A DNA stretch of 64,000 nt from sequence record OW849071.1. One strand, written 5' to 3'. Origin of the DNA: a plasmid. The notes under the pieces are model-generated. The model did no database searches. It saw only the letters and a list, made by a program, of their open reading frames with translations, and was not told the DNA's origin. Positions within the stretch are counted from its first letter, which is position 1. Each line of letters begins with the position of its first letter. Positions 1 to 64,000 of the stretch are shown here, in pieces. Both the position numbers and the translations under genes were made by a program.

Positions 1-264
1 GAACTGACCAATCTCCGGGCTATCGAGAGTGAGTAACATCTCGTCATAGGTCCAGATTTTAGTATTCAGTCCCTGGGTTGAATATTCCGGGAAGACGATA
101 ACATCAAGTCCCGGATATCCGGCTTTGGTGGAGTCAACGGCCTTACAAATCTTATCGACCTGTATCTGGATATCCTCCGGTCCTTTAATAACGGGAACGG
201 GGTATTGGATGGCGGCAATTAATAACGCTTCATCCCAGGAGCTTACACTTCCGGTGCTACCCAT
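1..264 (-). CDS. Formamidase (AmiF/FmdA-type aliphatic amidase, nitrilase superfamily). Only the N-terminal ~88 codons are in the window; the gene runs off the left edge.
   Basis: Reverse-complement translation from the ATG at 262-264 gives MGSTGSVSSWDEALLIAAIQYPVPVIKGPEDIQIQVDKICKAVDSTKAGYPGLDVIVFPEYSTQGLNT. This closely parallels the N-terminus of H. pylori AmiF as I recall it (MGSIGSMGKPIEGFLVAAIQFPVP...TKAGYPG...FPEYSTQGLNT). It lies downstream of and co-oriented with the urt-like operon. Confidence 0.65.
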   Translation of the reverse strand, partial: MGSTGSVSSWDEALLIAAIQYPVPVIKGPEDIQIQVDKICKAVDSTKAGYPGLDVIVFPEYSTQGLNTKIWTYDEMLLTLDSPEIGQF

Positions 265-299
265 AGCAGACCTCTCGTAGTTAAGTTGGTGATATAAAT

Positions 300-995
300 T
301 TAAACCGACAGATATGACGCAATTTGTTCTTCATCAGCACCAGAACGCGCCTGTTGATGAACAATATTGCCTTTCTCAATAACAACAATTTTATCTGACA
401 CATCGAGTACAAAGCTTAAAACCTGCTCGGAAACTAATATGGTCAACCCTTCTGCATCACGAATCTTACGTAATATTTTTGCCATTTCTTTAATAATTGA
501 CGGTTGAATTCCCTCCGTTGGTTCATCCAGCAAAAGTAATTTGGGTTTACCGGCGAGAGCTCTGGCCATAACGAGCTGCTGCTGCTGACCACCGGAAAGA
601 TTTCCCGCCATCCGTTTGCGCATTTCTTTCAGCACAGGGAAATAGTCATACAGGTATTCAGGAACCTGTAACGAACGGGATTGGCGAATCCCCGTTTTTA
701 TATTTTCTTCAACCGTCATGGTTGAAAATACCATTCGCCCCTGCGGGACAAAGCCAATGCCATGCTGAACACGCTGGTAACTAAGCAAGCCGGTAATATT
801 TGTACCGGCAAACTCTAACTCACCGGCACAGGACGGTATCATACCAATCAGTGATTTCATCAGCGTGGTTTTACCCATACCATTGCGCCCTACCAGAGCG
901 ACGATTTCACCCTCTGCTAACGTCAGATTCAGTCCACTGATGACCTGGCTCTGACCATATGCGACAGCATAATCAGAAATTTTCAGCATCCGTGT
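300..995 (-). CDS. Urea/short-chain-amide ABC transporter ATP-binding protein, UrtE/LivF-like.
   Basis: Walker A (GRNGMGKTT), signature (LSGGQQQ) and Walker B (LLLLDEP) motifs are present. The likely true start is the Met of MLKISDYAVAYGQSQ at ~995, since the 300..1136 ORF is over-extended into the upstream gene. It is the last ATPase of a urtABCDE-like gene order. Confidence 0.75.
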   Translation of the reverse strand, partial: TRMLKISDYAVAYGQSQVISGLNLTLAEGEIVALVGRNGMGKTTLMKSLIGMIPSCAGELEFAGTNITGLLSYQRVQHGIGFVPQGRMVFSTMTVEENIKTGIRQSRSLQVPEYLYDYFPVLKEMRKRMAGNLSGGQQQQLVMARALAGKPKLLLLDEPTEGIQPSIIKEMAKILRKIRDAEGLTILVSEQVLSFVLDVSDKIVVIEKGNIVHQQARSGADEEQIASYLSV

Positions 996-999
996 CTCC

Positions 1000-1749
1000 T
1001 TAATGACCAAGATAAACGTCAATAACCCGAGGGTCGTTTTTGACTTTATTGATGCTACCTTCCGACAATACTTTTCCCTGGTGCATGACGGTGACATGAT
1101 CGGCAATGTCTTCGACGAACTGCATGTCGTGTTCAATCACCAGTACAGAACGTCCCCCGGCAATTTTGCGCAGGAGCTGCGCGGTTTTTTGGCGTTCGGC
1201 GACAGACATGCCTGCCACGGGTTCGTCCAGCATCATGAGCTTAGGATCTTGTATTAGTAGCATCCCTATTTCTAACCACTGCTTTTGCCCATGGCTGAGA
1301 AGGTCAGCCTGCGTATGTAGGTAATCGGCAAGGAAAATTTCGCCAGCAACCTGTTCGACCGCAGCGATTATTTCTGGCGTGCGACGAAAGAACATGGCGC
1401 CCAACGCGGTTCTGGCTTTGGGATAAGATAACTCGAGATTTTCAAATACCGTTAAGTTCTCATAGATTGATGGATTCTGGAATTTACGCCCAACCCCTTC
1501 ATGAACAATTTTATTTTCCCGAAGTTTACTCAGTTCCTTATTGCGAAATTTGATGCTGCCGCTGGTTAGCTTTGTTTTCCCGCAAATGAGATCAAGCACT
1601 GTTGTCTTACCCGCGCCATTTGGGCCAATAATAACGTAAATCTGCCCCTCATCGATGTACATTGAAAAATCATCGACGGCTTTGAAGCCATTAAATGAAA
1701 CGGTTAATCCCTCTACCGCTAAAATTATTTCTTTTATCGGATTTTTCAT
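1000..1749 (-). CDS. Urea/short-chain-amide ABC transporter ATP-binding protein, UrtD/LivG-like.
   Basis: Walker A (GPNGAGKTT), signature (LSHGQKQ) and Walker B (LMMLDEP) motifs; 249 aa; overlaps the downstream permease ORF by 4 nt. Confidence 0.75.
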   Translation of the reverse strand: MKNPIKEIILAVEGLTVSFNGFKAVDDFSMYIDEGQIYVIIGPNGAGKTTVLDLICGKTKLTSGSIKFRNKELSKLRENKIVHEGVGRKFQNPSIYENLTVFENLELSYPKARTALGAMFFRRTPEIIAAVEQVAGEIFLADYLHTQADLLSHGQKQWLEIGMLLIQDPKLMMLDEPVAGMSVAERQKTAQLLRKIAGGRSVLVIEHDMQFVEDIADHVTVMHQGKVLSEGSINKVKNDPRVIDVYLGH

Positions 1750-2256
1750 TTCAGCACTCCGGTGTTTACTCTGGGTTTGGTCATACTCTTTTTGCGCAGC
1801 AGCGACATCACGATCGGGTGAATATATTGCTGATAAAGCCCTGCCAGTCCTTTCGGGAAAATCAGCACGACGGCAATAAAGAGCAGGCCCATGGCAATCG
1901 TCCAGAGTTCAGGAAAAGACTCGGAAATACTGCTCTTGGCGGCATTGACGATAAGGGCGCCATATACTGCCCCCAGCAAAGAACCTCGCCCGCCCACGGC
2001 ACAGAAAACGACCATTTCAATTGAAGCAACAGTGCCAATAAACCCTGGCGACATGAACCCTACTTGCAGAGTGAACATCGCGCCACCGATCGCCGAAAAC
2101 AGAGCGCTAATGCAGAAAACCACCGTTTTGATATTCGCGACATCATAACCAGAGAAACGAACGCGGTCTTCCTTATCGCGAATGGCAACCATCAGTCGGC
2201 CGAGCTTGCTATTCACAATAAAATAGCCCGCGCTCACAACCAGCATCAGTAAAACA
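1746..2256 (-). pseudogene. urtC-like branched-chain/urea ABC permease, 3' (C-terminal) portion separated from its 5' portion by IS1.
   Basis: The ORF 1746..2270 encodes a hydrophobic LivM-like permease C-terminus. Its first codons are supplied by the IS1 end. The reading frame continues on the other side of IS1 at 3025..3640. Confidence 0.7.
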
Positions 2257-2311
2257 GGTGATGCTACCAACTTGCTGATTTAGTGTATAATGGTGTTTTT
2301 GAGGTGCTCCC

Positions 2312-2587
2312 GTGGCTTCAGTCTCCGTCTGCTGTCCCTCCTGTTCCGCTACTGAAGGCGTGATGCGTAATGGCAAAAGTACTGCCGGGCATCAACGTTA
2401 TCTCTGCTCTCACTGCCGTAAAACATGGCAGCTCACCTTCACTTATGCCGCTTCTCAGCCCGGTACACACCAGAAAATCATTGATATGGCTATGAACGGC
2501 GTCGGTTGCCGTGCCACCGCACGACTAATGGGCGTGGGCCTCAACACCATTTTGCGCCATTTAAAAAACTCAGGCCGCAGTCAGTAA
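2312..2587 (+). CDS. insA: IS1 InsA.
   Basis: 91 aa, [40 protein letters not shown]..., the canonical IS1 InsA zinc-finger/HTH protein. Confidence 0.9.
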
Positions 2588-3009
2588 CCTCCCGGATACA
2601 GCCGGGCAGTGATGTCATTGTCTGTGCGGAGATGGACGAGCAATGGGGCTACGTCGGTGCAAAATCACGTCAGCGCTGGCTGTTTTACGCGTATGACAGG
2701 ATACGCAGGGCGGTGGTAGCCCACGTTTTCGGTGAACGCACTATGGCCACACTGGAGCGTCTTCTGAGCCTGCTGTCAGTTTTTGACGTGGTGGTATGGA
2801 TGACGGACGGCTGGCCGATGTATGAGTCACGTCTGAAGGGAAAACTGCACGTCATCAGTAAGCGTTACACGCAGCGAATTGAGCGACACAACCTGAATCT
2901 GAGACAGCATCTGGCAAGGCTGGGCAGGAAGTCCCTGTCGTTCTCAAAATCGGTGGAGCTGCATGACAAAGTCATCGGGCACTATCTGAACATAAAACAC
3001 TATCAGTAA
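2506..3009 (+). CDS. insB: IS1 InsB (expressed as the InsAB' transposase by a -1 frameshift).
   Basis: 167-aa ORF overlapping insA in the -1 frame. The canonical InsB sequence ...[70 protein letters not shown] is present. Confidence 0.85.
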
Positions 3010-3024
3010 ATTGGAGTCATTACC

Positions 3025-3640
3025 GTAAAACAGCATTAATAAAGTAGAGGATATAGCGTGCAGAATCAGTACGGATATCCCAACCTAAAAGCGTGCGTAA
3101 ATCCGTGATGCCGTTAATTCCCCCGGTGTAACCCTGTTGTCCGATAATAAGAATCGTCAGGATCGCGGAGATAGCCTGGGTGATAATAGCGAAGTACACC
3201 CCGCCAACGCGGCGTTTAAACATTGCGCTGCCGAGAATCCATGCGCAAATAGTGGGCACGATTAAAATAGCCAGAATTGTCAGACTAAAAGAATGGAATG
3301 GCTGCCAGAACGAGGGCAAAGCGGTTAGCTGATTCCAGTCCATAAAATCCGGGATGCCCGGGGTGGTTTGCATTTTTGTTTCCGCTGGCGAGGAAGCTTC
3401 CAGCTTGAGAAACATGGCCATACAATAACCGCCGAGGCCAAAAAAGATGCCCTGCCCCAGGCTCAGAATACCGCTGTAGCCCCAACAAAGTACCAGCCCG
3501 ACGGCAACAAATGCATAAGTCAGGTATTTACCGATCAGGTTTAAACGGAAAAGATCCAGGGTTAGCGGCATGACGATAAAAATAAGGCCTATCACCAGGG
3601 CAATACCCAGTAGCGGATAATTTTGCATGCGTTTCATCAT
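3025..3640 (-). pseudogene. urtC-like ABC permease, 5' (N-terminal) portion interrupted by IS1.
   Basis: 206-aa hydrophobic N-terminal permease segment (MMKRMQNYPLLGIALVIGLIFIVMPL...). The reading frame terminates at a stop provided by the IS1 end (3020-3022). Confidence 0.7.
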
Positions 3641-3646
3641 AAACTC

Positions 3647-4573
3647 CTAGCGGCGGACCCGGTTGGCGAAAAGACCTTGCGGACGCAATAGCAGAATGCC
3701 GACCACGATCAGTAGCGTAATCACCTTCGCCATTGAACCGCTCAGGAAAAACTCCAGCGTGGATTGCGATTGTGAAATGGCAAATGCGGAGGCGAGCGTG
3801 CCGAGCAAACTTTGCGCGCCGCCAAACACCACCACCAGGAAGGTGTCAACGATATACTGCTGGCCAGCCGTTGGACCTGTTGAGCCGATCATGGTAAAGG
3901 CGCTTCCGGCGATCCCGGCGATGCCGCACCCAAGTGCGAAGGTTCGACTATCGACCTGAGCCGTATTAATACCCACCGCGCTGGCCATCTGGCGGTTAAG
4001 TACCACCGCGCGGACTTTTATTCCCCAGGCGGAGAAATAAATCAGCCAGGCCGTAAAAGCGGTAATAACTACGGTCAGCAGCAGAACAAATACCCCATTA
4101 ACAGGAATATCAATATTGTCGGCAAACTGATACGACCCCATTAGCCATGAAGGTAAGTCAACGCCGACTTCGCGGGGACCAAATAGCGAACGATAGCACT
4201 GCTGTAGAATCAGGCTCAGACCCCATGTCGCCAGCAGCGTGTCGAGGGGGCGTTTATACAGATGCCGTATCAGGATTTTCTCAACGAGCGTACCCAGCAA
4301 GGCGGTACACAGGAAAGCAAGGGCAATGGCAACAAAGAAGTAGATGCCGAAGATTGAAGGCAGATAAGCGCTGAAAAACTTACCGGTCAACCATGTGACA
4401 TAAGCACCCAGGATCATGAACTCGCCATGAGCCATATTAATCACGCCCATCTGGCCAAAAATAATAGCGAGTCCAAGCGACATCAGAACAAACACGGCGA
4501 ACAGGCTGAGCCCCGAAAACCCCTGCATGACAAAAATGGAAGCCAAATCGGCGAAGTTATAATCGCTGAACAT
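3647..4573 (-). CDS. Urea/short-chain-amide ABC transporter permease, UrtB/LivH-like.
   Basis: Polytopic LivH-family permease. The likely start is MFSDYNFADLASIFVMQGFSGL at 4573; the 5' extension of the 3647..4732 ORF is probably spurious. Confidence 0.7.
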   Translation of the reverse strand: MFSDYNFADLASIFVMQGFSGLSLFAVFVLMSLGLAIIFGQMGVINMAHGEFMILGAYVTWLTGKFFSAYLPSIFGIYFFVAIALAFLCTALLGTLVEKILIRHLYKRPLDTLLATWGLSLILQQCYRSLFGPREVGVDLPSWLMGSYQFADNIDIPVNGVFVLLLTVVITAFTAWLIYFSAWGIKVRAVVLNRQMASAVGINTAQVDSRTFALGCGIAGIAGSAFTMIGSTGPTAGQQYIVDTFLVVVFGGAQSLLGTLASAFAISQSQSTLEFFLSGSMAKVITLLIVVGILLLRPQGLFANRVRR

Positions 4574-4629
4574 GGAAGTATCCTCGGTGAAGTCAAAGCC
4601 CCCCCACGCTATATGGGGGGAAGCGTCGG

Positions 4630-5874
4630 TTAGTCTTTCGGGAATGGGTTCGGTTCGATAAGTTCTGGCGTCTGATAAATCACGTCGTACTGCCCATCCG
4701 CACGAGCGCGACCGATAACCGTTTTGGACCACAGATGATGGTTATCATGGATGCGTACATACCCTTCCGGCGCATCTTTGAACTCAATACCGGGCGAGGC
4801 CTTACGAATTTTGTCCACGTCGAACGAGCCAGCTTTCTCAACCGCCGCTTTCCATAACCATGGGCCAAGATAGGCCGCCTGAGTGACATCGCCGATAACC
4901 ATGTCATTACCCCAGCGCTTTTTAAATGCGGCGACAAAGCTTTTATTTTCCGGATTATCCATACTCTGGAAATACTTCATCGAGGCATAGGCGCCGACGA
5001 TATTTTCGCCGCCAATACCGCGGATCTCATCTTCCGTGACGGAGATGGTCAGCAGCAGCGGTTTCTCCTGCGTCATATCGATCCCCGCCGCCTTCAATTG
5101 CTTATAGAAGGCCACATTCGAACCGCCGACAACAATGGCATAGATAACATCAGGCTTTTTGAGTTTTATTTTGTTAATAACCGAATTGAACTGCGTATTA
5201 CCGAGTGGGTAATAATCTTCGCCAACGACTTTCAGCCCCAGCTTTTCAATATGGTGACGGGCGATTTTGTTTGCAGTACGCGGCCAAATATAATCAGAGC
5301 CAAGCAGGTAGAAGGTTTTTGCATGTTTATTTTTAACTACCCAATCAATGCCGGAGATTATCTGTTGAGTAGCTTCCTGTCCGGTATAAATAACGTTTGG
5401 CGATTGCTCAAGCCCTTCGTAAAAGGTTGGGTAATAGAGCATGCCGTTATATTGCTCAAGTACCGGCAGCATGGCTTTGCGGGAAGCCGAAGTCCAGCCG
5501 CCGAAGATAGCGGCGACCTTATCACTGACCAGTAACTTACGCGCTTTTTCTGCAAAGGTCGGCCAGTCGCTGGCCCCGTCTTCCTGTACATATTCAATTT
5601 TTCTCCCCAGTACCCCTCCGGCAGCGTTAATCTGCTCAATAGCCAGCTTTTCAGCCTGAATCGAGCCGGTTTCACTGATGGCCATCGTGCCTGTGGATGA
5701 ATGCAGTATCCCGACCTTGACGCTATTGTCGGTGACCGCCAGGCCCGTGGTATTAACCACTGACGTCGCCGGGGCGGCGATGGCCGTATTAGCTGCCATC
5801 ATCAGGCCGGCAATCGCCAAAAGTTTCGCTTTGAGGCACGCCTGGTGAAACCGGCCTGGGCTCGGTATTTTCAT
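4630..5874 (-). CDS. Periplasmic substrate-binding protein of the urea/amide ABC transporter (UrtA/FmdD-like, LivJ superfamily).
   Basis: ~415 aa with an N-terminal signal peptide (LLAIAGLMMAANTAIAAPA). A type-I periplasmic-binding fold is inferred from family resemblance. It is the first gene of the urt-like operon on the minus strand. Confidence 0.7.
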   Translation of the reverse strand: MKIPSPGRFHQACLKAKLLAIAGLMMAANTAIAAPATSVVNTTGLAVTDNSVKVGILHSSTGTMAISETGSIQAEKLAIEQINAAGGVLGRKIEYVQEDGASDWPTFAEKARKLLVSDKVAAIFGGWTSASRKAMLPVLEQYNGMLYYPTFYEGLEQSPNVIYTGQEATQQIISGIDWVVKNKHAKTFYLLGSDYIWPRTANKIARHHIEKLGLKVVGEDYYPLGNTQFNSVINKIKLKKPDVIYAIVVGGSNVAFYKQLKAAGIDMTQEKPLLLTISVTEDEIRGIGGENIVGAYASMKYFQSMDNPENKSFVAAFKKRWGNDMVIGDVTQAAYLGPWLWKAAVEKAGSFDVDKIRKASPGIEFKDAPEGYVRIHDNHHLWSKTVIGRARADGQYDVIYQTPELIEPNPFPKD

Positions 5875-6124
5875 ATTGCTATGTGGCTGGGGTAAATCAC
5901 GAATGTTCATGGTAGCCCTCATAATCGTTATGGTTCATCTCAACTGGGGCTATCATGCGAGAGAGTCCATCAATCCAACAATGCGCGAGGTAACGCAGCG
6001 GCTACGTCATTTAACGTATTGGTTAATTCTCATAATCAAGACATGCTCACGTGCGCGATAACAAGAAAATACTAAGACGCGCCTGTGGTTAAGTTCAGCA
6101 TTTTTATCATTTCAGGAGCAGTGA

Positions 6125-9100
6125 ATGACCGTTCAGCAAAAGGCGTTTAAATCGCGCAGACGCTACAACCAGTGGGTGACCAATCAGACTCTCGAGGATT
6201 TTGCGCTCCGCTATACGCCGGTCTCGGCACGACGCTGGAGCGCAAAGCGAGTTGTTATGACAGCGCTCAGCGCAATTACCTTTTTGGCGCTTGAAGCCAT
6301 TGGCGGCGCGCTGACGTTAACCTATGGATTTAATTATGTGGTGGTGGCGGTTATCTTAGTTAGCATTATTATCTTTGCGCTATCAATGCCGATTGCCATT
6401 AATGCCGCAAAAAACGGCCTGGATATTGATTTGCTGACCCGCGGCGCCGGATTTGGCTACCTTGGTTCCACGGTGACCTCGTTAATCTATGCTTCTTTCA
6501 CCTTTATATTTTTCGCCCTGGAAGCCGCTATTATGGCGATGGCGCTTAATATGCTGTTTGGCCTGCCATTGCACTTTGGTTATCTGATTGGTTCCGTTGT
6601 TGTTATTCCCCTCGTCACCTGGGGGTTCACTTTTATTTCCCGTTTTCAGCAGTTCACCCAGTTTTGCTGGCTGGCGCTACAGCTATTACCCTTTATTTTC
6701 ATTTTAATACGTGAACATCATGTGCTGCAAAACTGGATCGACTTCCCTGGTTTTATTACAGCCCGCGATGGTTCTTTCGATTTCCTTCAGCTCGGCGCCG
6801 TCTGTTCCGTACTGCTCTCACTGGTAAGTCAAGTGGGAGAGCAGGTCGATCAGGTTCGTTTTTTACCAAAGCCACAACATCCGGCCCGCTGGAGATGGTA
6901 TGGCGCAGTAATTGCCGCAGGTCCGGGGTGGGTTGTCATCGGCGCCATCAAGATCCTGCTCGGCTCCTTCCTCGCCGTGCTGGCGTTTAATTACGGACTC
7001 GGCGCGGAACTGGCCAGCGAACCCACCCATATGTATCTGGTGGCATTTAGCTATGTCACCCATTCATCATCAACGCTACTGGCATTAACCGGTATTTTTG
7101 TGGTGCTCTCCCAGCTCAAAATTAACGTCACCAATGCATATGCCGGCTCGATCGCATGGTCTAATTTTTTCCTGCGCCTGACCCATCGTCATCCAGGGCG
7201 CGTCGTGTGGCTGTTTTTTAATGTCGGTATTGCTCTGTTATTGATGGAACTTGGCGTTTATCGCGTATTTGAGGATATCCTGGGCATTTATGCGGTGGCG
7301 GCCACATCCTGGCTTGGCAGCGTGGTTGCCGATATCACCTTAAATAAGTGGCTTAAATTACGACCAGCGGAAATAGAGTTTCGCCGGGCCTATCTCTACG
7401 ATATCAATCCTGTCGGCATCGGTTCGATGACGCTCGCCATGCTCTGCGGTCTCTCAGCCTGGATGGGATGGCTTGGTCATCCTCTACAGGTTTTTGCCTC
7501 AATGTTATCGTTGTGTCTGACGTTTATCACCGCCCCCTTCATCGCCTGGCTGACTCGCGGACGTTACTATTTTTCCCGGACGCCGGTGCAGGTCACGGCA
7601 ACGGAATGCTGTGTCTGCGGTAATTATTTTGAAAAACCAGAGATGAGCTATTGTCCTTTTTATCAGGGCAGTATTTGCTCACTATGTTGTTCTCTCGATG
7701 TCCAGTGCAACGATACTTGCAAACCTCATGCGCGCTATACGGAACAGGCTTCAAAGCTTATCGGGATATTTATTAAAGAAAAATCATTACGCAAAATTGA
7801 TCCCAGAGTGTGGAGTTTTATCAGCATTTTGCTGTTATTCAGTTCCGTCATCGGTCTGCTTTTGATGCTGGTTTTCGCTCAGATGCGCGATGAATTCGGC
7901 AGCGAGCAGGACCTTCTCGCCGCGGCGTTATGGAAAGTTTTTTTTATCCTGCTTATCGTAACCGGCGTCACCACCTGGCTATTTGTCCTGACAAATAAAA
8001 GTCGCCAGATTGCGCAAGAGGAATTGCGCCTGCAAAGCGACCGTCTGATGAAAGAAATTATTGCCCATGAAGCGACGGACCGGCAATTGCAGCAGGCAAA
8101 GGAAGATGCCGACGATGCTAATCAGGCCAAAAGCCGCTATCTCACCGGGATTACTCATGAACTCAGAACGCCGCTCAATGCGATGCTGGGTTATGCGCAA
8201 TTACTCGAACGTGCTGATGATATCCCTCCAGCCCGGCAGCGCGGTATCGGTATTATGCGCAGAAGCGGCGAGCATCTGGCTAATCTAATTGAGGGATTAC
8301 TGGATATTTCGAAAATTGAAGCGGGAAAATTAGAAATATATCGTGAAGAAGTGCGCATTGGCGATTTGGTGCAGCAACTGGTCGCCATGTTTGAACAACA
8401 GGCCAGCGATAAAGGACTGACATTTCACTACAACGCCCCACACTGGCTGCCCGAGGCGGTGATGACGGATGAGAAACGCCTCCGGCAAATTCTTATCAAT
8501 CTGCTTTCTAATGCGGTTAAATTCACGGACAGAGGCAGTGTAACCCTCGATTTCCAGTATCGTAGCGAGGTGGCGTTTTTCTCGGTTCACGATACCGGCA
8601 TCGGCATCGCCCCTGAGAACCTGGAACGCATCTTTAAGCCTTTCGAACGCGTATCCGGCGATAGTCGTCGGATCGGGACGGGCCTTGGGCTGACGATTAC
8701 CCGGCTTCTGACTTATATCATGGGTGGCGATCTCCAGGTGGAAAGCATCCGTGGCGAAGGCACAACGTTTAAACTCACCCTGATGCTGCCAAGCTATAGC
8801 GGGGATGCCTACCAACCCGCCGAGCCTGCGGTAATCACCGGATATCCAGGCAAGCGACACACCCTGCTGGTAGTTGACGATGATGAATCCCATCGGCAGC
8901 TGATGATGGATTTACTCACGCCCATAGGCTTCACGCTGCTAACAGCCGAAAATGGTCATGTCGCGCTACATTTAGCCCGGCAAAATCATATCGACCTTCT
9001 TCTTCTGGATGTTGCAATGCCTGAAATGTCGGGGTGGGAACTGCTACGTCAGTTACGTAATAAGGGACAATTAGCGCCGGTAATTATGATTTCTGCGGAA

Positions 9101-9505
9101 GCGGATGAGGGTAAATGCCGCCACTTCACTGGCGAAGGGGAAGTTCGCTACCTGGTTAAACCGCTGCGTTTCCCTTTACTACTGGAGAACATCGGTGAAA
9201 TATTGCATCTCCAGTGGCGCACGGAATGTCAGCCGCCAAAGCAGCCGGAAATACATGAACCACGCTCGCAGCTTACCCGTGTCCAGATTGAGTCGTTAAA
9301 AGAGATGGCCAGATTGGGTTATGTGAGAGGGTTTCGTGAACTGCTGGACAAACATATTTCCGCTAACCAGATCAGCAAAGCCGAGGGCGAAAAATTTGCC
9401 GAGTTGCTGAGGCGCTTTCGATTCAAAGAGATAGTCGAGAGTCTTGAACGCCCGGAGGGAGAGAAAAATGGCAATAGCAAAGCCGACGGTACTTATCGTC
9501 GATGA
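6125..9505 (+). CDS. Hybrid sensor histidine kinase/response regulator with an N-terminal ~480-aa NCS1-like (purine-cytosine permease-like) polytopic membrane domain and a Cys-rich segment.
   Basis: 1126 aa. A 12-TM-like hydrophobic N-terminal domain resembles CodB/NCS1 permeases. The Cys-rich stretch CCVCGNYFEKPEMSYCPFYQGSICSLCCSLDVQCNDTCK is encoded at 7607-7728. A coiled-coil, HisKA (ITHELRTPLNAMLGYAQLL), HATPase_c (NLLSNAVKFT...GTGLGLTITRLL) and a C-terminal REC domain (LLVVDDDESHRQL...LLLLDVAMPEMSGWELL) follow. Confidence 0.75.
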   Translation: MTVQQKAFKSRRRYNQWVTNQTLEDFALRYTPVSARRWSAKRVVMTALSAITFLALEAIGGALTLTYGFNYVVVAVILVSIIIFALSMPIAINAAKNGLDIDLLTRGAGFGYLGSTVTSLIYASFTFIFFALEAAIMAMALNMLFGLPLHFGYLIGSVVVIPLVTWGFTFISRFQQFTQFCWLALQLLPFIFILIREHHVLQNWIDFPGFITARDGSFDFLQLGAVCSVLLSLVSQVGEQVDQVRFLPKPQHPARWRWYGAVIAAGPGWVVIGAIKILLGSFLAVLAFNYGLGAELASEPTHMYLVAFSYVTHSSSTLLALTGIFVVLSQLKINVTNAYAGSIAWSNFFLRLTHRHPGRVVWLFFNVGIALLLMELGVYRVFEDILGIYAVAATSWLGSVVADITLNKWLKLRPAEIEFRRAYLYDINPVGIGSMTLAMLCGLSAWMGWLGHPLQVFASMLSLCLTFITAPFIAWLTRGRYYFSRTPVQVTATECCVCGNYFEKPEMSYCPFYQGSICSLCCSLDVQCNDTCKPHARYTEQASKLIGIFIKEKSLRKIDPRVWSFISILLLFSSVIGLLLMLVFAQMRDEFGSEQDLLAAALWKVFFILLIVTGVTTWLFVLTNKSRQIAQEELRLQSDRLMKEIIAHEATDRQLQQAKEDADDANQAKSRYLTGITHELRTPLNAMLGYAQLLERADDIPPARQRGIGIMRRSGEHLANLIEGLLDISKIEAGKLEIYREEVRIGDLVQQLVAMFEQQASDKGLTFHYNAPHWLPEAVMTDEKRLRQILINLLSNAVKFTDRGSVTLDFQYRSEVAFFSVHDTGIGIAPENLERIFKPFERVSGDSRRIGTGLGLTITRLLTYIMGGDLQVESIRGEGTTFKLTLMLPSYSGDAYQPAEPAVITGYPGKRHTLLVVDDDESHRQLMMDLLTPIGFTLLTAENGHVALHLARQNHIDLLLLDVAMPEMSGWELLRQLRNKGQLAPVIMISAEADEGKCRHFTGEGEVRYLVKPLRFPLLLENIGEILHLQWRTECQPPKQPEIHEPRSQLTRVQIESLKEMARLGYVRGFRELLDKHISANQISKAEGEKFAELLRRFRFKEIVESLERPEGEKNGNSKADGTYRR

Positions 9506-10388
9506 TGATATCAACACGGTAAGTATGTTGAATGACACGCTTGATGAAGCCGGTTTTACCGTTCTGGTCGCTCTGGAGGGTAATCAAGCCCTTTCGATAA
9601 CCAGCCAGATAACCCCGGATATCATTCTGCTTGATGCCGTAATGCCGCATCTGGATGGGTTTTCAACCAGTAAGCGCCTGCGGCAAAATCCGGGGCTGCG
9701 GCATACCCCGATTATTTTCATGACAGGCCTGAGTGATACGCAGAATATCGTTGATGCATTTGATGCCGGGGTGGTCGATTACGTAATTAAGCCGATACGC
9801 ACGGAAGAGCTGGTTGTCAGAATGCGTACCCACTTGCGGAACTCAAAATTAACGGTCAGTGCCTATAGCGCGATGGATTCCGTTGGCCAGACCTTATGTG
9901 TTTTTAGCAAAGAGGGGCAACTACGCTGGGCCACGCCCAATGCATGGCAACTGATGAAAAACTTCAGCGATACCGGGTATGAACCCAATAAAAAAATAGT
10001 AAACCGGATCATCGGTTGGCTGAACAATACGGAAGGTTTAAAAATACCCTTAGATCTTTCATCGCAAGGCATCGCTCTGAAATTCTATCTTTCACGCCGG
10101 ACCGCTGAAGGAGAAAGTTTGCTACGTATTGAAGAGATCAAAGGACATGAAGAAGTCGAAGCGGTGAAACGCCTGAAAAACAACCTAGGGCTGACGCAAC
10201 GAGAAGCCGAAGTCCTCCTGTGGATTGCCAGGGGAAAAACAAACCGCGAAATTGGCGATATTTTAAACCTTAGCCCCAGAACCGTGAATAAACACCTTGA
10301 AATTGTATTTCCAAAGCTGAGTGTGGACAATCGCACCGCAGCGGCAGCGTTGGCAATAAATTCGCTATATGCCAGGGAGAAAATGTAG
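9468..10388 (+). CDS. Response regulator with an N-terminal REC domain and a C-terminal LuxR/GerE-type HTH (NarL/FixJ family).
   Basis: MAIAKPTVLIVDDD...LLDAVMPHLDGF is the receiver. The C-terminus LGLTQREAEVLLWIARGKTNREIGDILNLSPRTVNKHLEIVFPKLSV is a LuxR-type HTH. Assuming the start at 9468, it overlaps the kinase stop by 38 nt, which suggests translational coupling. Confidence 0.8.
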   Translation: MAIAKPTVLIVDDDINTVSMLNDTLDEAGFTVLVALEGNQALSITSQITPDIILLDAVMPHLDGFSTSKRLRQNPGLRHTPIIFMTGLSDTQNIVDAFDAGVVDYVIKPIRTEELVVRMRTHLRNSKLTVSAYSAMDSVGQTLCVFSKEGQLRWATPNAWQLMKNFSDTGYEPNKKIVNRIIGWLNNTEGLKIPLDLSSQGIALKFYLSRRTAEGESLLRIEEIKGHEEVEAVKRLKNNLGLTQREAEVLLWIARGKTNREIGDILNLSPRTVNKHLEIVFPKLSVDNRTAAAALAINSLYAREKM

Positions 10389-10392
10389 CGAC

Positions 10393-10955
10393 AATGAGGC
10401 GTATTCGCGCAGACCTGCCCTGACATTTTTATCAGGCAGAACTGGCACCCTCATGTCCACGTCTCCGTCACCTGTGGCGGTATCGATGAGCACGGGAAGT
10501 GGAAGAAAATCAGCTTCCGTAAGGATGCCATGCGCGCCCGCTGGATGTGGAATATCCGCCAGCTTCTGCTGAGCGTCTGGTTCGAAGGCGTGGCCCTGCC
10601 GCTGTCCCTGTCACATATCACCACCGAATCACAATGGCGCAGTCTGATACTGACGGCCGGAGGCGACTACTGGCACGTCTACATGTCAAAAAAGACGGAC
10701 GGTGGCAAAAACACCGTGAAATACCTGGGGCGTTACCTGAAAAAGCCGCCGATAGCGGGCTCCCGGCTGGCGCACTACGCCGGAAGTGCCACGCTGAGCT
10801 TTCGCTACCACGACCACAACACGGGCGAGCTGGCCACAGAGACGCTGACGCAGAGGGACATCGTGGCGCGCCTGAAACAGCACATCCCGGAGAAGTTCTT
10901 CCGTAAGCGTACAGCGAGTGACCTGCCCCCAGGATTAGATACAACCGTCAGTTAG
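10393..10955 (+). pseudogene. IS91-family (HUH-Y2) transposase, 3' fragment.
   Basis: The frame reads ...NWHPHVHVSVTCGGIDEHGKWKKISFRKDAMRARWMWNIRQLLLSVWFEG...YLGRYLKKPPIAGSRL... with an HxH-type motif. There is no N-terminal portion. It begins immediately after the response-regulator stop. Confidence 0.55.
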
Positions 10956-11329
10956 TAAGGTCGGTTTGTTTACCTTCACATTTTACATTTCGCCACCGTG
11001 CTGCAAACTCTGATGGCGTCTGATAATTCAGTGCTGAATGTGGACGACACTCGTTATAATCCTGCCGCCAGTCATTAATGATTTTCCTTGCGTGAACGAT
11101 ATCGCTGAACCAGTGCTCATTCAGGCATTCATCGCGAAATCGTCCGTTAAAGCTCTCAATAAATCCGTTCTGCGTTGGCTTGCCCGGCTGGATTAAGCGC
11201 AACTCAACACCATGCTCAAAAGCCCATTGATCCAGTGCGCGGCAAGTGAACTCCGGCCCCTGGTCAGTTCTTATCGTCGCCGGATAGCCTCGGAACAGTG
11301 CAATGCTGTCCAGAATACGCGTGATCTGA
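10948..11329 (-). pseudogene. IS3-family transposase OrfB (integrase core), 3' fragment, interrupted by IS903.
   Basis: The reverse-strand frame reads ...[74 protein letters not shown]...[14 protein letters not shown]. This is the typical rve-domain C-terminus of IS3-family OrfB. Confidence 0.7.
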
Positions 11330-12385
11330 GGCTTTGTTGAATAAATCAGCTTCAGGACGAGTGACTCTGTAACTGACCGGGTTTTCAGGCAATACGCACG
11401 CTTTCTGGCATACCAGCCTTCGTTATTTTATTCAGCGCACGCACCATGCCCAAAGCCTCTACTACCTGACCATCGTAATCACACAGCGTCAGTGAACCTC
11501 CGAACAGTTGCTTTACCCTGTACATGGCCGTCTCCGCTATCGAGCGACGGTTGTAATCTGTTGTCCATTTCCACCGGGCATTACTCCCGGTCAGCCGCTG
11601 ATTCGCTACTGCACGGTTACGGTCTGCGTACTCTACGGGCCAGTAACCCGCTCCTTTTCGGGGCGGGATGAGGGCACTGATTTTCTTGCGCCGCAGTTCA
11701 TCGTGACAGAGTCGGGTGTCGTAAGCGCCGTCTGCTGCGGCTGCCCTGATTTTTCTGTGTGTCTGCCGGATAAGACCCGGGAAAGCTTCTGAGTCCGTGA
11801 CGTTGTTCAGAGACAGGTCCGCGCAGATGACTTCATGTGTTCTGCTGTCAACGGCCAGATGCAGCTTCCGCCAGGTACGACGGCGCTCTTTGCCGTGATT
11901 TTTGACTTTCCATTTGCCTTCACCAAAAACCTTCAGCCCGGTGGAATCAATCACCAGGTGTGCGATTTCACCCCGGGTGGGTGTTTTGAAACAGACATTA
12001 ACCGACTTTGCCCGCTTGCTGACACTGCTGTAATCCGGGCAGCGCAACGGAACGTTCATCAGGGCAAAAATGGAATCAATAAAACCCTGCGCAGCCCGCA
12101 GGGTCAGCCGGAACAGGCGTTTAATCATCAGGACGGTGGTGATGGCAAGGTCAGAATAGCGCTGAGGTCTTCCCCGTGATGAAGGCGTTGCCGACTCATA
12201 CCAGGCATGAATCGCTTCATCGTCCAGCCAGAAAGTGAGGGAGCCACGGTTGATGAGGGCTTTGTTGTAGGTGGGCCAGTTGGTGATTTTGAACTTTTGC
12301 TTTGCCACGGAACGGTCTGTGTTGTCGGGAGGATGCGTGATCTGATCCTTCAACTCAGCAAAAGTTCGATTTATTCAACAAAGCC
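11330..12385 (-). mobile_element. IS903-type element (IS5 family), copy 1, 1056 bp.
   Basis: Terminal 18-bp inverted repeats are ggctttgttgaataaatc (11330-11347) and gatttattcaacaaagcc (12368-12385). It encloses the IS903 transposase ORF. The 9-bp flanks do not match (gtgatctga vs gtttgaccg). Confidence 0.85.
11385..12353 (-). CDS. IS903 (IS5-family) transposase.
   Basis: [53 protein letters not shown]...[10 protein letters not shown], essentially the canonical IS903 Tnp as I recall it. Confidence 0.85.
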
Positions 12386-12514
12386 GTTTGACCGTATCAT
12401 TCTTAGCCAAATGCGCTAAGGCTAAAATTTAGTATGAGTAGTGATAAGCACTTTTCCTCAACAGGAAAATATCAACCTCCGTTTGCTTAATGAAGGTCTG
12501 CTTATCGCTCACAA

Positions 12515-13903
12515 CTGCCCGTCATGCCAGCTCAAAAAACAGGCTTAACGTAGGATATTTAATGAGATGGTCACTCCCTCCTTCCCAGTACTATGCTGAG
12601 GACAGGCTTTCATTCGGAGAACCATCATGGAAAACATTGCGCTTATTGGTATCGATCTGGGTAAGAACTCTTTCCATATTCATTGTCAGGATCATCGTGG
12701 GAAGGCCGTTTACCGTAAAAAATTCACCCGACCAAAGCTAATCGAATTTCTGGCGACATGCCCGGCAACAACCATCGCGATGGAAGCCTGTGGCGGTTCT
12801 CACTTTATGGCACGCAAGCTGGAAGAGTTAGGGCATTTTCCAAAGCTGATATCACCGCAATTTGTCCGCCCATTCGTTAAAAGCAACAAAAATGACTTCG
12901 TTGATGCTGAAGCTATCTGTGAAGCAGCATCACGTCCATCTATGCGTTTCGTGCAGCCCAGAACCGAATCTCAGCAGGCAATGCGAGCTCTGCATCGTGT
13001 CCGTGAATCCCTGGTTCAGGATAAGGTGAAAACAACTAATCAGATGCATGCTTTTCTGCTGGAATTTGGTATCAGCGTTCCGCGAGGTGCTGCCGTTATT
13101 AGTCGACTGAGTACCCTTCTTGAGGACAGTAGTTTGCCTCTTTATCTCAGCCAGTTACTGCTGAAATTACAACAGCATTATCACTATCTTGTTGAGCAGA
13201 TTAAAGATCTGGAATCTCAGTTGAAACGAAAGTTGGACGAAGATGAGGTTGGACAGCGCTTGCTGAGTATTCCCTGCGTTGGAACGCTGACTGCCAGTAC
13301 TATTTCAACTGAGATTGGCGACGGGAAGCAGTACGCCAGCAGCCGTGACTTTGCGGCGGCAACAGGGCTGGTACCCCGACAGTACAGCACGGGAGGTCGG
13401 ACGACATTGTTAGGGATTAGCAAGCGGGGCAACAAAAAGATCCGAACTTTGTTGGTTCAGTGTGCCAGGGTATTCATACAAAAACTGGAACACCAGTCTG
13501 GCAAGTTGGCCGACTGGGTCAGGGAGTTGTTGTGTCGGAAAAGCAACTTTGTCGTCACCTGTGCTCTGGCAAACAAGCTGGCCAGAATAGCCTGGGCACT
13601 GACGGCGCGACAGCAAACTTACGAAGCATAAAGGCAGAAATACACCAGTTTAAACAATCATTCATCTGGTTTTGCGAATACTGATATTGATGATACTAAC
13701 GGCCCACCGGCCTGTTGAGGAACCTGTAAAACGGAAAGGCTCATTGAAGCCGTATATTTTCTGGAGGTTCATCAGGCGCGGAACTCATCGAGGCGCGGGA
13801 ATAAAATCCCATTCAGACGCCGGATAGATTCAAGCAAGCCAACTTGTCGTCAAAATCGGTGTTGCAAAAACGGGAGTGACCATAGATTCCGTTTTCCAAG
13901 CGG
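12515..13903 (+). mobile_element. IS110-family (IS1111 subgroup; IS4321/IS5075-like) element copy 1 together with conserved target-derived flanks.
   Basis: A 1389-bp segment is identical to 33516-34904 in inverted orientation. It encodes a 334-aa IS110-family transposase. The reverse strand of the right flank reads GGGGTCCGCTTGGAAAACGGAATCTATGGTCACTCCCG, a GGGG-led 38-bp Tn3-family inverted-repeat-like sequence. Confidence 0.7.
12627..13631 (+). CDS. IS110-family transposase (IS4321/IS5075-like).
   Basis: MENIALIGIDLGKNSFHIHCQD... The N-terminal DEDD-type RuvC-like domain with MEACG and a C-terminal transposase_20 region are recognised at family level. The protein is identical to that of ORF 33792..34796. 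Confidence 0.8.
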   Translation: MENIALIGIDLGKNSFHIHCQDHRGKAVYRKKFTRPKLIEFLATCPATTIAMEACGGSHFMARKLEELGHFPKLISPQFVRPFVKSNKNDFVDAEAICEAASRPSMRFVQPRTESQQAMRALHRVRESLVQDKVKTTNQMHAFLLEFGISVPRGAAVISRLSTLLEDSSLPLYLSQLLLKLQQHYHYLVEQIKDLESQLKRKLDEDEVGQRLLSIPCVGTLTASTISTEIGDGKQYASSRDFAAATGLVPRQYSTGGRTTLLGISKRGNKKIRTLLVQCARVFIQKLEHQSGKLADWVRELLCRKSNFVVTCALANKLARIAWALTARQQTYEA

Positions 13904-14350
13904 ACCCCTATCAAAGGATTAATCTGTCGACCATCGTCATCAAAAGCAGCATCGAGACTGGAGCGTGAAAGATAAATGCCGTTTATGCTGTCATTCAGGG
14001 TAACTGCATAGTCGGTAGTTCCAGCACATATCTTTCGCCGTTTCCAGAGCATGGGTCAACCGGAACAGGTCATTCTGCGCAGACAACTCCCCGGAGCTGG
14101 AACGCCAGAGGTAGTTCAGCTTACGGGCCAGTTTAGCATTGACGCCCAGCTGTCGGCCCTGTTTCAGAAGCCACTCGATGTCAGGGGCCACGTCACGCGA
14201 AAAACGACGTTGCTTCAGTGCTGTCGCCAGCCAGCGGGTGAGAAAGAGATTTTCCTGTACCGGTGACACAACGTCACCGTTTTGCCTGGCTAACGCCAGC
14301 GCCACCAAGGCGCACCACGCCAAATGTGCTGATTTTTCTGTCAGATTCAC
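13813..14350 (-). pseudogene. Frameshifted/truncated paralog of the 203-aa hypothetical protein at 62147..62758.
   Basis: ORF 13991..14350 (MNLTEKSAHLAWCALVALALARQ...) and ORF 13813..14052 (...YAVTLNDSINGIYLSRSSLDAAFDDDGRQINPL...) align to successive parts of MTLTEKTGHLAWCALVALALARQ...YALVLNPGVNGVYLLRTNLDAAFDDNGQQTNPL. The reading frame runs on into the IS110-flank inverted-repeat sequence. Confidence 0.6.
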
Positions 14351-14855
14351 TGGGGAGTTTTTTCCTTTGTTTTGGGAGCTGAATATATCTTAACCGGAAG
14401 CGGGTTTCATCCGGAACCGTAGCCCCTGAACTGAACATCAGGTCCGGACTGGCGAGCAGTGCGCAGCCAGTCTTCTGAATGCCGCTTTGCGGCATGGAGG
14501 CGCCAGATGAGGTTACATGCGTCTGTGGAGTCAAATGGCGCCGAAAGCCCGACGTAGCCGGTTACCGGACTATAAATTCTGCCCGTTTGCCCCCTGTCCT
14601 GGTTAGCTCTACCCCGCTATCTCGCCCTTTCGGGCGAGGTGTAGTCAAGGACACTCCGGTCCGGCGCTGGTTTGATCGCCGGGTTTTAAGGGATGTGGTG
14701 ATATACGGATCCGTCTCCTATCTTCCGAATCTCGCGTAAGCGTTAACGTCAACCAACGCATCACTAGGGCTACGTCACTTGTGGCTCGTTGATGTTATGA
14801 GGTTGCCGTGTCTTCTGCGCTTTCCCCCTCCAACCCCACCAGGACAACTTCCCGC

Positions 14856-14960
14856 TGGGGCTTGTACGTCAGCATTGTGCTGATTGGCGCGAATCTGCGC
14901 GCCCCCATTACGAGCCTCGGGCCGGTTCTTCCCGATATTCAACGCGCCTTACACCTCGGA
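14856..14960 (+). pseudogene. Remnant of a CynX/YeaN-family MFS transporter N-terminus.
   Basis: WGLYVSIVLIGANLRAPITSLGPVLPDIQRAL resembles the CynX N-terminus (VLIGLNMRPLLTSVGPLLPQLRQ). No MFS-like sequence follows. Confidence 0.35.
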
Positions 14961-15590
14961 GGTCTTGGGGCGGAAGCAGCTGGCACCGACGGCAAACATC
15001 TCCAATTCAATGCGCAGCTGGCGACAAACCATTTCCATCAATTAGGGCTGGCCGCCTTGTGAATTCCAGAAAACGATCTTGCGAATACCTGTGCGCCAGG
15101 CGCTTTTAGCCATTTCAAAACACACTTTCCCCAGAACATCATATGGCAACGAAAGTGTGTCAGGGTAAGCTAGGTGTTCGTCAGATTTACCTACAGGCAA
15201 AGTGGCCAACACCAGCATGGTAAATTGGCAGGCAGTAATTCTGCAGCTCGCTCAATAATGCTGGCATTAATGGCAGCAAACACCCGAACCAGCAGATGAG
15301 GTCCGTGTTGTTCTACGGCGCAAATAGGTAGTACTGCGACGATATTCGCCATATCCAGTTTACTGAATTCCCGCGTGGTGAGATCACACCACTAGGGAGA
15401 AGACGGTTTAAGCATGTTTACCTCCGGTTTTGTCTAACAATAAAAGATACGGTACGTTGCATTTAGGGCATTTTAGACCGGCTCTATGTCCTGCTATGTG
15501 CTAACTTTTCCAGTTTAATGGCCTCTCGTCGGGTTGTGTAGCAACAGTGTCGCCACCGGCGGAAATCCGCCGGTTTGAATGCTTTTTTGT

Positions 15591-17324
15591 TCAGCAGGCG
15601 ACGAGGTGCCCGTCGCCAAAATCGGTAAAGCGCTGCGGTACTCTCTGATAGCCGATGGGTTTGATCGGTTCTGGTCTTATCGGCATTGCGCTGGTGGCTC
15701 GGGGTTGCCGTCTTTGCTGAACGTCAGGTATAGGAACGGCGCTGAGCAAGTGCTGAGTATAAGGATGCTGCGGATGGTGCAACACTCGATCTCGTGGGCC
15801 GATCTCCACGAGCTGGCCGCCAAACATCACCGCTACCCGGTGGCAGATGCGCTCCACCACCGCCATATCATGGGAAATAAACAGATAGCTGAGCCGATAG
15901 CGCTGACGCAAATCTTCCAGCAGCGTCAGCACCTGCGCCTGTACTGAAACATCCAGCGCGGAAACCGATTCATCGGCGATGATCACTTTCGGGTTCAGCG
16001 CCAGCGCGCGGGCAATGCAAATGCGCTGGCGCTGGCCGCCGGAAAACTGGTGCGGATAACGCCGCATCGCTTCCGCTGGCAGGCCGACCTGCTGCAATAG
16101 CTGCGCCACCCGCTCCGTGCGCTGTACTGCGGGCATCTGCTCATGAATCAGCAGCGGCTCCCCAACCAGGTCGAAAATAGTTTTGCGCGGATTGAGCGCC
16201 GCCCAGGGATCCTGAAACACCATCTGCAAATCGCGGCGTACCGCTCTTAACGCCTCGTCCTTCAGGCCGTGCAGCTCCTGTCCGTTAAGCTGCGCGCTGC
16301 CGCTAAATGGCACCATATTCATCAGAGCTTTTGCCGTCGTCGATTTACCGCAGCCGCTTTCACCGACGATGCCCAACGTCTCGCCGGGGAAAAGATCGAA
16401 GCTGACGCCATCGACGGCATGGACTTCGCGACGCACGCGCAGGCCGTCGCCGCGCACCGGAAAGCGCACGCTGAGGTCGCGGACGCTGAGCAACGGTCGC
16501 GTCGCCTCGACCGGCGCCAGCGCGGGCGCCTGGCCCAGCACCGGTACCGCCTGCAACAGCTGGCGGGTATAAGCCGCCTGCGGCGAGGTAAACAGCGTTT
16601 TTGCCGGAGCCTGCTCCATGATTTTGCCGTGACTCATAACCAGCACATCATCGGCCATTTCTGCCACCACTCCCATATCGTGGGTGATCAACAGCAGGCT
16701 GGTGGAAAACGCCTGCTGCAGTTCGCGCATCAACTCGAGGATCTGCGCCTGAATAGTGACGTCGAGGGCCGTGGTCGGCTCATCGGCAATCAGCACCTGT
16801 GGCTGGCACAGCATTGCCATGGCGATCATCACCCGCTGGCGCATACCGCCGGAAAGCTCGTGCGGATACTGTTGCAGGCGCTTCTCCACATGACTGATTT
16901 TGACCGCGTCCAGCATCGTGCTGACCCGGCTGCGCCGTTCACGGCGGCCCAGCACTTCGTGGCGTTGCAGCGTCTCTTCCAGCTGCTGGCCCACCGTCAT
17001 CAGCGGATTGAGCGAGGTCATCGGTTCCTGAAAAATCATGGCAACCGACTTGCCGCGCAGCAACTGCATTTGCCGCTCCGGCAGGCTGAGCAAATCCTGG
17101 TTATCAAAAATAATCGCGCCGCCTGGAATCTGTGCCTCCTCCGGAAGCAAACCCATGATCGCCAGCGAAGTCAGCGATTTACCGCTGCCCGACTCGCCGG
17201 CAATGCACAGAGTTTTTCCCGGCCAGAGCGCAAAGCTGACGTCATCCACCACCCGCTGTGTACCAAACTGGATCGACAGGCGCTCGACCGAGAGCAGCGG
17301 CGCCGGAAATAGGACTGCTGACAT
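15591..17324 (-). CDS. ABC transporter ATP-binding protein with two fused ATPase domains (DppD/DppF- or GsiA-like).
   Basis: Two Walker A motifs (GESGSGKS; GESGCGKST), two signature motifs (LSGGMRQR; FSGGQRQR) and two Walker B motifs. The start is taken as [11 protein letters not shown] at 17324, preceded by an AGGAG ribosome-binding site. Confidence 0.8.
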
Positions 17325-17331
17325 AACGCTC

Positions 17332-18279
17332 CTAATTAAACACGCTGTTGGGAAAATAGAACGACACCACCCAGTTAGGCCGATCGACGATTTCGCTGAT
17401 GCGCAGATCGCCGCACACGGAGCAGAGCATATAGGCCTCTTCCGCCGACATCCCTTGTTCGCGGCACAGCGCATCGATGGTATAGCTTACCGCGTCGCGG
17501 GCGGCGGTCATCAGGTCAGGGCCAATGCCGGTGAAGGCGCTGTAGCCGTGCCGATCCAGATGTTGGGTCACTGGGCCAGGGGTGGCGAAACGCGGCGTTT
17601 TCAGCGGCATATCTTTAACCACTTCCAGCTTCACCACCACGTCCATCGCGCTTTCAATCGCCGTGCCGCAGACTTCACCATCGCCCTGCGCGGCGTGGGT
17701 GTCACCAATAGAAAACAACGCGCCTTCTACTTCCACCGGTAGCCATAATGTGCAGCCAGCGGCCAGATCGCGAATATCCAGATTGCCGCCCACGCGGCGC
17801 GGCGGCACCACCGAATGATGGCCCGCGGCAGCGGGAGCGACGCCGAGGGTACCGGCGAAGGGTTTCAGCGGTACGCGGCCATATCGGCCAAAGGCGCAGG
17901 GGGTTAAGCCCTGGCGGTCATATTGCCACAGCGTCAGCGCCGGATCAGAAAACTGATCGGCCAGCAGGCCGAAGCCCGGGATATTCGCAGTCCAGCCAAA
18001 GCCGCTGGGACGAAAGGATTCCAGCGTCACCTTTAGCGCATCGCCCGGCTGAGCGCCTTCCACATAGACCGGGCCACTGACCGGGTTGAGCTTATCAAAC
18101 GGCAGCGTTGGGATATCCGCTGCGGTAGAACCGGCGTTGAACCAGCCGTTAGCCGCATCCAGGCAGTGAAACTCCAGTTGGCTGCCGGAAGCTACGTGCA
18201 GGACCGGGCTCAGGCTGTTATCCCAGCCGAAATGATGTTGAGCATGATGAATGGTCTTCACCAGACAATTTTGGCACAT
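17332..18279 (-). CDS. Acetamidase/formamidase-family (FmdA_AmdA) amide hydrolase.
   Basis: 315 aa, identified by family-level resemblance to FmdA/AmdA-type amidases. It is embedded between the substrate-binding protein and the ATPase of the ABC operon. Confidence 0.65.
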   Translation of the reverse strand: MCQNCLVKTIHHAQHHFGWDNSLSPVLHVASGSQLEFHCLDAANGWFNAGSTAADIPTLPFDKLNPVSGPVYVEGAQPGDALKVTLESFRPSGFGWTANIPGFGLLADQFSDPALTLWQYDRQGLTPCAFGRYGRVPLKPFAGTLGVAPAAAGHHSVVPPRRVGGNLDIRDLAAGCTLWLPVEVEGALFSIGDTHAAQGDGEVCGTAIESAMDVVVKLEVVKDMPLKTPRFATPGPVTQHLDRHGYSAFTGIGPDLMTAARDAVSYTIDALCREQGMSAEEAYMLCSVCGDLRISEIVDRPNWVVSFYFPNSVFN

Positions 18280-18323
18280 CCTGACTCTCCTTTAAGCAGC
18301 GGCGCCGTCCCGGCGCCATCAAA

Positions 18324-19931
18324 TTATTTCAGTCCGATATAGTCGTAGTTGACTGGTACATGCACTGGATCGACATACAGCGCGTCCTCGCCCCCCATGC
18401 GTGCGGAATGTACGGTGTAGCGCTTCTCGTTGAATACCGGCACCCAGGGCGCGTCATCCATTGCAGTGATGAAGATTTTGCGCCAGGCTTCAATGCGCGC
18501 GTCCTGCTGGTCGGGTTTCACCATGCTGTCCGCCGCGGCCGCCTGCGCGTCCAGCGCTTTGTTGCAGTAGCGCGCCCAGTTCCAGCCGCCCTCTACCGCC
18601 CCGGCGCAGCCGAGGATCGGGCCATAGAAGTTGGAGGGATCCGGGAAATCGGCGATCCACGCCATGCCGCCGGACCAGACCATCGGCGCTTGGCTGGCGG
18701 AGCCGCCCGCCGCAATCACATTCGCCTGCGCCAGGGATTTGATGCTGGCGTGGATGCCCACTTTGGCCAGATCCTGCTGGATAGACTGAGCGATACGCGG
18801 CTGCGGATCGGTATTCATCACGTACAGTTCGGTAGCAAAACCGTTGGGGAAACCCGCTTCGCTGAGCAGTTGCTTCGCTTTTGCCGGGTCGTAGCTGAAA
18901 CCCTGATATGCCTTGTCATAACCGGGCATGGCGGGTGGCAGTGGCTGGTTGGCCGGCGCCGCGCGTCCATTAATGATGCGCACGATGCGATCTTTGTTGA
19001 CCGCCATGTTCACCGCCTGGCGGACTTTGAGATTATCGAAAGGCGGCAGCGTGGTTTTCATCGTCACGTAGCCGGTCTGCAACTGGTCGCCGGTGACCAT
19101 CAGGCCCTTATAGGCCGGGTTGTTTTTAAACGACAGAAACTGTGCGGGCGGTACGCCGTCGCCGGCAATATCCACTTCGCCTTTTTCCAGCCGCAGCAGA
19201 GCGACCGAGGGATCCTGTCCCATTTCGAACTTTATGTGATCCAGCCGCGGCACGCCGGCTTTAAAGTAGTTCGGGTTTTTGCGGAAGATCAGCTCCTGGC
19301 CCAGCTTCCACTCCTGGAGCTCAAACGCGCCGCTGCCGACCGGATGCTTGCCGAAGTCGGCACCCCATTTCTCCACCTCCTCACGGGGAACCACCGAGGC
19401 AAAGTTCAGCGCCAGCACATGCAGGAAGGTGGCGTTGGGCTCTTTCAGAGTGATTTTTACCGTATGATCGTCGACGACCTCGATACCGCTCAGGGTCGTG
19501 CTTTTACCGCTAGCCTCCTCGTCATAGCCCGCGATGGGACTGAAGAACCCGGCGCCCGGACTTTGGGTTTTCGGGTTGACTGTGCGTTCCAGAGAATATT
19601 TCACGTCCGCCGCCGTGACCTCGCGGCCGTTGTGGAATTTCACCCCTTTGCGTAGCACAAAGGTGTAGACCTTGCCGTCCTCGGAAATGGCGTAGCTCTC
19701 CGCCAGGTCGTTCACCAACTCGGTGGTGCCGGGACGATAGTCCATCAGGCCGTCGAACAGGCTTTTGATCATCGACCAGTTTTGCCAGTCATAGCCAATG
19801 GCCGGATCGAGGGTCGCCACGTCGTTCTGGTAGGTCACCACGATATCGCCGCCGGTCTTCTCGTCAGCCTGCGCGCCATAAGAGAAACAGGCCGCGGCCA
19901 CCGCCATTGTCAATAACGCATTTTTCATCAT
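18324..19931 (-). CDS. Periplasmic substrate-binding protein, family 5 (DppA/OppA/NikA-like).
   Basis: 535 aa with a signal peptide MMKNALLTMAVAAACFSYGAQA; size and context match SBP_bac_5 proteins. Confidence 0.75.
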   Translation of the reverse strand: MMKNALLTMAVAAACFSYGAQADEKTGGDIVVTYQNDVATLDPAIGYDWQNWSMIKSLFDGLMDYRPGTTELVNDLAESYAISEDGKVYTFVLRKGVKFHNGREVTAADVKYSLERTVNPKTQSPGAGFFSPIAGYDEEASGKSTTLSGIEVVDDHTVKITLKEPNATFLHVLALNFASVVPREEVEKWGADFGKHPVGSGAFELQEWKLGQELIFRKNPNYFKAGVPRLDHIKFEMGQDPSVALLRLEKGEVDIAGDGVPPAQFLSFKNNPAYKGLMVTGDQLQTGYVTMKTTLPPFDNLKVRQAVNMAVNKDRIVRIINGRAAPANQPLPPAMPGYDKAYQGFSYDPAKAKQLLSEAGFPNGFATELYVMNTDPQPRIAQSIQQDLAKVGIHASIKSLAQANVIAAGGSASQAPMVWSGGMAWIADFPDPSNFYGPILGCAGAVEGGWNWARYCNKALDAQAAAADSMVKPDQQDARIEAWRKIFITAMDDAPWVPVFNEKRYTVHSARMGGEDALYVDPVHVPVNYDYIGLK

Positions 19932-19940
19932 CTTCCCCTG

Positions 19941-20861
19941 CTACTTTTTGACATCAATGCGCGGATCGACCCACGGCAGCACCAGATCCGCAATAAGGTT
20001 GCCGCCAACAATGGCAACCGCTGACACGGTGGTTACCCCGACAATCACCGGGATATCCACCTGTTGAATCGCCTGCCAGGCCAGCTGACCGATACCCGGC
20101 CAGCCAAAGACCGATTCGACTACCACCAGTCCGCCCATAAAAATGCCGATATCAATGCCTATCATCGGAATTAGCGGCAGCACGGCATTCGGCAGCACGT
20201 GACGCAGCAGTACGCGGGTTCGGCCCAGCCCTTTGGCCCGCGCGGTACGGATAAAATCCTGATGCAGCACCTCAATCATCGACGAGCGCAACATGCGTGA
20301 ATACCAGCCGCTGCCGAGCAGGCCGAGGGTTAGCGCCGGTAGCGCCAGATGGCTGAAGCCGCCATAGCCTCCCATCGGGAACCAGTTGAGTACCACGGCG
20401 AAAAGATAGAGAAAAAGCATCGCGGCGATGAACTGCGGCGCCGAAACACCGATAAAGGAGAGCGCCATCAGAAGCCGGTCCGCCAGCCCGCCGCGTTTTA
20501 ACGCCGCCAGGGTGCCGAGTGCGATCCCCAGTACCAACTCGCAGAGAATACCCGCCGCCATCAGCTGCAGTGACGGCCCGATACGGGCGGAAACCAGTTC
20601 ACTCACTTCGCTGCGCTGAATAAACGAGCGTCCCAGATCGCCGTGCAGCAGCCCCTGCAGATAACGCCAATATTGCTGATAAAACGGAAGATCCAACCCC
20701 AACTGATGGCGGATGTTTTCGACTACTTCCGGCGTGGCACTGCGCCCGGCGATTTGGCGCGCTGGATCGGCGGGCAACATAAACAGCAGCAAATAGCAGA
20801 TCAACGTAACGCCAAGCAGGATCAGCCCGGCATGCAACAGACGTTTTCCCAGAAATAGCAT
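19941..20861 (-). CDS. ABC transporter permease (DppB/OppB-like).
   Basis: 306 aa, polytopic, with the EAA-like loop region typical of BPD_transp_1 permeases. Confidence 0.75.
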   Translation of the reverse strand: MLFLGKRLLHAGLILLGVTLICYLLLFMLPADPARQIAGRSATPEVVENIRHQLGLDLPFYQQYWRYLQGLLHGDLGRSFIQRSEVSELVSARIGPSLQLMAAGILCELVLGIALGTLAALKRGGLADRLLMALSFIGVSAPQFIAAMLFLYLFAVVLNWFPMGGYGGFSHLALPALTLGLLGSGWYSRMLRSSMIEVLHQDFIRTARAKGLGRTRVLLRHVLPNAVLPLIPMIGIDIGIFMGGLVVVESVFGWPGIGQLAWQAIQQVDIPVIVGVTTVSAVAIVGGNLIADLVLPWVDPRIDVKK

Positions 20862-21709
20862 TAGTTTCGTCCTTTTAAGCCGGGATCGAGGGCGTCGCGC
20901 AGGGCGTCACCAGCGATATTGAAAGAGAGCGACAGCAGCACAATCGCCGCGCCGGGAAAGAACACCAGCCAGGGAGCCGAAGTAAAATAGCTCTGGCTTT
21001 CAAAGATGATGTTGCCCCAACTCGGCGTTGGCGGCTGTACCCCCACCCCGAGGAACGATAGAGTAGCTTCCAGCAGGACTGTGGTGGAGATGCCTAGTGT
21101 GGCCCAGACCAGCACCGTTGGCGCCAGATGTGGAATTAAATGCACGCCGAGAATACGCAACGTTCCGGCCCCCAGGGTGCGTTCCACGGCGATAAAGTCG
21201 CGGGCGCTAAGCGCGCTAGTTTCGGCGTAGATAACCCTGGCGATCTGCACCCAGTTCACCATGGCGATCACCAGGGACACGATCCAGACACTTGGCTGGA
21301 AAATCGCCGCCAGGGCAATCGCCAGCAGCAGTGCGGGAAACGCCATCATCAGATCGGTAAAGCGCATCAGCAGCCCTCCGATACGCCCCTGCAGATAACC
21401 TGCGCTAAGCCCTACCAGGACGCCGATCAGTACTGCAGTGCCGTTGGCGACAACACCGATGAGTAACGAAGTACGAGCTCCGTAAATTAAACGCGAGAAG
21501 AGATCGCGTCCCAGCAGATCGGTTCCCAGCCAGTAAGTGCTGTTGGGAGAAAGCGGTGCGCCTTCCAGGCTCAGTCCCTCGACAAACTGTTCATCGGGAT
21601 CGAAGGGGGTGAGCCAGGGGGCAAACAGCGCGCTCATCACCACCAGGAGAATAAACAGCAGCGAGAGCAGCAGGGCTGGCCGGCGCAGAAAATATCCGAC
21701 TCTATTCAT
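20861..21709 (-). CDS. ABC transporter permease (DppC/OppC-like).
   Basis: The start is taken as MNRVGYFLRRPALLLSLLFIL at 21709. This ATG overlaps the amiR-like stop in an ATGA arrangement. Confidence 0.7.
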   Translation of the reverse strand: MNRVGYFLRRPALLLSLLFILLVVMSALFAPWLTPFDPDEQFVEGLSLEGAPLSPNSTYWLGTDLLGRDLFSRLIYGARTSLLIGVVANGTAVLIGVLVGLSAGYLQGRIGGLLMRFTDLMMAFPALLLAIALAAIFQPSVWIVSLVIAMVNWVQIARVIYAETSALSARDFIAVERTLGAGTLRILGVHLIPHLAPTVLVWATLGISTTVLLEATLSFLGVGVQPPTPSWGNIIFESQSYFTSAPWLVFFPGAAIVLLSLSFNIAGDALRDALDPGLKGRN

Positions 21710-22299
21710 TGTGCTCCCCGCTTGCCGGACGACATTCGTAGCAGCCACTTCTGCGCCACCTGTGCCACCGACTGGTTCGTACACATTGATTCCGAGCGCA
21801 GGCGAACCCATGCCTGTTGTTCATCAATACTTTCCGCTTGCATCTGGGCCGCCAGAGCTTGGGTAATCTGCGGCATTGCTGCCAGACGCTGGCGCAGTAG
21901 CATCTGTTGCTGTTGAATGTCATGCAACTGCTGACGCAGCCCCACTGCCATCATCAGGGTGGTATAGATGGCTCGCTGTGTAATAGGCTTGGTAAGGAGC
22001 GCTGTTGCCCCTAACTCCAGCGCGCGCTGTACCTGGTAAAGTCCCTCATGTGAGGTCAGCGCGATCACCGGTATTCCGGCCAGATTGATCTGGCTCAGGG
22101 TTAGCGGGCTGGCGAATGCCTCCAGTTCCACCAGTACTGCACAGGGGGTGAGAGGAGGTAAAGCCTCATCTCCGGTCAGGTGATGCCAGCGGATACCCAT
22201 CCGCGTCAGGTTTTTTTCCAGCGCTTCGCGACTCCTTGCTTCACAGTCTACCAGCAGGAGCGGCTGAGCATCTAAATCCGGGGACAGCAGCGTTTTCAT
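21706..22299 (-). CDS. AmiR-like response regulator with an ANTAR RNA-binding antiterminator domain.
   Basis: 197 aa with a pseudo-receiver N-terminal domain. The C-terminal coiled-coil/ANTAR segment (...QQLHDIQQQQMLLRQRLAAMPQITQALAAQMQAES...) resembles AmiR of P. aeruginosa. Its start overlaps the amiC-like stop by 4 nt. Confidence 0.65.
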   Translation of the reverse strand: MKTLLSPDLDAQPLLLVDCEARSREALEKNLTRMGIRWHHLTGDEALPPLTPCAVLVELEAFASPLTLSQINLAGIPVIALTSHEGLYQVQRALELGATALLTKPITQRAIYTTLMMAVGLRQQLHDIQQQQMLLRQRLAAMPQITQALAAQMQAESIDEQQAWVRLRSESMCTNQSVAQVAQKWLLRMSSGKRGAQ

Positions 22300-23423
22300 T
22301 TAACAATCCTCAGAGCAGGTCTGGCTGCAACCGTTCGGCTTTCACGTAGCTCGGTCGCGGAGAGATAGGGATCGGGCATAACCGGCAGCGGTTCGCGATG
22401 CAGTATCTGAAAGCAAGTTTGTTGCAACTCAGCGATGTAGCAGGGCAAACAGGCGTGGTTGTTTCGAGCCATTACTGAGCGAGCGCCCGGAGAATCAACG
22501 TCGTGCTGACGATGCAGTGCCGCCAGCACCGCACCCGGCTCGCTGTTTCCGGCCTCGCGCAGGCTATTGGCAAACAACCTTACTGCCCGCCAGCCGCCGA
22601 TATAGTAGTGGGAGATGCGCTGTGCGCCATGTTGCAGGTGCTGCCGCGCGCAAAAATCGAGATCGACGCTCTCAAAAAACGGTCCGCAGGAAAGCAAACG
22701 TACCGCCCTTAGTGGCGCGACTTCGGCGACTTCGGCTTCGGTAAAATTACAGCTGAGCACCGCTAACGTCCGCCGATCGCGAAGACAGGCCTCGTCCAGT
22801 GCGCGCAGAAACGCATAAGAGGTTTCGCCTACCAGGTTATTGAGTACAAAATCTACCTCTGTGCTGAGAATCGCCTCAATCAACTCGGTCACGTTGCTGT
22901 TTCTCAGGTGCAGATATTTTTCGCCCACCACCGTACCGCCGGAACCTTCCACTACCTCACGGGCGATACGATTGCTTTCCCAGCCCCAGACGTAGTTAGA
23001 GCCGATCAGCCAGGAGCGATTTCCGAACATATCCAGCGCCAGCCGCAGGAGTGGCAGCAGAGTCTGGTTCGGACAACCGCCCAGATATACGACCTGCTCG
23101 CAGCTCTCGAACCCCTCGTAAGGACAGCCATACCACAGCAGCAGGTTATGCTGCTCCAGGTCCGGGATAATCTCCTTCCGACTGGCAGAGGTAATGGTTC
23201 CGAAGATATGGCGGATGCCGTGAGCGATAAAGGTGCTCACCGCTTCACTGTAGGCTGCGAGTTCACCCGCAGGGTTGATATGTCGGGCCCGCAGCTGAAA
23301 AGGATAAGCAGGATCGGCATTGATTTCCTCTAAGGCATGGCGCGCACCAAGCAGTGTGCTGTTCGCCAGGTGGCTGTAGGTACCTTCTGTGGAAAGCAAA
23401 ATTCCAATATCAATAGTTTGCAC
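22296..23423 (-). CDS. AmiC-like ligand sensor (periplasmic-binding-protein-fold amide sensor; negative regulator of AmiR).
   Basis: 375 aa, MQTIDIGILLSTEGTYSHLANSTLLGARHALEEINAD...; LivJ-like type I PBP fold without a signal peptide, like AmiC. It has a GTG start and sits immediately upstream of the amiR-like gene. Confidence 0.65.
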   Translation of the reverse strand: MQTIDIGILLSTEGTYSHLANSTLLGARHALEEINADPAYPFQLRARHINPAGELAAYSEAVSTFIAHGIRHIFGTITSASRKEIIPDLEQHNLLLWYGCPYEGFESCEQVVYLGGCPNQTLLPLLRLALDMFGNRSWLIGSNYVWGWESNRIAREVVEGSGGTVVGEKYLHLRNSNVTELIEAILSTEVDFVLNNLVGETSYAFLRALDEACLRDRRTLAVLSCNFTEAEVAEVAPLRAVRLLSCGPFFESVDLDFCARQHLQHGAQRISHYYIGGWRAVRLFANSLREAGNSEPGAVLAALHRQHDVDSPGARSVMARNNHACLPCYIAELQQTCFQILHREPLPVMPDPYLSATELRESRTVAARPALRIVK

Positions 23424-23441
23424 GTATGTTTGCTCTCTGCA

Positions 23442-23484
23442 TTAATAAAAAAGCCTGATTGTCCTTATTAGGACAATCAGGCTT
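23442..23484 (-). terminator. Rho-independent terminator-like hairpin in the leader directly upstream of the amiC-like gene.
   Basis: On the minus strand: aagcctgattgtcc-taataa-ggacaatcaggctt. This is a perfect 14-bp stem with a 6-nt loop, followed by ttttttatt. It ends ~20 nt before the GTG start at 23423. Confidence 0.6.
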
Positions 23485-24011
23485 CATTACCTGTCGATAT
23501 TTAATGGATTCAAGGCTTAAGGGTTGCCCCTGCTTGCATATACCCGACATGAAAAATTCATGCCATTTTTAAAGCACAGTTAAATCAATGGATTATTTAT
23601 TTTTGGAGACACTTTTGCACCAATGGGATGCGGCTTGCTCAGTTATGGTGCAATTTTCTGATGCAGTCTGGTCTCTTCAACATGAGGTGGAGTAATGCAC
23701 ACCTGTTTTAGTTCCACGCACTTTTTGAGAGTTCCGGTTTTTCAGCCATCAGCAGGTGATCCTCCGGCGTCAGGTTATTCAGGGATTCATGGGGACGCTC
23801 TGGATGGAAGATCCTCGTGACGAAGCCGAATTTGCCCCCGGCCACGTGCTTTTTTTCGAGCGTAATGTTGTCCATGCATTACCAACCCTTCTTGAAGAAC
23901 CCGTAATATTTCTGTCATTGGCCAGCCCTCGTCGTGCTCCTGAAGATATTACCTTTGTTGACCCGAAAGATGGCACTGCCAGAACCTTTATGGCCAGAAA
24001 TAATGAGTCAG

Positions 24012-24493
24012 CATAAAGGGCCAGAACCAAAGGTAAGGTGGAGCGGATGGTGAAATACCTCAAGGAGAACTTCTTCGTCCGGTACCGCCGGTTCGACAGC
24101 TTCGCCCAGGTTAATCAGCTACTGGAGCAGTGGATGGCTGACGTTGCCGACAGGCGGGAACTTCGCCAGTTCAGGCAGACACCGGAACAGCGCTTCACGC
24201 AGGAACAGGAGCATCTGCAGCCGTTGCCGGATACGGACTTCGATACCAGCTACTTCGATATCCGTCATGTCTCCTGGGATGGCTATATCGAGGTTGGCGG
24301 AAACCGTTACAGCGTGCCGGAAAGCCTGTGTGGCCAGCCGGTATCAATACGGATTTCGCTGGATGATGAACTGCGGATCTACAGTAATGAGCAGCAGATG
24401 GCATCGCACCGTCTCTGTTCGGCTGCATCCGGCTGGCAGACCGTGCCGGAGCATCACGCCCCGCTCTGGCAGCAGGTCAGTCAGGTGGAACCC
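24012..24493 (+). pseudogene. IS21-family IstA transposase, 3' fragment.
   Basis: ...ARTKGKVERMVKYLKENFFVRYRRFDSFAQVNQLLEQWMADVADRRELRQF...HHAPLWQQVSQVE matches the C-terminal ~155 aa of IS21 IstA as I recall it. It is 5'-truncated, and its C-terminal end is replaced where an IS903 end abuts. Confidence 0.7.
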
Positions 24494-24521
24494 GAAATCT
24501 GATTTATTCAACAAAGCCGCA
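24493..24521 (+). repeat. Solo IS903 terminal-repeat remnant (~29 bp).
   Basis: cccgaaatctgatttattcaacaaagcc is identical to the right end of the IS903 copy at 54709-54737. No IS903 body accompanies it. Confidence 0.7.
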
Positions 24522-24917
24522 CCAAATCATCACTCGAAGATATTCAGGCATGGTACATCCGCGGCAAGCCCCTAATTTGTACTGAGGGGCAAAGTGAAAA
24601 AAGTTACTTTTTGTTGAAACGACAGTTAGCAATAACCCCCGCTTGCGGGGGCCATACCCACCAGGAGCAAACGCAGAAAGCCCGAGATACTTCTGCTGTA
24701 CCGGGGGCTGGCGACATTTCAGGCAACACTCATAGTTGACATCCTCCCCGCCCTAAAGGGCGGGGAGGATGTCAATAATAGCAGACCACATCATGATGTC
24801 ATTCTGACCGACAGATGCCAGAAGCAGAGGATCCATCCCATTTTATACCTACCTTATAACACTTAGAAAAACAACATGTTAAAAATGTTTATTGGAAACA
24901 ATTTTAAGTCCAATTGT

Positions 24918-24945
24918 AATGATAACCATTCTCATATTAATATGG
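24918..24945 (+). promoter_or_regulatory. Fur box / fecI promoter region.
   Basis: gtaatgataaccattctcatattaat matches the E. coli fecI upstream Fur operator almost base-for-base as I recall it. Confidence 0.6.
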
Positions 24946-24977
24946 CTACGTGATAATTAACTTTTGATGCACTCCGC

Positions 24978-25499
24978 ATGTCTGACCGTGCCACTACCAC
25001 AGCTTCCTTAACGTTCGAGTCGCTTTATGGCACCCATCACGGCTGGTTGAAAAGTTGGCTGACGCGCAAACTCCAGTCTGCCTTTGATGCAGATGACATT
25101 GCCCAGGACACTTTTTTGCGGGTAATGAGCAGCGAAACGCTCTCGACGATCCGCGATCCTCGCTCTTTCCTGTGCACTATCGCCAAACGCGTGATGGTGG
25201 ACCTGTTTCGCCGAAACGCGCTGGAAAAAGCGTATCTGGAGATGCTGGCGCTTATGCCGGAGGGGGGAGCGCCTTCACCTGAGGAACGCGAAAGCCAGCT
25301 CGAGACCCTACAACTCGTCGACAGCATGCTGGACGGGCTAAACGGAAAAACACGTGAAGCGTTTCTGCTTTCGCAACTGGATGGCCTGACATACAGCGAG
25401 ATTGCGCACAAACTCGGTGTTTCCGTCAGCTCCGTGAAAAAATACGTGGCGAAAGCCGTCGAGCACTGCCTGCTGTTTCGTCTGGAGCATGGGTTATGA
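24978..25499 (+). CDS. fecI: ECF sigma factor FecI.
   Basis: 173 aa with sigma-70 regions 2 and 4 ([28 protein letters not shown]...). It is followed by fecR and fecA in the canonical order. Confidence 0.9.
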
Positions 25500-26449
25500 A
25501 TCCTTCGTTAACCGATTCCCGCCGTCAGGCGCTGCGTTCAGCTTCCCACTGGTATGCCGTGCTAAGCGGCGAGCGCGTCAGCCCACAACAGGAAGCGCGC
25601 TGGCAACAGTGGTATGAACAGGATCAGGATAACCAGTGGGCCTGGCAGCAGGTTGAAAACCTGCGCAACCAGCTTGGCGGTGTGCCTGGCGACGTTGCCA
25701 GCCGGGCGCTGCACGATACCCGCCTCACCCGCCGTCACGTGATGAAAGGATTACTGCTGTTGCTCGGCGCTGGCGGAGGCTGGCAACTCTGGCAGTCGGA
25801 AACCGGCGAAGGTCTGCGGGCAGATTACCGCACCCCCAAAGGCGCAGTCAGCCGTCAGCAACTGGAAGATGGCTCCCTGCTCACGCTGAATACCCAAAGC
25901 GCGGCGGATGTGCGTTTTGATGCGCATCAGCGCACCGTCCGGCTCTGGTACGGTGAAATCGCCATTACTACCGCGAAAGATGCGCAGCAACGCTCCTTCC
26001 GCGTCCTGACCCGTCAGGGCCAACTCACCGCTTTAGGGACAGAATTTACCGTCCGCCAGCAGGATAATTTCACGCAGCTTGACGTGCAGCAGCACGCCGT
26101 GGAAGTGCTTCTCGCCAGTGCCCCCGCGCAAAAACGCATCGTGAACGCTGGTGAAAGCCTGCAGTTCAGCGCCTCTGAGTTTGGCGCAGTGAAACCGCTG
26201 GATGACGAGAGTACAAGCTGGACGAAGGGCATCCTGAGCTTCAGCGATAAACCGCTGGGTGAGGTGATAGCCACGCTAAGCCGTTACCGCAACGGCGTGC
26301 TGCGCTGCGATCCCGCCGTTGCCGGGCTGCGCCTGAGCGGGACGTTCCCGCTGAAAAATACCGATGCGATCCTGAACGTTATCGCTCAAACGCTTCCCGT
26401 TAAAATTCAGTCTATTACGCGGTACTGGATAAACATTTCACCGCTGTAA
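25496..26449 (+). CDS. fecR: Anti-sigma/transmembrane signal transducer FecR.
   Basis: 317 aa ([39 protein letters not shown]...). It overlaps the fecI stop by 4 nt. Confidence 0.9.
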
Positions 26450-26500
26450 GAAAAATAATTCTCATTTCGATTGTCCTTTTTACCTTCTCGTTCGACTCAT
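26440..26500 (+). promoter_or_regulatory. FecI-dependent fecA promoter.
   Basis: aaaaataattctcatttcgattgtcctttttaccttctcgttcgactcatagctgaacacaaca is near-identical to the E. coli fecA promoter/leader. Confidence 0.65.
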
Positions 26501-26502
26501 AG

Positions 26503-28866
<2,364 letters not shown>

Positions 28867-28910
28867 TGTGTTAACGCCCGGCTTGCCGGGCTTTTAGCTG
28901 GAATGTGACT

Positions 28911-29813
28911 ATGTTGGCATTTATCCGTTTTCTTTTTGCAGGCCTGCTGCTGGTGATCGGCCACGCCTTTGCCGCCACGGTTCAGGACGAACACGGCACG
29001 TTTACACTCGATAAAACGCCACAACGGATTGTGGTGCTGGAACTCTCGTTCGCCGATGCGCTGGCCGCCGTGGACGTCAGCCCGATCGGTATTGCCGACG
29101 ATAACGATGCAAAACGCATCCTGCCCGAAGTGCGTGCGCACCTGAAACCGTGGCAGTCCGTCGGAACGCGCGCGCAGCCGAGCCTGGAAGCCATTGCTGC
29201 CCTGAAACCAGACCTGATCATTGCCGACAGCAGTCGCCATGCGGGGATTTACACCGCCTTGCAGCAAATCGCGCCGGTACTGCTGCTTAAGTCCCGCAAC
29301 GAAACCTACGCTGAAAATTTGCACTCAGCGGCTATCATCGGCGAAGTGGTAGGTAAAAAACGAGAGATGCAGGCGCGTCTGGAACAACATAAAGAGAAGA
29401 TGGCGCAGTGGGCCAGCCAGCTTCCCACAGGGACACGCGTGGCCTTTGGCACATCACGCGAACAGCTATTCAACCTGCATACCCAGGAGACCTGGACCGG
29501 CAGCGTGCTGGCTTCTCTGGGGCTGAACGTTCCCGCTGCGATGGCGGGCGCGTCCATGCCGTCCATCGGCCTGGAGCAACTGCTGGCGGTCAATCCTGCC
29601 TGGCTGCTGGTTGCCCACTATCGCGAAGAGAGCATTGTTAAACGCTGGCAACAAGATCCGCTCTGGCAGATATTAACCGCCGCGCAGAAGCAGCAGGTTG
29701 CTTCAGTCGACAGTAACGCCTGGGCGCGGATGCGCGGTATTTTTGCCGCAGAGCGTATTGCCGCTGACACGGTAAAAATCTTCCACCATCAGCCGCTTAC
29801 CGATATGAAATGA
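28911..29813 (+). CDS. fecB: Periplasmic ferric-dicitrate binding protein FecB.
   Basis: MLAFIRFLFAGLLLVIGHAFAATVQDEHGTFTL... matches E. coli FecB closely. Confidence 0.9.
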   Translation: MLAFIRFLFAGLLLVIGHAFAATVQDEHGTFTLDKTPQRIVVLELSFADALAAVDVSPIGIADDNDAKRILPEVRAHLKPWQSVGTRAQPSLEAIAALKPDLIIADSSRHAGIYTALQQIAPVLLLKSRNETYAENLHSAAIIGEVVGKKREMQARLEQHKEKMAQWASQLPTGTRVAFGTSREQLFNLHTQETWTGSVLASLGLNVPAAMAGASMPSIGLEQLLAVNPAWLLVAHYREESIVKRWQQDPLWQILTAAQKQQVASVDSNAWARMRGIFAAERIAADTVKIFHHQPLTDMK

Positions 29814-30808
29814 CCGCGCTAAAACACCCGGTGCTGCTGTGGGGGCTTCCCGTTGCAGTACTTATTATTATTTTCTGGCTGAGTCTGTTTTGCTACTCGG
29901 CCATTCCTGTTTCCGGAGCAGACGCAATCCGCGCCCTGCTGCCTGGACACACGCCAACGCTACCAGAAGCGCTGGTGCAAAACCTTCGTTTGCCGCGAAG
30001 CCTGGTCGCCGTTCTGATCGGCGCAAGCCTGGCGCTCGCGGGCACGCTGCTGCAAACCCTGACCCACAACCCAATGGCCTCTCCTTCACTGCTCGGCATT
30101 AACAGCGGCGCGGCGCTGGCTATGGCGCTTACCAGCGCGCTGAGTCCGACGCCGGTTGCAGGCTATTCCCTGTCGTTCATCGCGGCATGCGGGGGCGGCG
30201 TGAGCTGGCTGCTGGTCATGACCGCAGGAGGCGGGTTTCGTCATACCCAGGACAGAAACAAACTGATCCTCGCGGGTATCGCGCTGTCGGCCTTTTGTAT
30301 GGCCCTGACCCGCATCACCCTACTGCTGGCCGAAGATCATGCTTACGGCATCTTTTACTGGCTGGCAGGCGGAGTGTCCCACGCCCACTGGCAGGATGTC
30401 TGGCAGCTCTTGCCGGTGGTGGTCACTGCAGTCCCTGTCGTGTTGCTGCTGGCGAATCAACTGAACCTGCTCAACGTCAGCGACAGTACCGCCCATACGC
30501 TGGGAGTGAACCTGCCGAGACTACGTTTGATCATCAATATGTTAGTGCTGCTTCTGGTTGGCGCGTGCGTCAGTGTGGCAGGTCCGGTGGCGTTTATCGG
30601 CCTGCTGGTGCCACATCTGGCGCGCTTCTGGGCAGGCTTCGATCAGCGCAACGTACTGCCGGTGAGCATGCTGCTGGGGGCCACGCTGATGCTGATGGCA
30701 GATGTACTCGCACGCGCGCTGGCCTTCCCCGGCGATCTGCCCGCAGGCGCAGTGCTGGCGCTGATTGGCAGTCCTTGCTTTGTCTGGCTGGTGAGGAGGC
30801 GAGGATGA
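29810..30808 (+). CDS. fecC: Ferric-dicitrate ABC permease FecC.
   Basis: 332 aa FecCD-family permease with an ATGA overlap to fecD. Confidence 0.9.
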   Translation: MTALKHPVLLWGLPVAVLIIIFWLSLFCYSAIPVSGADAIRALLPGHTPTLPEALVQNLRLPRSLVAVLIGASLALAGTLLQTLTHNPMASPSLLGINSGAALAMALTSALSPTPVAGYSLSFIAACGGGVSWLLVMTAGGGFRHTQDRNKLILAGIALSAFCMALTRITLLLAEDHAYGIFYWLAGGVSHAHWQDVWQLLPVVVTAVPVVLLLANQLNLLNVSDSTAHTLGVNLPRLRLIINMLVLLLVGACVSVAGPVAFIGLLVPHLARFWAGFDQRNVLPVSMLLGATLMLMADVLARALAFPGDLPAGAVLALIGSPCFVWLVRRRG

Positions 30809-31761
30809 AAATTGCGCTGGTCATTTTCATCACCCTTGCCCTGGCAGGCTGTGCGCTGTTATCACTCCATATGGGGGTGATCCCCGTGCCGTGGCGCGCG
30901 CTGCTGACCGACTGGCAGGACGGACGCGAGCATTATTATGTATTGATGGAGTACCGACTGCCGCGCTTGCTGCTGGCACTGTTTGTCGGTGCAGCCCTCG
31001 CCGTGGCGGGCGTGCTGGTACAGGGGATTGTGCGTAACCCGCTAGCATCACCGGATATTCTCGGCATTAACCATGCCGCCAGCCTTGCCTCTGTGGGAGC
31101 ACTGCTTCTTATGCCATCACTATCCGTGATGGTGCTGCCGCTGCTGGCCTTTGCGGGCGGTATGGCGGGGTTGATCTTGCTGAAGATGCTGGCAAAGACC
31201 CACCAGCCGATGAAGCTGGCGCTCACCGGCGTGGCGCTTTCCGCCTGCTGGGCGAGCCTGACGGATTACCTGATGCTCCTGCACCCGCAGGATGTAAACA
31301 GTGCCCTGCTGTGGCTGACGGGTAGCTTATGGGGGCGCGACTGGCACTTTGTGAAGATTGCCGTGCCGTTGCTCATTCTGTTTTTGCCGCTGAGCCTGCG
31401 CTTTTGTCGCGATCTCGACCTGCTGGCGCTGGGCGATGCACGAGCAGCCACGCTCGGCGTGTCGGTTCAGCGCACCCGGTTCCAGGGGCTGATGCTGGCT
31501 GTCGCGATGACAGCAACCGGCGTGGCCGTCTGTGGCCCGATAAGTTTTATTGGTCTCGTCGTGCCGCACATGGTGCGCAGGATCGCCGGCGGGCGTCACC
31601 GCTGGCTGATGCCCGTTTCGGCCCTGACGGGCGCGTTGTTGCTGGTCATTGCCGATCTGCTGGCACGAATCATTCATCCGCCGCTGGAGCTTCCGGCAGG
31701 CGTGCTGACCGCCATTATCGGCGCACCGTGGTTTGTCTGGCTGCTTGTGAGAATGCGATAA
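30805..31761 (+). CDS. fecD: Ferric-dicitrate ABC permease FecD.
   Basis: MKIALVIFITLALAGCALLSLHMGVIPVPWRALLTDWQ... matches E. coli FecD. The listed ORF 30187..31761 is an in-frame over-extension. Confidence 0.9.
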   Translation: MKIALVIFITLALAGCALLSLHMGVIPVPWRALLTDWQDGREHYYVLMEYRLPRLLLALFVGAALAVAGVLVQGIVRNPLASPDILGINHAASLASVGALLLMPSLSVMVLPLLAFAGGMAGLILLKMLAKTHQPMKLALTGVALSACWASLTDYLMLLHPQDVNSALLWLTGSLWGRDWHFVKIAVPLLILFLPLSLRFCRDLDLLALGDARAATLGVSVQRTRFQGLMLAVAMTATGVAVCGPISFIGLVVPHMVRRIAGGRHRWLMPVSALTGALLLVIADLLARIIHPPLELPAGVLTAIIGAPWFVWLLVRMR

Positions 31762-32529
31762 ATGAGATTACGTACTGAAAATCTGACCGTCAGCTATGGC
31801 GCACAAACCGTGCTGGATGGACTTTCTCTCGCCCTGCCTGCCGGAAAAATCACGGCCCTGCTCGGCCCTAACGGTTGCGGGAAATCGACGCTGTTGAACT
31901 GTTTTTCTCGCCTGTTAACACCAGACTCTGGCGAGATATTGCTTGATGAAAAACCCATAGCCGGTTTTTCCGCCCGCCAGCTGGCTCGCCGCCTGGCTTT
32001 ACTGCCGCAACACCATTTATCCCCCGAGGGGATCACTGTACGGGAACTGGTTTCCTACGGCCGCAGCCCGTGGCTGTCGTTGTGGGGGCGACTCTCCGCG
32101 GAAGACAACGAGCGGGTCAACGTGGCAATGAGTCAGACCCGGACGCGCAATCTGGCTGACCGCAGGTTAACCCAGCTTTCCGGCGGCCAGCGCCAGCGTG
32201 CGTTTCTGGCGATGGTGCTGGCACAGGATACCCCACTCATTCTTCTTGATGAGCCTACGACCTACCTCGATATCAATCATCAGGTTGAACTGATGCGCCT
32301 GATGGTTGAACTCAAAAGGCAGGGGAAAACCGTAGTGACGGTACTCCACGATCTGAATCAGGCCAGCCGCTATTGCGATCATCTGGTGGTACTGGCAAGC
32401 GGTCGCGTGATGGCGCAAGGTGCTCCGGAAGCAGTGATGAAACCAGAGCTTCTAAAGACGGTGTTCAGCGTAGAAGCGGAAATCCATCCCGAACCGGTAT
32501 CTGGCAGACCCATGTGTGTGGTGAAGTAG
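31762..32529 (+). CDS. fecE: Ferric-dicitrate ABC ATPase FecE.
   Basis: MRLRTENLTVSYGAQTVLDGLSLALPAGKITALLGPNGCGKSTLL...; ~80% identical to K-12 FecE as recalled. Confidence 0.9.
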   Translation: MRLRTENLTVSYGAQTVLDGLSLALPAGKITALLGPNGCGKSTLLNCFSRLLTPDSGEILLDEKPIAGFSARQLARRLALLPQHHLSPEGITVRELVSYGRSPWLSLWGRLSAEDNERVNVAMSQTRTRNLADRRLTQLSGGQRQRAFLAMVLAQDTPLILLDEPTTYLDINHQVELMRLMVELKRQGKTVVTVLHDLNQASRYCDHLVVLASGRVMAQGAPEAVMKPELLKTVFSVEAEIHPEPVSGRPMCVVK

Positions 32530-32627
32530 TCTGGCGAAGTCATAAGGATCATCACAGGACAGATAAAGGAAGTGATAACCACCTGCCAACAGGCACCAAA
32601 ATCTGGCTGGTTGCCGGTATCACCGAC

Positions 32628-32921
32628 ATGCGCAACGGCTTCAATGGTCTCGCCGCAAAGGTGCAGACGATGCTGAAAGATGACCCGATGTCCGGCCATG
32701 TCTTCATCTTCCGGGGCCGCAGCGGCAGTAAGGTCAAACTGCTGTGGTCCACCGGCGACGGACTGTGCCTGCTGACCAAACGGCTGGAACGCGGCCGCTT
32801 CGCCTGGCCCTCTGCCCGCGATGGCAAAGTGTTCCTGACCCCGGCGCAGCTGGCAATGCTTCTGGAAGGCATCGACTGGCGGCAGCCTAAAAGACTGCTT
32901 ACGTCCCTGACCATGTTGTAG
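32628..32921 (+). CDS. IS66-family accessory protein TnpB (orf2), part of a 5'-truncated IS66-family remnant.
   Basis: ...KIWLVAGITDMRNGFNGLAAKVQTMLKDDPMSGHVFIFRGRSGSKVKLLWSTGDGLCLLTKRLERGRFAWP... is the conserved IS66 Orf2 sequence. The true start may lie up to ~60 nt upstream. Confidence 0.7.
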   Translation: MRNGFNGLAAKVQTMLKDDPMSGHVFIFRGRSGSKVKLLWSTGDGLCLLTKRLERGRFAWPSARDGKVFLTPAQLAMLLEGIDWRQPKRLLTSLTML

Positions 32922-32974
32922 GCCTCTTTATTCTGGTTGTCGTTGAATAAGCCTGGTAAAATGCGGGCTTATGA

Positions 32975-33250
32975 ACAACACCTCCCCCTGACGACATCCT
33001 TCTGCTGAAACAGCGCCTGTCCGAACAGGAAGCGCTGAACCGCGCCCTGCTGGAAAAGCAGGCCGACCGGGAGCGCGAAATAGACCATCTGCAGGCGCAG
33101 CTGGATAAGCTTCGCCGGATGAACTTCGGCAGTCGTTCTGAATAAATCTCCCGCCGCATCGCGCAGATAGAAGCCGACCTGAACCGGCTTCAGACAGAAA
33201 GCGATACGCTGACGGGTCGGGTTGCCGATACGGGCCGGGCCCCGTATCGT
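32975..33250 (+). pseudogene. IS66-family transposase TnpC, 5' fragment with a frameshift.
   Basis: ...LLLKQRLSEQEALNRALLEKQADREREIDHLQAQLDKLRRMNFGSRSE then, in another frame, IEADLNRLQTESDTLTGRVADTGRAPYRF. This is the leucine-zipper N-terminus of IS66 TnpC. The remainder is absent. Confidence 0.55.
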
Positions 33251-33515
33251 TTTAACCCTGAATATTCATCGCAGATATTGTTTCGGGTTTTCCGGTATAC
33301 CAGCCCTGAACTAGGTAACCGGGGCCAAGAGAACAGGCGAATTCAAACTGTCCTGGCGTTTCCACCCCTTCAAACACCAGTGGTTTGCCAGTACCACGTA
33401 ACCCTTTCACCATAGAAACAAGTAGCGCTCGCTTCACCGGGTCATCAATATTGGCAATAAAAATACGGTCTATTTTTATCTCATCGAAATCCAGTACCGT
33501 CAGCCATTCAATATG
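33246..33515 (-). pseudogene. EAL-domain (c-di-GMP phosphodiesterase) C-terminal fragment.
   Basis: ...LLVSMVKGLRGTGKPLVFEGVETPGQFEFACSLGPGYLVQGWYTGKP resembles the EAL C-terminal consensus (...AEGVET..Q..FL...GC...QGY...P). It is truncated at both ends by the IS66 remnant and the IS110 flank. Confidence 0.4.
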
Positions 33516-34904
33516 GGGGCCGCTTGGAAAACGGAATCTATGGTCACTCCCGTTTTTGCAACACCGATTTTGACGACAAGTTGGCTTGCTTGAATCTATC
33601 CGGCGTCTGAATGGGATTTTATTCCCGCGCCTCGATGAGTTCCGCGCCTGATGAACCTCCAGAAAATATACGGCTTCAATGAGCCTTTCCGTTTTACAGG
33701 TTCCTCAACAGGCCGGTGGGCCGTTAGTATCATCAATATCAGTATTCGCAAAACCAGATGAATGATTGTTTAAACTGGTGTATTTCTGCCTTTATGCTTC
33801 GTAAGTTTGCTGTCGCGCCGTCAGTGCCCAGGCTATTCTGGCCAGCTTGTTTGCCAGAGCACAGGTGACGACAAAGTTGCTTTTCCGACACAACAACTCC
33901 CTGACCCAGTCGGCCAACTTGCCAGACTGGTGTTCCAGTTTTTGTATGAATACCCTGGCACACTGAACCAACAAAGTTCGGATCTTTTTGTTGCCCCGCT
34001 TGCTAATCCCTAACAATGTCGTCCGACCTCCCGTGCTGTACTGTCGGGGTACCAGCCCTGTTGCCGCCGCAAAGTCACGGCTGCTGGCGTACTGCTTCCC
34101 GTCGCCAATCTCAGTTGAAATAGTACTGGCAGTCAGCGTTCCAACGCAGGGAATACTCAGCAAGCGCTGTCCAACCTCATCTTCGTCCAACTTTCGTTTC
34201 AACTGAGATTCCAGATCTTTAATCTGCTCAACAAGATAGTGATAATGCTGTTGTAATTTCAGCAGTAACTGGCTGAGATAAAGAGGCAAACTACTGTCCT
34301 CAAGAAGGGTACTCAGTCGACTAATAACGGCAGCACCTCGCGGAACGCTGATACCAAATTCCAGCAGAAAAGCATGCATCTGATTAGTTGTTTTCACCTT
34401 ATCCTGAACCAGGGATTCACGGACACGATGCAGAGCTCGCATTGCCTGCTGAGATTCGGTTCTGGGCTGCACGAAACGCATAGATGGACGTGATGCTGCT
34501 TCACAGATAGCTTCAGCATCAACGAAGTCATTTTTGTTGCTTTTAACGAATGGGCGGACAAATTGCGGTGATATCAGCTTTGGAAAATGCCCTAACTCTT
34601 CCAGCTTGCGTGCCATAAAGTGAGAACCGCCACAGGCTTCCATCGCGATGGTTGTTGCCGGGCATGTCGCCAGAAATTCGATTAGCTTTGGTCGGGTGAA
34701 TTTTTTACGGTAAACGGCCTTCCCACGATGATCCTGACAATGAATATGGAAAGAGTTCTTACCCAGATCGATACCAATAAGCGCAATGTTTTCCATGATG
34801 GTTCTCCGAATGAAAGCCTGTCCTCAGCATAGTACTGGGAAGGAGGGAGTGACCATCTCATTAAATATCCTACGTTAAGCCTGTTTTTTGAGCTGGCATG
34901 ACGG
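33516..34904 (-). mobile_element. IS110-family (IS4321/IS5075-like) element copy 2 with conserved flanks, inverted relative to copy 1.
   Basis: Identical to 12515-13903 in reverse complement. The flank at 33516-33553 reads GGGGGCCGCTTGGAAAACGGAATCTATGGTCACTCCCG. A second GGGG-led inverted-repeat-like sequence, GGGGGTCGCTTGGAAAGCGGAACGAGG, lies 60 bp beyond the other end at ~34963. Confidence 0.7.
33792..34796 (-). CDS. IS110-family transposase (identical to 12627..13631).
   Basis: The 334-aa protein is identical to the product of copy 1. Confidence 0.8.
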   Translation of the reverse strand: MENIALIGIDLGKNSFHIHCQDHRGKAVYRKKFTRPKLIEFLATCPATTIAMEACGGSHFMARKLEELGHFPKLISPQFVRPFVKSNKNDFVDAEAICEAASRPSMRFVQPRTESQQAMRALHRVRESLVQDKVKTTNQMHAFLLEFGISVPRGAAVISRLSTLLEDSSLPLYLSQLLLKLQQHYHYLVEQIKDLESQLKRKLDEDEVGQRLLSIPCVGTLTASTISTEIGDGKQYASSRDFAAATGLVPRQYSTGGRTTLLGISKRGNKKIRTLLVQCARVFIQKLEHQSGKLADWVRELLCRKSNFVVTCALANKLARIAWALTARQQTYEA

Positions 34905-35382
34905 GCAGCTATGAGCGAAGTATAGTCATTCGCCCTATCTCTTTTGTCGCACTTTCAACAAGGGGGTCGCTTGGAAAGCGGAACGAGGTCAGTCTCCGCC
35001 CGGACTGCTCAGCTCTTTAAACAGCAAAAGAGAGGCATCTTATGAGAAGGGATTGTTCAGTATGTCAGGGCAGACTGCTTTTTCATCCGCAGGTACTGAG
35101 GGTAAATGCTCAATTCCGGTACGATTCTTACTCTATAGCCAGACAGGGTAATGCTGTCAACCTGTTGATGACTATTTTAATCTGTAGTCATTCAATCCTT
35201 GTAACATCAGGATGATCCTGGTGTCAGTGAAAATACGAAATCAACACGTTGGTATCATTACCCACCTGTGAACTGACGTCGGCATTTTGAATCTCACTTC
35301 GGCGTGCCCCCTCCGAATGGCGCAAAACATTTCGTGGTATGGCATGATAGCACCCGAAGAGAGTCAATTCAGGGTGGTAAAT

Positions 35383-36465
35383 GTGAAACCAGTAACGCTA
35401 TACGATGTCGCAGAGTATGCCGGTGTCTCTTATCAGACCGTTTCCCGCGTGGTGAACCAGGCCAGCCACGTCTCTGCGAAAACGCGGGAAAAGGTGGAAG
35501 CGGCGATGGCGCAGCTGAACTACATTCCCAACCGCGTGGCACAACAACTGGCGGGCAAACAGTCGTTGCTGATTGGCGTTGCTACCTCCAGTCTGGCCCT
35601 GCACGCGCCGTCGCAAATTGTCGCGGCGATTAAATCTCGCGCCGATCAACTGGGTGCCAGCGTGGTGGTGTCGATGGTAGAACGAAGCAGCGTCGAAGCC
35701 TGTAAAGCGGCGGTACATAACCTTCTCGCGCAACGCGTCAGTGGTCTGATCATTAACTATCCGCTGGATGACGAGGATGCCATTGCTGTGGAAGCTGCCT
35801 GCGCTAATGTTCCGGCCCTATTTCTTGATGTCTCTGACCAGACTCCCATCAACAGTATTATTTTTTCCCATGAAGACGGTACGCGACTGGGCGTGGAGCA
35901 TCTGATCGCATTGGGTCACCAGCAAATCGCGTTGTTAGCCGGTCCATTAAGTTCTGTCTCGGCGCGTCTGCGTCTGGCGGACTGGCATAAATATCTCACA
36001 CGCAATCAAATTCATCCGATAGCGGAACGGGAAGGCGACTGGAGTGCCATGTCCGGTTTTCAACAAACTATGCAAATGCTGAATGAGGGCATCGTTCCCA
36101 CTGCGATGCTGGTTGCCAACGATCAGATGGCGCTGGGCGCAATGCGCGCTATTACCGAGTCCGGGCTGCGCGTTGGTGCGGATATCTCGGTAGTGGGATA
36201 CGACGATACCGAAGACAGCTCGTGTTATATCCCGCCGTTAACCACCATCAAACAGGATTTTCGCCTGCTGGGGAAAACTAGCGTGGACCGCTTGCTGAAA
36301 CTCTCTCAGGGCCAGGCGGTGAAGAGCAATCAGCTGTTGCCCGTCTCACTGGTGAAAAGAAAAACCACCCTACCGCCCAATACGCAAACCACCTCTCCCC
36401 GCACGTTGGCAGATTCCTTAATGCAGCTGGCACGACAAGTTTCCCGACTTGAAAGCGGGCAGTGA
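35383..36465 (+). CDS. lacI: Lactose operon repressor LacI (GTG start).
   Basis: VKPVTLYDVAEYAGVSYQTVSRVVNQASHVSAKTREKVEAAMAQLNYIPNRVAQQLAGKQSLLIGVATSSLALHAPSQIVAAIKSRADQLGASVVVSMVERS... is near-identical to E. coli LacI. The lacI promoter-like sequence ggcatgatagcacccgaagagagtcaattcagggtggtaaat lies upstream. Confidence 0.95.
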   Translation: MKPVTLYDVAEYAGVSYQTVSRVVNQASHVSAKTREKVEAAMAQLNYIPNRVAQQLAGKQSLLIGVATSSLALHAPSQIVAAIKSRADQLGASVVVSMVERSSVEACKAAVHNLLAQRVSGLIINYPLDDEDAIAVEAACANVPALFLDVSDQTPINSIIFSHEDGTRLGVEHLIALGHQQIALLAGPLSSVSARLRLADWHKYLTRNQIHPIAEREGDWSAMSGFQQTMQMLNEGIVPTAMLVANDQMALGAMRAITESGLRVGADISVVGYDDTEDSSCYIPPLTTIKQDFRLLGKTSVDRLLKLSQGQAVKSNQLLPVSLVKRKTTLPPNTQTTSPRTLADSLMQLARQVSRLESGQ

Positions 36466-39661
<3,196 letters not shown>

Positions 39662-39667
39662 TAATAA

Positions 39668-40966
<1,299 letters not shown>

Positions 40967-40984
40967 GAAATTAATGTCGGATAC

Positions 40985-41015
40985 GGCGCGAGCGCCTTAT
41001 CCGACCAACTTATCA
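40985..41015 (+). repeat. REP-like palindromic element in the lacY-lacA intergenic region.
   Basis: cggatacggcgcgagcgccttatccgacc is an imperfect palindrome, as in the E. coli lacY-lacA spacer. Confidence 0.5.
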
Positions 41016-41031
41016 GGACGGAATGTTAAAA

Positions 41032-41171
41032 ATGAACATGTCGATGACAGAAAAAATAAAAGCAGGCAAGCTATTTACCGATATGTGCGAAGGCTTACCT
41101 GAAAAAAGACTTCGTGGGAAAACATTAATGTATGAGTTCAATCACTCGCATCCATCAGAAGTTGAAAAAAG
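41032..41171 (+). pseudogene. lacA: lacA (galactoside O-acetyltransferase), 5' fragment of ~46 codons truncated by IS1.
   Basis: atgaacatgtcgatgacagaaaaaataaaagcaggcaagctatttaccgatatgtgcgaaggcttacctgaaaaaagacttcgtgggaaaacattaatgtatgagttcaatcactcgcatccatcagaagttgaaaaaag matches the 5' end of E. coli lacA. It ends at the IS1 inverted repeat at 41172. Confidence 0.85.
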
Positions 41172-41186
41172 GGTAATGACTCCAAC

Positions 41187-41688
41187 TTATTGATAGTGTT
41201 TTATGTTCAGATAATGCCCGATGACTTTGTCATGCAGCTCCACCGATTTTGAGAGCGACAGCGACTTCCGTCCCAGCCGTGCCAGGTGCTGCCTCAGATT
41301 CAGGTTATGCCGCTCAATTCGCTGCGTATATCGCTTGCTGATTACGTGCAGCTTTCCCTTCAGGCGGGATTCATACAGCGGCCAGCCATCCGTCATCCAT
41401 ATCACCACGTCAAAGGGTGACAGCAGGCTCATAAGACGCCCCAGCGTCGCCATAGTGCGTTCACCGAATACGTGCGCAAACCGTCTTCCGGAGCCTGTCA
41501 TACGCGTAAAACAGCCAGCACTGGCGCGATTTAGCCCCGACATAGCCCCACTGTTCGTCCATTTCCGCGCAGACGATGACGTCACTGCCCGGCTGTATGC
41601 GCGAGGTTACCGACTGCGGCCTGAGTTTTTTAAGTGACGTAAAATCGTGTTGAGGCCAACGCCCATAATGCGGGCGGTTGCCCGGCAT
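41187..41688 (-). pseudogene. insB: IS1 insB with an internal frame disruption.
   Basis: InsB-coding sequence is split between ORF 41461..41688 (...[29 protein letters not shown] then stop) and ORF 41187..41585 (...[47 protein letters not shown]...). Compared with the intact 167-aa InsB of copies 1 and 3, an indel is indicated. Confidence 0.6.
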
Positions 41689-41882
41689 CCAACACCATTC
41701 ATGGCCATATCAATGATTTTCTGGTGCGTACCGGGTTGAGAAGCGGTGTAAGTGAACTGCAGTTGCCATGTTTTACGGCAGTGAGAGCAGAGATAGCGCT
41801 GATGTCCGGCAGTGCTTTTGCCGTTACGCACCACCCCGTCAGTAGCTGAACAGGAGGGGCAGCTGATAGAAACAGAAGCCAC
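41607..41882 (-). CDS. insA: IS1 InsA.
   Basis: 91 aa, [40 protein letters not shown]... Confidence 0.85.
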
Positions 41883-41937
41883 TGGAGCACCTCAAAAACA
41901 CCATCATACACTAAATCAGTAAGTTGGCAGCATCACC

Positions 41938-42286
41938 GACCTCCCAGGGCCTGTGTAATTCTGTCACCAAATAGTATCGTCAGACTACGATCATAGTAAA
42001 TGGTTTCACCAGTGATAGATTCATGCTTTAATATTATCCCATAGCCATATCTTTCAAGCATATTCATACCCACCCTTGCCAAATTGTAAGAATAATTTAT
42101 TCCCCAAATGGAACCATTTCTTCCTTCAAAAAACTCCGCTCTGTAATATCTTTTTAGAAATTCATAGTGTGCGTCTTCACTAAACATACCCCCTCCCGCT
42201 ACAGAATTTACATAACAGTTTTTTATAATAAAAAGATGAAATGCATAAATATATATCCCGTTTTTCCTCTGCCGCCCACCATTCAC
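41938..42286 (-). pseudogene. Hypothetical protein in a low-GC region; the 3' end is cut by IS1 and the stop codon is supplied by the IS.
   Basis: ORF 41933..42286 (MNGGRQRKNGIYIYAFHLFIIKNCY...ITQALGGR) terminates inside the IS1 terminus. The region is AT-rich, unlike its neighbours. No family was recognised. Confidence 0.35.
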
Positions 42287-42521
42287 AGATAGAGGATATA
42301 ATCCTATATTATTTATTGTATGCTTAAATCATTTGATGACTATGGTTTCATATATTTTCATCATGTTAGCACCCATGATGTATGTTTATTTTTTCTGAAG
42401 CATACCAATAATCAAACCCCGTTCAACATAACAACATAAAATAATTTATAACAAATTTAGTTGAAACTTAATATATGAGATAGTGACTTTCCATAAGCAG
42501 ATCATTAGTTTATAGGGCATC

Positions 42522-43088
42522 CTAACGATGCAGGCTCCTCCTGGCAAAACTGTCGATGATGAGATTTTTTTTGCGGTATATTCCACTTATTTTGGTGGTA
42601 TTCAGTTTATGCAAAACAATACCGACAAAAGACTGAACCGTTTTTTTGGAGATCAGCAGGCTACGGGAAATTTCATCTATCGAATAACCATTTAAAATCA
42701 TATTGATAACATGTGTTTCTCTTTTGGTAAATGACAACTTGTCCCTCTTCAGATTGATCCCCATTTTTTTAAACGCCTGCCTCATCATGAGATATTCATT
42801 ACCGCTTAATTCAGTGTCAATGCATACCGCTTCACGCCCTGTCCCGCTCATTCCTGACGCCGGTTTTAATAAAAAGATAAGATTGACCGGTGAAATGTGT
42901 AGGTACTTGAGACGTTCGGCATCGCCGGTGTTCAGCTCTGACTCCACAATCACCACATCGCTGTTGCTGAAGGCAATATCGCTGACCCGTGAAAACACAA
43001 CCCTGTTGACGGAGAGGCTGTTGTCGCTGAACATACATTTCAGACCTACAAGCATGAAATTATTATTGGTAATAACATAGATATTCAT
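42522..43088 (-). CDS. LuxR/GerE-family transcriptional regulator (orphan, low GC).
   Basis: 188 aa. The C-terminal HTH ...THVINMILNGYSIDEISRSLLISKKTVQSFVGIVLHKLNTTKISGI is LuxR-type. The N-terminal domain is receiver-like but atypical. An AT-rich upstream region spans 43089-43212. Confidence 0.6.
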   Translation of the reverse strand: MNIYVITNNNFMLVGLKCMFSDNSLSVNRVVFSRVSDIAFSNSDVVIVESELNTGDAERLKYLHISPVNLIFLLKPASGMSGTGREAVCIDTELSGNEYLMMRQAFKKMGINLKRDKLSFTKRETHVINMILNGYSIDEISRSLLISKKTVQSFVGIVLHKLNTTKISGIYRKKNLIIDSFARRSLHR

Positions 43089-43212
43089 ATAGTCCCCGCA
43101 GCAATACCTTTTGCGAAGCGTCCCGTTCCTTATGTTCTGACAAAGTGGTGCCTGTATTGGTGTCGCCGGGTAACTATGACGTACTCCGGCTCAGCGGAGT
43201 ACGTCAACTGCT

Positions 43213-44856
43213 CTACTGGTGCGCCGCTAGCACGCTATTCACGATTTCCACCGCTTCTTTCTCGATCTGCTTGCGATGTGCTTCCCCGAGGAAGCTCTCG
43301 CAGTAGATCTTGTAAGCGTCTTCCGTACCTGACGGTCGGGCGGCGAACCAGCCGTTGTCGGTCATCACTTTCAGGCCACCAATCGATGCGCCGTTGCCCG
43401 GCGCGGCGGTCAGACGCGCAGTGATCGGGTCACCCGCCAGCTGACTGGCCCTGACCATTTCCGGCGACAGCTTCGACAGCACCGCTTTCTGTGCGGAAGT
43501 GGCCGAAGCCTGCAGCCGGTTATAGCTCGGCGCGCCGAAGCGGGCGGCCAGTTCGTCGTAGTGCTCCTGCGGGTTTTTACCGGTGACGGCGGTGATTTCC
43601 GCCGCCAGCAGGCACATGATGATCCCGTCTTTGTCGGTCGACCACGGCGTTCCGTCAAAACGCAGGAACGAGGCGCCCGCGCTCTCTTCTCCGCCGAAGC
43701 CGAAGCTGCCGTCGAACAGGCCGTCAACAAACCATTTAAAGCCCACCGGCACTTCAACCAGCCTGCGGCCGAGGTCGTTCACCACACGGTCGATCATCGC
43801 GGAAGAGACCAGCGTCTTGCCCACCGCCACATCCTGGCCCCACTGCGGGCGATGCTGGAACAGGTAGTTAATCGCCACCGCCAGATAGTGGTTCGGGTTC
43901 ATCAGCCCTGCCGGCGTGACGATGCCGTGACGGTCATAATCTGGATCGTTAGCAAAAGCCAGGTCAAACTTATCGCGCAGCGCCAGCAGGCCCGCCATTG
44001 CGCACTCAGATGAGCAGTCCATGCGAATGGCGCCGTCTTTATCCAGATGCATAAAGCGGAAGGTTTGATCGACGTGATCGTTGACGATAGTCAGGTCGAG
44101 CTTGTAGTGCCCGGCAATACGTTTCCAGTATTCGATACCGGACCCGCCCAGCGGATCGATCCCGAGCTTGAGGCCGGCTTTCTGAATTGCCGCCATGTCG
44201 ACGATATCCGCCAGCCCTTCGATAAACGGCTGTACCAGATCCTGCTTTTTAACATGACCGGATGCCAGTGCCGCATCGAGGGAGATGCGCCTGACGCCCT
44301 GCAGACCCGAGGCCAGCAGTTCGTTAGCGCGATTCTCTACCACTTTGGTGACGTTGGTATCCGCCGGGCCGCCGTTCGGCGGGTTGTACTTAATACCGCC
44401 ATCTTCCGGCGGGTTATGAGACGGCGTGATCACGATGCCGTCTGCCAGCGGACCACCTTTTTTGTTGTGCACCAGGATGGCATTGGAAATGGCCGGCGTC
44501 GGGGTGAAACCGTTGTGTTCCTGCACGATAACATCAACGCCGTTGGCCGCCAGCACTTCCAGTACGGAAATAAAGGCCGGTTCGGAGAGCGCGTGGGTAT
44601 CTTTACCCACGTAGCAGGGACCGGTAATCCCGTTCCTGGCGCGGTCTTCCGCAATCGCCTGCGCGATCGCCAGAATATGCTGCTCATTGAAGTTATGGCG
44701 CCCTGCACTGCCACGATGGCCAGAGGTACCAAACTTCACCGCATGCTCCGCGTTGCCCGCTTCCGGCCTCAGTACGTAGTACTGCGCGGTCAGCTGAGCG
44801 ACGTTAATCAAATCACTCTGTTGTGCAGGCTCCCCTGCGCGTTTACTGTCCGTCAT
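43213..44856 (-). CDS. pgm: Phosphoglucomutase (alpha-D-glucose-phosphate specific).
   Basis: 547 aa, [50 protein letters not shown]...[15 protein letters not shown]... is near-identical to E. coli Pgm, including the active-site serine loop TSGHRG/SHNP. Confidence 0.9.
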
Positions 44857-44969
44857 TTTTCTCTCCTGTCATATCCGTCAGGCTTATTTATGTGTTGCTG
44901 CCGGGTCGCTCATCGACGGGGCCGGTCTCCTGCCACCCGCCCCGGCGTTTCCTGGTTGTCAGTACGCGC

Positions 44970-47435
44970 TCAGAGTTGCGTTTTGTCGATATACCAGATC
45001 TTTTGCGCATACTCCCGCACCGTACGGTCCGATGAAAAATAGCCCATGTGGGTTATGTTGAGCATCGCTTTGGCGGTCCACTCTTCCGGGGTTCGGTAGA
45101 GCGCATCCACCTTGTCCTGACAGTCAACATAGCTGCGGTAATCGGCCAGCACCTGATAGTGGTCGCCAAAGTTGATCAGCGAATCCAGCAGACCGCGATA
45201 GCGGCCCGGCTCCTGTGGGCTGAACACCCCGGTCCCCATCTGGGTCAGCGCCTGGCGCAGCTCTTGATCCTGGTCGTAGTAATCACGCGGCTGATAACCG
45301 TTGCTGCGCAGCGCCTCGACCTCTGCAGCGGTATTACCGAAGATAAAGATATTGTCCTCACCCACGTGCTCCAACATCTCAACGTTGGCGCCGTCCAGCG
45401 TGCCAATGGTCAGCGCACCGTTGAGGGCGAACTTCATATTACTGGTCCCGGAGGCTTCAGTCCCTGCCAGCGAAATCTGCTCAGAAAGGTCCGCGGCCGG
45501 AATGATCATCTGCGCCAGACTGACGCTGTAGTTGGGAATGAACACCACCTTTAGTCTGTCGCCAATCTGCGGATCGCTGTTGATGACTTTGGCGACGTCG
45601 TTTATCAGATGGATGATCTGTTTTGCCGTGTGGTAAGCGGACGCGGCTTTGCCGGCGAAAATCACCACTCGCGGCACCCATTCGGCCTGCGGGTCCGCCT
45701 TGATACGGTTGTAGCGGGTGATCACATGCAGCACATTCATCAGCTGGCGTTTATATTCGTGGATCCGTTTAATTTGCACATCAAACAGCGCGTTCGGGTT
45801 CACCACCACGCCCAGCTGACGGGCGATATAATCGGCCAGACGCTGTTTATTCGCCAGTTTGGCGGCGCTGACGGCCTGGTTAACCAGCGGATAATCCTGA
45901 TATTCCCCCATTTCGCTCAGCTGGCTTAAATCCGTTCGCCAGGTCTGGCCGATATGGCGGTCCAGAACCGCGGCAAGGGACGGGTTAGCGGCAGCCAGCC
46001 AGCGGCGCGGCGTGACGCCGTTAGTCACGTTGGTGAAGCGGCGCGGAAAGATTCTGGCGAAATCGGCAAACAGCGACTCCACCATCAGCCGGGAGTGCAG
46101 TTCCGACACGCCGTTCACCTTGTAACTGACCACCACCGCCAGCCAGGCCATCCGTACGCGACGGTCGTTGGATTCATCGATAATCGAGGTCCGGCTCAGC
46201 AACGCAATATCATCGGGATAGTGCTCCTGCATGGTTTTCAGAAAATAGTCATTAATCTCGAAAATAATCTGCAAATGGCGCGGCAGGATTTTCCCCAGCA
46301 TCTCGACCGGCCAGGTCTCCAGCGCCTCGCTCATCAGGGTATGGTTGGTGTAGGAGAAGACCTGACAGGTCACCCCGAAAGCGTCATCCCAGCTGAAGCG
46401 GTGTTCGTCAATCAGCAGACGCATCAGCTCCGGGATCGACAGCACCGGATGGGTGTCGTTGAGGTGGATAGCAATTTTATCTGCCAGGTTGTCATAGGTT
46501 TGATACAACTGGTAATGGCGAAAAAGAATATCCTGCACCGTCGCCGAAACGAGGAAATATTCCTGACGCAGGCGCAGCTCGCGCCCGGAGTAGGTCGAGT
46601 CGTCCGGATACAGTACCCGGGAGACGTTTTCGGAATGGTTTTTATCTTCTACCGCCGCGAAGTAATCTCCCTGATTAAATTTACCGAGGTTAATCTCGCT
46701 GCTGGCCTGGGCGCTCCACAAGCGCAGGGTGTTGGTGGCATCGGTTTCATAACCCGGGATAATCTGATCGTAGGCCACCGCGATGATCTCTTCGGTTTCC
46801 AGCCAGCGCGAGTTTTTCCCCTCATGCTGAATGCGCCCGCCAAAGCGCACGGTATAGCGGGTTTTATGGCGCTCGAATTCCCAGGGGTTACCGTACTCCA
46901 GCCAGTAGTCCGGTGACTCCATCTGCCGGCCGTCGATGATGTTTTGCTTGAACATGCCGTAGTCGTAGCGGATGCCGTAACCGCGTCCTGGCAGCCCCAG
47001 CGTGGCCAGGGAGTCGAGAAAACAGGCTGCCAGACGACCGAGACCGCCGTTGCCCAGGCCCGGGTCATTCTCTTCGTCAATCAGCTCTTCCAGATCCAGA
47101 CCCATCCCGGCCAGCGCTGTTTTCACATCCTCATAGATGCCCAGCGACAGTAAGGCATTCGAGAGGGTACGGCCGATGAGAAACTCCATCGACAGATAAT
47201 ATACCTGGCGCGCCTGCTGCGAGATCCGCGCCCGATGCGCCCGCAACCAGCGCTCAACCAGCCGATCGCGCACGGCGAACAGCGTAGCATTGAGCCATTC
47301 ATGCTTATTGGCAAGTGAAGGGTCTTTACCGAGAATAAACATGAGGTTATAAGCGATAGCATGCTGCAGCGCTTCTTCATTCAGCCTGGGTGAAATATAA
47401 CTTATGCGTGGTTCCATTTTTCTTATCCGTAGCAA
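44970..47435 (-). CDS. glgP: Glycogen phosphorylase GlgP.
   Basis: 821-aa ORF. ...[44 protein letters not shown]... and the pyridoxal-phosphate site ...[23 protein letters not shown] are highly similar to E. coli GlgP. The true start may be the internal Met of MEPRISY at ~47417. Confidence 0.9.
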
Positions 47436-48869
47436 TTAAATAATACGCTGATACAACAGGTGGAAAGACTTTGCGGCACTTTGCCAGCTAAAATCCATGC
47501 TCATCGCCTGCCGCTGCACGTAACGCCACAGCGAGGGACGCGACCACAGGACACTGGCCCGGTGGATAGCATGTAATAACGATTCCGTCTCGCTGTCGGT
47601 AAACACAAATCCGGTCGCGAGCCCGTCAACAAGGTTTTCGAGCGAACAGTCGGCGACGGTATCCGCCAGTCCGCCGGTACGGCGAACCAGCGGTAATGTG
47701 CCGTAGCGCAGACCATAAAGCTGGGTCAGACCGCAGGGTTCAAAACGGCTGGGCACCAGGATGACGTCGGCGCCGCCAATCATCTGATGCGACAGCGCCT
47801 CGTCGTAGCCGATCCGGATACTCACCTGCCCGGGGTATTGCGCCTCGGCGGTCAGAAAACGGGCCTGCAAATCCGGGTCCCCGGATCCCAGCAGCGCCAG
47901 CTGCCCTCCCTTAGATATAATTCCCGGCAGCGCGCCAAACAGAAGATCCAGCCCCTTCTGGCTGGTCAGCCGGCTCACAACGGTGAACAGCAGCGCCCGA
48001 TCGTCCGCCTTCAGCCCCAGCGACGTCTGCAGCTGCTGCTTGTTCTTCGCTTTCTCCGCCAGTGAATTCTGGTCGTAAGGCGCTGCCAGCAGCGGATCGC
48101 GGCGCGGATCCCAGATATTTTTGTCAACCCCGTTCAGGATCCCCGACAGTCGCCCTTCCCGCTGACGTTGCCGCAGCAGCTCTTCCAGACCAAACGCGTA
48201 CTGTGGTTCGGTAATTTCACGGGCATATGTCGGGCTGACGGTGGTGATATGGTCAGCGAAATAGAGACCCGCCTTAAGGAAGGAGATTTGCCCATTAAAC
48301 TCCACCCCGTGCATCTGGAAGAACGACCACGGTAACGCGATCTCCGCCATATGCCGGGCCTGAAACAACCCCTGATAGGCAATGTTGTGCACCGTAAACA
48401 CCGATTTGGCCGGGTTGCCGCGGGTGGCCAGATAAGCCGGGGTGAGACCCGCGTGCCAGTCATGGGCGTGGACGATTTCAGGACGCCAGAACGGGTCAAG
48501 ACCACCGGCAAGCTCGGCCCCGACCCAGCTCAGCAACGCGAAACGCAGGACGTTATCAGGATAATCCTGCATCTGCTGGTTATGATAAGGATTACCCGTC
48601 CGGTCATAGAGATGCGGGGCATCAATCAGATAGATGCCCACACCGTTAAAATGGCCAAACAGCAGCGTCATCCGCCCGGCGAATGTCTCCCTGCTGGCCA
48701 CCACCTGCGGATCCTGAACCCCGTTGCGGATCGCCGGAAACCCAGGCAGCAGCACGCGGGTATCCAGCCCCTCGGCAATTTGCGCCGCCGGGAGCGCGCC
48801 GGTGACGTCGGCCAGTCCGCCCGTTTTTAACAGCGGGAACATCTCTGCTCCTACATGTAAAACTTGCAT
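47436..48869 (-). CDS. glgA: Glycogen synthase GlgA.
   Basis: [34 protein letters not shown]... 477 aa; the KTGGL motif is present. It is near-identical to E. coli GlgA. Confidence 0.92.
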
Positions 48870-48957
48870 GTATGCTCCTTATTATTCAGCCACAGAGACG
48901 ACCCGCGACAGGGCAATATTTTCTCTGCCGCCGGACACGCTTTTTCCGCAAATGGGC

Positions 48958-50241
48958 TCATACCTCAAGTTTGTCCAGCATTTCTTTGGTAACCAGAACG
49001 ATGCCTTCTTCCGAACGATAAAAGCGTCGCGCATCCTCAACGGCATTTTCGCCAATCACCGTCCCCTCCGGAATAACGCATCCCCGGTCGATCACGCAGC
49101 GTCTTATCCTGCAGGAGCGACCGACCCAGACGCCCGGTAATAAAACCGACGAATCAATATTACAGAACGAGTTAATCCGAACTCTGGAAAATAGAACCGA
49201 CTGCACCACCACCGAGCCAGAAATAATACAGCCGCCGGAGACCAGAGAATTCATGGTCATGCCATGACTGCCGGAACGGTCCTGAACAAATTTGGCGCTG
49301 GGCAGCGATTCGACATAGGTACGGATAGGCCAGTTACGGTCATAAACGTCCAGCTCTGGCACTACTGAGGCTAAATCCAGATTCGCTTTCCAGTACGCCT
49401 CCAGGGTTCCGACATCGCGCCAGTATGGCTCGGCATTATTATCCGACTGAACGCAGGAGCGCGGGAACGGATGCGCATACGCTTCACCTGCCGCCGTTAT
49501 CCTGGGAATAATATCTTTGCCAAAATCATGGGTGGAGTGTTCATCCCGATCGTCGTCTTCCAGCAGCTGGTAGAGATATTCCGCATCAAACACATAAATG
49601 CCCATACTGGCAAGCGAGCGGGTTTCATCGCCAGGAATGGTGGGCGGATTAGCCGGTTTTTCAACAAATTCAATGATTTTGTCATTCTCATCCACGGCCA
49701 TGACGCCAAAAGCGCTTGCCTCTTCAACCGGGACCGGCAGGCAGGCCACGGTACAGCGCGCCCCTTTTTCAACGTGATCGAGCAGCATCCGCGAATAATC
49801 TTGTTTATAGATATGGTCCCCGGCCAGAATAACGACATATTCCGCATCATAGCGGCGGATAATATCCAGATTCTGGGTCACGGCATCCGCCGTCCCCCGA
49901 TACCAGTTCTCACCATGCACCCGCTGCTGCGCCGGTAATAAATCCACGAACTCATTCATTTCTTCGTTAAAGAATGCCCAGCCGCGTTGAATATGCTGCA
50001 CCAGTGAATGGGACTGATATTGTGTAATGACCCCGATACGTCTTATTCCGGAGTTAATACAATTCGATAAAGCAAAATCAATAATTCTGAATTTACCGCC
50101 GAAATGCACCGCAGGTTTTGCGCGAATAGTGGTCAGGTCTTTTAATCGTGTGCCACGTCCGCCGGCGAGGATCAGGGCCACGGATTTAAGCGGTAACTGG
50201 CGCGACAGCATTAAGTTGTCAGTATATTCAAGTTTACTCAT
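48958..50241 (-). CDS. glgC: Glucose-1-phosphate adenylyltransferase GlgC.
   Basis: [37 protein letters not shown]... 427 aa, near-identical to E. coli GlgC. Confidence 0.92.
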
Positions 50242-50370
50242 AATAATGTCCTGCTATTAAATAAAAGCCATAAAAGAAAATAATGAAGAAAAAGCCTCAC
50301 TCTTCTGCAAAATAATTCAGAAGTGATCACCTCCGGTAATAAGTCAGCTGCAATAAATCAGCTGCGCGTT

Positions 50371-52572
50371 TTATTGCCCTGCAGATTCCCGTACCAGCCA
50401 GATTGTCGCCAGCGGCGGCAGAGTCACCGACAGCGAATGCTCCCGACCGTGGCTGGCGATCGCCTCGCTTGCCACGCAGCCGCCGTTGCCGGTGTTGCTC
50501 CCGTGGTAGTGCATCGAGTCGGTGTTCAGCTCTTCACGCCAGCGCCCCGGCTGGTTAATCCCGAAGCGATAGCCGTGACGCGGTACTGGCGTGAAGTTGC
50601 TCGCCACGATTATCTCGTTCCCGGCTTTATCGCGACGGACAAAGATAAACACCGACCGTTCATGGTCATCCACAACAAGCCATTCAAAGCCGTAGGGGTC
50701 AAAATCCAGTTCGTGCAGTGCCTTATGGTGGCGATAGGTATGGTTCAGATCGCGCACCAGACGCTGCACCCCGTGATGCCAGTTGTCGCCCCCTTCCAGC
50801 AGATGCCAGTCGAGGCTGGCGTCGTGGTTCCACTCCCGCCCCTGGGCAAACTCGTTGCCCATAAACAGCAGCTTTTTACCGGGGAAGGCAAACAGCCAGC
50901 CGTAGTAGGCGCGCAGGTTGGCGAACTTCTGCCAGGCATCGCCAGGCATCCGGTCAAGAATCGATTTTTTGCCGTGAACCACTTCATCGTGTGACAGCGG
51001 CAACACGAAGTTTTCGGTGTAGTTGTAGAGCATCCCGAAGGTCATCTTGTCGTGATGATAACGACGATAGATGGGATCGAGCTGCATATAGTCGAGGGTG
51101 TCATGCATCCAGCCGAGGTTCCATTTGAACCAGAAGCCAAGACCGCCCGTCGAAGACGGTCGTGTAACCCCGGCGAAGTCGGTGGACTCCTCCGCCATCG
51201 TGACCGCTCCCGGCGTCTGCTCACCGAGCACACGGTTGGTATTGCGCAGAAATTCAATCGCTTCGAGGTTTTCCCGGCCGCCGTACTCATTGGGCACCCA
51301 CTCCCCCTCTTTGCGGCTGTAGTCGCGGTAGATCATTGACGCAACCGCATCCACGCGCAGGGCGTCGATCCCGAAGCGTTCAATCCAGTACAGCGCGTTC
51401 CCGACCAGAAAGTTGCTGACTTCACGGCGACCGTAGTTGTAGATCAGCGTATTCCAGTCCTGGTGATAACCTTCTCGCGGGTCGCTGTGTTCATACAACG
51501 CGGTGCCGTCGAACGATGCCAGCGCAAAGTCATCCGACGGGAAGTGGCCCGGCACCCAGTCGAGGATCACGTTCAGACCCGCGGCATGGGCAGCATTCAG
51601 GAAGTAGCGGAAGTCTTCACGGGTACCAAAACGGCGGGTCGGCGCGTACAGCCCGGTGGGCTGATAGCCCCAGCTGCCGTCGAACGGATGTTCGTTTACC
51701 GGCAGCAGCTCCAGATGGGTGAAGCCCATCCACTTCGCGTAAGGCACCAGCTGGTCCGCCAGCTCGCGGTAGCTGAGCCAGAAATGGTTATCGGCGTGGC
51801 GGCGCCACGAGCCAAGGTGCACTTCATAAATCGAAATCGGTGCATCAAACTGGTTGGCCTGCTGACGGGACTGTGGCTGTTCGACCTTTTCCGGCATGCC
51901 GCAGATAAGCGACGCGCTTTCCGGGCGCATCTGTGCCTCAAAGGCATACGGGTCGGATTTCACCCGCAGGTGGCCGTGGGCGTCAATCAGCTCGAACTTA
52001 TACAGCTGGCCGTTATGCGCGCCGGGGACAAACAGCTCCCAGATGCCGGACTCTTTGCGCAGACGCATCGGGTGGCGGCGGCCGTCCCAGTAGTTGAACT
52101 GTCCGACCACCGACACACGACGGGCGTTCGGCGCCCAGACGGAAAAACGCGTCCCGGTGACGCCGTCCATGGTGTCGGCATGGGCTCCCAGCGTCTCGTA
52201 GGGCCGCAGATGAGTCCCTTCAGCGAGCAGCCAGGCATCAAGCTCCTGCAGCAGCGGGCCAAAGCGATAGGGGTCGTCAATCAGGTTTTGCTGACCGTGC
52301 CAGGTGACGGCCAGCTGGTAACGAAAAGGATTTTTCCGGCGCGGCAGAACGCCGCTAAAGAACCCGCGTGTGTCGAGGCATTCGAGTTTACCGACTTTGC
52401 GCCCGGTTTTCGGTTCAATCACCCATACATCGGTGGCATCGGGTAATAATGCGCGCACTTCCAGACCCGCATCGGTTGAGTGCATGCCAAGCACGGAAAA
52501 TGGATCGGAACAATGACCTGCGAGAAGTGCGGAGATCGCACTTTTTTCATTATAATCAGACATGGCAGTCAC
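50371..52572 (-). CDS. glgB: 1,4-alpha-glucan branching enzyme GlgB.
   Basis: 733 aa, ...[45 protein letters not shown]... is highly similar to E. coli GlgB. A 130-bp spacer separates it from glgC, with no glgX between them. Confidence 0.92.
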
Positions 52573-52935
52573 CCTACTATCATCCTGCGGAAAGAATTAA
52601 AACGCCTCTTCCTGCTTTATTGATCCGGTAATATTCCGCTGCATGCTACGCATCGAAATATCAACACGTTATTCCAGAGCCTTAAGACATGTCGGTTGTC
52701 CACAAATAGAGAGTGATTAACCTCCTGAGAAGTGAGTTAAATGCGCTGTACGACTTCTGTATTATCTGTCTTCAGAATAATTACTCCTGATTTTCTTTCT
52801 GTGAGTAAACACTCATTTCTATATTAATGGGGAAACTAATTTTTATTTCGTCACGAATGATGAGTTTCCTTCTGCTGAATTCGTCAGATCGTATATAAAA
52901 AAAGGCTTTGTTGAATAAATCGAACTTTTGCTGAG

Positions 52936-53856
52936 TTGAAGGATCAGATCACGTATCTTCCCGACAACGCAGACCGTTCCGTGGCAAAGCAAAAGTTCAA
53001 AATCACCAACTGGCCCACCTACAATAAAGCCCTCATCAACCGTGGCTCCATAACTTTCTGGCTGGATGATGAAGCTATTCAGGCCTGGTATGAGTCAGCA
53101 ACACCTTCTTCACGAGGCAGACCTCAGCGCTATTCTGACCTTGCCATCACGACTGTGCTGGTCATTAAACGCGTATTCAGGCTGACCCTGCGCGCTGCGC
53201 AGGGCTTTATTGATTCCATTTTTTCTCTGATGAACGTTCCGCTACGCTGCCCGGATTACAGCTGTGTCAGCAGGCAGGCAAAGTCGGTTAATGTCAGTTT
53301 CAAAACGCCCACCCGGGGTGAAATCGCACACCTGGTAATTGATTCCACCGGGCTGAAGGTCTTCGGTGAAGGCGAGTGGAAAGTCAAAAAGCATGGCCAG
53401 GAACGCCGCCGTATCTGGCGTAAGCTGCATCTCGCCGTTGACAGTAAAACACATGAAATCATCTGCGCTGACCTGTCGCTGAACAATGTGACGGACTCAG
53501 AAGCCTTCCCGGGTCTTATCCGGCAGACTCACAGAAAAATCAGGGCAGCATCGGCAGACGGCGCTTACGACACCCGGCTCTGTCACGATGAACTGCGGCG
53601 TAAGAAAATCAGCGCGCTTATCCCTCCCCGAAAAGGTGCGGGTTACTGGCCCGGTGAATATGCAGACCGTAACCGTGCAGTGGCTAATCAGCGAATGACC
53701 GGGAGTAATGCGCGGTGGAAATGGACAACAGATTACAACCGTCGCTCGATAGCGGAAACGGCGATGTACCGGGTAAAACAGCTGTTCGGGGGTTCACTGA
53801 CGCTGCGTGACTACGATGGTCAGGTTGCGGAGGCTATGGCCCTGGTACGAGCGCTG
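52936..53856 (+). pseudogene. IS903 transposase interrupted near its 3' end by IS1; the last 18 codons resume at 54625-54678.
   Basis: [53 protein letters not shown]...VRAL, then the IS1 inverted repeat. After IS1 the frame continues [15 protein letters not shown]. Confidence 0.85.
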
Positions 53857-53911
53857 GGTAATGCTGCCAACTTACTGATTTAGTGTATGATGGTGATTTT
53901 AAGGTGCTTGC

Positions 53912-54187
53912 GTGGCTTCCATTTCCATCAGATGTCCTTCCTGCTCCGCTACTGAAGGCGTGGTGCGTAACGGCAAAAGCACTGCCGGACATCAGCGCTA
54001 TCTCTGCTCTCATTGCCGTAAAACATGGCAACTACAGTTCACTTACACCGCCTCTCAGCCCGGTACGCACCAGAAAATCATTGATATGGCCATGAATGGC
54101 GTCGGATGTCGCGCCAGTGCACGCATTATGGGCGTTGGCCTCAACACGGTTTTACGTCACTTAAAAAACTCAGGCCGCAGTCGGTAA
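53912..54187 (+). CDS. insA: IS1 InsA.
   Basis: [40 protein letters not shown]... Confidence 0.9.
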
Positions 54188-54609
54188 CCTCGCGCATACA
54201 ACCGGGCAGTGATGTGATTGTCTGCGCTGAAATGGACGAACAGTGGGGCTACGTCGGTGCTAAATCACGTCAGCGCTGGCTGTTTTACGCGTATGACAGG
54301 ATACGGAGGACGGTTGTGGCGCACGTCTTCGGTGAACGCACTCTGGCCACACTGGAGCGTCTTCTGAGCCTGCTGTCGGCCTTTGAGGTCGTGGTATGGA
54401 TGACGGATGGCTGGCCGCTGTATGAATCCCGCCTGAAGGGAAAGCTGCACGTTATCAGCAAGCGTTACACTCAGCGCATTGAGCGACATAACCTGAATCT
54501 GCGACAACATCTGGCAAGGCTGGGACGGAAGTCACTGTCGTTCTCAAAATCGGTGGAGCTGTATGACAAGGTCATCGGGCATTATCTGAACATAAAACAC
54601 TATCAGTAA
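54106..54609 (+). CDS. insB: IS1 InsB (frameshift partner of InsA).
   Basis: 167 aa; the canonical InsB C-terminal sequence is intact. Confidence 0.85.
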
Positions 54610-54779
54610 GTTGGAGTCATTACCCGAGCGCTGAACAAAATGACGAAAGCAGGTATGCCTGAAAGCGTGCGTATTGCCTGAAAACACAACCCGCTACGGG
54701 GGAGACTTACCCGAAATCTGATTTATTCAACAAAGCCCCCACCTGACAGATATAAAACCGCATCCAAACGGTAACGCGG

Positions 54780-55204
54780 TTCAGAGACGAGATATTATAG
54801 GTACCAATGGTGGAAAATCAGATTTTTGGAAGCGTGTATTAGAAGACTATAAAACAAGACAAGTTGTTTTTGATGCGAAAAATTTTGAAGAATTAGGCCC
54901 ATCTGAGTACAGACAATTACAATCATATTTAACAGGTCCGTATGGAAAATTAGGATTTATTATTAATAGAGAAGAAAGTGAGGCATTGAAATCAGGGAGA
55001 GATTTGGATTGGACAAAAGAAATGTATCAATCTCATAATTCATTAATAATAAAATTACCTGCGAAATATATATCTAAATTGTTGCAAAAATTAAGAAATC
55101 CTGAGAAGCATGACGCTATAGATAGTCAGATGGGGAAACTTTTAACTCTATATGAAACATCATATATGGCTATTAAAAGTACTCAAAAGAAACGAAGAAA
55201 ATAG
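54780..55204 (+). pseudogene. AT-rich hypothetical ORF whose 5' end is removed by IS903.
   Basis: The open frame begins immediately at the IS903 boundary. It reads ...GTNGGKSDFWKRVLEDYKTRQVVFDAKNFEELGPSEYRQLQSYLTGPYGKLGFIINREESEALKSGRDLDWTKEMYQSHNSLIIKLPAKYISKLLQKLRNPEKHDAIDSQMGKLLTLYETSYMAIKSTQKKRRK. There is no upstream start before the IS. Confidence 0.35.
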
Positions 55205-55499
55205 CATCAGTTACATCATATGAGAGGGTTCCTGAAAAGGAATTTTCTCATATTTTATTATAAATCAATAATATATATCCTTAGCGTACGTTTTCGTTCC
55301 ATTGGACCTCAAACCCCACATATAGCGTCACTGTCAGCTGGAAACACCGCTACATCTTGTGTTGCGGGGCCGCTGTGCGCCGGGGGCAGGAACGAAGATC
55401 CGGAAATACCGGTTTTCGGATCTGAGGCAACGAGAAAGGACACTGTTGATAGATGGACAATAATTATTTCAATTATTGAATATTATGCAAAAATGTAAG

Positions 55500-55590
55500 A
55501 CGGCAATCTTTACATTAAAAGTAAAGCAAAAGAGATTTACAATCTCATGTAAAGCAGATAAGCTTTACATCTCCAACCGGTTAAGGAGCT
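55500..55590 (+). promoter_or_regulatory. Array of TTTACA-N-TGTAAA-type inverted repeats (putative operator/promoter) upstream of the RHH-fusion gene.
   Basis: ctTTACAttaaaagTAAAg, atTTACAatctcaTGTAAAg and gcTTTACAtct occur within ~70 bp, ending 6 nt before the aaggag ribosome-binding site. Confidence 0.45.
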
Positions 55591-55595
55591 TATGT

Positions 55596-56600
55596 ATGGC
55601 TATGGTCAATGCCCGCATCGATGACGAGCTGAAAGCCCGGGTCGATGCAGTACTTCAGCGCAGGAATATAACGGTCACCCAGAATATGACAGATCTGTAC
55701 CGTTATATTGATCAGCATGAGCAGTCACCCTTTTTGCCAGCCCCTCGGCCGCACACTGCCGGCGATGTTGTGGCAAAGTGCTGTTCTGATTTGATGAATA
55801 TCCGCGATGCACTGCTGCTTATCCGCGGCCATGCGGAGCGCCAGGCTGGCACCGGGGAGATGGCTTCACTTTATCAGTTATTTACCCGTTCCCGCCTGGC
55901 GTTTGCCGATGGGCTGTGCTGGCTGCACAGTGCCCCGGCGTTGCCCTTCACAGTTGACCGGCTGCTGTTGCCCCTGGCTCAGGTTCAGGCGCAGATCGCA
56001 GAGTGTGATATTGCGCTGGGTGGCGGAAGCCGCGATGCTCTGGTGCTTTCTGATGATGCGTTAAGCAAGCTCGCAGCCAATTTTAACGAGCTCGATAAAG
56101 TGGTGATAAGCCTGTGTGAAAAGGTTGGGGTGCTCCGCCGGCTTCCGCCTGTAGTAACTGAAGAACAGCGCTTTGATGGGGAGTTCTGTACCGTCTTCAC
56201 GAAAGATGTCAGCTTTCCGGGAAATGTTGAAGTCATTATCCACCTGCGTCCCGATCTGCTCCGCCTATTAACTCCTCACCTGAAAGAAGCGATTTGCTGC
56301 CCTCGAATTCCTGGATGGACTCCTGGTGTTGATATTAATAGCGGTTTTAACACATACATCCCAGCACCGGCGGATTATTTTCAGAAGATGGACTCCATTA
56401 CAGCTGTTGCAATGGCACCGGCAGGAGGAGCGATGGGAGTATGCGGTCTTCTTTTTGTTCAGGGTGAAACAAGGATCCATTACTGGTCGGAGAAATCTGC
56501 TCAGGTCAACCCTGTCTCCCGCGACATGCTGTCAGAGGCAGTCTGCGTGAAAATCGAAAATCATATCCGAAACATTCTTCAGGGCTCTGACACTAAATGA
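55596..56600 (+). CDS. DinJ/RelB-like ribbon-helix-helix antitoxin-type N-terminal domain fused to a ~265-aa C-terminal domain of unknown function.
   Basis: MAMVNARIDDELKARVDAVLQRRNITVTQNMTDLYRYI parallels the DinJ N-terminus (MAANAFVRARIDEDLKNQAADVLAGMGLTISDLVRITL). An AAGGAG ribosome-binding site lies 7 nt upstream. The C-terminal 265 aa have no motif I can place. There is a 4-nt ATGA overlap with the next ORF. Confidence 0.55.
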   Translation: MAMVNARIDDELKARVDAVLQRRNITVTQNMTDLYRYIDQHEQSPFLPAPRPHTAGDVVAKCCSDLMNIRDALLLIRGHAERQAGTGEMASLYQLFTRSRLAFADGLCWLHSAPALPFTVDRLLLPLAQVQAQIAECDIALGGGSRDALVLSDDALSKLAANFNELDKVVISLCEKVGVLRRLPPVVTEEQRFDGEFCTVFTKDVSFPGNVEVIIHLRPDLLRLLTPHLKEAICCPRIPGWTPGVDINSGFNTYIPAPADYFQKMDSITAVAMAPAGGAMGVCGLLFVQGETRIHYWSEKSAQVNPVSRDMLSEAVCVKIENHIRNILQGSDTK

Positions 56601-56777
56601 CCAACAGAAAAGCAATTCCTGACAAAGTTCAGGCTAAGATAATGGACAAAAGCGCGGCGCGGTGCGCTATCTGTTACAGCACGCGGATGAATACCGATGT
56701 GGTGTATCCCGTTCCTGGCTTCCAGAGTGCACACATTGACCAAAACGCCGCCAACTGCGCGGAGAATAATCTATACC
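56597..56777 (+). pseudogene. Small Cys-containing protein (CxxC...H...N; HNH-like guess), truncated after ~60 codons by the Tn3-family inverted repeat.
   Basis: MTNRKAIPDKVQAKIMDKSAARCAICYSTRMNTDVVYPVPGFQSAHIDQNAANCAENNLY, after which the frame runs into the 38-bp inverted repeat at 56778. It is translationally coupled to the upstream gene. Confidence 0.4.
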
Positions 56778-56815
56778 GGGGTTCGAGGTTCAATCGTGTA
56801 AAAAACCACGTTAAG
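56778..56815 (+). repeat. 38-bp Tn3-family terminal inverted repeat.
   Basis: GGGGTTCGAGGTTCAATCGTGTAAAAAACCACGTTAAG has a GGGG start and an ACGTTAAG end and overlaps the tnpA stop, as in Tn3-family elements. Confidence 0.7.
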
Positions 56816-59515
56816 GCAATAATTCATTGTTTGAATTGAAATTTAATGGCCTCAACTCTCCCTTCAGAATATTTTCCGGCAGCGTGAACGTATAATGTCC
56901 CAGCATGTTGATATGACCGTACATCAGTGGCGACAGGCGTGAGATATGCTCGTCTTCCGGGATCTCACCAGCGCTGCGCAAATGTGATAGCGCTTCCTGC
57001 ATATAAAGCGTGTTCCACAATACAACTGCGTTAGTGACAAGCCCCAGCGCACCCAGTTGATCCTCCTGCCCCTCACGGTAACGTTTTCTAATCTCACCAC
57101 GTTGGCCGTAACAGATCGCCCTTGCCACGGCGTGACGGCCTTCTCCCCGGTTAAGCTGAGTCAGTATCCTGCGACGATATTCTTCATCATCAATGTAGTT
57201 GAGGAGGTACAGCGTCTTGTTGACCCGTCCCACCTCCATAATCGCCTGCGCCAGCCCTGACGGACGGGAACTTTTTAAAAGCGAGCCCACAAGTTCTGAG
57301 GCGTGGACTGTACCCAGCTTCAGAGAACCGGAAACCCTCATCATTTCATCCCATTGGGTTTCTATCTTTGACAGTTCAACGCATCCCCGCGCCAGCTCAT
57401 CCAGTACCCCGTAGTTCGCATTTTTATCTGCACGCCAAAATACCGCCTCACCGGCATCTGCCAGGCGGGGCGAAAACTGGTAGCCCAGCAGCCAGAACAG
57501 GCCAAAGATAATGTCGCTGGACCCTCCAGTGTCCGTCATAATCTCCACCGGATTCAGCCCCGTCTGCTGCTCCAGAAGCCCTTCCAGCACAAAGATAGAG
57601 TCACGCAACGTACCGGGGATAACGATGCCGTGAAAGCCGGAATACTGGTCAGAAACAAAATTGTACCAGGTGATCCCACGCCCTGAGCCAAAGTATTTTC
57701 TGTTAGGGCCAGAGTTCAGCGTTTTTACAGGAGTGACAAAGCGCATCCCATCTGCAGAAGCCACTTCTCCGCCGCCCCAGCGCTCAGACAGTTCCAGCGT
57801 GGACTGAAAATCGACCAACCGGGCATTAGCGCTGACCAGCGTTTCAGCCCGAATGTAGTTTTGTTTTACCCAGCTCAGACGGTGGCGGGTCAGTGCCGGA
57901 ATACTGTGTTTGATCAGCGGTTCATGTCCGATATTGCAGGCTTCAGCGAGCAGTACGGCACACAGGCTGATGTTAAGATCCTGAGCACGGGCTTCAGACT
58001 CACTCACATGAGTGAATTCGCGGGTAAAACCAGTCCGGGCGTCAATTTCAAGCAGCAGCTCTGTCAGATCAACAGGGGGGACCAGCTGCCTGACGCGGCT
58101 GTTCAGAAGAATCAGCGGCTGCGGTTCTTCCAGTTTTTCCAGACTGCTGATGGTCAGGGACGGATATTTACCCTGATGACAGATGCTCACGGCAGCATTC
58201 AGCTCAAAGCGTGAGGCCACCGTTTTCCAGGTTTCGTCCAGTTCGGTTGCCAGCTGTTTAACGGCATTTCCACCATCGGTGGGGTGTCCAAGCGCCCGGC
58301 ATACGGCGATCCGCTGAGCCTGCCATTCTTTCCCCTGAAGAAACTTCTGACGCGGATCGCCCCAGCGATCGCTGTTCTCCAGCCAGATATCGCGGCGACG
58401 CAGCGAATCCTGAAGGCGTTCCAGCAGGCACAATGAGTATCCTGCACGCTGTATCCGGCCTTCGGAGTCGTACACCAGACGTTTCCAGGGACCTGTAATG
58501 ATCTGCTCAGGCGCATTCTCCAGGAGGCGTTTTTTCGAACCACTCAGTTCGGCCAGGTAATGTATGGCCGATAGCGTATTTTCGCCGGCAGGGGCAGACT
58601 GAAAATGTAAATCACGCAGCATCGCTGGCAGAAAGCGCTTAACCCGTCCATATTGCTCGACCATTTCATCCTGGAAATTTGTGTCCTGCGGGCGGGCAAG
58701 CTCATTGACTTTACCTACGGATTCCGCCAGCCGGTTCTTTGGTACGTGGCTGAAAATAGTCTGACGCAGCGCTGCGTCATCCATTTTATCATCCAGTAAA
58801 AGCGTACATGCATGTGCCAGAAGTAGCGCCGCGCGATCAAGATCTTTGAGCGTTCTGAGCCGTTTTTTCTGCCCGGTTTGCTTCGCTGAACGCGTGATAT
58901 TGAGGATCAGCAGATCCAGAACATCGACAGCCTCATCGAGTGCCAAAATTTCCTGTGCTTTAACAAACGCGGTCAGGATGGCCAGCCGCCGTTCCTCCGG
59001 CATTCTGGCGATATATTTTACCGAAGCCATGCCAGCATAACGAGCCAGGTTGCGGAGTTGAATTGCAGGCAGCCCGGCAAAATTCAGCCGGGAAAACTCC
59101 AGGCTGCGCAGGCGTGTGTAGCGCTGAAGTGCGTCAGTAAAGGCCGGACCACTGACGTTGACGGGCCCTTTTCGTATCTGCTCCATCACGGAAACCCGCT
59201 GTCCTTCCGGTATGACAAGCAGACCGGCCAGTTGCTCAGTCTGCCAGCTGTCAGGTAATGCAGCCAGTCTGCGCCACAAACGCCTGCTTGCCCGCTCACG
59301 AATTTCGCCAATGAGCCTCGTCAGCGCTGAGGCTGCGGGCAACAATACTTTATTCTGGAGCAACCATGCCGTGGCAAAATCGAACATCAGACCGGGGCGC
59401 TCGTTACTGAGCCATGTGCGGATATAAAGCAGACGTTTCAGTCTGAACGACCAGGGGAAATCGCCAAAATCATGGTAGTCAGAGTGTTGCCTGATCAGCC
59501 TTTGATGCTCCCAAC
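56811..59515 (-). pseudogene. tnpA: Tn3-family transposase TnpA, N-terminally truncated by IS26.
   Basis: ≥901 codons of a DDE Tn3-type transposase (...LLSDEEYRRRILTQLNRGEGRHAVARAICYGQRGEIRKRYREGQEDQLGALGLVTNAVVLWNTLYMQ...). The frame is open up to the IS26 inverted repeat at 59516, and a start codon and N-terminal DNA-binding region are missing. Confidence 0.8.
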
Positions 59516-60335
59516 GGCACTGTTGCAAATAGTCGGTGGTGATAAACTTATCATCCCCTTTTGCTGATGGAGCTGTACATGAACCCATTCAAAGGCCGGC
59601 ATTTTCAGCGTGACATCATTCTGTGGGCCGTACGCTGGTACTGCAAATACGGCATCAGTTACCGTGAGCTGCAGGAGATGCTGGCTGAACGCGGAGTGAA
59701 TGTCGATCACTCCACGATTTACCGCTGGGTTCAGCGTTATGCGCCTGAAATGGAAAAACGGCTGCGCTGGTACTGGCGTAACCCTTCCGATCTTTGCCCG
59801 TGGCACATGGATGAAACCTACGTGAAGGTCAATGGCCGCTGGGCGTATCTGTACCGGGCCGTCGACAGCCGGGGCCGCACTGTCGATTTTTATCTCTCCT
59901 CCCGTCGTAACAGCAAAGCTGCATACCGGTTTCTGGGTAAAATCCTCAACAACGTGAAGAAGTGGCAGATCCCGCGATTCATCAACACGGATAAAGCGCC
60001 CGCCTATGGTCGCGCGCTTGCTCTGCTCAAACGCGAAGGCCGGTGCCCGTCTGACGTTGAACACCGACAGATTAAGTACCGGAACAACGTGATTGAATGC
60101 GATCATGGCAAACTGAAACGGATAATCGGCGCCACGCTGGGATTTAAATCCATGAAGACGGCTTACGCCACCATCAAAGGTATTGAGGTGATGCGTGCAC
60201 TACGCAAAGGCCAGGCCTCAGCATTTTATTATGGTGATCCCCTGGGCGAAATGCGCCTGGTAAGCAGAGTTTTTGAAATGTAAGGCCTTTGAATAAGACA
60301 AAAGGCTGCCTCATCGCTAACTTTGCAACAGTGCC
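59516..60335 (+). mobile_element. IS26 (820 bp).
   Basis: 14-bp inverted repeats ggcactgttgcaaa (59516-59529) and tttgcaacagtgcc (60322-60335). The flanks gctcccaa and attttttc do not match. Confidence 0.95.
59579..60283 (+). CDS. tnpA: IS26 transposase Tnp26.
   Basis: MNPFKGRHFQRDIILWAVRWYCKYGISYRELQEMLAERGVNVDHSTIYRWVQRYAPEMEKRLRWYW...RLVSRVFEM is the canonical 234-aa IS26 transposase. Confidence 0.95.
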   Translation: MNPFKGRHFQRDIILWAVRWYCKYGISYRELQEMLAERGVNVDHSTIYRWVQRYAPEMEKRLRWYWRNPSDLCPWHMDETYVKVNGRWAYLYRAVDSRGRTVDFYLSSRRNSKAAYRFLGKILNNVKKWQIPRFINTDKAPAYGRALALLKREGRCPSDVEHRQIKYRNNVIECDHGKLKRIIGATLGFKSMKTAYATIKGIEVMRALRKGQASAFYYGDPLGEMRLVSRVFEM

Positions 60336-61051
60336 ATTTTTTCTATGCCCCTGCCCGGGGCTTTTGGCGTTTGTCCGGATTCATGAAATTGCCTGGTTTT
60401 TATCCATCTGACGTTCCGGCCGTCGGACCATCGCTGGTTTGAGCACGTATACCCTGTGACGTTCGCACCAGGTTTTCACTTATCCACAAAAACCCGCAAA
60501 TGAATAAACAGGGAATTTAGCAAAAGGGTAACAGCAAACCTGCAAAATAGTCTTACCCCACTTTTTTAATCCCCTGCATTGCAAGCTGCAGGGAGATCTT
60601 TTGTCTTTGCCGGCTCTGTGAATAACTCAGTGAGGCCTTCGCTTACAGCGGCCGCAAGCGTCCGCGTCGCTCAGATAAAAGTAGCGCCCATCGCTTCGCG
60701 ACGGGCCCCGACCAGAGAACCACATTAGTTACAGCATTCAAAAGGAAATCCGTCATAAAACCGGCGCCGGTTTGCCAGCCAGGAGCCCCTCCCCACCACT
60801 GAAAAGCGCCGCCGCCCCCGGCCGAAGGCCGGGAGTAGTGTCGCTTTTAATGATGGGTGTTGTAACTATTCTTCTTCATCGCTGTAGGTGGAGCTGTGGT
60901 CAGTTGTTTAGTACACGCTCGTAAGCGGCCCTGCGGCCCGCTAACGCGGAGATACGCCCCGACTGCGGCTAACGCCTTGTCGGGACCACTCCGACCGCGT
61001 ACAGCAGCTTCTGTATCGTTTTTAGCGGGTTTGTTCTGGGCTTAGCAGTGT

Positions 61052-61080
61052 GGGGGATTATTACGGCTGAAGCCGTAATG
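61052..61080 (+). terminator. Rho-independent terminator-like hairpin.
   Basis: attacggc-tgaa-gccgtaat (8-bp stem, 4-nt loop) followed by gcttttttcg. Confidence 0.45.
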
Positions 61081-61303
61081 CTTTTTTCGTCCTCGCTTCG
61101 CTGCGGGGGTCTCAGGCGCATGGCGCCTCCCATGCGCTGACGCGCATCAAAAACCCGTCCCCTGCGCCACTTGTGTCTGACGCACGCGAGAGTCCGCTGC
61201 GGCAAAAAAACAAGAAGAGAGCTAGACGAAGGTCGCTCAGCTCCCCGTAATTTTTTATATACTCACCACGGGGACATTAGATCTGCTTTTGCCAAAAAAA
61301 CGG

Positions 61304-61639
61304 CTAGTTTTTTCTGGATTTACCCAAACCAAAGGCACCGGCATTCACTATAAACGAGGCCTTTCTGATCGGCGTATCGATATCAAATATGGGGTTTTCA
61401 GCACGCCTTCTTTCAAAGTACTTATTTCTCTCCGATTCATTTTTAAAAGCGCTACCTGTCCTTGCAATCCTCTCCTGAATAAGCATCTTTTCATGCTCAG
61501 CCTTTTTGGTTGAGTTGGCCTTAGCGAGATTCTTTTCAAGGGATTTCGTATGCTTTTTTATATGCTTTCTCAACCTAGCTTTATGGCCAAATGAGAGTTT
61601 ACATATCGGACAAGTGAATAATTCTTCCATAAGCTTCAT
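61304..61639 (-). CDS. Small basic protein with a eukaryote-like C2H2 zinc-finger motif.
   Basis: MKLMEELFTCPICKLSFGHKARLRKHIKKHTKSLEKNLAKANSTKKAEHEKMLIQERIARTGSAFKNESERNKYF... fits F-x-C-x2-C-x3-F-x5-L-x2-H-x3-H. GC content is lower than in the flanks. The longer 158-aa ORF version has an implausible N-terminal extension. Confidence 0.45.
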   Translation of the reverse strand: MKLMEELFTCPICKLSFGHKARLRKHIKKHTKSLEKNLAKANSTKKAEHEKMLIQERIARTGSAFKNESERNKYFERRRAENPIFDIDTPIRKASFIVNAGAFGLGKSRKN

Positions 61640-61811
61640 GAGTGTAAGGGGAAGGTTATATTTACCATAGCATTCCTTGTCCGAACTGCCATGCGATGGT
61701 CCACCGGGGCAATGAGGCAAAGCCGTTGTCTGTGGAAGCACTACGCGGCATGATGAGCGTCGCCAGTTGCACACCGGCAAAGACGTGAAACACTTTTAAC
61801 CGGAGCCAGTC

Positions 61812-62093
61812 ATGCGCGTTGCCGAAAGCATCATCCTCGATGCCCTCACTCGCGGAGGATGCATCAAAACCTTTTACCGCATATCCTCACGGCAGGCTGC
61901 TGAATCGGCCACGCGGATACCTGAGGGGTATATTCTGGAGTCGCCCGGCGAGCGGGAAGATATTGTGCTCTCGCGCGCGGACTTTCATGCGCTGGAGAAG
62001 CTGCTGGAGCAGAAGGAAACCTGGGAGCAGGTGGTCGGTGTGACCTGTTTTGGTGGGGCAACATGGCAGCTGAGACCGACTGTACAGAGCTGA
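61812..62093 (+). CDS. Hypothetical protein (93 aa).
   Basis: ORF immediately upstream of and co-directional with the 203-aa gene. No family was recognised. Confidence 0.3.
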   Translation: MRVAESIILDALTRGGCIKTFYRISSRQAAESATRIPEGYILESPGEREDIVLSRADFHALEKLLEQKETWEQVVGVTCFGGATWQLRPTVQS

Positions 62094-62146
62094 ACAACTG
62101 AGATTTAAGACCAGGGAATCAGTAAGACTGAAGGGAGGTATCTGTT

Positions 62147-62758
62147 ATGACGCTGACAGAAAAAACAGGCCATCTGGCATGGTGTGCACTGGTCGCGCTG
62201 GCACTGGCCAGACAGGAGCAGGGAGAACTCTCTCCCGCACAGGAAAATCTCTTTCTCACCCGCTGGCTCGCGGCAGCACTGAAGCAACGGCGATTCTCGC
62301 GCGATGTGGCACAGGATATCGGGTGGTTACTGAATCAGGGGCGTTTGCTGGGTGTGAGAGCTAAGCTGGCCGACAAACTGGGCTATGTCTGGCGCTCCTG
62401 CAGCGGCGAGTTGACTGAACAGAACGACATGTTCCGCCTGACGTATGCGCTGGAAACAGCGAAAGACATGGGCTGGAATTACCGCGTAATGAGCGACAGA
62501 GAATGGGCCGGACGATATGCTTTGGTACTCAATCCTGGAGTAAACGGTGTTTATCTCTTACGGACAAACCTTGATGCCGCTTTTGACGACAATGGCCAAC
62601 AGACAAATCCGCTGACAGTACGTCTGACAGGGAACGTAACTGGGATAATGAAACTGTTAAATCGCTGTGGCTGGCAGGCTGAGCCTGAGTCTGATGCCTC
62701 CCTGCCCCACCAGTTTTCACTGATGGCCCGGCAGGGAGTGCCAGGAAAGGGGGATTAG
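62147..62758 (+). CDS. Conserved hypothetical protein (203 aa); intact paralog of the pseudogene at 13813..14350.
   Basis: MTLTEKTGHLAWCALVALALARQEQGELSPAQENLFLTRWLAAALKQRRFSRDV... is ~70-75% identical to the frameshifted copy. A GGGAGG ribosome-binding site lies upstream. Confidence 0.5.
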   Translation: MTLTEKTGHLAWCALVALALARQEQGELSPAQENLFLTRWLAAALKQRRFSRDVAQDIGWLLNQGRLLGVRAKLADKLGYVWRSCSGELTEQNDMFRLTYALETAKDMGWNYRVMSDREWAGRYALVLNPGVNGVYLLRTNLDAAFDDNGQQTNPLTVRLTGNVTGIMKLLNRCGWQAEPESDASLPHQFSLMARQGVPGKGD

Positions 62759-62759
62759 T

Positions 62760-62925
62760 GGCGGATTTGTGCCAGGTTATCTTCAGTCAGACCGGTCATT
62801 TTCATGACAGTATTGCGGTCAATGCCGTTCTGCAGCATGGTACGGGCAATTTTCAGAGTGGCCTGACGCTCACCTTCTGAACGGCCTATTAGCGTGTGCT
62901 CCGGTGGTTTGCACATGCGCAAATT
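62760..62925 (-). pseudogene. C-terminal fragment of an Rpn/YhgA-like recombination-promoting nuclease (putative transposase).
   Basis: The reverse frame reads MCKPPEHTLIGRSEGERQATLKIARTMLQNGIDRNTVMKMTGLTEDNLAQIRH, which resembles the conserved C-terminal tail of YhgA-like proteins. No PD-(D/E)XK body is present. Confidence 0.4.
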
Positions 62926-62942
62926 TTTCAGCCCAAAGGGGG

Positions 62943-63935
62943 CTAATCATCACGGGGATTACGTTCAAATCCCCTGCGCCCTCTTGCTGCCCATTCAGCA
63001 TTGAGTACCACGTAACGCTCCCAGCGTTCACGCAGCTGTGCGAGCTTTAGCGGTACTTCTTTGGTGACAAAGGCTTCCGGTATTTCAAAGTCATCAAGAT
63101 GCCCTTCCAGGTATACATGTACGCCTTCCAACACATCAATCAGAGTGATGTTGTTACTTTGTTGCCCTTCAAGAAGCGGCCCCTGCCAGCTATGCCAGAA
63201 GGCCTGATGGCGCAGACAGCTTTCGTCATTCGCGAGCCTCCATAAATCCATAAAGATTCCTCGTGCAACTTTGAACGGCTGTTCATCAAACTGTTCGATG
63301 AGAAAGAAATAACACGGGATCTTGAGCGCGTTAATACGCGCAATTTCAATTTCAGCATCACGGCGCAAGGCAATCAGATTGCTAAAGCGCGAGCGCATAC
63401 AGGCGACAGGGTTCAATACCCTTACCTTTTCATTCATTTCAGGCATGCCGGGGCCGGTTGCTTCTACATAAAACGGGGCGGTATACAGGTAAAGCTTTTT
63501 CCCCTGAAAATCAGAACGGTCAAAGCCTCCGGGGCGGTCGATAATATCCACCACATTTGGCTCGTCAGGCGCATCCGGTACGGCAAATAAGCGTCCATCA
63601 TCCCGTTTGATATCGTGTGTATCCTGATCGATAAGCATAAACTGCGCAAGGGATGGGGGCTGACCGTCTTTGTTCTCCCACGTCTTAACGTTGAGCGTTT
63701 TTGCTATAGCCGCAATATCATCTTTCCGGGCGCTGTAGTCGCAGTCAACAGATGTGGTGAGGCGCTCATCAGGCAATCTGTCGCCGTATTGTGCATGATA
63801 ATAGGATATCCAGTATTGCACAGCCTGACCGCCAACTGTGATAACGGCATGTTTGAACTGATCAGCGTTGCAGATCAGCTGCTGATTTAGCAGGTACATC
63901 TGCTCATAGGGGGGAATAACGTCTTGAACAGGCAT
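62943..63935 (-). CDS. Hypothetical protein (~331 aa) with a possible GG...DxD nucleotidyltransferase-like motif.
   Basis: MPVQDVIPPYEQMYLLNQQLICNADQFKHAVITVGGQAVQYWISYY...TTSVDCDYS... The start is preceded by the hairpin aaaccatcattcgctgatggttt and a T-tract. No firm family assignment was possible. Confidence 0.4.
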   Translation of the reverse strand: MPVQDVIPPYEQMYLLNQQLICNADQFKHAVITVGGQAVQYWISYYHAQYGDRLPDERLTTSVDCDYSARKDDIAAIAKTLNVKTWENKDGQPPSLAQFMLIDQDTHDIKRDDGRLFAVPDAPDEPNVVDIIDRPGGFDRSDFQGKKLYLYTAPFYVEATGPGMPEMNEKVRVLNPVACMRSRFSNLIALRRDAEIEIARINALKIPCYFFLIEQFDEQPFKVARGIFMDLWRLANDESCLRHQAFWHSWQGPLLEGQQSNNITLIDVLEGVHVYLEGHLDDFEIPEAFVTKEVPLKLAQLRERWERYVVLNAEWAARGRRGFERNPRDD

Positions 63936-64000
63936 AAAAAAACCATCAGCGAATGATGGTTTATTGTGCCTCAAAGTTCAGGATCAGGCAAAAGCGATAG

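Follow-up and report, generated by a model that had tools for sequence, protein, structure and literature searches.

Gene content and organization of the operon

The window, i.e. the whole stretch of plasmid DNA that was analyzed (64,000 nucleotides; sequence record OW849071.1), contains seven tightly packed open reading frames on the minus strand at positions 15591–23423, preceded by a promoter region and a leader RNA (Table 1). The Pfam gathering cut-offs were used as the domain criterion, and every domain claimed here scores above its cut-off: Peripla_BP_5 in the sensor (259 bits), ANTAR in the regulator (32.8 bits against a cut-off of 27.3), OppC_N and BPD_transp_1 in permease C, BPD_transp_1 and BPD_transp_1_N in permease B, SBP_bac_5 in the binding protein (346 bits), FmdA_AmdA in the amidase (192.6 bits), and two ABC_tran domains and oligo_HPY in the ATPase. 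A first-pass annotation had described an AmiC/AmiR-headed operon joining a Dpp/Opp-type importer to an FmdA_AmdA hydrolase, and both the seven genes and their families were confirmed; it had named failure to find such domains as grounds for rejecting its reading, and since the sensor, ANTAR and FmdA_AmdA domains score above the cut-offs, these grounds fall away. A Sec signal peptide is present in the binding protein but absent from the sensor and the amidase.

The maximal open reading frames of permease C and the ATPase overshoot the true starts; the RefSeq starts (21709 and 17324) are backed by Shine-Dalgarno sequences (AGGAG in the case of the ATPase) and by the lengths of homologues. Overlaps of 4 nt had been noted at three junctions. 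They are ATGA overlaps and occur at two only (amiC/amiR and amiR/permC); permC and permB overlap by 1 nt (TAATG), and the remaining three junctions are gaps of 7–44 nt. Some GenBank records label the genes Gsi. The window, like other plasmids of its type, also carries an AmiF-type formamidase with a Urt-like transporter.

Table 1. Features of the operon and its upstream region in OW849071.1.
Feature	Position	Strand	Remarks
Two NtrC-like palindromes, candidate enhancer sites	23616..23652	-	TGCACCATAACTGAGCA 23652-23636; CGCATCCCATTGGTGCA 23632-23616
IHF-like sequence TAATCCATTGATT, candidate	23583..23595	-	by reading of the sequence; matches the reverse of WATCAANNNNTTR
Sigma-54-like promoter TGGCATGAATTTTTC	23551..23565	-	form GG-N10-TC; predicted transcription start near 23539
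Leader element P1	23511..23536	-	outer stem CAAG/CUUG; variable GC hairpin AGGG-GCAA-CCCU; conserved unpaired UAAG(Y)
P2 antiterminator mini-hairpin CAGGU-[AAUGAA]-GCCUG	23478..23493	-	hexaloop A1 (23488), G4 (23485)
Intrinsic terminator	23444..23485	-	16 bp, then U-run; ends 21 nt before the sensor GTG start
AmiC-like ligand sensor, cytoplasmic	22296..23423	-	375 aa, GTG start; Peripla_BP_5 and PDB match
AmiR-like ANTAR antiterminator	21706..22299	-	197 aa, pseudo-receiver N-terminus; ANTAR and PDB match
OppC/DppC-type ABC permease (permease C)	20861..21709	-	282 aa from RefSeq start; OppC_N and BPD_transp_1
OppB/DppB-type ABC permease (permease B)	19941..20861	-	306 aa; BPD_transp_1_N and BPD_transp_1
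Family-5 periplasmic binding protein, MeAmi_SBP orthologue	18324..19931	-	signal peptide ...AQA|DE; SBP_bac_5
FmdA_AmdA-family amidase, cytoplasmic	17332..18279	-	315 aa; Pfam FmdA_AmdA
Fused double ABC ATPase, DppD/DppF type	15591..17324	-	577 aa from RefSeq start; two ABC_tran and oligo_HPY

Distribution of the gene block

All seven genes recur in this order, with unrelated flanks, in Affinibrenneria, Pseudomonas, Mesorhizobium and Brucella anthropi and in approximately 70 of the 80 species genomes sampled from Gamma- and Alphaproteobacteria. Given this recurrence, the arrangement is not due to chance. Hundreds of Klebsiella plasmids carry the operon region with 100% identity, and the block is a genuine and complete operon of a common plasmid of Klebsiella. 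Permease C is 66–86% identical to its counterparts in other genera and 91–100% identical among the closest enterobacterial loci (64–89% and 98–100%, respectively, for permease B), the amidase is 70–83% identical to orthologues in many genera, and the regulators are only 38–43% identical to their counterparts in alphaproteobacterial loci. Gene content and synteny, as well as the conservation of residues and RNA structure described below, were established in the present analysis.

Leader RNA and promoter region

The leader folds at −39.1 kcal/mol (z = −5.6), and its covariance model has a single match in the window (23445–23539, 83 bits) and finds one site in each locus, immediately ahead of the sensor gene in every case. 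The terminator is the strongest terminator-like site within 15000–24200. In an alignment of 30 leaders, the trimming of which was partly guided by eye, 9 of the 14 terminator pairs had changed on both sides with 95% of the cells paired, and the observed value was reached in 0 of 500 shuffles. The outer stem of P1 was 96% paired over the 30 leaders and showed compensatory changes from CG to GC and from CG to AU, and in the inner stem two of three pairs had changed on both sides. P1 is present in the minimum-free-energy fold and is not a canonical hexaloop hairpin.

For P2, 98% of the cells were paired (CG25/UG3/GU1, AU25/GU2/GC1, and UG27/CG3); because this hairpin varies little, its support comes mostly from conservation and not from covariation. 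The loop reads A-N-Y-G-A-A in most loci, and the 3′ strand, GCCUG, is the base of the 5′ arm of the terminator. The RNA target of ANTAR proteins is defined as a hairpin that has a hexaloop with A1 and G4 and overlaps the terminator base (PMC3369931, PMC8934654), and P2 fits this definition. With a terminator and an ANTAR-type hexaloop hairpin placed where the model needs them, ligand-gated antitermination, which the first-pass annotation had proposed, is the likely mode of control.

The promoter scan found no sigma-70-like site on the minus strand, and the sigma-54 pattern has a single match in the 64-kb window, where 0.76 would be expected by chance. Of the 31 gammaproteobacterial loci scanned, 28 have TGGCA[CT]-N5-TT[TC]C at a constant spacing ahead of the leader RNA, and three more fit a looser form of this pattern; in all loci the −12 element is ‘TC’ instead of the near-invariant ‘GC’. 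Each NtrC-like palindrome fits TGCACCA-N3-TGGTGCA at 11 of 14 positions, and 22 of the 31 loci have such sites upstream of their −24 element, whereas 300 shuffles gave 1.7 on average and 6 at most; they may function as enhancers. The IHF-like candidate sits between these sites and the sigma-54-like promoter.

Sensor and regulator

Comparison with PDB matched the sensor to AmiC (1PEA, E = 3e-38), and the top match of the regulator was AmiR (1QO0 chain D, E = 6e-7); AmiR_N (22 bits) and Response_reg (25.5 bits) were both under their Pfam cut-offs in the regulator. The sensor retains 8 of 14 AmiC pocket residues, including the amide-contacting S85, Y104, P107, and Y150, and its gate residues are altered, Y83 (the steric gate) being replaced by Ile77 and T233 by Asn226. 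In Pseudomonas aeruginosa AmiC, a response to an alpha-amino amide was gained by shrinking Tyr83 (Y83H, Y83T or Y83C), and the gate changes in the plasmid sensor appear to go in the direction of admitting alpha-amino amides.

Binding protein and amidase

The binding protein is 69.8% identical over 510 aa to MeAmi_SBP (PDB 8UPI, E = 2.5e-253), as compared with approximately 30% to Dpp and Gsi proteins. All seven ligand residues (Y32, W34, M408, W410, I411, D413, and W435) and all three Ca2+ residues (D45, D49, and Y207) are identical. MeAmi_SBP binds Gly-, Ala-, Tyr-, and Ser-amide, with an affinity that grows with side-chain size (0.19 µM for Tyr-amide vs. 50 µM for Gly-amide), and does not bind peptides, glutathione, octopine, acetamide or free amino acids (Smith et al., 10.1101/2024.02.22.581678). 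About 100 di- and tripeptides and glutathione gave no thermal shift, a loop insertion makes the pocket smaller and excludes dipeptides, and the ligand must have an alpha-amino group, which forms a salt bridge to Asp413, also present in the Klebsiella plasmid protein (10.1101/2024.02.22.581678 for MeAmi_SBP). Since L-serinamide from E. coli co-purified in the MeAmi_SBP crystal (10.1101/2024.02.22.581678), such amides do exist in cells. The earlier expectation of a substrate other than a simple aliphatic amide agrees with the failure of the orthologue to bind acetamide. The ‘larger amide-containing substrate’ then envisaged holds only loosely: the ligands are single amino acids with a C-terminal carboxamide; the opine- or dipeptide-like compounds proposed are specifically disfavored for the orthologue, which binds neither octopine nor peptides.

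Orthologues of the amidase in Brucella/Ochrobactrum anthropi (314 aa) lie within the same seven-gene cassette and are 67–68% identical to the plasmid enzyme. The calculated mass of the Ochrobactrum cluster members is 33,870.0 Da, which matches the mass reported for LamA, the FmdA_AmdA-family, 314-aa L-selective amidase of O. anthropi NCIMB 40321. LamA has been characterized biochemically as a broad L-amino-acid amidase; it reportedly acts on L-alpha-amino, alpha-hydroxy, and N-hydroxy acid amides and is inactive on aliphatic amides and dipeptides. The O. anthropi orthologue, which has the length of LamA, is very probably LamA, judging from the mass match and the published description. The plasmid amidase, similar but not identical to this presumed LamA, is by orthology a probable L-amino-acid amidase.

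Proposed function and alternative substrates

The operon is likely to be a MeAmi-type module that suffices by itself to scavenge nitrogen from L-alpha-amino acid amides. What the binding protein binds and what the amidase cleaves was established by others, on orthologues.

There is a small but real chance that amino acid amides are surrogates, and that the operon truly serves another, perhaps larger natural product with an L-alpha-amino-carboxamide end, e.g. a C-terminally amidated peptide fragment, an amidated product of antibiotic or siderophore breakdown, or an alpha-hydroxy or N-hydroxy acid amide. The reported cleavage of alpha-hydroxy and N-hydroxy amino acid amides by LamA would be in line with this, and free amino acid amides are not known to be abundant anywhere in nature. 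The affinity of MeAmi_SBP climbs with side-chain size, and further compounds with the same motif could, according to its authors, be the true ligands (10.1101/2024.02.22.581678). Against such substrates stand the reduced pocket volume, with exclusion of dipeptides, and the co-purified L-serinamide.

The operon has also been interpreted as an analogue of amiEBCRS in which the ABC transporter imports acetamide or other short-chain aliphatic amides and the FmdA_AmdA enzyme is an acetamidase (Begmatov et al. 2026). In the single experiment reported for this plasmid operon, lysates of acetamide-grown Klebsiella sp. KOS9 displayed acetamidase activity, and the operon held the sole ‘amiE’ found by the authors (PMC13209695). 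The homology to AmiC and AmiR and the Pfam family name ‘acetamidase/formamidase’ agree with this reading, but the activity in the lysates was not linked genetically to the amidase gene (no knockout), and the orthologous binding protein, with the salt bridge to an Asp413 that is identical here, does not bind acetamide. The amidase reaches 121 bits against the 500-bit cut-off of the NCBIfam formamidase equivalog, and LamA is reportedly inactive on simple aliphatic amides. Moreover, the sensor gate differs from that of AmiC in the direction of admitting alpha-amino amides, a Dpp-type importer is not normally required for small uncharged amides, and the AmiF-type formamidase with its Urt-like transporter is found on the same type of plasmid. 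Acetamide is therefore an improbable substrate. A Gsi/Dpp-type importer of glutathione, dipeptides or oligopeptides with an accessory hydrolase, as implied by Prokka-style annotation (GsiA, GsiB, GsiC, and GsiD), by the Gsi names in GenBank records and by the top NCBIfam models for the transporter parts (GsiA, GsiB, DppA, Opp, and Nik), is very unlikely indeed in view of equivalog scores far under the cut-offs (GsiB 251 vs. 594, DppA 236 vs. 1005, and GsiA 647 vs. 1077), the absence of thermal shifts and the small pocket of MeAmi_SBP, and the identity of the binding protein to MeAmi_SBP rather than to Dpp/Gsi proteins.

In an operon for scavenging amino acid amides, the binding protein would capture the amide in the periplasm, the conserved Asp reading the free alpha-amino group and backbone carbonyls the carboxamide, and hand it to the permease pair and the fused ATPase; the cytoplasmic amidase would then convert it to an L-amino acid and ammonia. 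Initiation at the sigma-54-type promoter with its NtrC-like sites would make expression dependent on nitrogen limitation, and most transcripts would end at the leader terminator, which stops 21 nt short of the first gene. Imported amide, the predicted inducer, would bind the AmiC-like sensor and release the AmiR-like ANTAR dimer, which would contact the P2 hexaloop hairpin and probably also the related P1 element. GCCUG would thereby be kept out of the terminator stem, and polymerase would continue past it to transcribe all seven genes. As both regulators are themselves encoded beyond the terminator, the circuit would be positively autoregulated.

Comparison with known systems

The cassette was defined in 610 genomes by Smith, Frkic, Rahman, Jackson, and Kaczmarski (bioRxiv 2024, 10.1101/2024.02.22.581678), with the MeAmi operon of Mesorhizobium sp. 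AP09, and the plasmid operon itself appears in PMC13209695; the novelty implied by the first-pass annotation, which had called the substrate uncharacterized, is not supported. Since the operon type was described in 2024 and likely serves amino acid amide import and hydrolysis, it is well explained and not new. Gene order and Pfam content (cytoplasmic Peripla_BP_5, ANTAR, two permeases, SBP_bac_5, FmdA_AmdA, and ATPase) are identical to those of the MeAmi operon, but the Klebsiella copy is carried on a plasmid in Enterobacteriaceae, and the genomes of the published set were described as those of mainly soil Alphaproteobacteria. What is new here is the conserved leader before the sensor gene, in which a sigma-54-like promoter and NtrC-like sites precede a strong intrinsic terminator whose base is overlapped by a canonical ANTAR hexaloop hairpin. 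The sigma-54-like promoter and P1/P2 distinguish the gammaproteobacterial copies; alphaproteobacterial leaders have a GGC-[A-N5]-GCC P2 directly after a CCGGC/GCCGG hairpin, and among these copies a sigma-70-like TTGAC box was found in Mesorhizobium L005 only.

Begmatov et al. 2026 described an 8-kb ‘acetamidase operon’ (amiC, amiR, four ABC genes, and one amidase) on plasmid pKOS9W-1 of Klebsiella sp. KOS9, >99% identical across Enterobacteriaceae plasmids (PMC13209695). Matched by description, it is the same operon as that in OW849071.1, but the family evidence does not bear out the label AmiE (EC 3.5.1.4) with acetamide uptake: AmiE of P. aeruginosa is a member of the nitrilase superfamily, and the plasmid enzyme is of the FmdA_AmdA family.

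With P. aeruginosa amiEBCRS (1PEA, 1QO0) the plasmid operon shares a cytoplasmic sensor of the periplasmic-binding-protein fold that keeps the amide-contacting residues of AmiC, a pseudo-receiver ANTAR antiterminator, a leader terminator ahead of the first structural gene, and regulator genes within the regulated transcript. Unlike in amiEBCRS, the regulators come first and not behind the enzyme, a Dpp-type importer takes the place of AmiB and AmiS, the enzyme is of another family, the Y83/T233 gate is Ile/Asn, and the promoter is probably of the sigma-54 type.

In the nasF leader of Klebsiella oxytoca, the ANTAR regulator NasR acts behind an NtrC/sigma-54 promoter. The plasmid system differs in that its sensor is a separate AmiC-like protein and not a NIT domain fused to ANTAR, its P1 is non-canonical and its −12 element is TC. 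Both have a hexaloop hairpin overlapping the terminator base, and the plasmid operon appears to follow the same two-tier logic, with general nitrogen control at initiation and substrate-specific ANTAR antitermination at the leader terminator.

Architecture and distribution of the cassette

When the seven minus-strand proteins were searched against Pfam, each scored above the gathering threshold in the family that the first-pass annotation had named for it, and all seven ORFs were found intact. The observation was correct, and reading the locus as an AmiC/AmiR operon joined to an importer and a hydrolase is sound at the level of architecture. The 4-nt overlaps claimed at three junctions were present at two, both ATGA; the third is a 1-nt TAATG overlap. 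The true starts of permease C and the ATPase lie downstream of the maximal-ORF starts. A Sec signal peptide (...AQA/DE) was found on the binding protein and none on the N-termini of the sensor and the amidase, which gives a layout of periplasmic capture and import followed by cytoplasmic sensing and hydrolysis.

Features of the cassette, its control region and its surroundings (positions in the window unless stated; bit scores from Pfam)
Feature	Position	Strand	Description
Cassette	15591-23423	-	seven intact ORFs
Sensor	22296-23423	-	Peripla_BP_5, 259 bits
Regulator		-	ANTAR, 32.8 bits (cut-off 27.3)
Permease C	start 21709	-	OppC_N and BPD_transp_1, above cut-off
Permease B		-	BPD_transp_1_N and BPD_transp_1, above cut-off
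Binding protein		-	SBP_bac_5, 346 bits
Amidase	17332-18279	-	FmdA_AmdA (PF03069), 192.6 bits
ATPase	start 17324	-	two ABC_tran and oligo_HPY, above cut-off
Intergenic hairpin	18301-18317	-	perfect GC hairpin GGCGCC-GGGAC-GGCGCC without U-run
Downstream hairpin	15555-15574	-	ACCGGCGG-ATTT-CCGCCGGT without U-run, 17 nt past the ATPase stop codon
Terminator	23485-23444	-	16-bp hairpin and U-run, ending 21 nt before the GTG start of the sensor gene
P2	23493-23478	-	mini-hairpin CAGGU-AAUGAA-GCCUG, immediately 5' of the terminator
Two NtrC-like palindromes	23652-23616		at the distance of an upstream activator (~80-150 bp from the start)
IS3-type integrase, C-terminal piece	23708-23875	-	directly upstream of the regulatory region
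IS21-like fragment	24038-24502	+	IS remnants span 23708-24502
Creatininase family fragments	~15042-15352 (17643-17953 in locus L001) and further down		two short pseudogene fragments, then IS5
Second amide locus	~1360-7130 (3961-9730 in L001)		335-aa 'formamidase' and urtABCDE-like genes
'ATP-binding protein' gene	~7450-10830		3.4 kb, divergent, beside the formamidase/urt locus

One genome per species was scanned with an alignment of the sensor, which gave 594 relatives, and 80 loci were fetched. The full cassette was present in about 70 of these, with its order kept and its flanks unrelated; Affinibrenneria, Pseudomonas and Mesorhizobium have the same seven genes in the same order between unrelated flanks. 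Amidase homologues 70-83% identical occur across Enterobacterales, Pseudomonas, Burkholderiaceae, Vibrio and many Alphaproteobacteria. In other genera the transporter and amidase are 55-89% identical to the window proteins, the sensor only 36-63%.

Some loci carry variants. In Paraburkholderia sp. J10-1 (locus L037, 8882-11733), the sensor and ANTAR regulator are followed directly by a distant FmdA_AmdA amidase (35% identity) and no ABC transporter, and the same leader RNA (59 bits) is present, showing that the regulatory unit can pair with other enzymes. After the sensor, four Rhizobium/Allorhizobium loci carry another Dpp-type transporter (30-36% identity), whose genes run binding protein, permease C, permease B, ATPase. 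Two of them (L068 and L070) end with a 65-67% identical amidase, and no amidase was detected in the locus in the other two (L053 and L083); these loci may represent a sister system for another substrate. In two Mesorhizobium loci (L005/L006), the cassette is immediately preceded by hydantoinase A and B genes and followed by a CN_hydrolase gene (759-4590 and 12795-13709), possibly a local cluster of cyclic-amide and amide nitrogen-scavenging functions.

We also noted two hairpins within and after the operon. Between the binding-protein and amidase genes is a 44-nt gap that holds the intergenic hairpin; the gap varies from 0 to 300 nt in other species, and the hairpin may stabilize the upstream mRNA segment and so raise the amount of binding protein. 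The downstream hairpin may mark the operon end or act as an RNA-stability element.

Binding protein, amidase and sensor

The binding protein matched PDB 8UPI, the binding protein of the Mesorhizobium reference cassette MeAmi, with E = 2.5e-253 and 69.8% identity over 510 residues. All seven ligand residues (Tyr32, Trp34, Met408, Trp410, Ile411, Asp413, Trp435) and all three Ca2+ residues (Asp45, Asp49, Tyr207) are identical. Smith et al. 2024 (10.1101/2024.02.22.581678) identified 610 SBP_bac_5 proteins encoded in operons of precisely this layout and characterized the Mesorhizobium representative, which bound glycinamide at 50 uM, L-alaninamide at 1.5 uM and L-tyrosinamide at 0.19 uM, was crystallized with L-serinamide (8UPI), and did not bind about 100 di- and tripeptides, glutathione, octopine, acetamide or free amino acids. 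By orthology to that protein, for which binding was measured, the window protein would be of the L-amino-acid-amide type.

The opine-like or dipeptide-like substrates proposed in the first-pass annotation are disfavoured, since the Mesorhizobium orthologue bound neither octopine nor di- and tripeptides. Its statement that the gene combination and substrate were uncharacterised is out of date: the family was described by Smith et al. 2024 and the plasmid operon by Begmatov et al. 2026 (PMC13209695), who labelled the same operon in Klebsiella sp. KOS9 an acetamidase operon from homology and lysate activity, with no genetics. Thus, the cassette is a member of an already described system and not a new one. 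The scores for the Gsi/Dpp equivalogs (GsiA, GsiB, GsiC, GsiD and DppA) were all well under the NCBIfam cut-offs. Databases and one paper that label the system as acetamidase or glutathione are probably mistaken. The window also holds a second amide locus, with a divergent gene beside it (see the table); this formamidase/urtABCDE-like module could be the source of acetamidase/formamidase activity in lysates of plasmid-bearing Klebsiella.

The closest sequences to the amidase are those of structural-genomics 'acetamidases' (2II1, 5UBU, 2F4L, 3TKK), which are about 300 aa long and uncharacterised. With the formamidase FmdA equivalog (NCBIfam NF045496) it reached 121.5 bits where 500 are needed, and the 315-aa protein matched well only the C-terminal half of that model of about 407 aa. 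LamA, an L-selective amidase, was reportedly purified from Ochrobactrum anthropi NCIMB 40321 and cloned by Sonke and colleagues in 2005. It is said to be a 314-aa protein of the FmdA_AmdA family with a calculated mass of 33,870; its reported substrates are L-alpha-amino acid amides of very many kinds, while simple aliphatic amides and dipeptides are not cleaved. We observed that in Brucella/Ochrobactrum anthropi and relatives the orthologue has 314 aa and is 67-68% identical to the window amidase, that its calculated mass is exactly 33,870.0 Da in two Ochrobactrum cluster representatives, and that the B. anthropi gene sits in the same seven-gene cassette. On the grounds of length, mass and cassette, LamA is very probably the enzyme of this cassette type; the name LamA did not appear explicitly among the cluster-member names of the Ochrobactrum orthologue group. 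This identity, if true, would provide the biochemical side, which Smith et al. had named as lacking.

The sensor aligned over its full length with Pseudomonas aeruginosa AmiC (1PEA, E = 3e-38), and the best PDB match of the regulator was AmiR (1QO0 chain D); AmiR_N was under the cut-off in the window regulator and above it in orthologues. A 2026 engineering study listed the AmiC residues within 5 Å of acetamide, with Tyr83 and Thr233 as a steric gate, and obtained a response to (S)-2-aminobutyramide, an alpha-amino acid amide, with Y83H, Y83T or Y83C. In the alignment, the window sensor keeps S85, R88, Y104, P107, Y108, E109, Y150 and V206 of AmiC and lacks the acetamide-sized pocket gated by Tyr83 and Thr233, which are replaced by Ile77 and Asn226; further changes are M84 to Thr, T106 to Cys, Y152 to Trp and P153 to Gly. 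Ile77, Thr78, Ser79, Arg82, Tyr144, Trp146, Gly147 and Asn226 are invariant in four distant cassette sensors. We infer from this pattern that the carboxamide contacts may be kept while room is made for an alpha-substituted amide.

Taken together, the binding-protein residues, the LamA orthologue and the gate residues of the sensor lead to the L-amino-acid-amide assignment. The role with the best support is to take up L-alpha-amino acid amides and hydrolyse them as a source of nitrogen, and of carbon as well, with antitermination of the AmiC/AmiR type as the control. The assignment predicts growth with amino acid amides as nitrogen source, and it corrects the labels of a locus annotated inconsistently as glutathione importer, acetamidase operon or formamidase.

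The leader RNA as a candidate ANTAR target

Canonical dual-hexaloop ANTAR targets had not been found for the cassette family by Smith et al. (10.1101/2024.02.22.581678). The analysis of the leader RNA is new in this work and fills the gap stated in that 2024 study. Rfam at gathering thresholds gave no match in the whole window, and the leader belongs to no curated family. Among the terminator-like sites of the region, the one before the sensor gene is the strongest by a wide margin; folding of the leader gave -39.1 kcal/mol (z = -5.6), and the terminator is its default state.

The leaders of 30 gamma- and betaproteobacterial species aligned well with MAFFT. Rows were misregistered at the inner P1 hairpin and in Paraburkholderia, and only core pairs were therefore counted. 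Over the 30 leaders, 95% of terminator cells were paired and 9 of 14 pairs had two-sided changes, a covariation reached by none of 500 shuffles. The helix of P2 was 98% paired, with few wobble and compensatory changes. Its hexaloop reads A-N-Y-G-A-A in most species, with A1 and G4 in place, and its 3' strand is the base of the terminator 5' arm (terminator at 23485-23450). In Ectopseudomonas, a U-to-C change is matched in both the P2 5' strand and the terminator 3' arm. This is the design reported for ANTAR P2 elements, an A1 and G4 hexaloop overlapping the terminator, and a single hexaloop is now held to be the minimal ANTAR target (PMC3369931, PMC8934654). The leader is a candidate target through which the AmiR-like protein would act in antitermination.

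Upstream of P2 lies a conserved element, P1, separated from it by 11-38 nt in the aligned leaders (16 nt in the window). Its CAAG/CUUG stem encloses a GC hairpin, which varies, and UAAG(Y), which is unpaired. The stem covaries to GAAG/CUUC and CAAAG/CUUUG, and the P1 3' half, UAAGYCUUG, resembles the P2 3' half, GAAGCCUG. A search of P1 and the linker for an A1/G4 hexaloop found none. We read P1, speculatively, as a second, non-canonical ANTAR site.

Three other arrangements were considered. The inner hairpin of P1 was rejected as a hexaloop site on account of its variable loops. An alternative antiterminator in which the P1 3' segment AAGYCU pairs with the 3' arm of the terminator was dropped because the pairing is not kept at the variable Y (C, U or A). 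Pseudomonas leaders (L014-L036) have an extra GCGC...GCGC hairpin between P1 and P2, directly abutting P2; with loops of 3-9 nt, and missing in enterics, it was rejected as a conserved ANTAR site and could be a pause site or spacer.

A covariance model built from the leader alignment gave exactly one strong match per locus, always just upstream of the sensor gene; it also matched ten loci outside the seed and had one match only in the 64-kb window. Alphaproteobacterial leaders have diverged and follow the same logic, with GGC-[A-N5]-GCC overlapping a GCCCCG...CGGGGC-U terminator.

A candidate promoter and proposed nitrogen control

About 12 nt upstream of the RNA element, the pattern TGGCA[CT]-N5-TT[TC]C was present in 28 of 31 gammaproteobacterial loci, the other three matching a looser pattern. 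This sigma-54-type element has the expected -24/-12 spacing and a conserved TGGCA[CT]; its -12 dinucleotide, however, is never GC and reads TC or CC in all loci. Since the single occurrence of the pattern in the 64-kb window is not significant taken alone, the case for a sigma-54-like promoter rests on its conserved position. NtrC-like palindromes lie 57-147 bp farther upstream in 22 of the 31 loci, compared with 1.7 in shuffles. The window has two such palindromes, with an IHF-like sequence between them and the promoter, and no sigma-70-like promoter was detected on the cassette strand. We propose a candidate sigma-54/NtrC promoter, which is new here.

Plasmid carriage and surroundings

An 8.4-kb block recurs at 100% identity in hundreds of Klebsiella IncFIB/IncFII plasmids, and a few genomes of E. 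coli have it too. In PLSDB, 641 records contain 80% or more of the block, and 726 matching records are Klebsiella; the cassette locus itself is 100% identical on more than 600 sequenced plasmids of Klebsiella and other Enterobacteriaceae. On these plasmids the cassette has a Urt-like transporter with a formamidase module on one side and fec and lac operons on the other, and heat-resistance modules also adjoin it. IS remnants flank the block on both sides. The G+C content of the block, 58-62%, is above that of most of its surroundings, which fits acquisition as one unit. As the IS break comes only about 55 nt past the NtrC-like sites, the mobile block kept the full control region.

Just downstream of the cassette lie the two creatininase family fragments. 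We rejected the view that they are the remnant of a longer, truncated operon, as the cassette ends at the ATPase and has unrelated flanks in Affinibrenneria, Pseudomonas, Mesorhizobium and Brucella. Being missing from the cassette flanks in other genera, they are probably debris of an earlier genomic context.

Implications and comparison with known systems

A joint reading would combine a new non-canonical ANTAR target class, an NtrC/sigma-54 two-tier circuit, a natural alpha-amino-amide sensor and a nitrogen-scavenging trait of epidemic plasmids; we hold it tentatively, at somewhat less than an even chance. Its RNA part would be one canonical A1/G4 hexaloop at the terminator plus a second site, RAAG-Y-CU(U)G beside a nested hairpin, and would be the target that the published cassette study could not find. 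The Ile/Asn-gated sensor would be nature's equivalent of the engineered AmiC-Y83H biosensor. The leader analysis also points to a natural biosensor for alpha-amino amides that could be used as it is. If this reading is true, the presence of the cassette on hundreds of epidemic Klebsiella IncF plasmids would point to nitrogen scavenging as a selectable trait, with amidated peptide ends in gut or wastewater as one possible nitrogen source.

The seven-gene order of the MeAmi cassette, including a signal-less Peripla_BP_5 protein, is found in the window as well, as judged from Pfam, the N-termini and synteny with Mesorhizobium, Brucella, Pseudomonas and further loci. The pair of AmiC sensor and AmiR ANTAR regulator is shared with amiEBCRS of P. 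aeruginosa. AmiE, however, belongs to the nitrilase (CN_hydrolase) superfamily, whereas the window hydrolase matched only FmdA_AmdA in Pfam, with no CN_hydrolase match, and a Dpp-type ABC importer stands in the place of AmiB and AmiS, which are absent from the cassette. Compared with the canonical dual-hexaloop ANTAR target (Ramesh et al. 2012), the window leader has the features of P2, whereas the P1 hexaloop is absent in the cassette leaders, in agreement with Smith et al. The proposed control has a parallel in the design of Klebsiella nasF/NasR, in which nitrogen limitation permits initiation and elongation is opened by the specific substrate.

Follow-up and report, generated by a model that had tools for sequence, protein, structure and literature searches.

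The window, i.e. the whole 64,000-nt stretch of plasmid DNA that was analysed (sequence record OW849071.1), carries on its minus strand a seven-gene operon encoding an AmiC-like ligand sensor, an AmiR-like regulator, an Opp-type ABC importer and an FmdA/AmdA amidase (Table 1). Consecutive genes of the operon overlap or are separated by at most 44 nt; since no intergenic gap could hold a second leader, the leader preceding amiC is the only one of the operon. The operon adjoins fecIRABCDE. Beyond the leader on the other side, one remnant of an IS3-family integrase (23708-23809) and one of IS21 type (24038-24502) were identified, the latter in agreement with the IS21 debris reported there in the original prediction.

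The AmiC-like protein starts with MQTIDIGILLSTEG... and shows no signal peptide by inspection. Its gene is followed directly, with a 4-nt overlap, by the ANTAR gene, which the original prediction had placed two genes downstream; the locus thus has the arrangement of an AmiC-AmiR pair, a cytoplasmic sensor of Peripla_BP fold encoded beside an ANTAR gene. In the AmiR-like protein the ANTAR domain scored 32.8 bits (Pfam cut-off 27.3) and AmiR_N 22.1 bits, under its cut-off of 27. The nearest relative of solved structure is Pseudomonas aeruginosa AmiR (1QO0, E = 5.8e-7), followed by EutV (6WSH). Alignment with EutV set ...IDEQQAW... opposite ...ISEEEAY..., with a Trp at the position of EutV Tyr164, the residue that stacks on the flipped G4 of the RNA loop (PMC8934654). 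This position is occupied by W, Y or F in the gamma- and betaproteobacterial relatives and by L in several Rhodobacterales. Alignment with the receiver 5TQJ set ...VLVELE... opposite ...VILDVQ..., so that the phospho-acceptor Asp is likely replaced by Glu in the regulator, which would fit an AmiR-like pseudo-receiver.

Table 1. Genes of the operon and elements of its leader, with their positions in the window
Feature	Position	Strand	Description and basis
NtrC-like dyad TTGCACCA ... TGGTGCAA	23615..23653		Two imperfect 17-bp sites; inverted-repeat scan
Sigma54-like -24/-12 element TGGCATGAATTTTTCA	23550..23565	-	TGGCAT-N5-TTTCA; conserved in relatives
Upstream structured element (non-canonical "P1")	23511..23536	-	Outer helix CAAGC / G(C)CUUG with one bulged pyrimidine
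P2 hairpin CAGGU-AAUGAA-GCCUG (candidate antiterminator)	23478..23493	-	A1 = 23488, G4 = 23485; fold and conservation
Intrinsic terminator stem-loop	23450..23485	-	16 bp, including closing U-A and basal G.U; loop 23469-23466
U-tract TTTTTTATT	23444..23452	-	Last T (23444) 20 nt before the GTG (23423) of the AmiC-like ORF; sequence reading
AmiC-like cytoplasmic ligand sensor, 375 aa	22296..23423	-	Peripla_BP_5 (PF13433, E = 9e-77); WP_004118840.1 (RefSeq)
AmiR-like ANTAR regulator, 197 aa	21706..22299	-	Pseudo-receiver, coiled coil, ANTAR; Pfam, PDB match
Structural genes, tightly packed	15591..21709	-	Pfam and annotation
OppC-like permease	20861-21709	-	
OppB-like permease	19941-20861	-	
SBP_bac_5 binding protein	18324-19931	-	
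FmdA_AmdA amidase	17332-18279	-	PF03069
Fused ABC ATPase	15591-17324	-	

A conserved terminator in the operon leader

Read on the minus strand, the leader contains aagcctgattgtcc (23484-23471), the loop taataa (23470-23465) and ggacaatcaggctt (23464-23451), followed by T-rich sequence. The perfect 14-bp stem with a taataa loop about 20 nt before the AmiC-like GTG, as originally described, was confirmed; folding with ViennaRNA added two pairs (U-A and G.U), giving a 16-bp stem (23485-23470 with 23465-23450) closed by the loop AAUA. Six T (23452-23447) follow the GGC of the 3' arm and are themselves followed by ATT; the first three U of the tract are able to pair with the GAA at the base of the stem. 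The T-rich tract announced in the original prediction is thus present, but with the 3' arm written there as ...ggctt what remains is TTTTATT and not TTTTTTATT. As no T-run is found past the hairpin on the plus strand, the hairpin is a terminator of the minus strand, where the stable stem-loop has its U-tract directly 3' in the transcribed direction, as is required of an intrinsic terminator.

The stability of the segment 23495-23441 was compared with that of 200 dinucleotide shuffles using ViennaRNA: its fold energy was -29.6 kcal/mol, versus a mean of -7.7 kcal/mol for the shuffles (z = -9.19), none of which was as stable. A consensus terminator scan of positions 21000-26000 ranked the leader hairpin first (16 pairs, 7 of them G-C), and the earlier reading of this hairpin as a Rho-independent terminator lying within a 5' leader was borne out. 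A local repeat scan returned the arms as 23446-23465 and 23470-23489. When inverted repeats were listed for the whole window with gaps limited to 12 nt, the hairpin was not among them, which we treat as a quirk of that listing and not as counter-evidence.

For comparison with other organisms, genomes were scanned with the AmiC-like protein, and the 230 nt upstream of the gene were compared among the 79 loci obtained from gamma-, beta- and alphaproteobacteria. The order amiC, amiR, permease, permease, SBP5 is kept in 77 of them (in the alphaproteobacterial loci the amiR-like gene was recognised as an ORF and not by tblastn). A covariance model (R1) describing the upstream helix and the terminator was built from 52 aligned leaders (alignment A1) and searched against the window and all loci. 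In the 64-kb window it had a single full-length match, at 23446-23553 on the minus strand (85.9 bits), and in all 53 gamma- and betaproteobacterial loci a match lay directly upstream of the amiC-like gene, including a Psychromonas locus (L058) outside the training set (45.6 bits, E ~4e-6). In none of these loci is the leader inherited without the ANTAR gene.

Across the 53 aligned leaders a run of at least five T follows the stem without exception. The 13 modelled pairs of the terminator are paired in 93% of cases and 10 of them have changed on both sides, values that 0 of 500 shuffles attained, and sliding the 3' partners lowered the pairing to 47% or less; these figures come from an alignment fitted to the structure (A3), and hence biased towards it. 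Equal swaps are seen in the unfitted raw leaders, for instance UUGUCC/GGACAA versus CCACCAG/CUGGU(U/C)G. Together, the covariation and the swaps in the raw sequences exclude both a chance hairpin and a terminator stranded by rearrangement, and on these comparisons the hairpin reads as a genuine stop signal for transcription that has been widely conserved within the leader of an amide-uptake/amidase operon.

Hexaloop hairpin, upstream element and promoter region

By the published definition (Ramesh 2012, PMC3369931), an ANTAR target has an upstream hairpin (P1) and a second one (P2), each with A1 and G4 in a hexanucleotide loop; the stem of P2 is 3 bp or longer, and its 3' half overlaps the 5' base of an intrinsic terminator. 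The P2 hairpin of the window has a 5-bp stem, folds alone with -6.2 kcal/mol (z = -4.45) and carries both A1 and G4 in its six-nucleotide loop. Its 3' half, GCCUG (23482-23478), is also the base of the 5' arm of the terminator, so that the two folds are mutually exclusive. In terms of sequence, P2 is an exact ANTAR P2 hexaloop signature overlapping a terminator. When the P2 fold was imposed on the leader, the penalty was 12 kcal/mol, the basal 8 pairs of the terminator were lost and an 8-bp distal stem was left off the U-tract; according to this folding model, 12 kcal/mol is the gap that a bound protein would need to cover. The minimum free energy fold of 23400-23720 alone gave no useful picture of an antiterminator, for which the comparative analysis was required.

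Over the 53 leaders the P2 stem is paired in 94% of cells with an invariant GG/CC core, and its loop follows AAYGAA (A1 in 52, G4 in 52, A5 in 53 and A6 in 51 leaders). Loop residues 1-3 lie outside the terminator stem, and the terminator thus does not account for their conservation. Covariation within P2 is weak, only 3 cells having changed on both sides and the observed number of pairs with such changes being reached in 54 of 500 shuffles, as expected of a doubly constrained segment; the support for P2 therefore comes from conservation and geometry, and not from compensation.

The original prediction called for dual hexaloop hairpins overlapping the 5' arm of the terminator. The P2 part of this proposal stood, since P2 is canonical and overlaps the terminator; the P1 part did not, no A..G.. 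hexaloop closed by at least 3 bp being found when each A..G.. hexamer between ~23540 and 23494 was inspected by eye. In the place of P1 is a conserved bipartite helix, whose outer helix is paired in 94% of cells among the 53 leaders and has changed on both sides at 3 of its 5 pairs (C-G to U-A, A-U or G-C; C22-G50 to U-A in Salinicola), with swaps to AUGAG/CUCAU in Vibrio and UUGAG/CUCAA in Grimontia. The inner hairpin is variable (GGG-GCAA-CCC in the window), and the 3 pairs of the inner helix all covary. At the 3' junction U-A-A-G (23519-23516), U47 and A49 are invariant, as are C52 and U53, and A48 is kept in 51 of the 53 leaders. Rfam searches of 15000-30000 and 23400-23700 (E up to 10) gave chance-level matches only and no family over the leader.

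An alternative antiterminator helix between the second AAGCC box (the 3' strand of P1) and the 3' arm of the terminator is sterically possible, in 95% of cells; it shows no changes on both sides, and 500 of 500 shuffles do as well. For the G-to-A change of Salinicola a compensating change exists in the P1 helix, but none in the helix of the AAGCC box with the terminator. The ANTAR dimer has been found to touch one hexaloop at a time, and the minimal target was redefined as a single hexaloop (Walshe et al. 2022, PMC8934654); the absence of a canonical P1 consequently does not refute the ANTAR reading. The weakest step of the model concerns the 5' element, which would most likely offer the ANTAR dimer an initial docking site or assist it as a 5' structure. 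It is conceivable, though we would not expect it, that the element is a new kind of ANTAR docking site, formed by a helix junction and not by a terminal hexaloop, or an independent sensing or processing element giving the attenuator a second input. If docking at a junction were true, it would account for the fact that searches for dual hexaloops, the MeAmi study included, have missed this operon family, and it would enlarge the search space for ANTAR regulons.

Further upstream, a promoter scan of the minus strand between 23424 and 23700 returned no sigma70-like site. The sigma54 consensus is TGGCAC-N5-TTGCA, with the GG of the -24 and the GC of the -12 element 10 nt apart. In the window the -24 element TGGCAY is canonical, and the -12 element is TTTCA versus TTGCA (TC for GC, i.e. 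T for G at -13). Of the 53 gamma- and betaproteobacterial loci, 46 carry the motif TGGCA[CT]-N5-TTTCA at a distance of 45-55 nt on the 5' side of the UAAG junction. The position of this element implies a transcript start near 23539, upstream of the hairpin. The dyad that precedes it reads TGCACCATAACTGAGCA AGC CGCATCCCATTGGTGCA on the minus strand and is presumably an NtrC site, the published NtrC consensus being TGCACCA-N3-TGGTGCA; comparable TGCACC/GGTGCA half-sites are found upstream in six other loci (L004, L005, L006, L043, L022 and L040). These motifs suggest a two-tier control of the nasF kind, in which nitrogen status would act at initiation and a specific inducer at antitermination.

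Alternatives to control by the AmiR-like protein

The hairpin by itself has the generic look of an intrinsic terminator, and IS3-family and IS21-type remnants lie 300-1000 nt upstream, as would suit a terminator left behind by a gene lost to IS rearrangement, or a plain unregulated insulator against read-through from upstream. A terminator is nevertheless found at an equal distance from the amiC-like start in 53 gamma- and betaproteobacterial and about 20 alphaproteobacterial loci, whose upstream genes are unrelated and which are devoid of IS debris. It lies, moreover, downstream of the conserved promoter-like element, and a stranded terminator would leave both the conservation of the AAYGAA loop and the upstream element unexplained. 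The origin from an IS21/IS903 rearrangement, offered as an alternative in the original prediction, was rejected, the terminator being present in chromosomal loci without those remnants, and a terminator of this ordinary kind is held to be very improbable. Even less credit is given to leader-peptide attenuation, in which a short ORF (AUG at 23539, 9 codons, UGA at 23512-23510) would couple a ribosome to the terminator. Such an ORF, ATGCAAGCAGGGGCAACCCTTAAGCCTTGA, is present in the leader of the window and identical in locus L004, but the AUG is missing in the close relatives L005, L006 and L043 (ACAAGC) and in most of the 53 leaders, and the ORF stops well before the terminator and contains no regulatory codons. 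This mode of attenuation was excluded on the ground that the 9-codon ORF is not conserved.

More deserving of consideration, and still improbable, is an attenuator answering to an effector other than the AmiR-like protein, with the 5' element sensing a small molecule or binding another protein, or with NusA or Rho factors alone setting the efficiency of termination. In favour of such an effector, the 5' element is conserved and covarying and yet agrees with neither an ANTAR rule nor an Rfam family; a canonical P1 is absent, and a preprint reports no canonical dual hexaloop in the operon family (10.1101/2024.02.22.581678). P2, on the other hand, combines the exact ANTAR signature with an overlap of the terminator, an arrangement known from the eut, nasF and amiE leaders (PMC3369931), one hexaloop is enough for ANTAR binding (PMC8934654), and the ANTAR gene is strictly co-inherited with the leader in the gamma- and betaproteobacterial loci. 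With ~26 nt, part of them in a variable inner hairpin, the 5' element is itself small and would suit a ligand pocket poorly. Taken with the conservation of the leader, the covariation of the terminator and its overlap with P2, these observations argue for the original proposal that the operon's ANTAR regulator has its cis target in the leader terminator. We therefore regard it as likely that the leader hairpin is a regulated attenuator of the seven-gene operon, a terminator that the AmiR-like RNA-binding protein encoded in the operon very probably overrides.

Candidate attenuation circuit and related systems

Under control by the AmiR-like protein, the transcript would begin ~85-95 nt ahead of the U-tract; its promoter would probably be the sigma54-type element at 23565-23550, with NtrC as activator. 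By default the nascent leader would fold into the 16-bp terminator, and the polymerase would halt at the U-tract, 20 nt before amiC. An amide inducer, for which the characterised homologue MeAmi suggests an L-amino-acid amide as the probable compound, would bind to the AmiC-like protein and free the AmiR-like dimer, as in the AmiC-AmiR paradigm of P. aeruginosa. The freed dimer would then bind the AAUGAA hexaloop of CAGGU-AAUGAA-GCCUG, a hairpin whose fold and that of the terminator do exclude each other, with the 5' element (23536-23511) standing in for the canonical P1 hexaloop. Once stabilised, P2 would sequester GCCUG and reduce the terminator to an 8-bp distal stem apart from the U-tract, so that the polymerase would read on into amiC and amiR and from there into the genes for uptake and amidase. 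As the regulators are encoded downstream of their own attenuator, the circuit would be autoregulated.

This type of control would be the expected one for an operon of AmiC/AmiR type and would work like the ANTAR attenuators of amiE, nasF and eut. The leader resembles the ANTAR targets of Ramesh and Walshe in its AAnGAA-type hexaloop followed by GC, on a hairpin that shares its 3' half with the terminator base, the seed P2 loops of PMC3369931 (e.g. AAAGAA then GC) being closely similar to AAUGAA then GC in the window. It also shares with the dual-hexaloop targets a cognate ANTAR gene at the same locus and the proposed stabilisation of a weak hairpin by the protein. What sets it apart is the stretch where they have the P1 hexaloop: here the leader has an outer helix of 5 bp that bulges one pyrimidine, an inner hairpin of variable sequence and the U-A-A-G junction. 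Having the P2 hexaloop, the overlap with the terminator and the cognate protein, and lacking a canonical P1, the leader is a variant and not a plain member of this class. An ANTAR system able to do without the textbook first hexaloop bears on searches for ANTAR regulons. The supplementary tables of Ramesh contain no match beside an oligopeptide- or dipeptide-type transporter.

Ligand-regulated antitermination by AmiC and AmiR was described for the P. aeruginosa amiEBCRS operon (O'Hara et al. 1999, cited in PMC3369931). Both systems pair a cytoplasmic sensor of periplasmic-binding-protein fold with an ANTAR antiterminator carrying a pseudo-receiver, and both have a leader terminator before the first gene, with the regulators downstream of their own attenuator. 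The regulatory genes are the first of the operon here and the last there, an Opp-type ABC importer is encoded here, the enzyme is of the FmdA_AmdA type and the promoter appears to be sigma54/NtrC-like. P. aeruginosa AmiE is an aliphatic amidase, which belongs to another family than FmdA_AmdA. The gene order amiE-amiB-amiC-amiR-amiS with an AmiE-type amidase, which orthology would require, is not that of the present operon, and the regulators of the two systems are distant (32.8 bits for ANTAR, AmiR_N under its Pfam cut-off). Transcription of Klebsiella oxytoca nasF starts at an NtrC/sigma54 promoter. Its apparent two-tier logic would be shared here, with a putative sigma54 promoter answering to general nitrogen limitation and, in the leader, an ANTAR antiterminator specific to the substrate; the sigma54/NtrC assignment made here is drawn from sequence, and the -12 element is non-consensus. 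A separate AmiC-like sensor is present here, versus a fused NIT domain in the nasF system, whose antiterminator NasR is an ANTAR protein (PMC3369931, introduction).

The gene content, as judged from Pfam, and the gene order of the operon (cytoplasmic periplasmic-binding protein, ANTAR, two permeases, SBP_bac_5, FmdA_AmdA, ATPase) are equal to those of the MeAmi-type operons for L-amino-acid-amide ABC transporters and amidases, 610 of which have been listed (bioRxiv 10.1101/2024.02.22.581678); the order is also found in the Mesorhizobium loci L069, L076 and L080. In that preprint, the transport protein of the family binds L-amino-acid amides, the homologous AmiC-AmiR complex is an AlphaFold model only, and neither canonical dual hexaloop motifs nor an RNA control element were found (10.1101/2024.02.22.581678). 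The leader is thus a candidate for the missing cis element in the gamma- and betaproteobacterial branch of the MeAmi-type family, and a literature search found no explicit earlier description of a cis element for this operon family. Its four parts (promoter-like element, 5' helix, P2 hexaloop and terminator) constitute a concrete target for mutation, with G4 (23485), A1 (23488) and UAAG (23519-23516) as the obvious first sites.

In the alphaproteobacterial members, Mesorhizobium included, about 20 of the 23 loci have a terminator right before the amiC-like gene and, over the 5' arm of this terminator, a related hairpin of the form GGC-N6-GCC. The hexaloops of these hairpins are mostly AAUCGC, AAUCGG, AAUUGC or AAUCAA, in which A1 is kept and G4 is usually missing, and the leaders are devoid of the CAAGC...UAAG element. 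Since G4 is missing from most of them, the recognition rule is not uniform over the operon family, and these departures probably account for the negative result of the Mesorhizobium study. No clean rule related the aromatic residue at the EutV Tyr164 position to G4 of the loop, Mesorhizobium having an F at this position without G4.

A metagenome scan with GGTAAYGAAGCCTGA for the motif in other gene contexts was uninformative, most hits being chance 15-mer matches; it returned 120 stretches, 80 of which yielded loci, and among these 80 R1 accepted 4, all at 85.9 bits and hence identical in score to the window copy. An 8-kb "amiC amiR ABC amiE" operon, more than 99% identical over many Enterobacteriaceae plasmids, has been reported on a Klebsiella plasmid (PMC13209695) and, matched by its composition, is probably the operon of the window; an RNA element is described neither there nor in the MeAmi preprint. 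In PLSDB, the operon region was found ~100% identical in 627 plasmid records, mostly from Klebsiella, and in a few E. coli plasmids. The operon, one of a family numbering over 600 amide-uptake/amidase operons, thus occurs on hundreds of plasmids of Klebsiella and other Enterobacterales.

Divergence of the regulators and their candidate RNA targets

Conservation throughout the operon family is much stronger in the structural genes than in the regulators. Amino-acid identity remains at 65-88% for the permeases and the solute-binding protein (SBP), even in loci in which that of the regulators is far lower (35-63% for the AmiC-like and 25-57% for the AmiR-like protein). The comparison suggests that the sensing and RNA-binding module evolves faster than the structural genes.

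Upstream of the amiC-like start, at a distance of approximately 20-110 nt, the leaders of the alpha-proteobacterial loci (L057-L080) carry a terminator and a GGC-N6-GCC hairpin. The loop of this hairpin is mostly AAUCGC-like, which retains A1 and loses G4 of the ANTAR target, and in several Rhodobacterales the residue of the ANTAR protein aligned with the G4-stacking Tyr/Trp is a Leu. These leaders may use a shifted ANTAR recognition code, the correlation between loop and residue not being clean.

The leaders of Pseudomonas, Stutzerimonas and Halomonadaceae (L011-L052) contain an additional GC-rich hairpin, GCGC(C)-loop-(G)GCGC with a loop of 3-7 nt, which lies between the 5' structured element and P2, the hexaloop hairpin overlapping the terminator, at 1-2 nt upstream of P2. 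The additional hairpin is absent from the Enterobacterales leaders, including that of the window, in which the linker from the 5' element to P2 is AU-rich and unstructured.

Putative promoter and apparent upstream boundary of the mobilised segment

The sigma54-like promoter (window 23550-23565, compared over loci L004-L058) has a non-consensus -12 element, TTTCA, with a T in place of the consensus G. This variant is kept in 46 of the 53 leaders, spanning Enterobacterales, Pseudomonas and Halomonadaceae, and so consistent a deviation suggests a functional reason, such as a tighter dependence on the activator.

In the region 23655-23809 of the window, an IS3-family integrase remnant lies upstream of the NtrC-like dyad and stops a mere 40-50 nt or so short of it. 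The Raoultella locus (L004) becomes similar to the window at about this dyad. From these two boundaries, the mobilised segment seems to have retained all of the regulatory region but hardly anything more.

Minor features

A 9-codon ORF in the leader is also present in the Raoultella locus; it is probably fortuitous, since its start codon is absent from L005, L006, L043 and most other leaders. Several sub-threshold Rfam matches (HgcC, SRP fragments) stem from a perfect inverted repeat. On its downstream side, the ABC ATPase gene at locus L001 is closely followed by two annotated fragments, which may be what is left of another amide- or creatinine-related gene that the plasmid copy of the cluster has lost.

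Coordinates of additional features in and around the operon
Feature	Position	Strand	Remarks
Perfect inverted repeat, 19 nt, 2-nt spacer: TTGACATCCTCCCCGCCCT AG AGGGCGGGGAGGATGTCAA	24736-24775		Between IS21-type remnant and fecI
Promoter-like site	24802-24775	minus	Adjoins the inverted repeat
IS3-family integrase remnant, partial CDS	23708-23809	same orientation as operon	BLAST match reaches down to 23692
9-codon ORF, AUG CAA GCA GGG GCA ACC CUU AAG CCU UGA	23510-23539	minus	Overlaps 5' structured element
Two short 'creatininase family protein' fragments	L001 17749-18059 (~window 15042-15352)		RefSeq annotation
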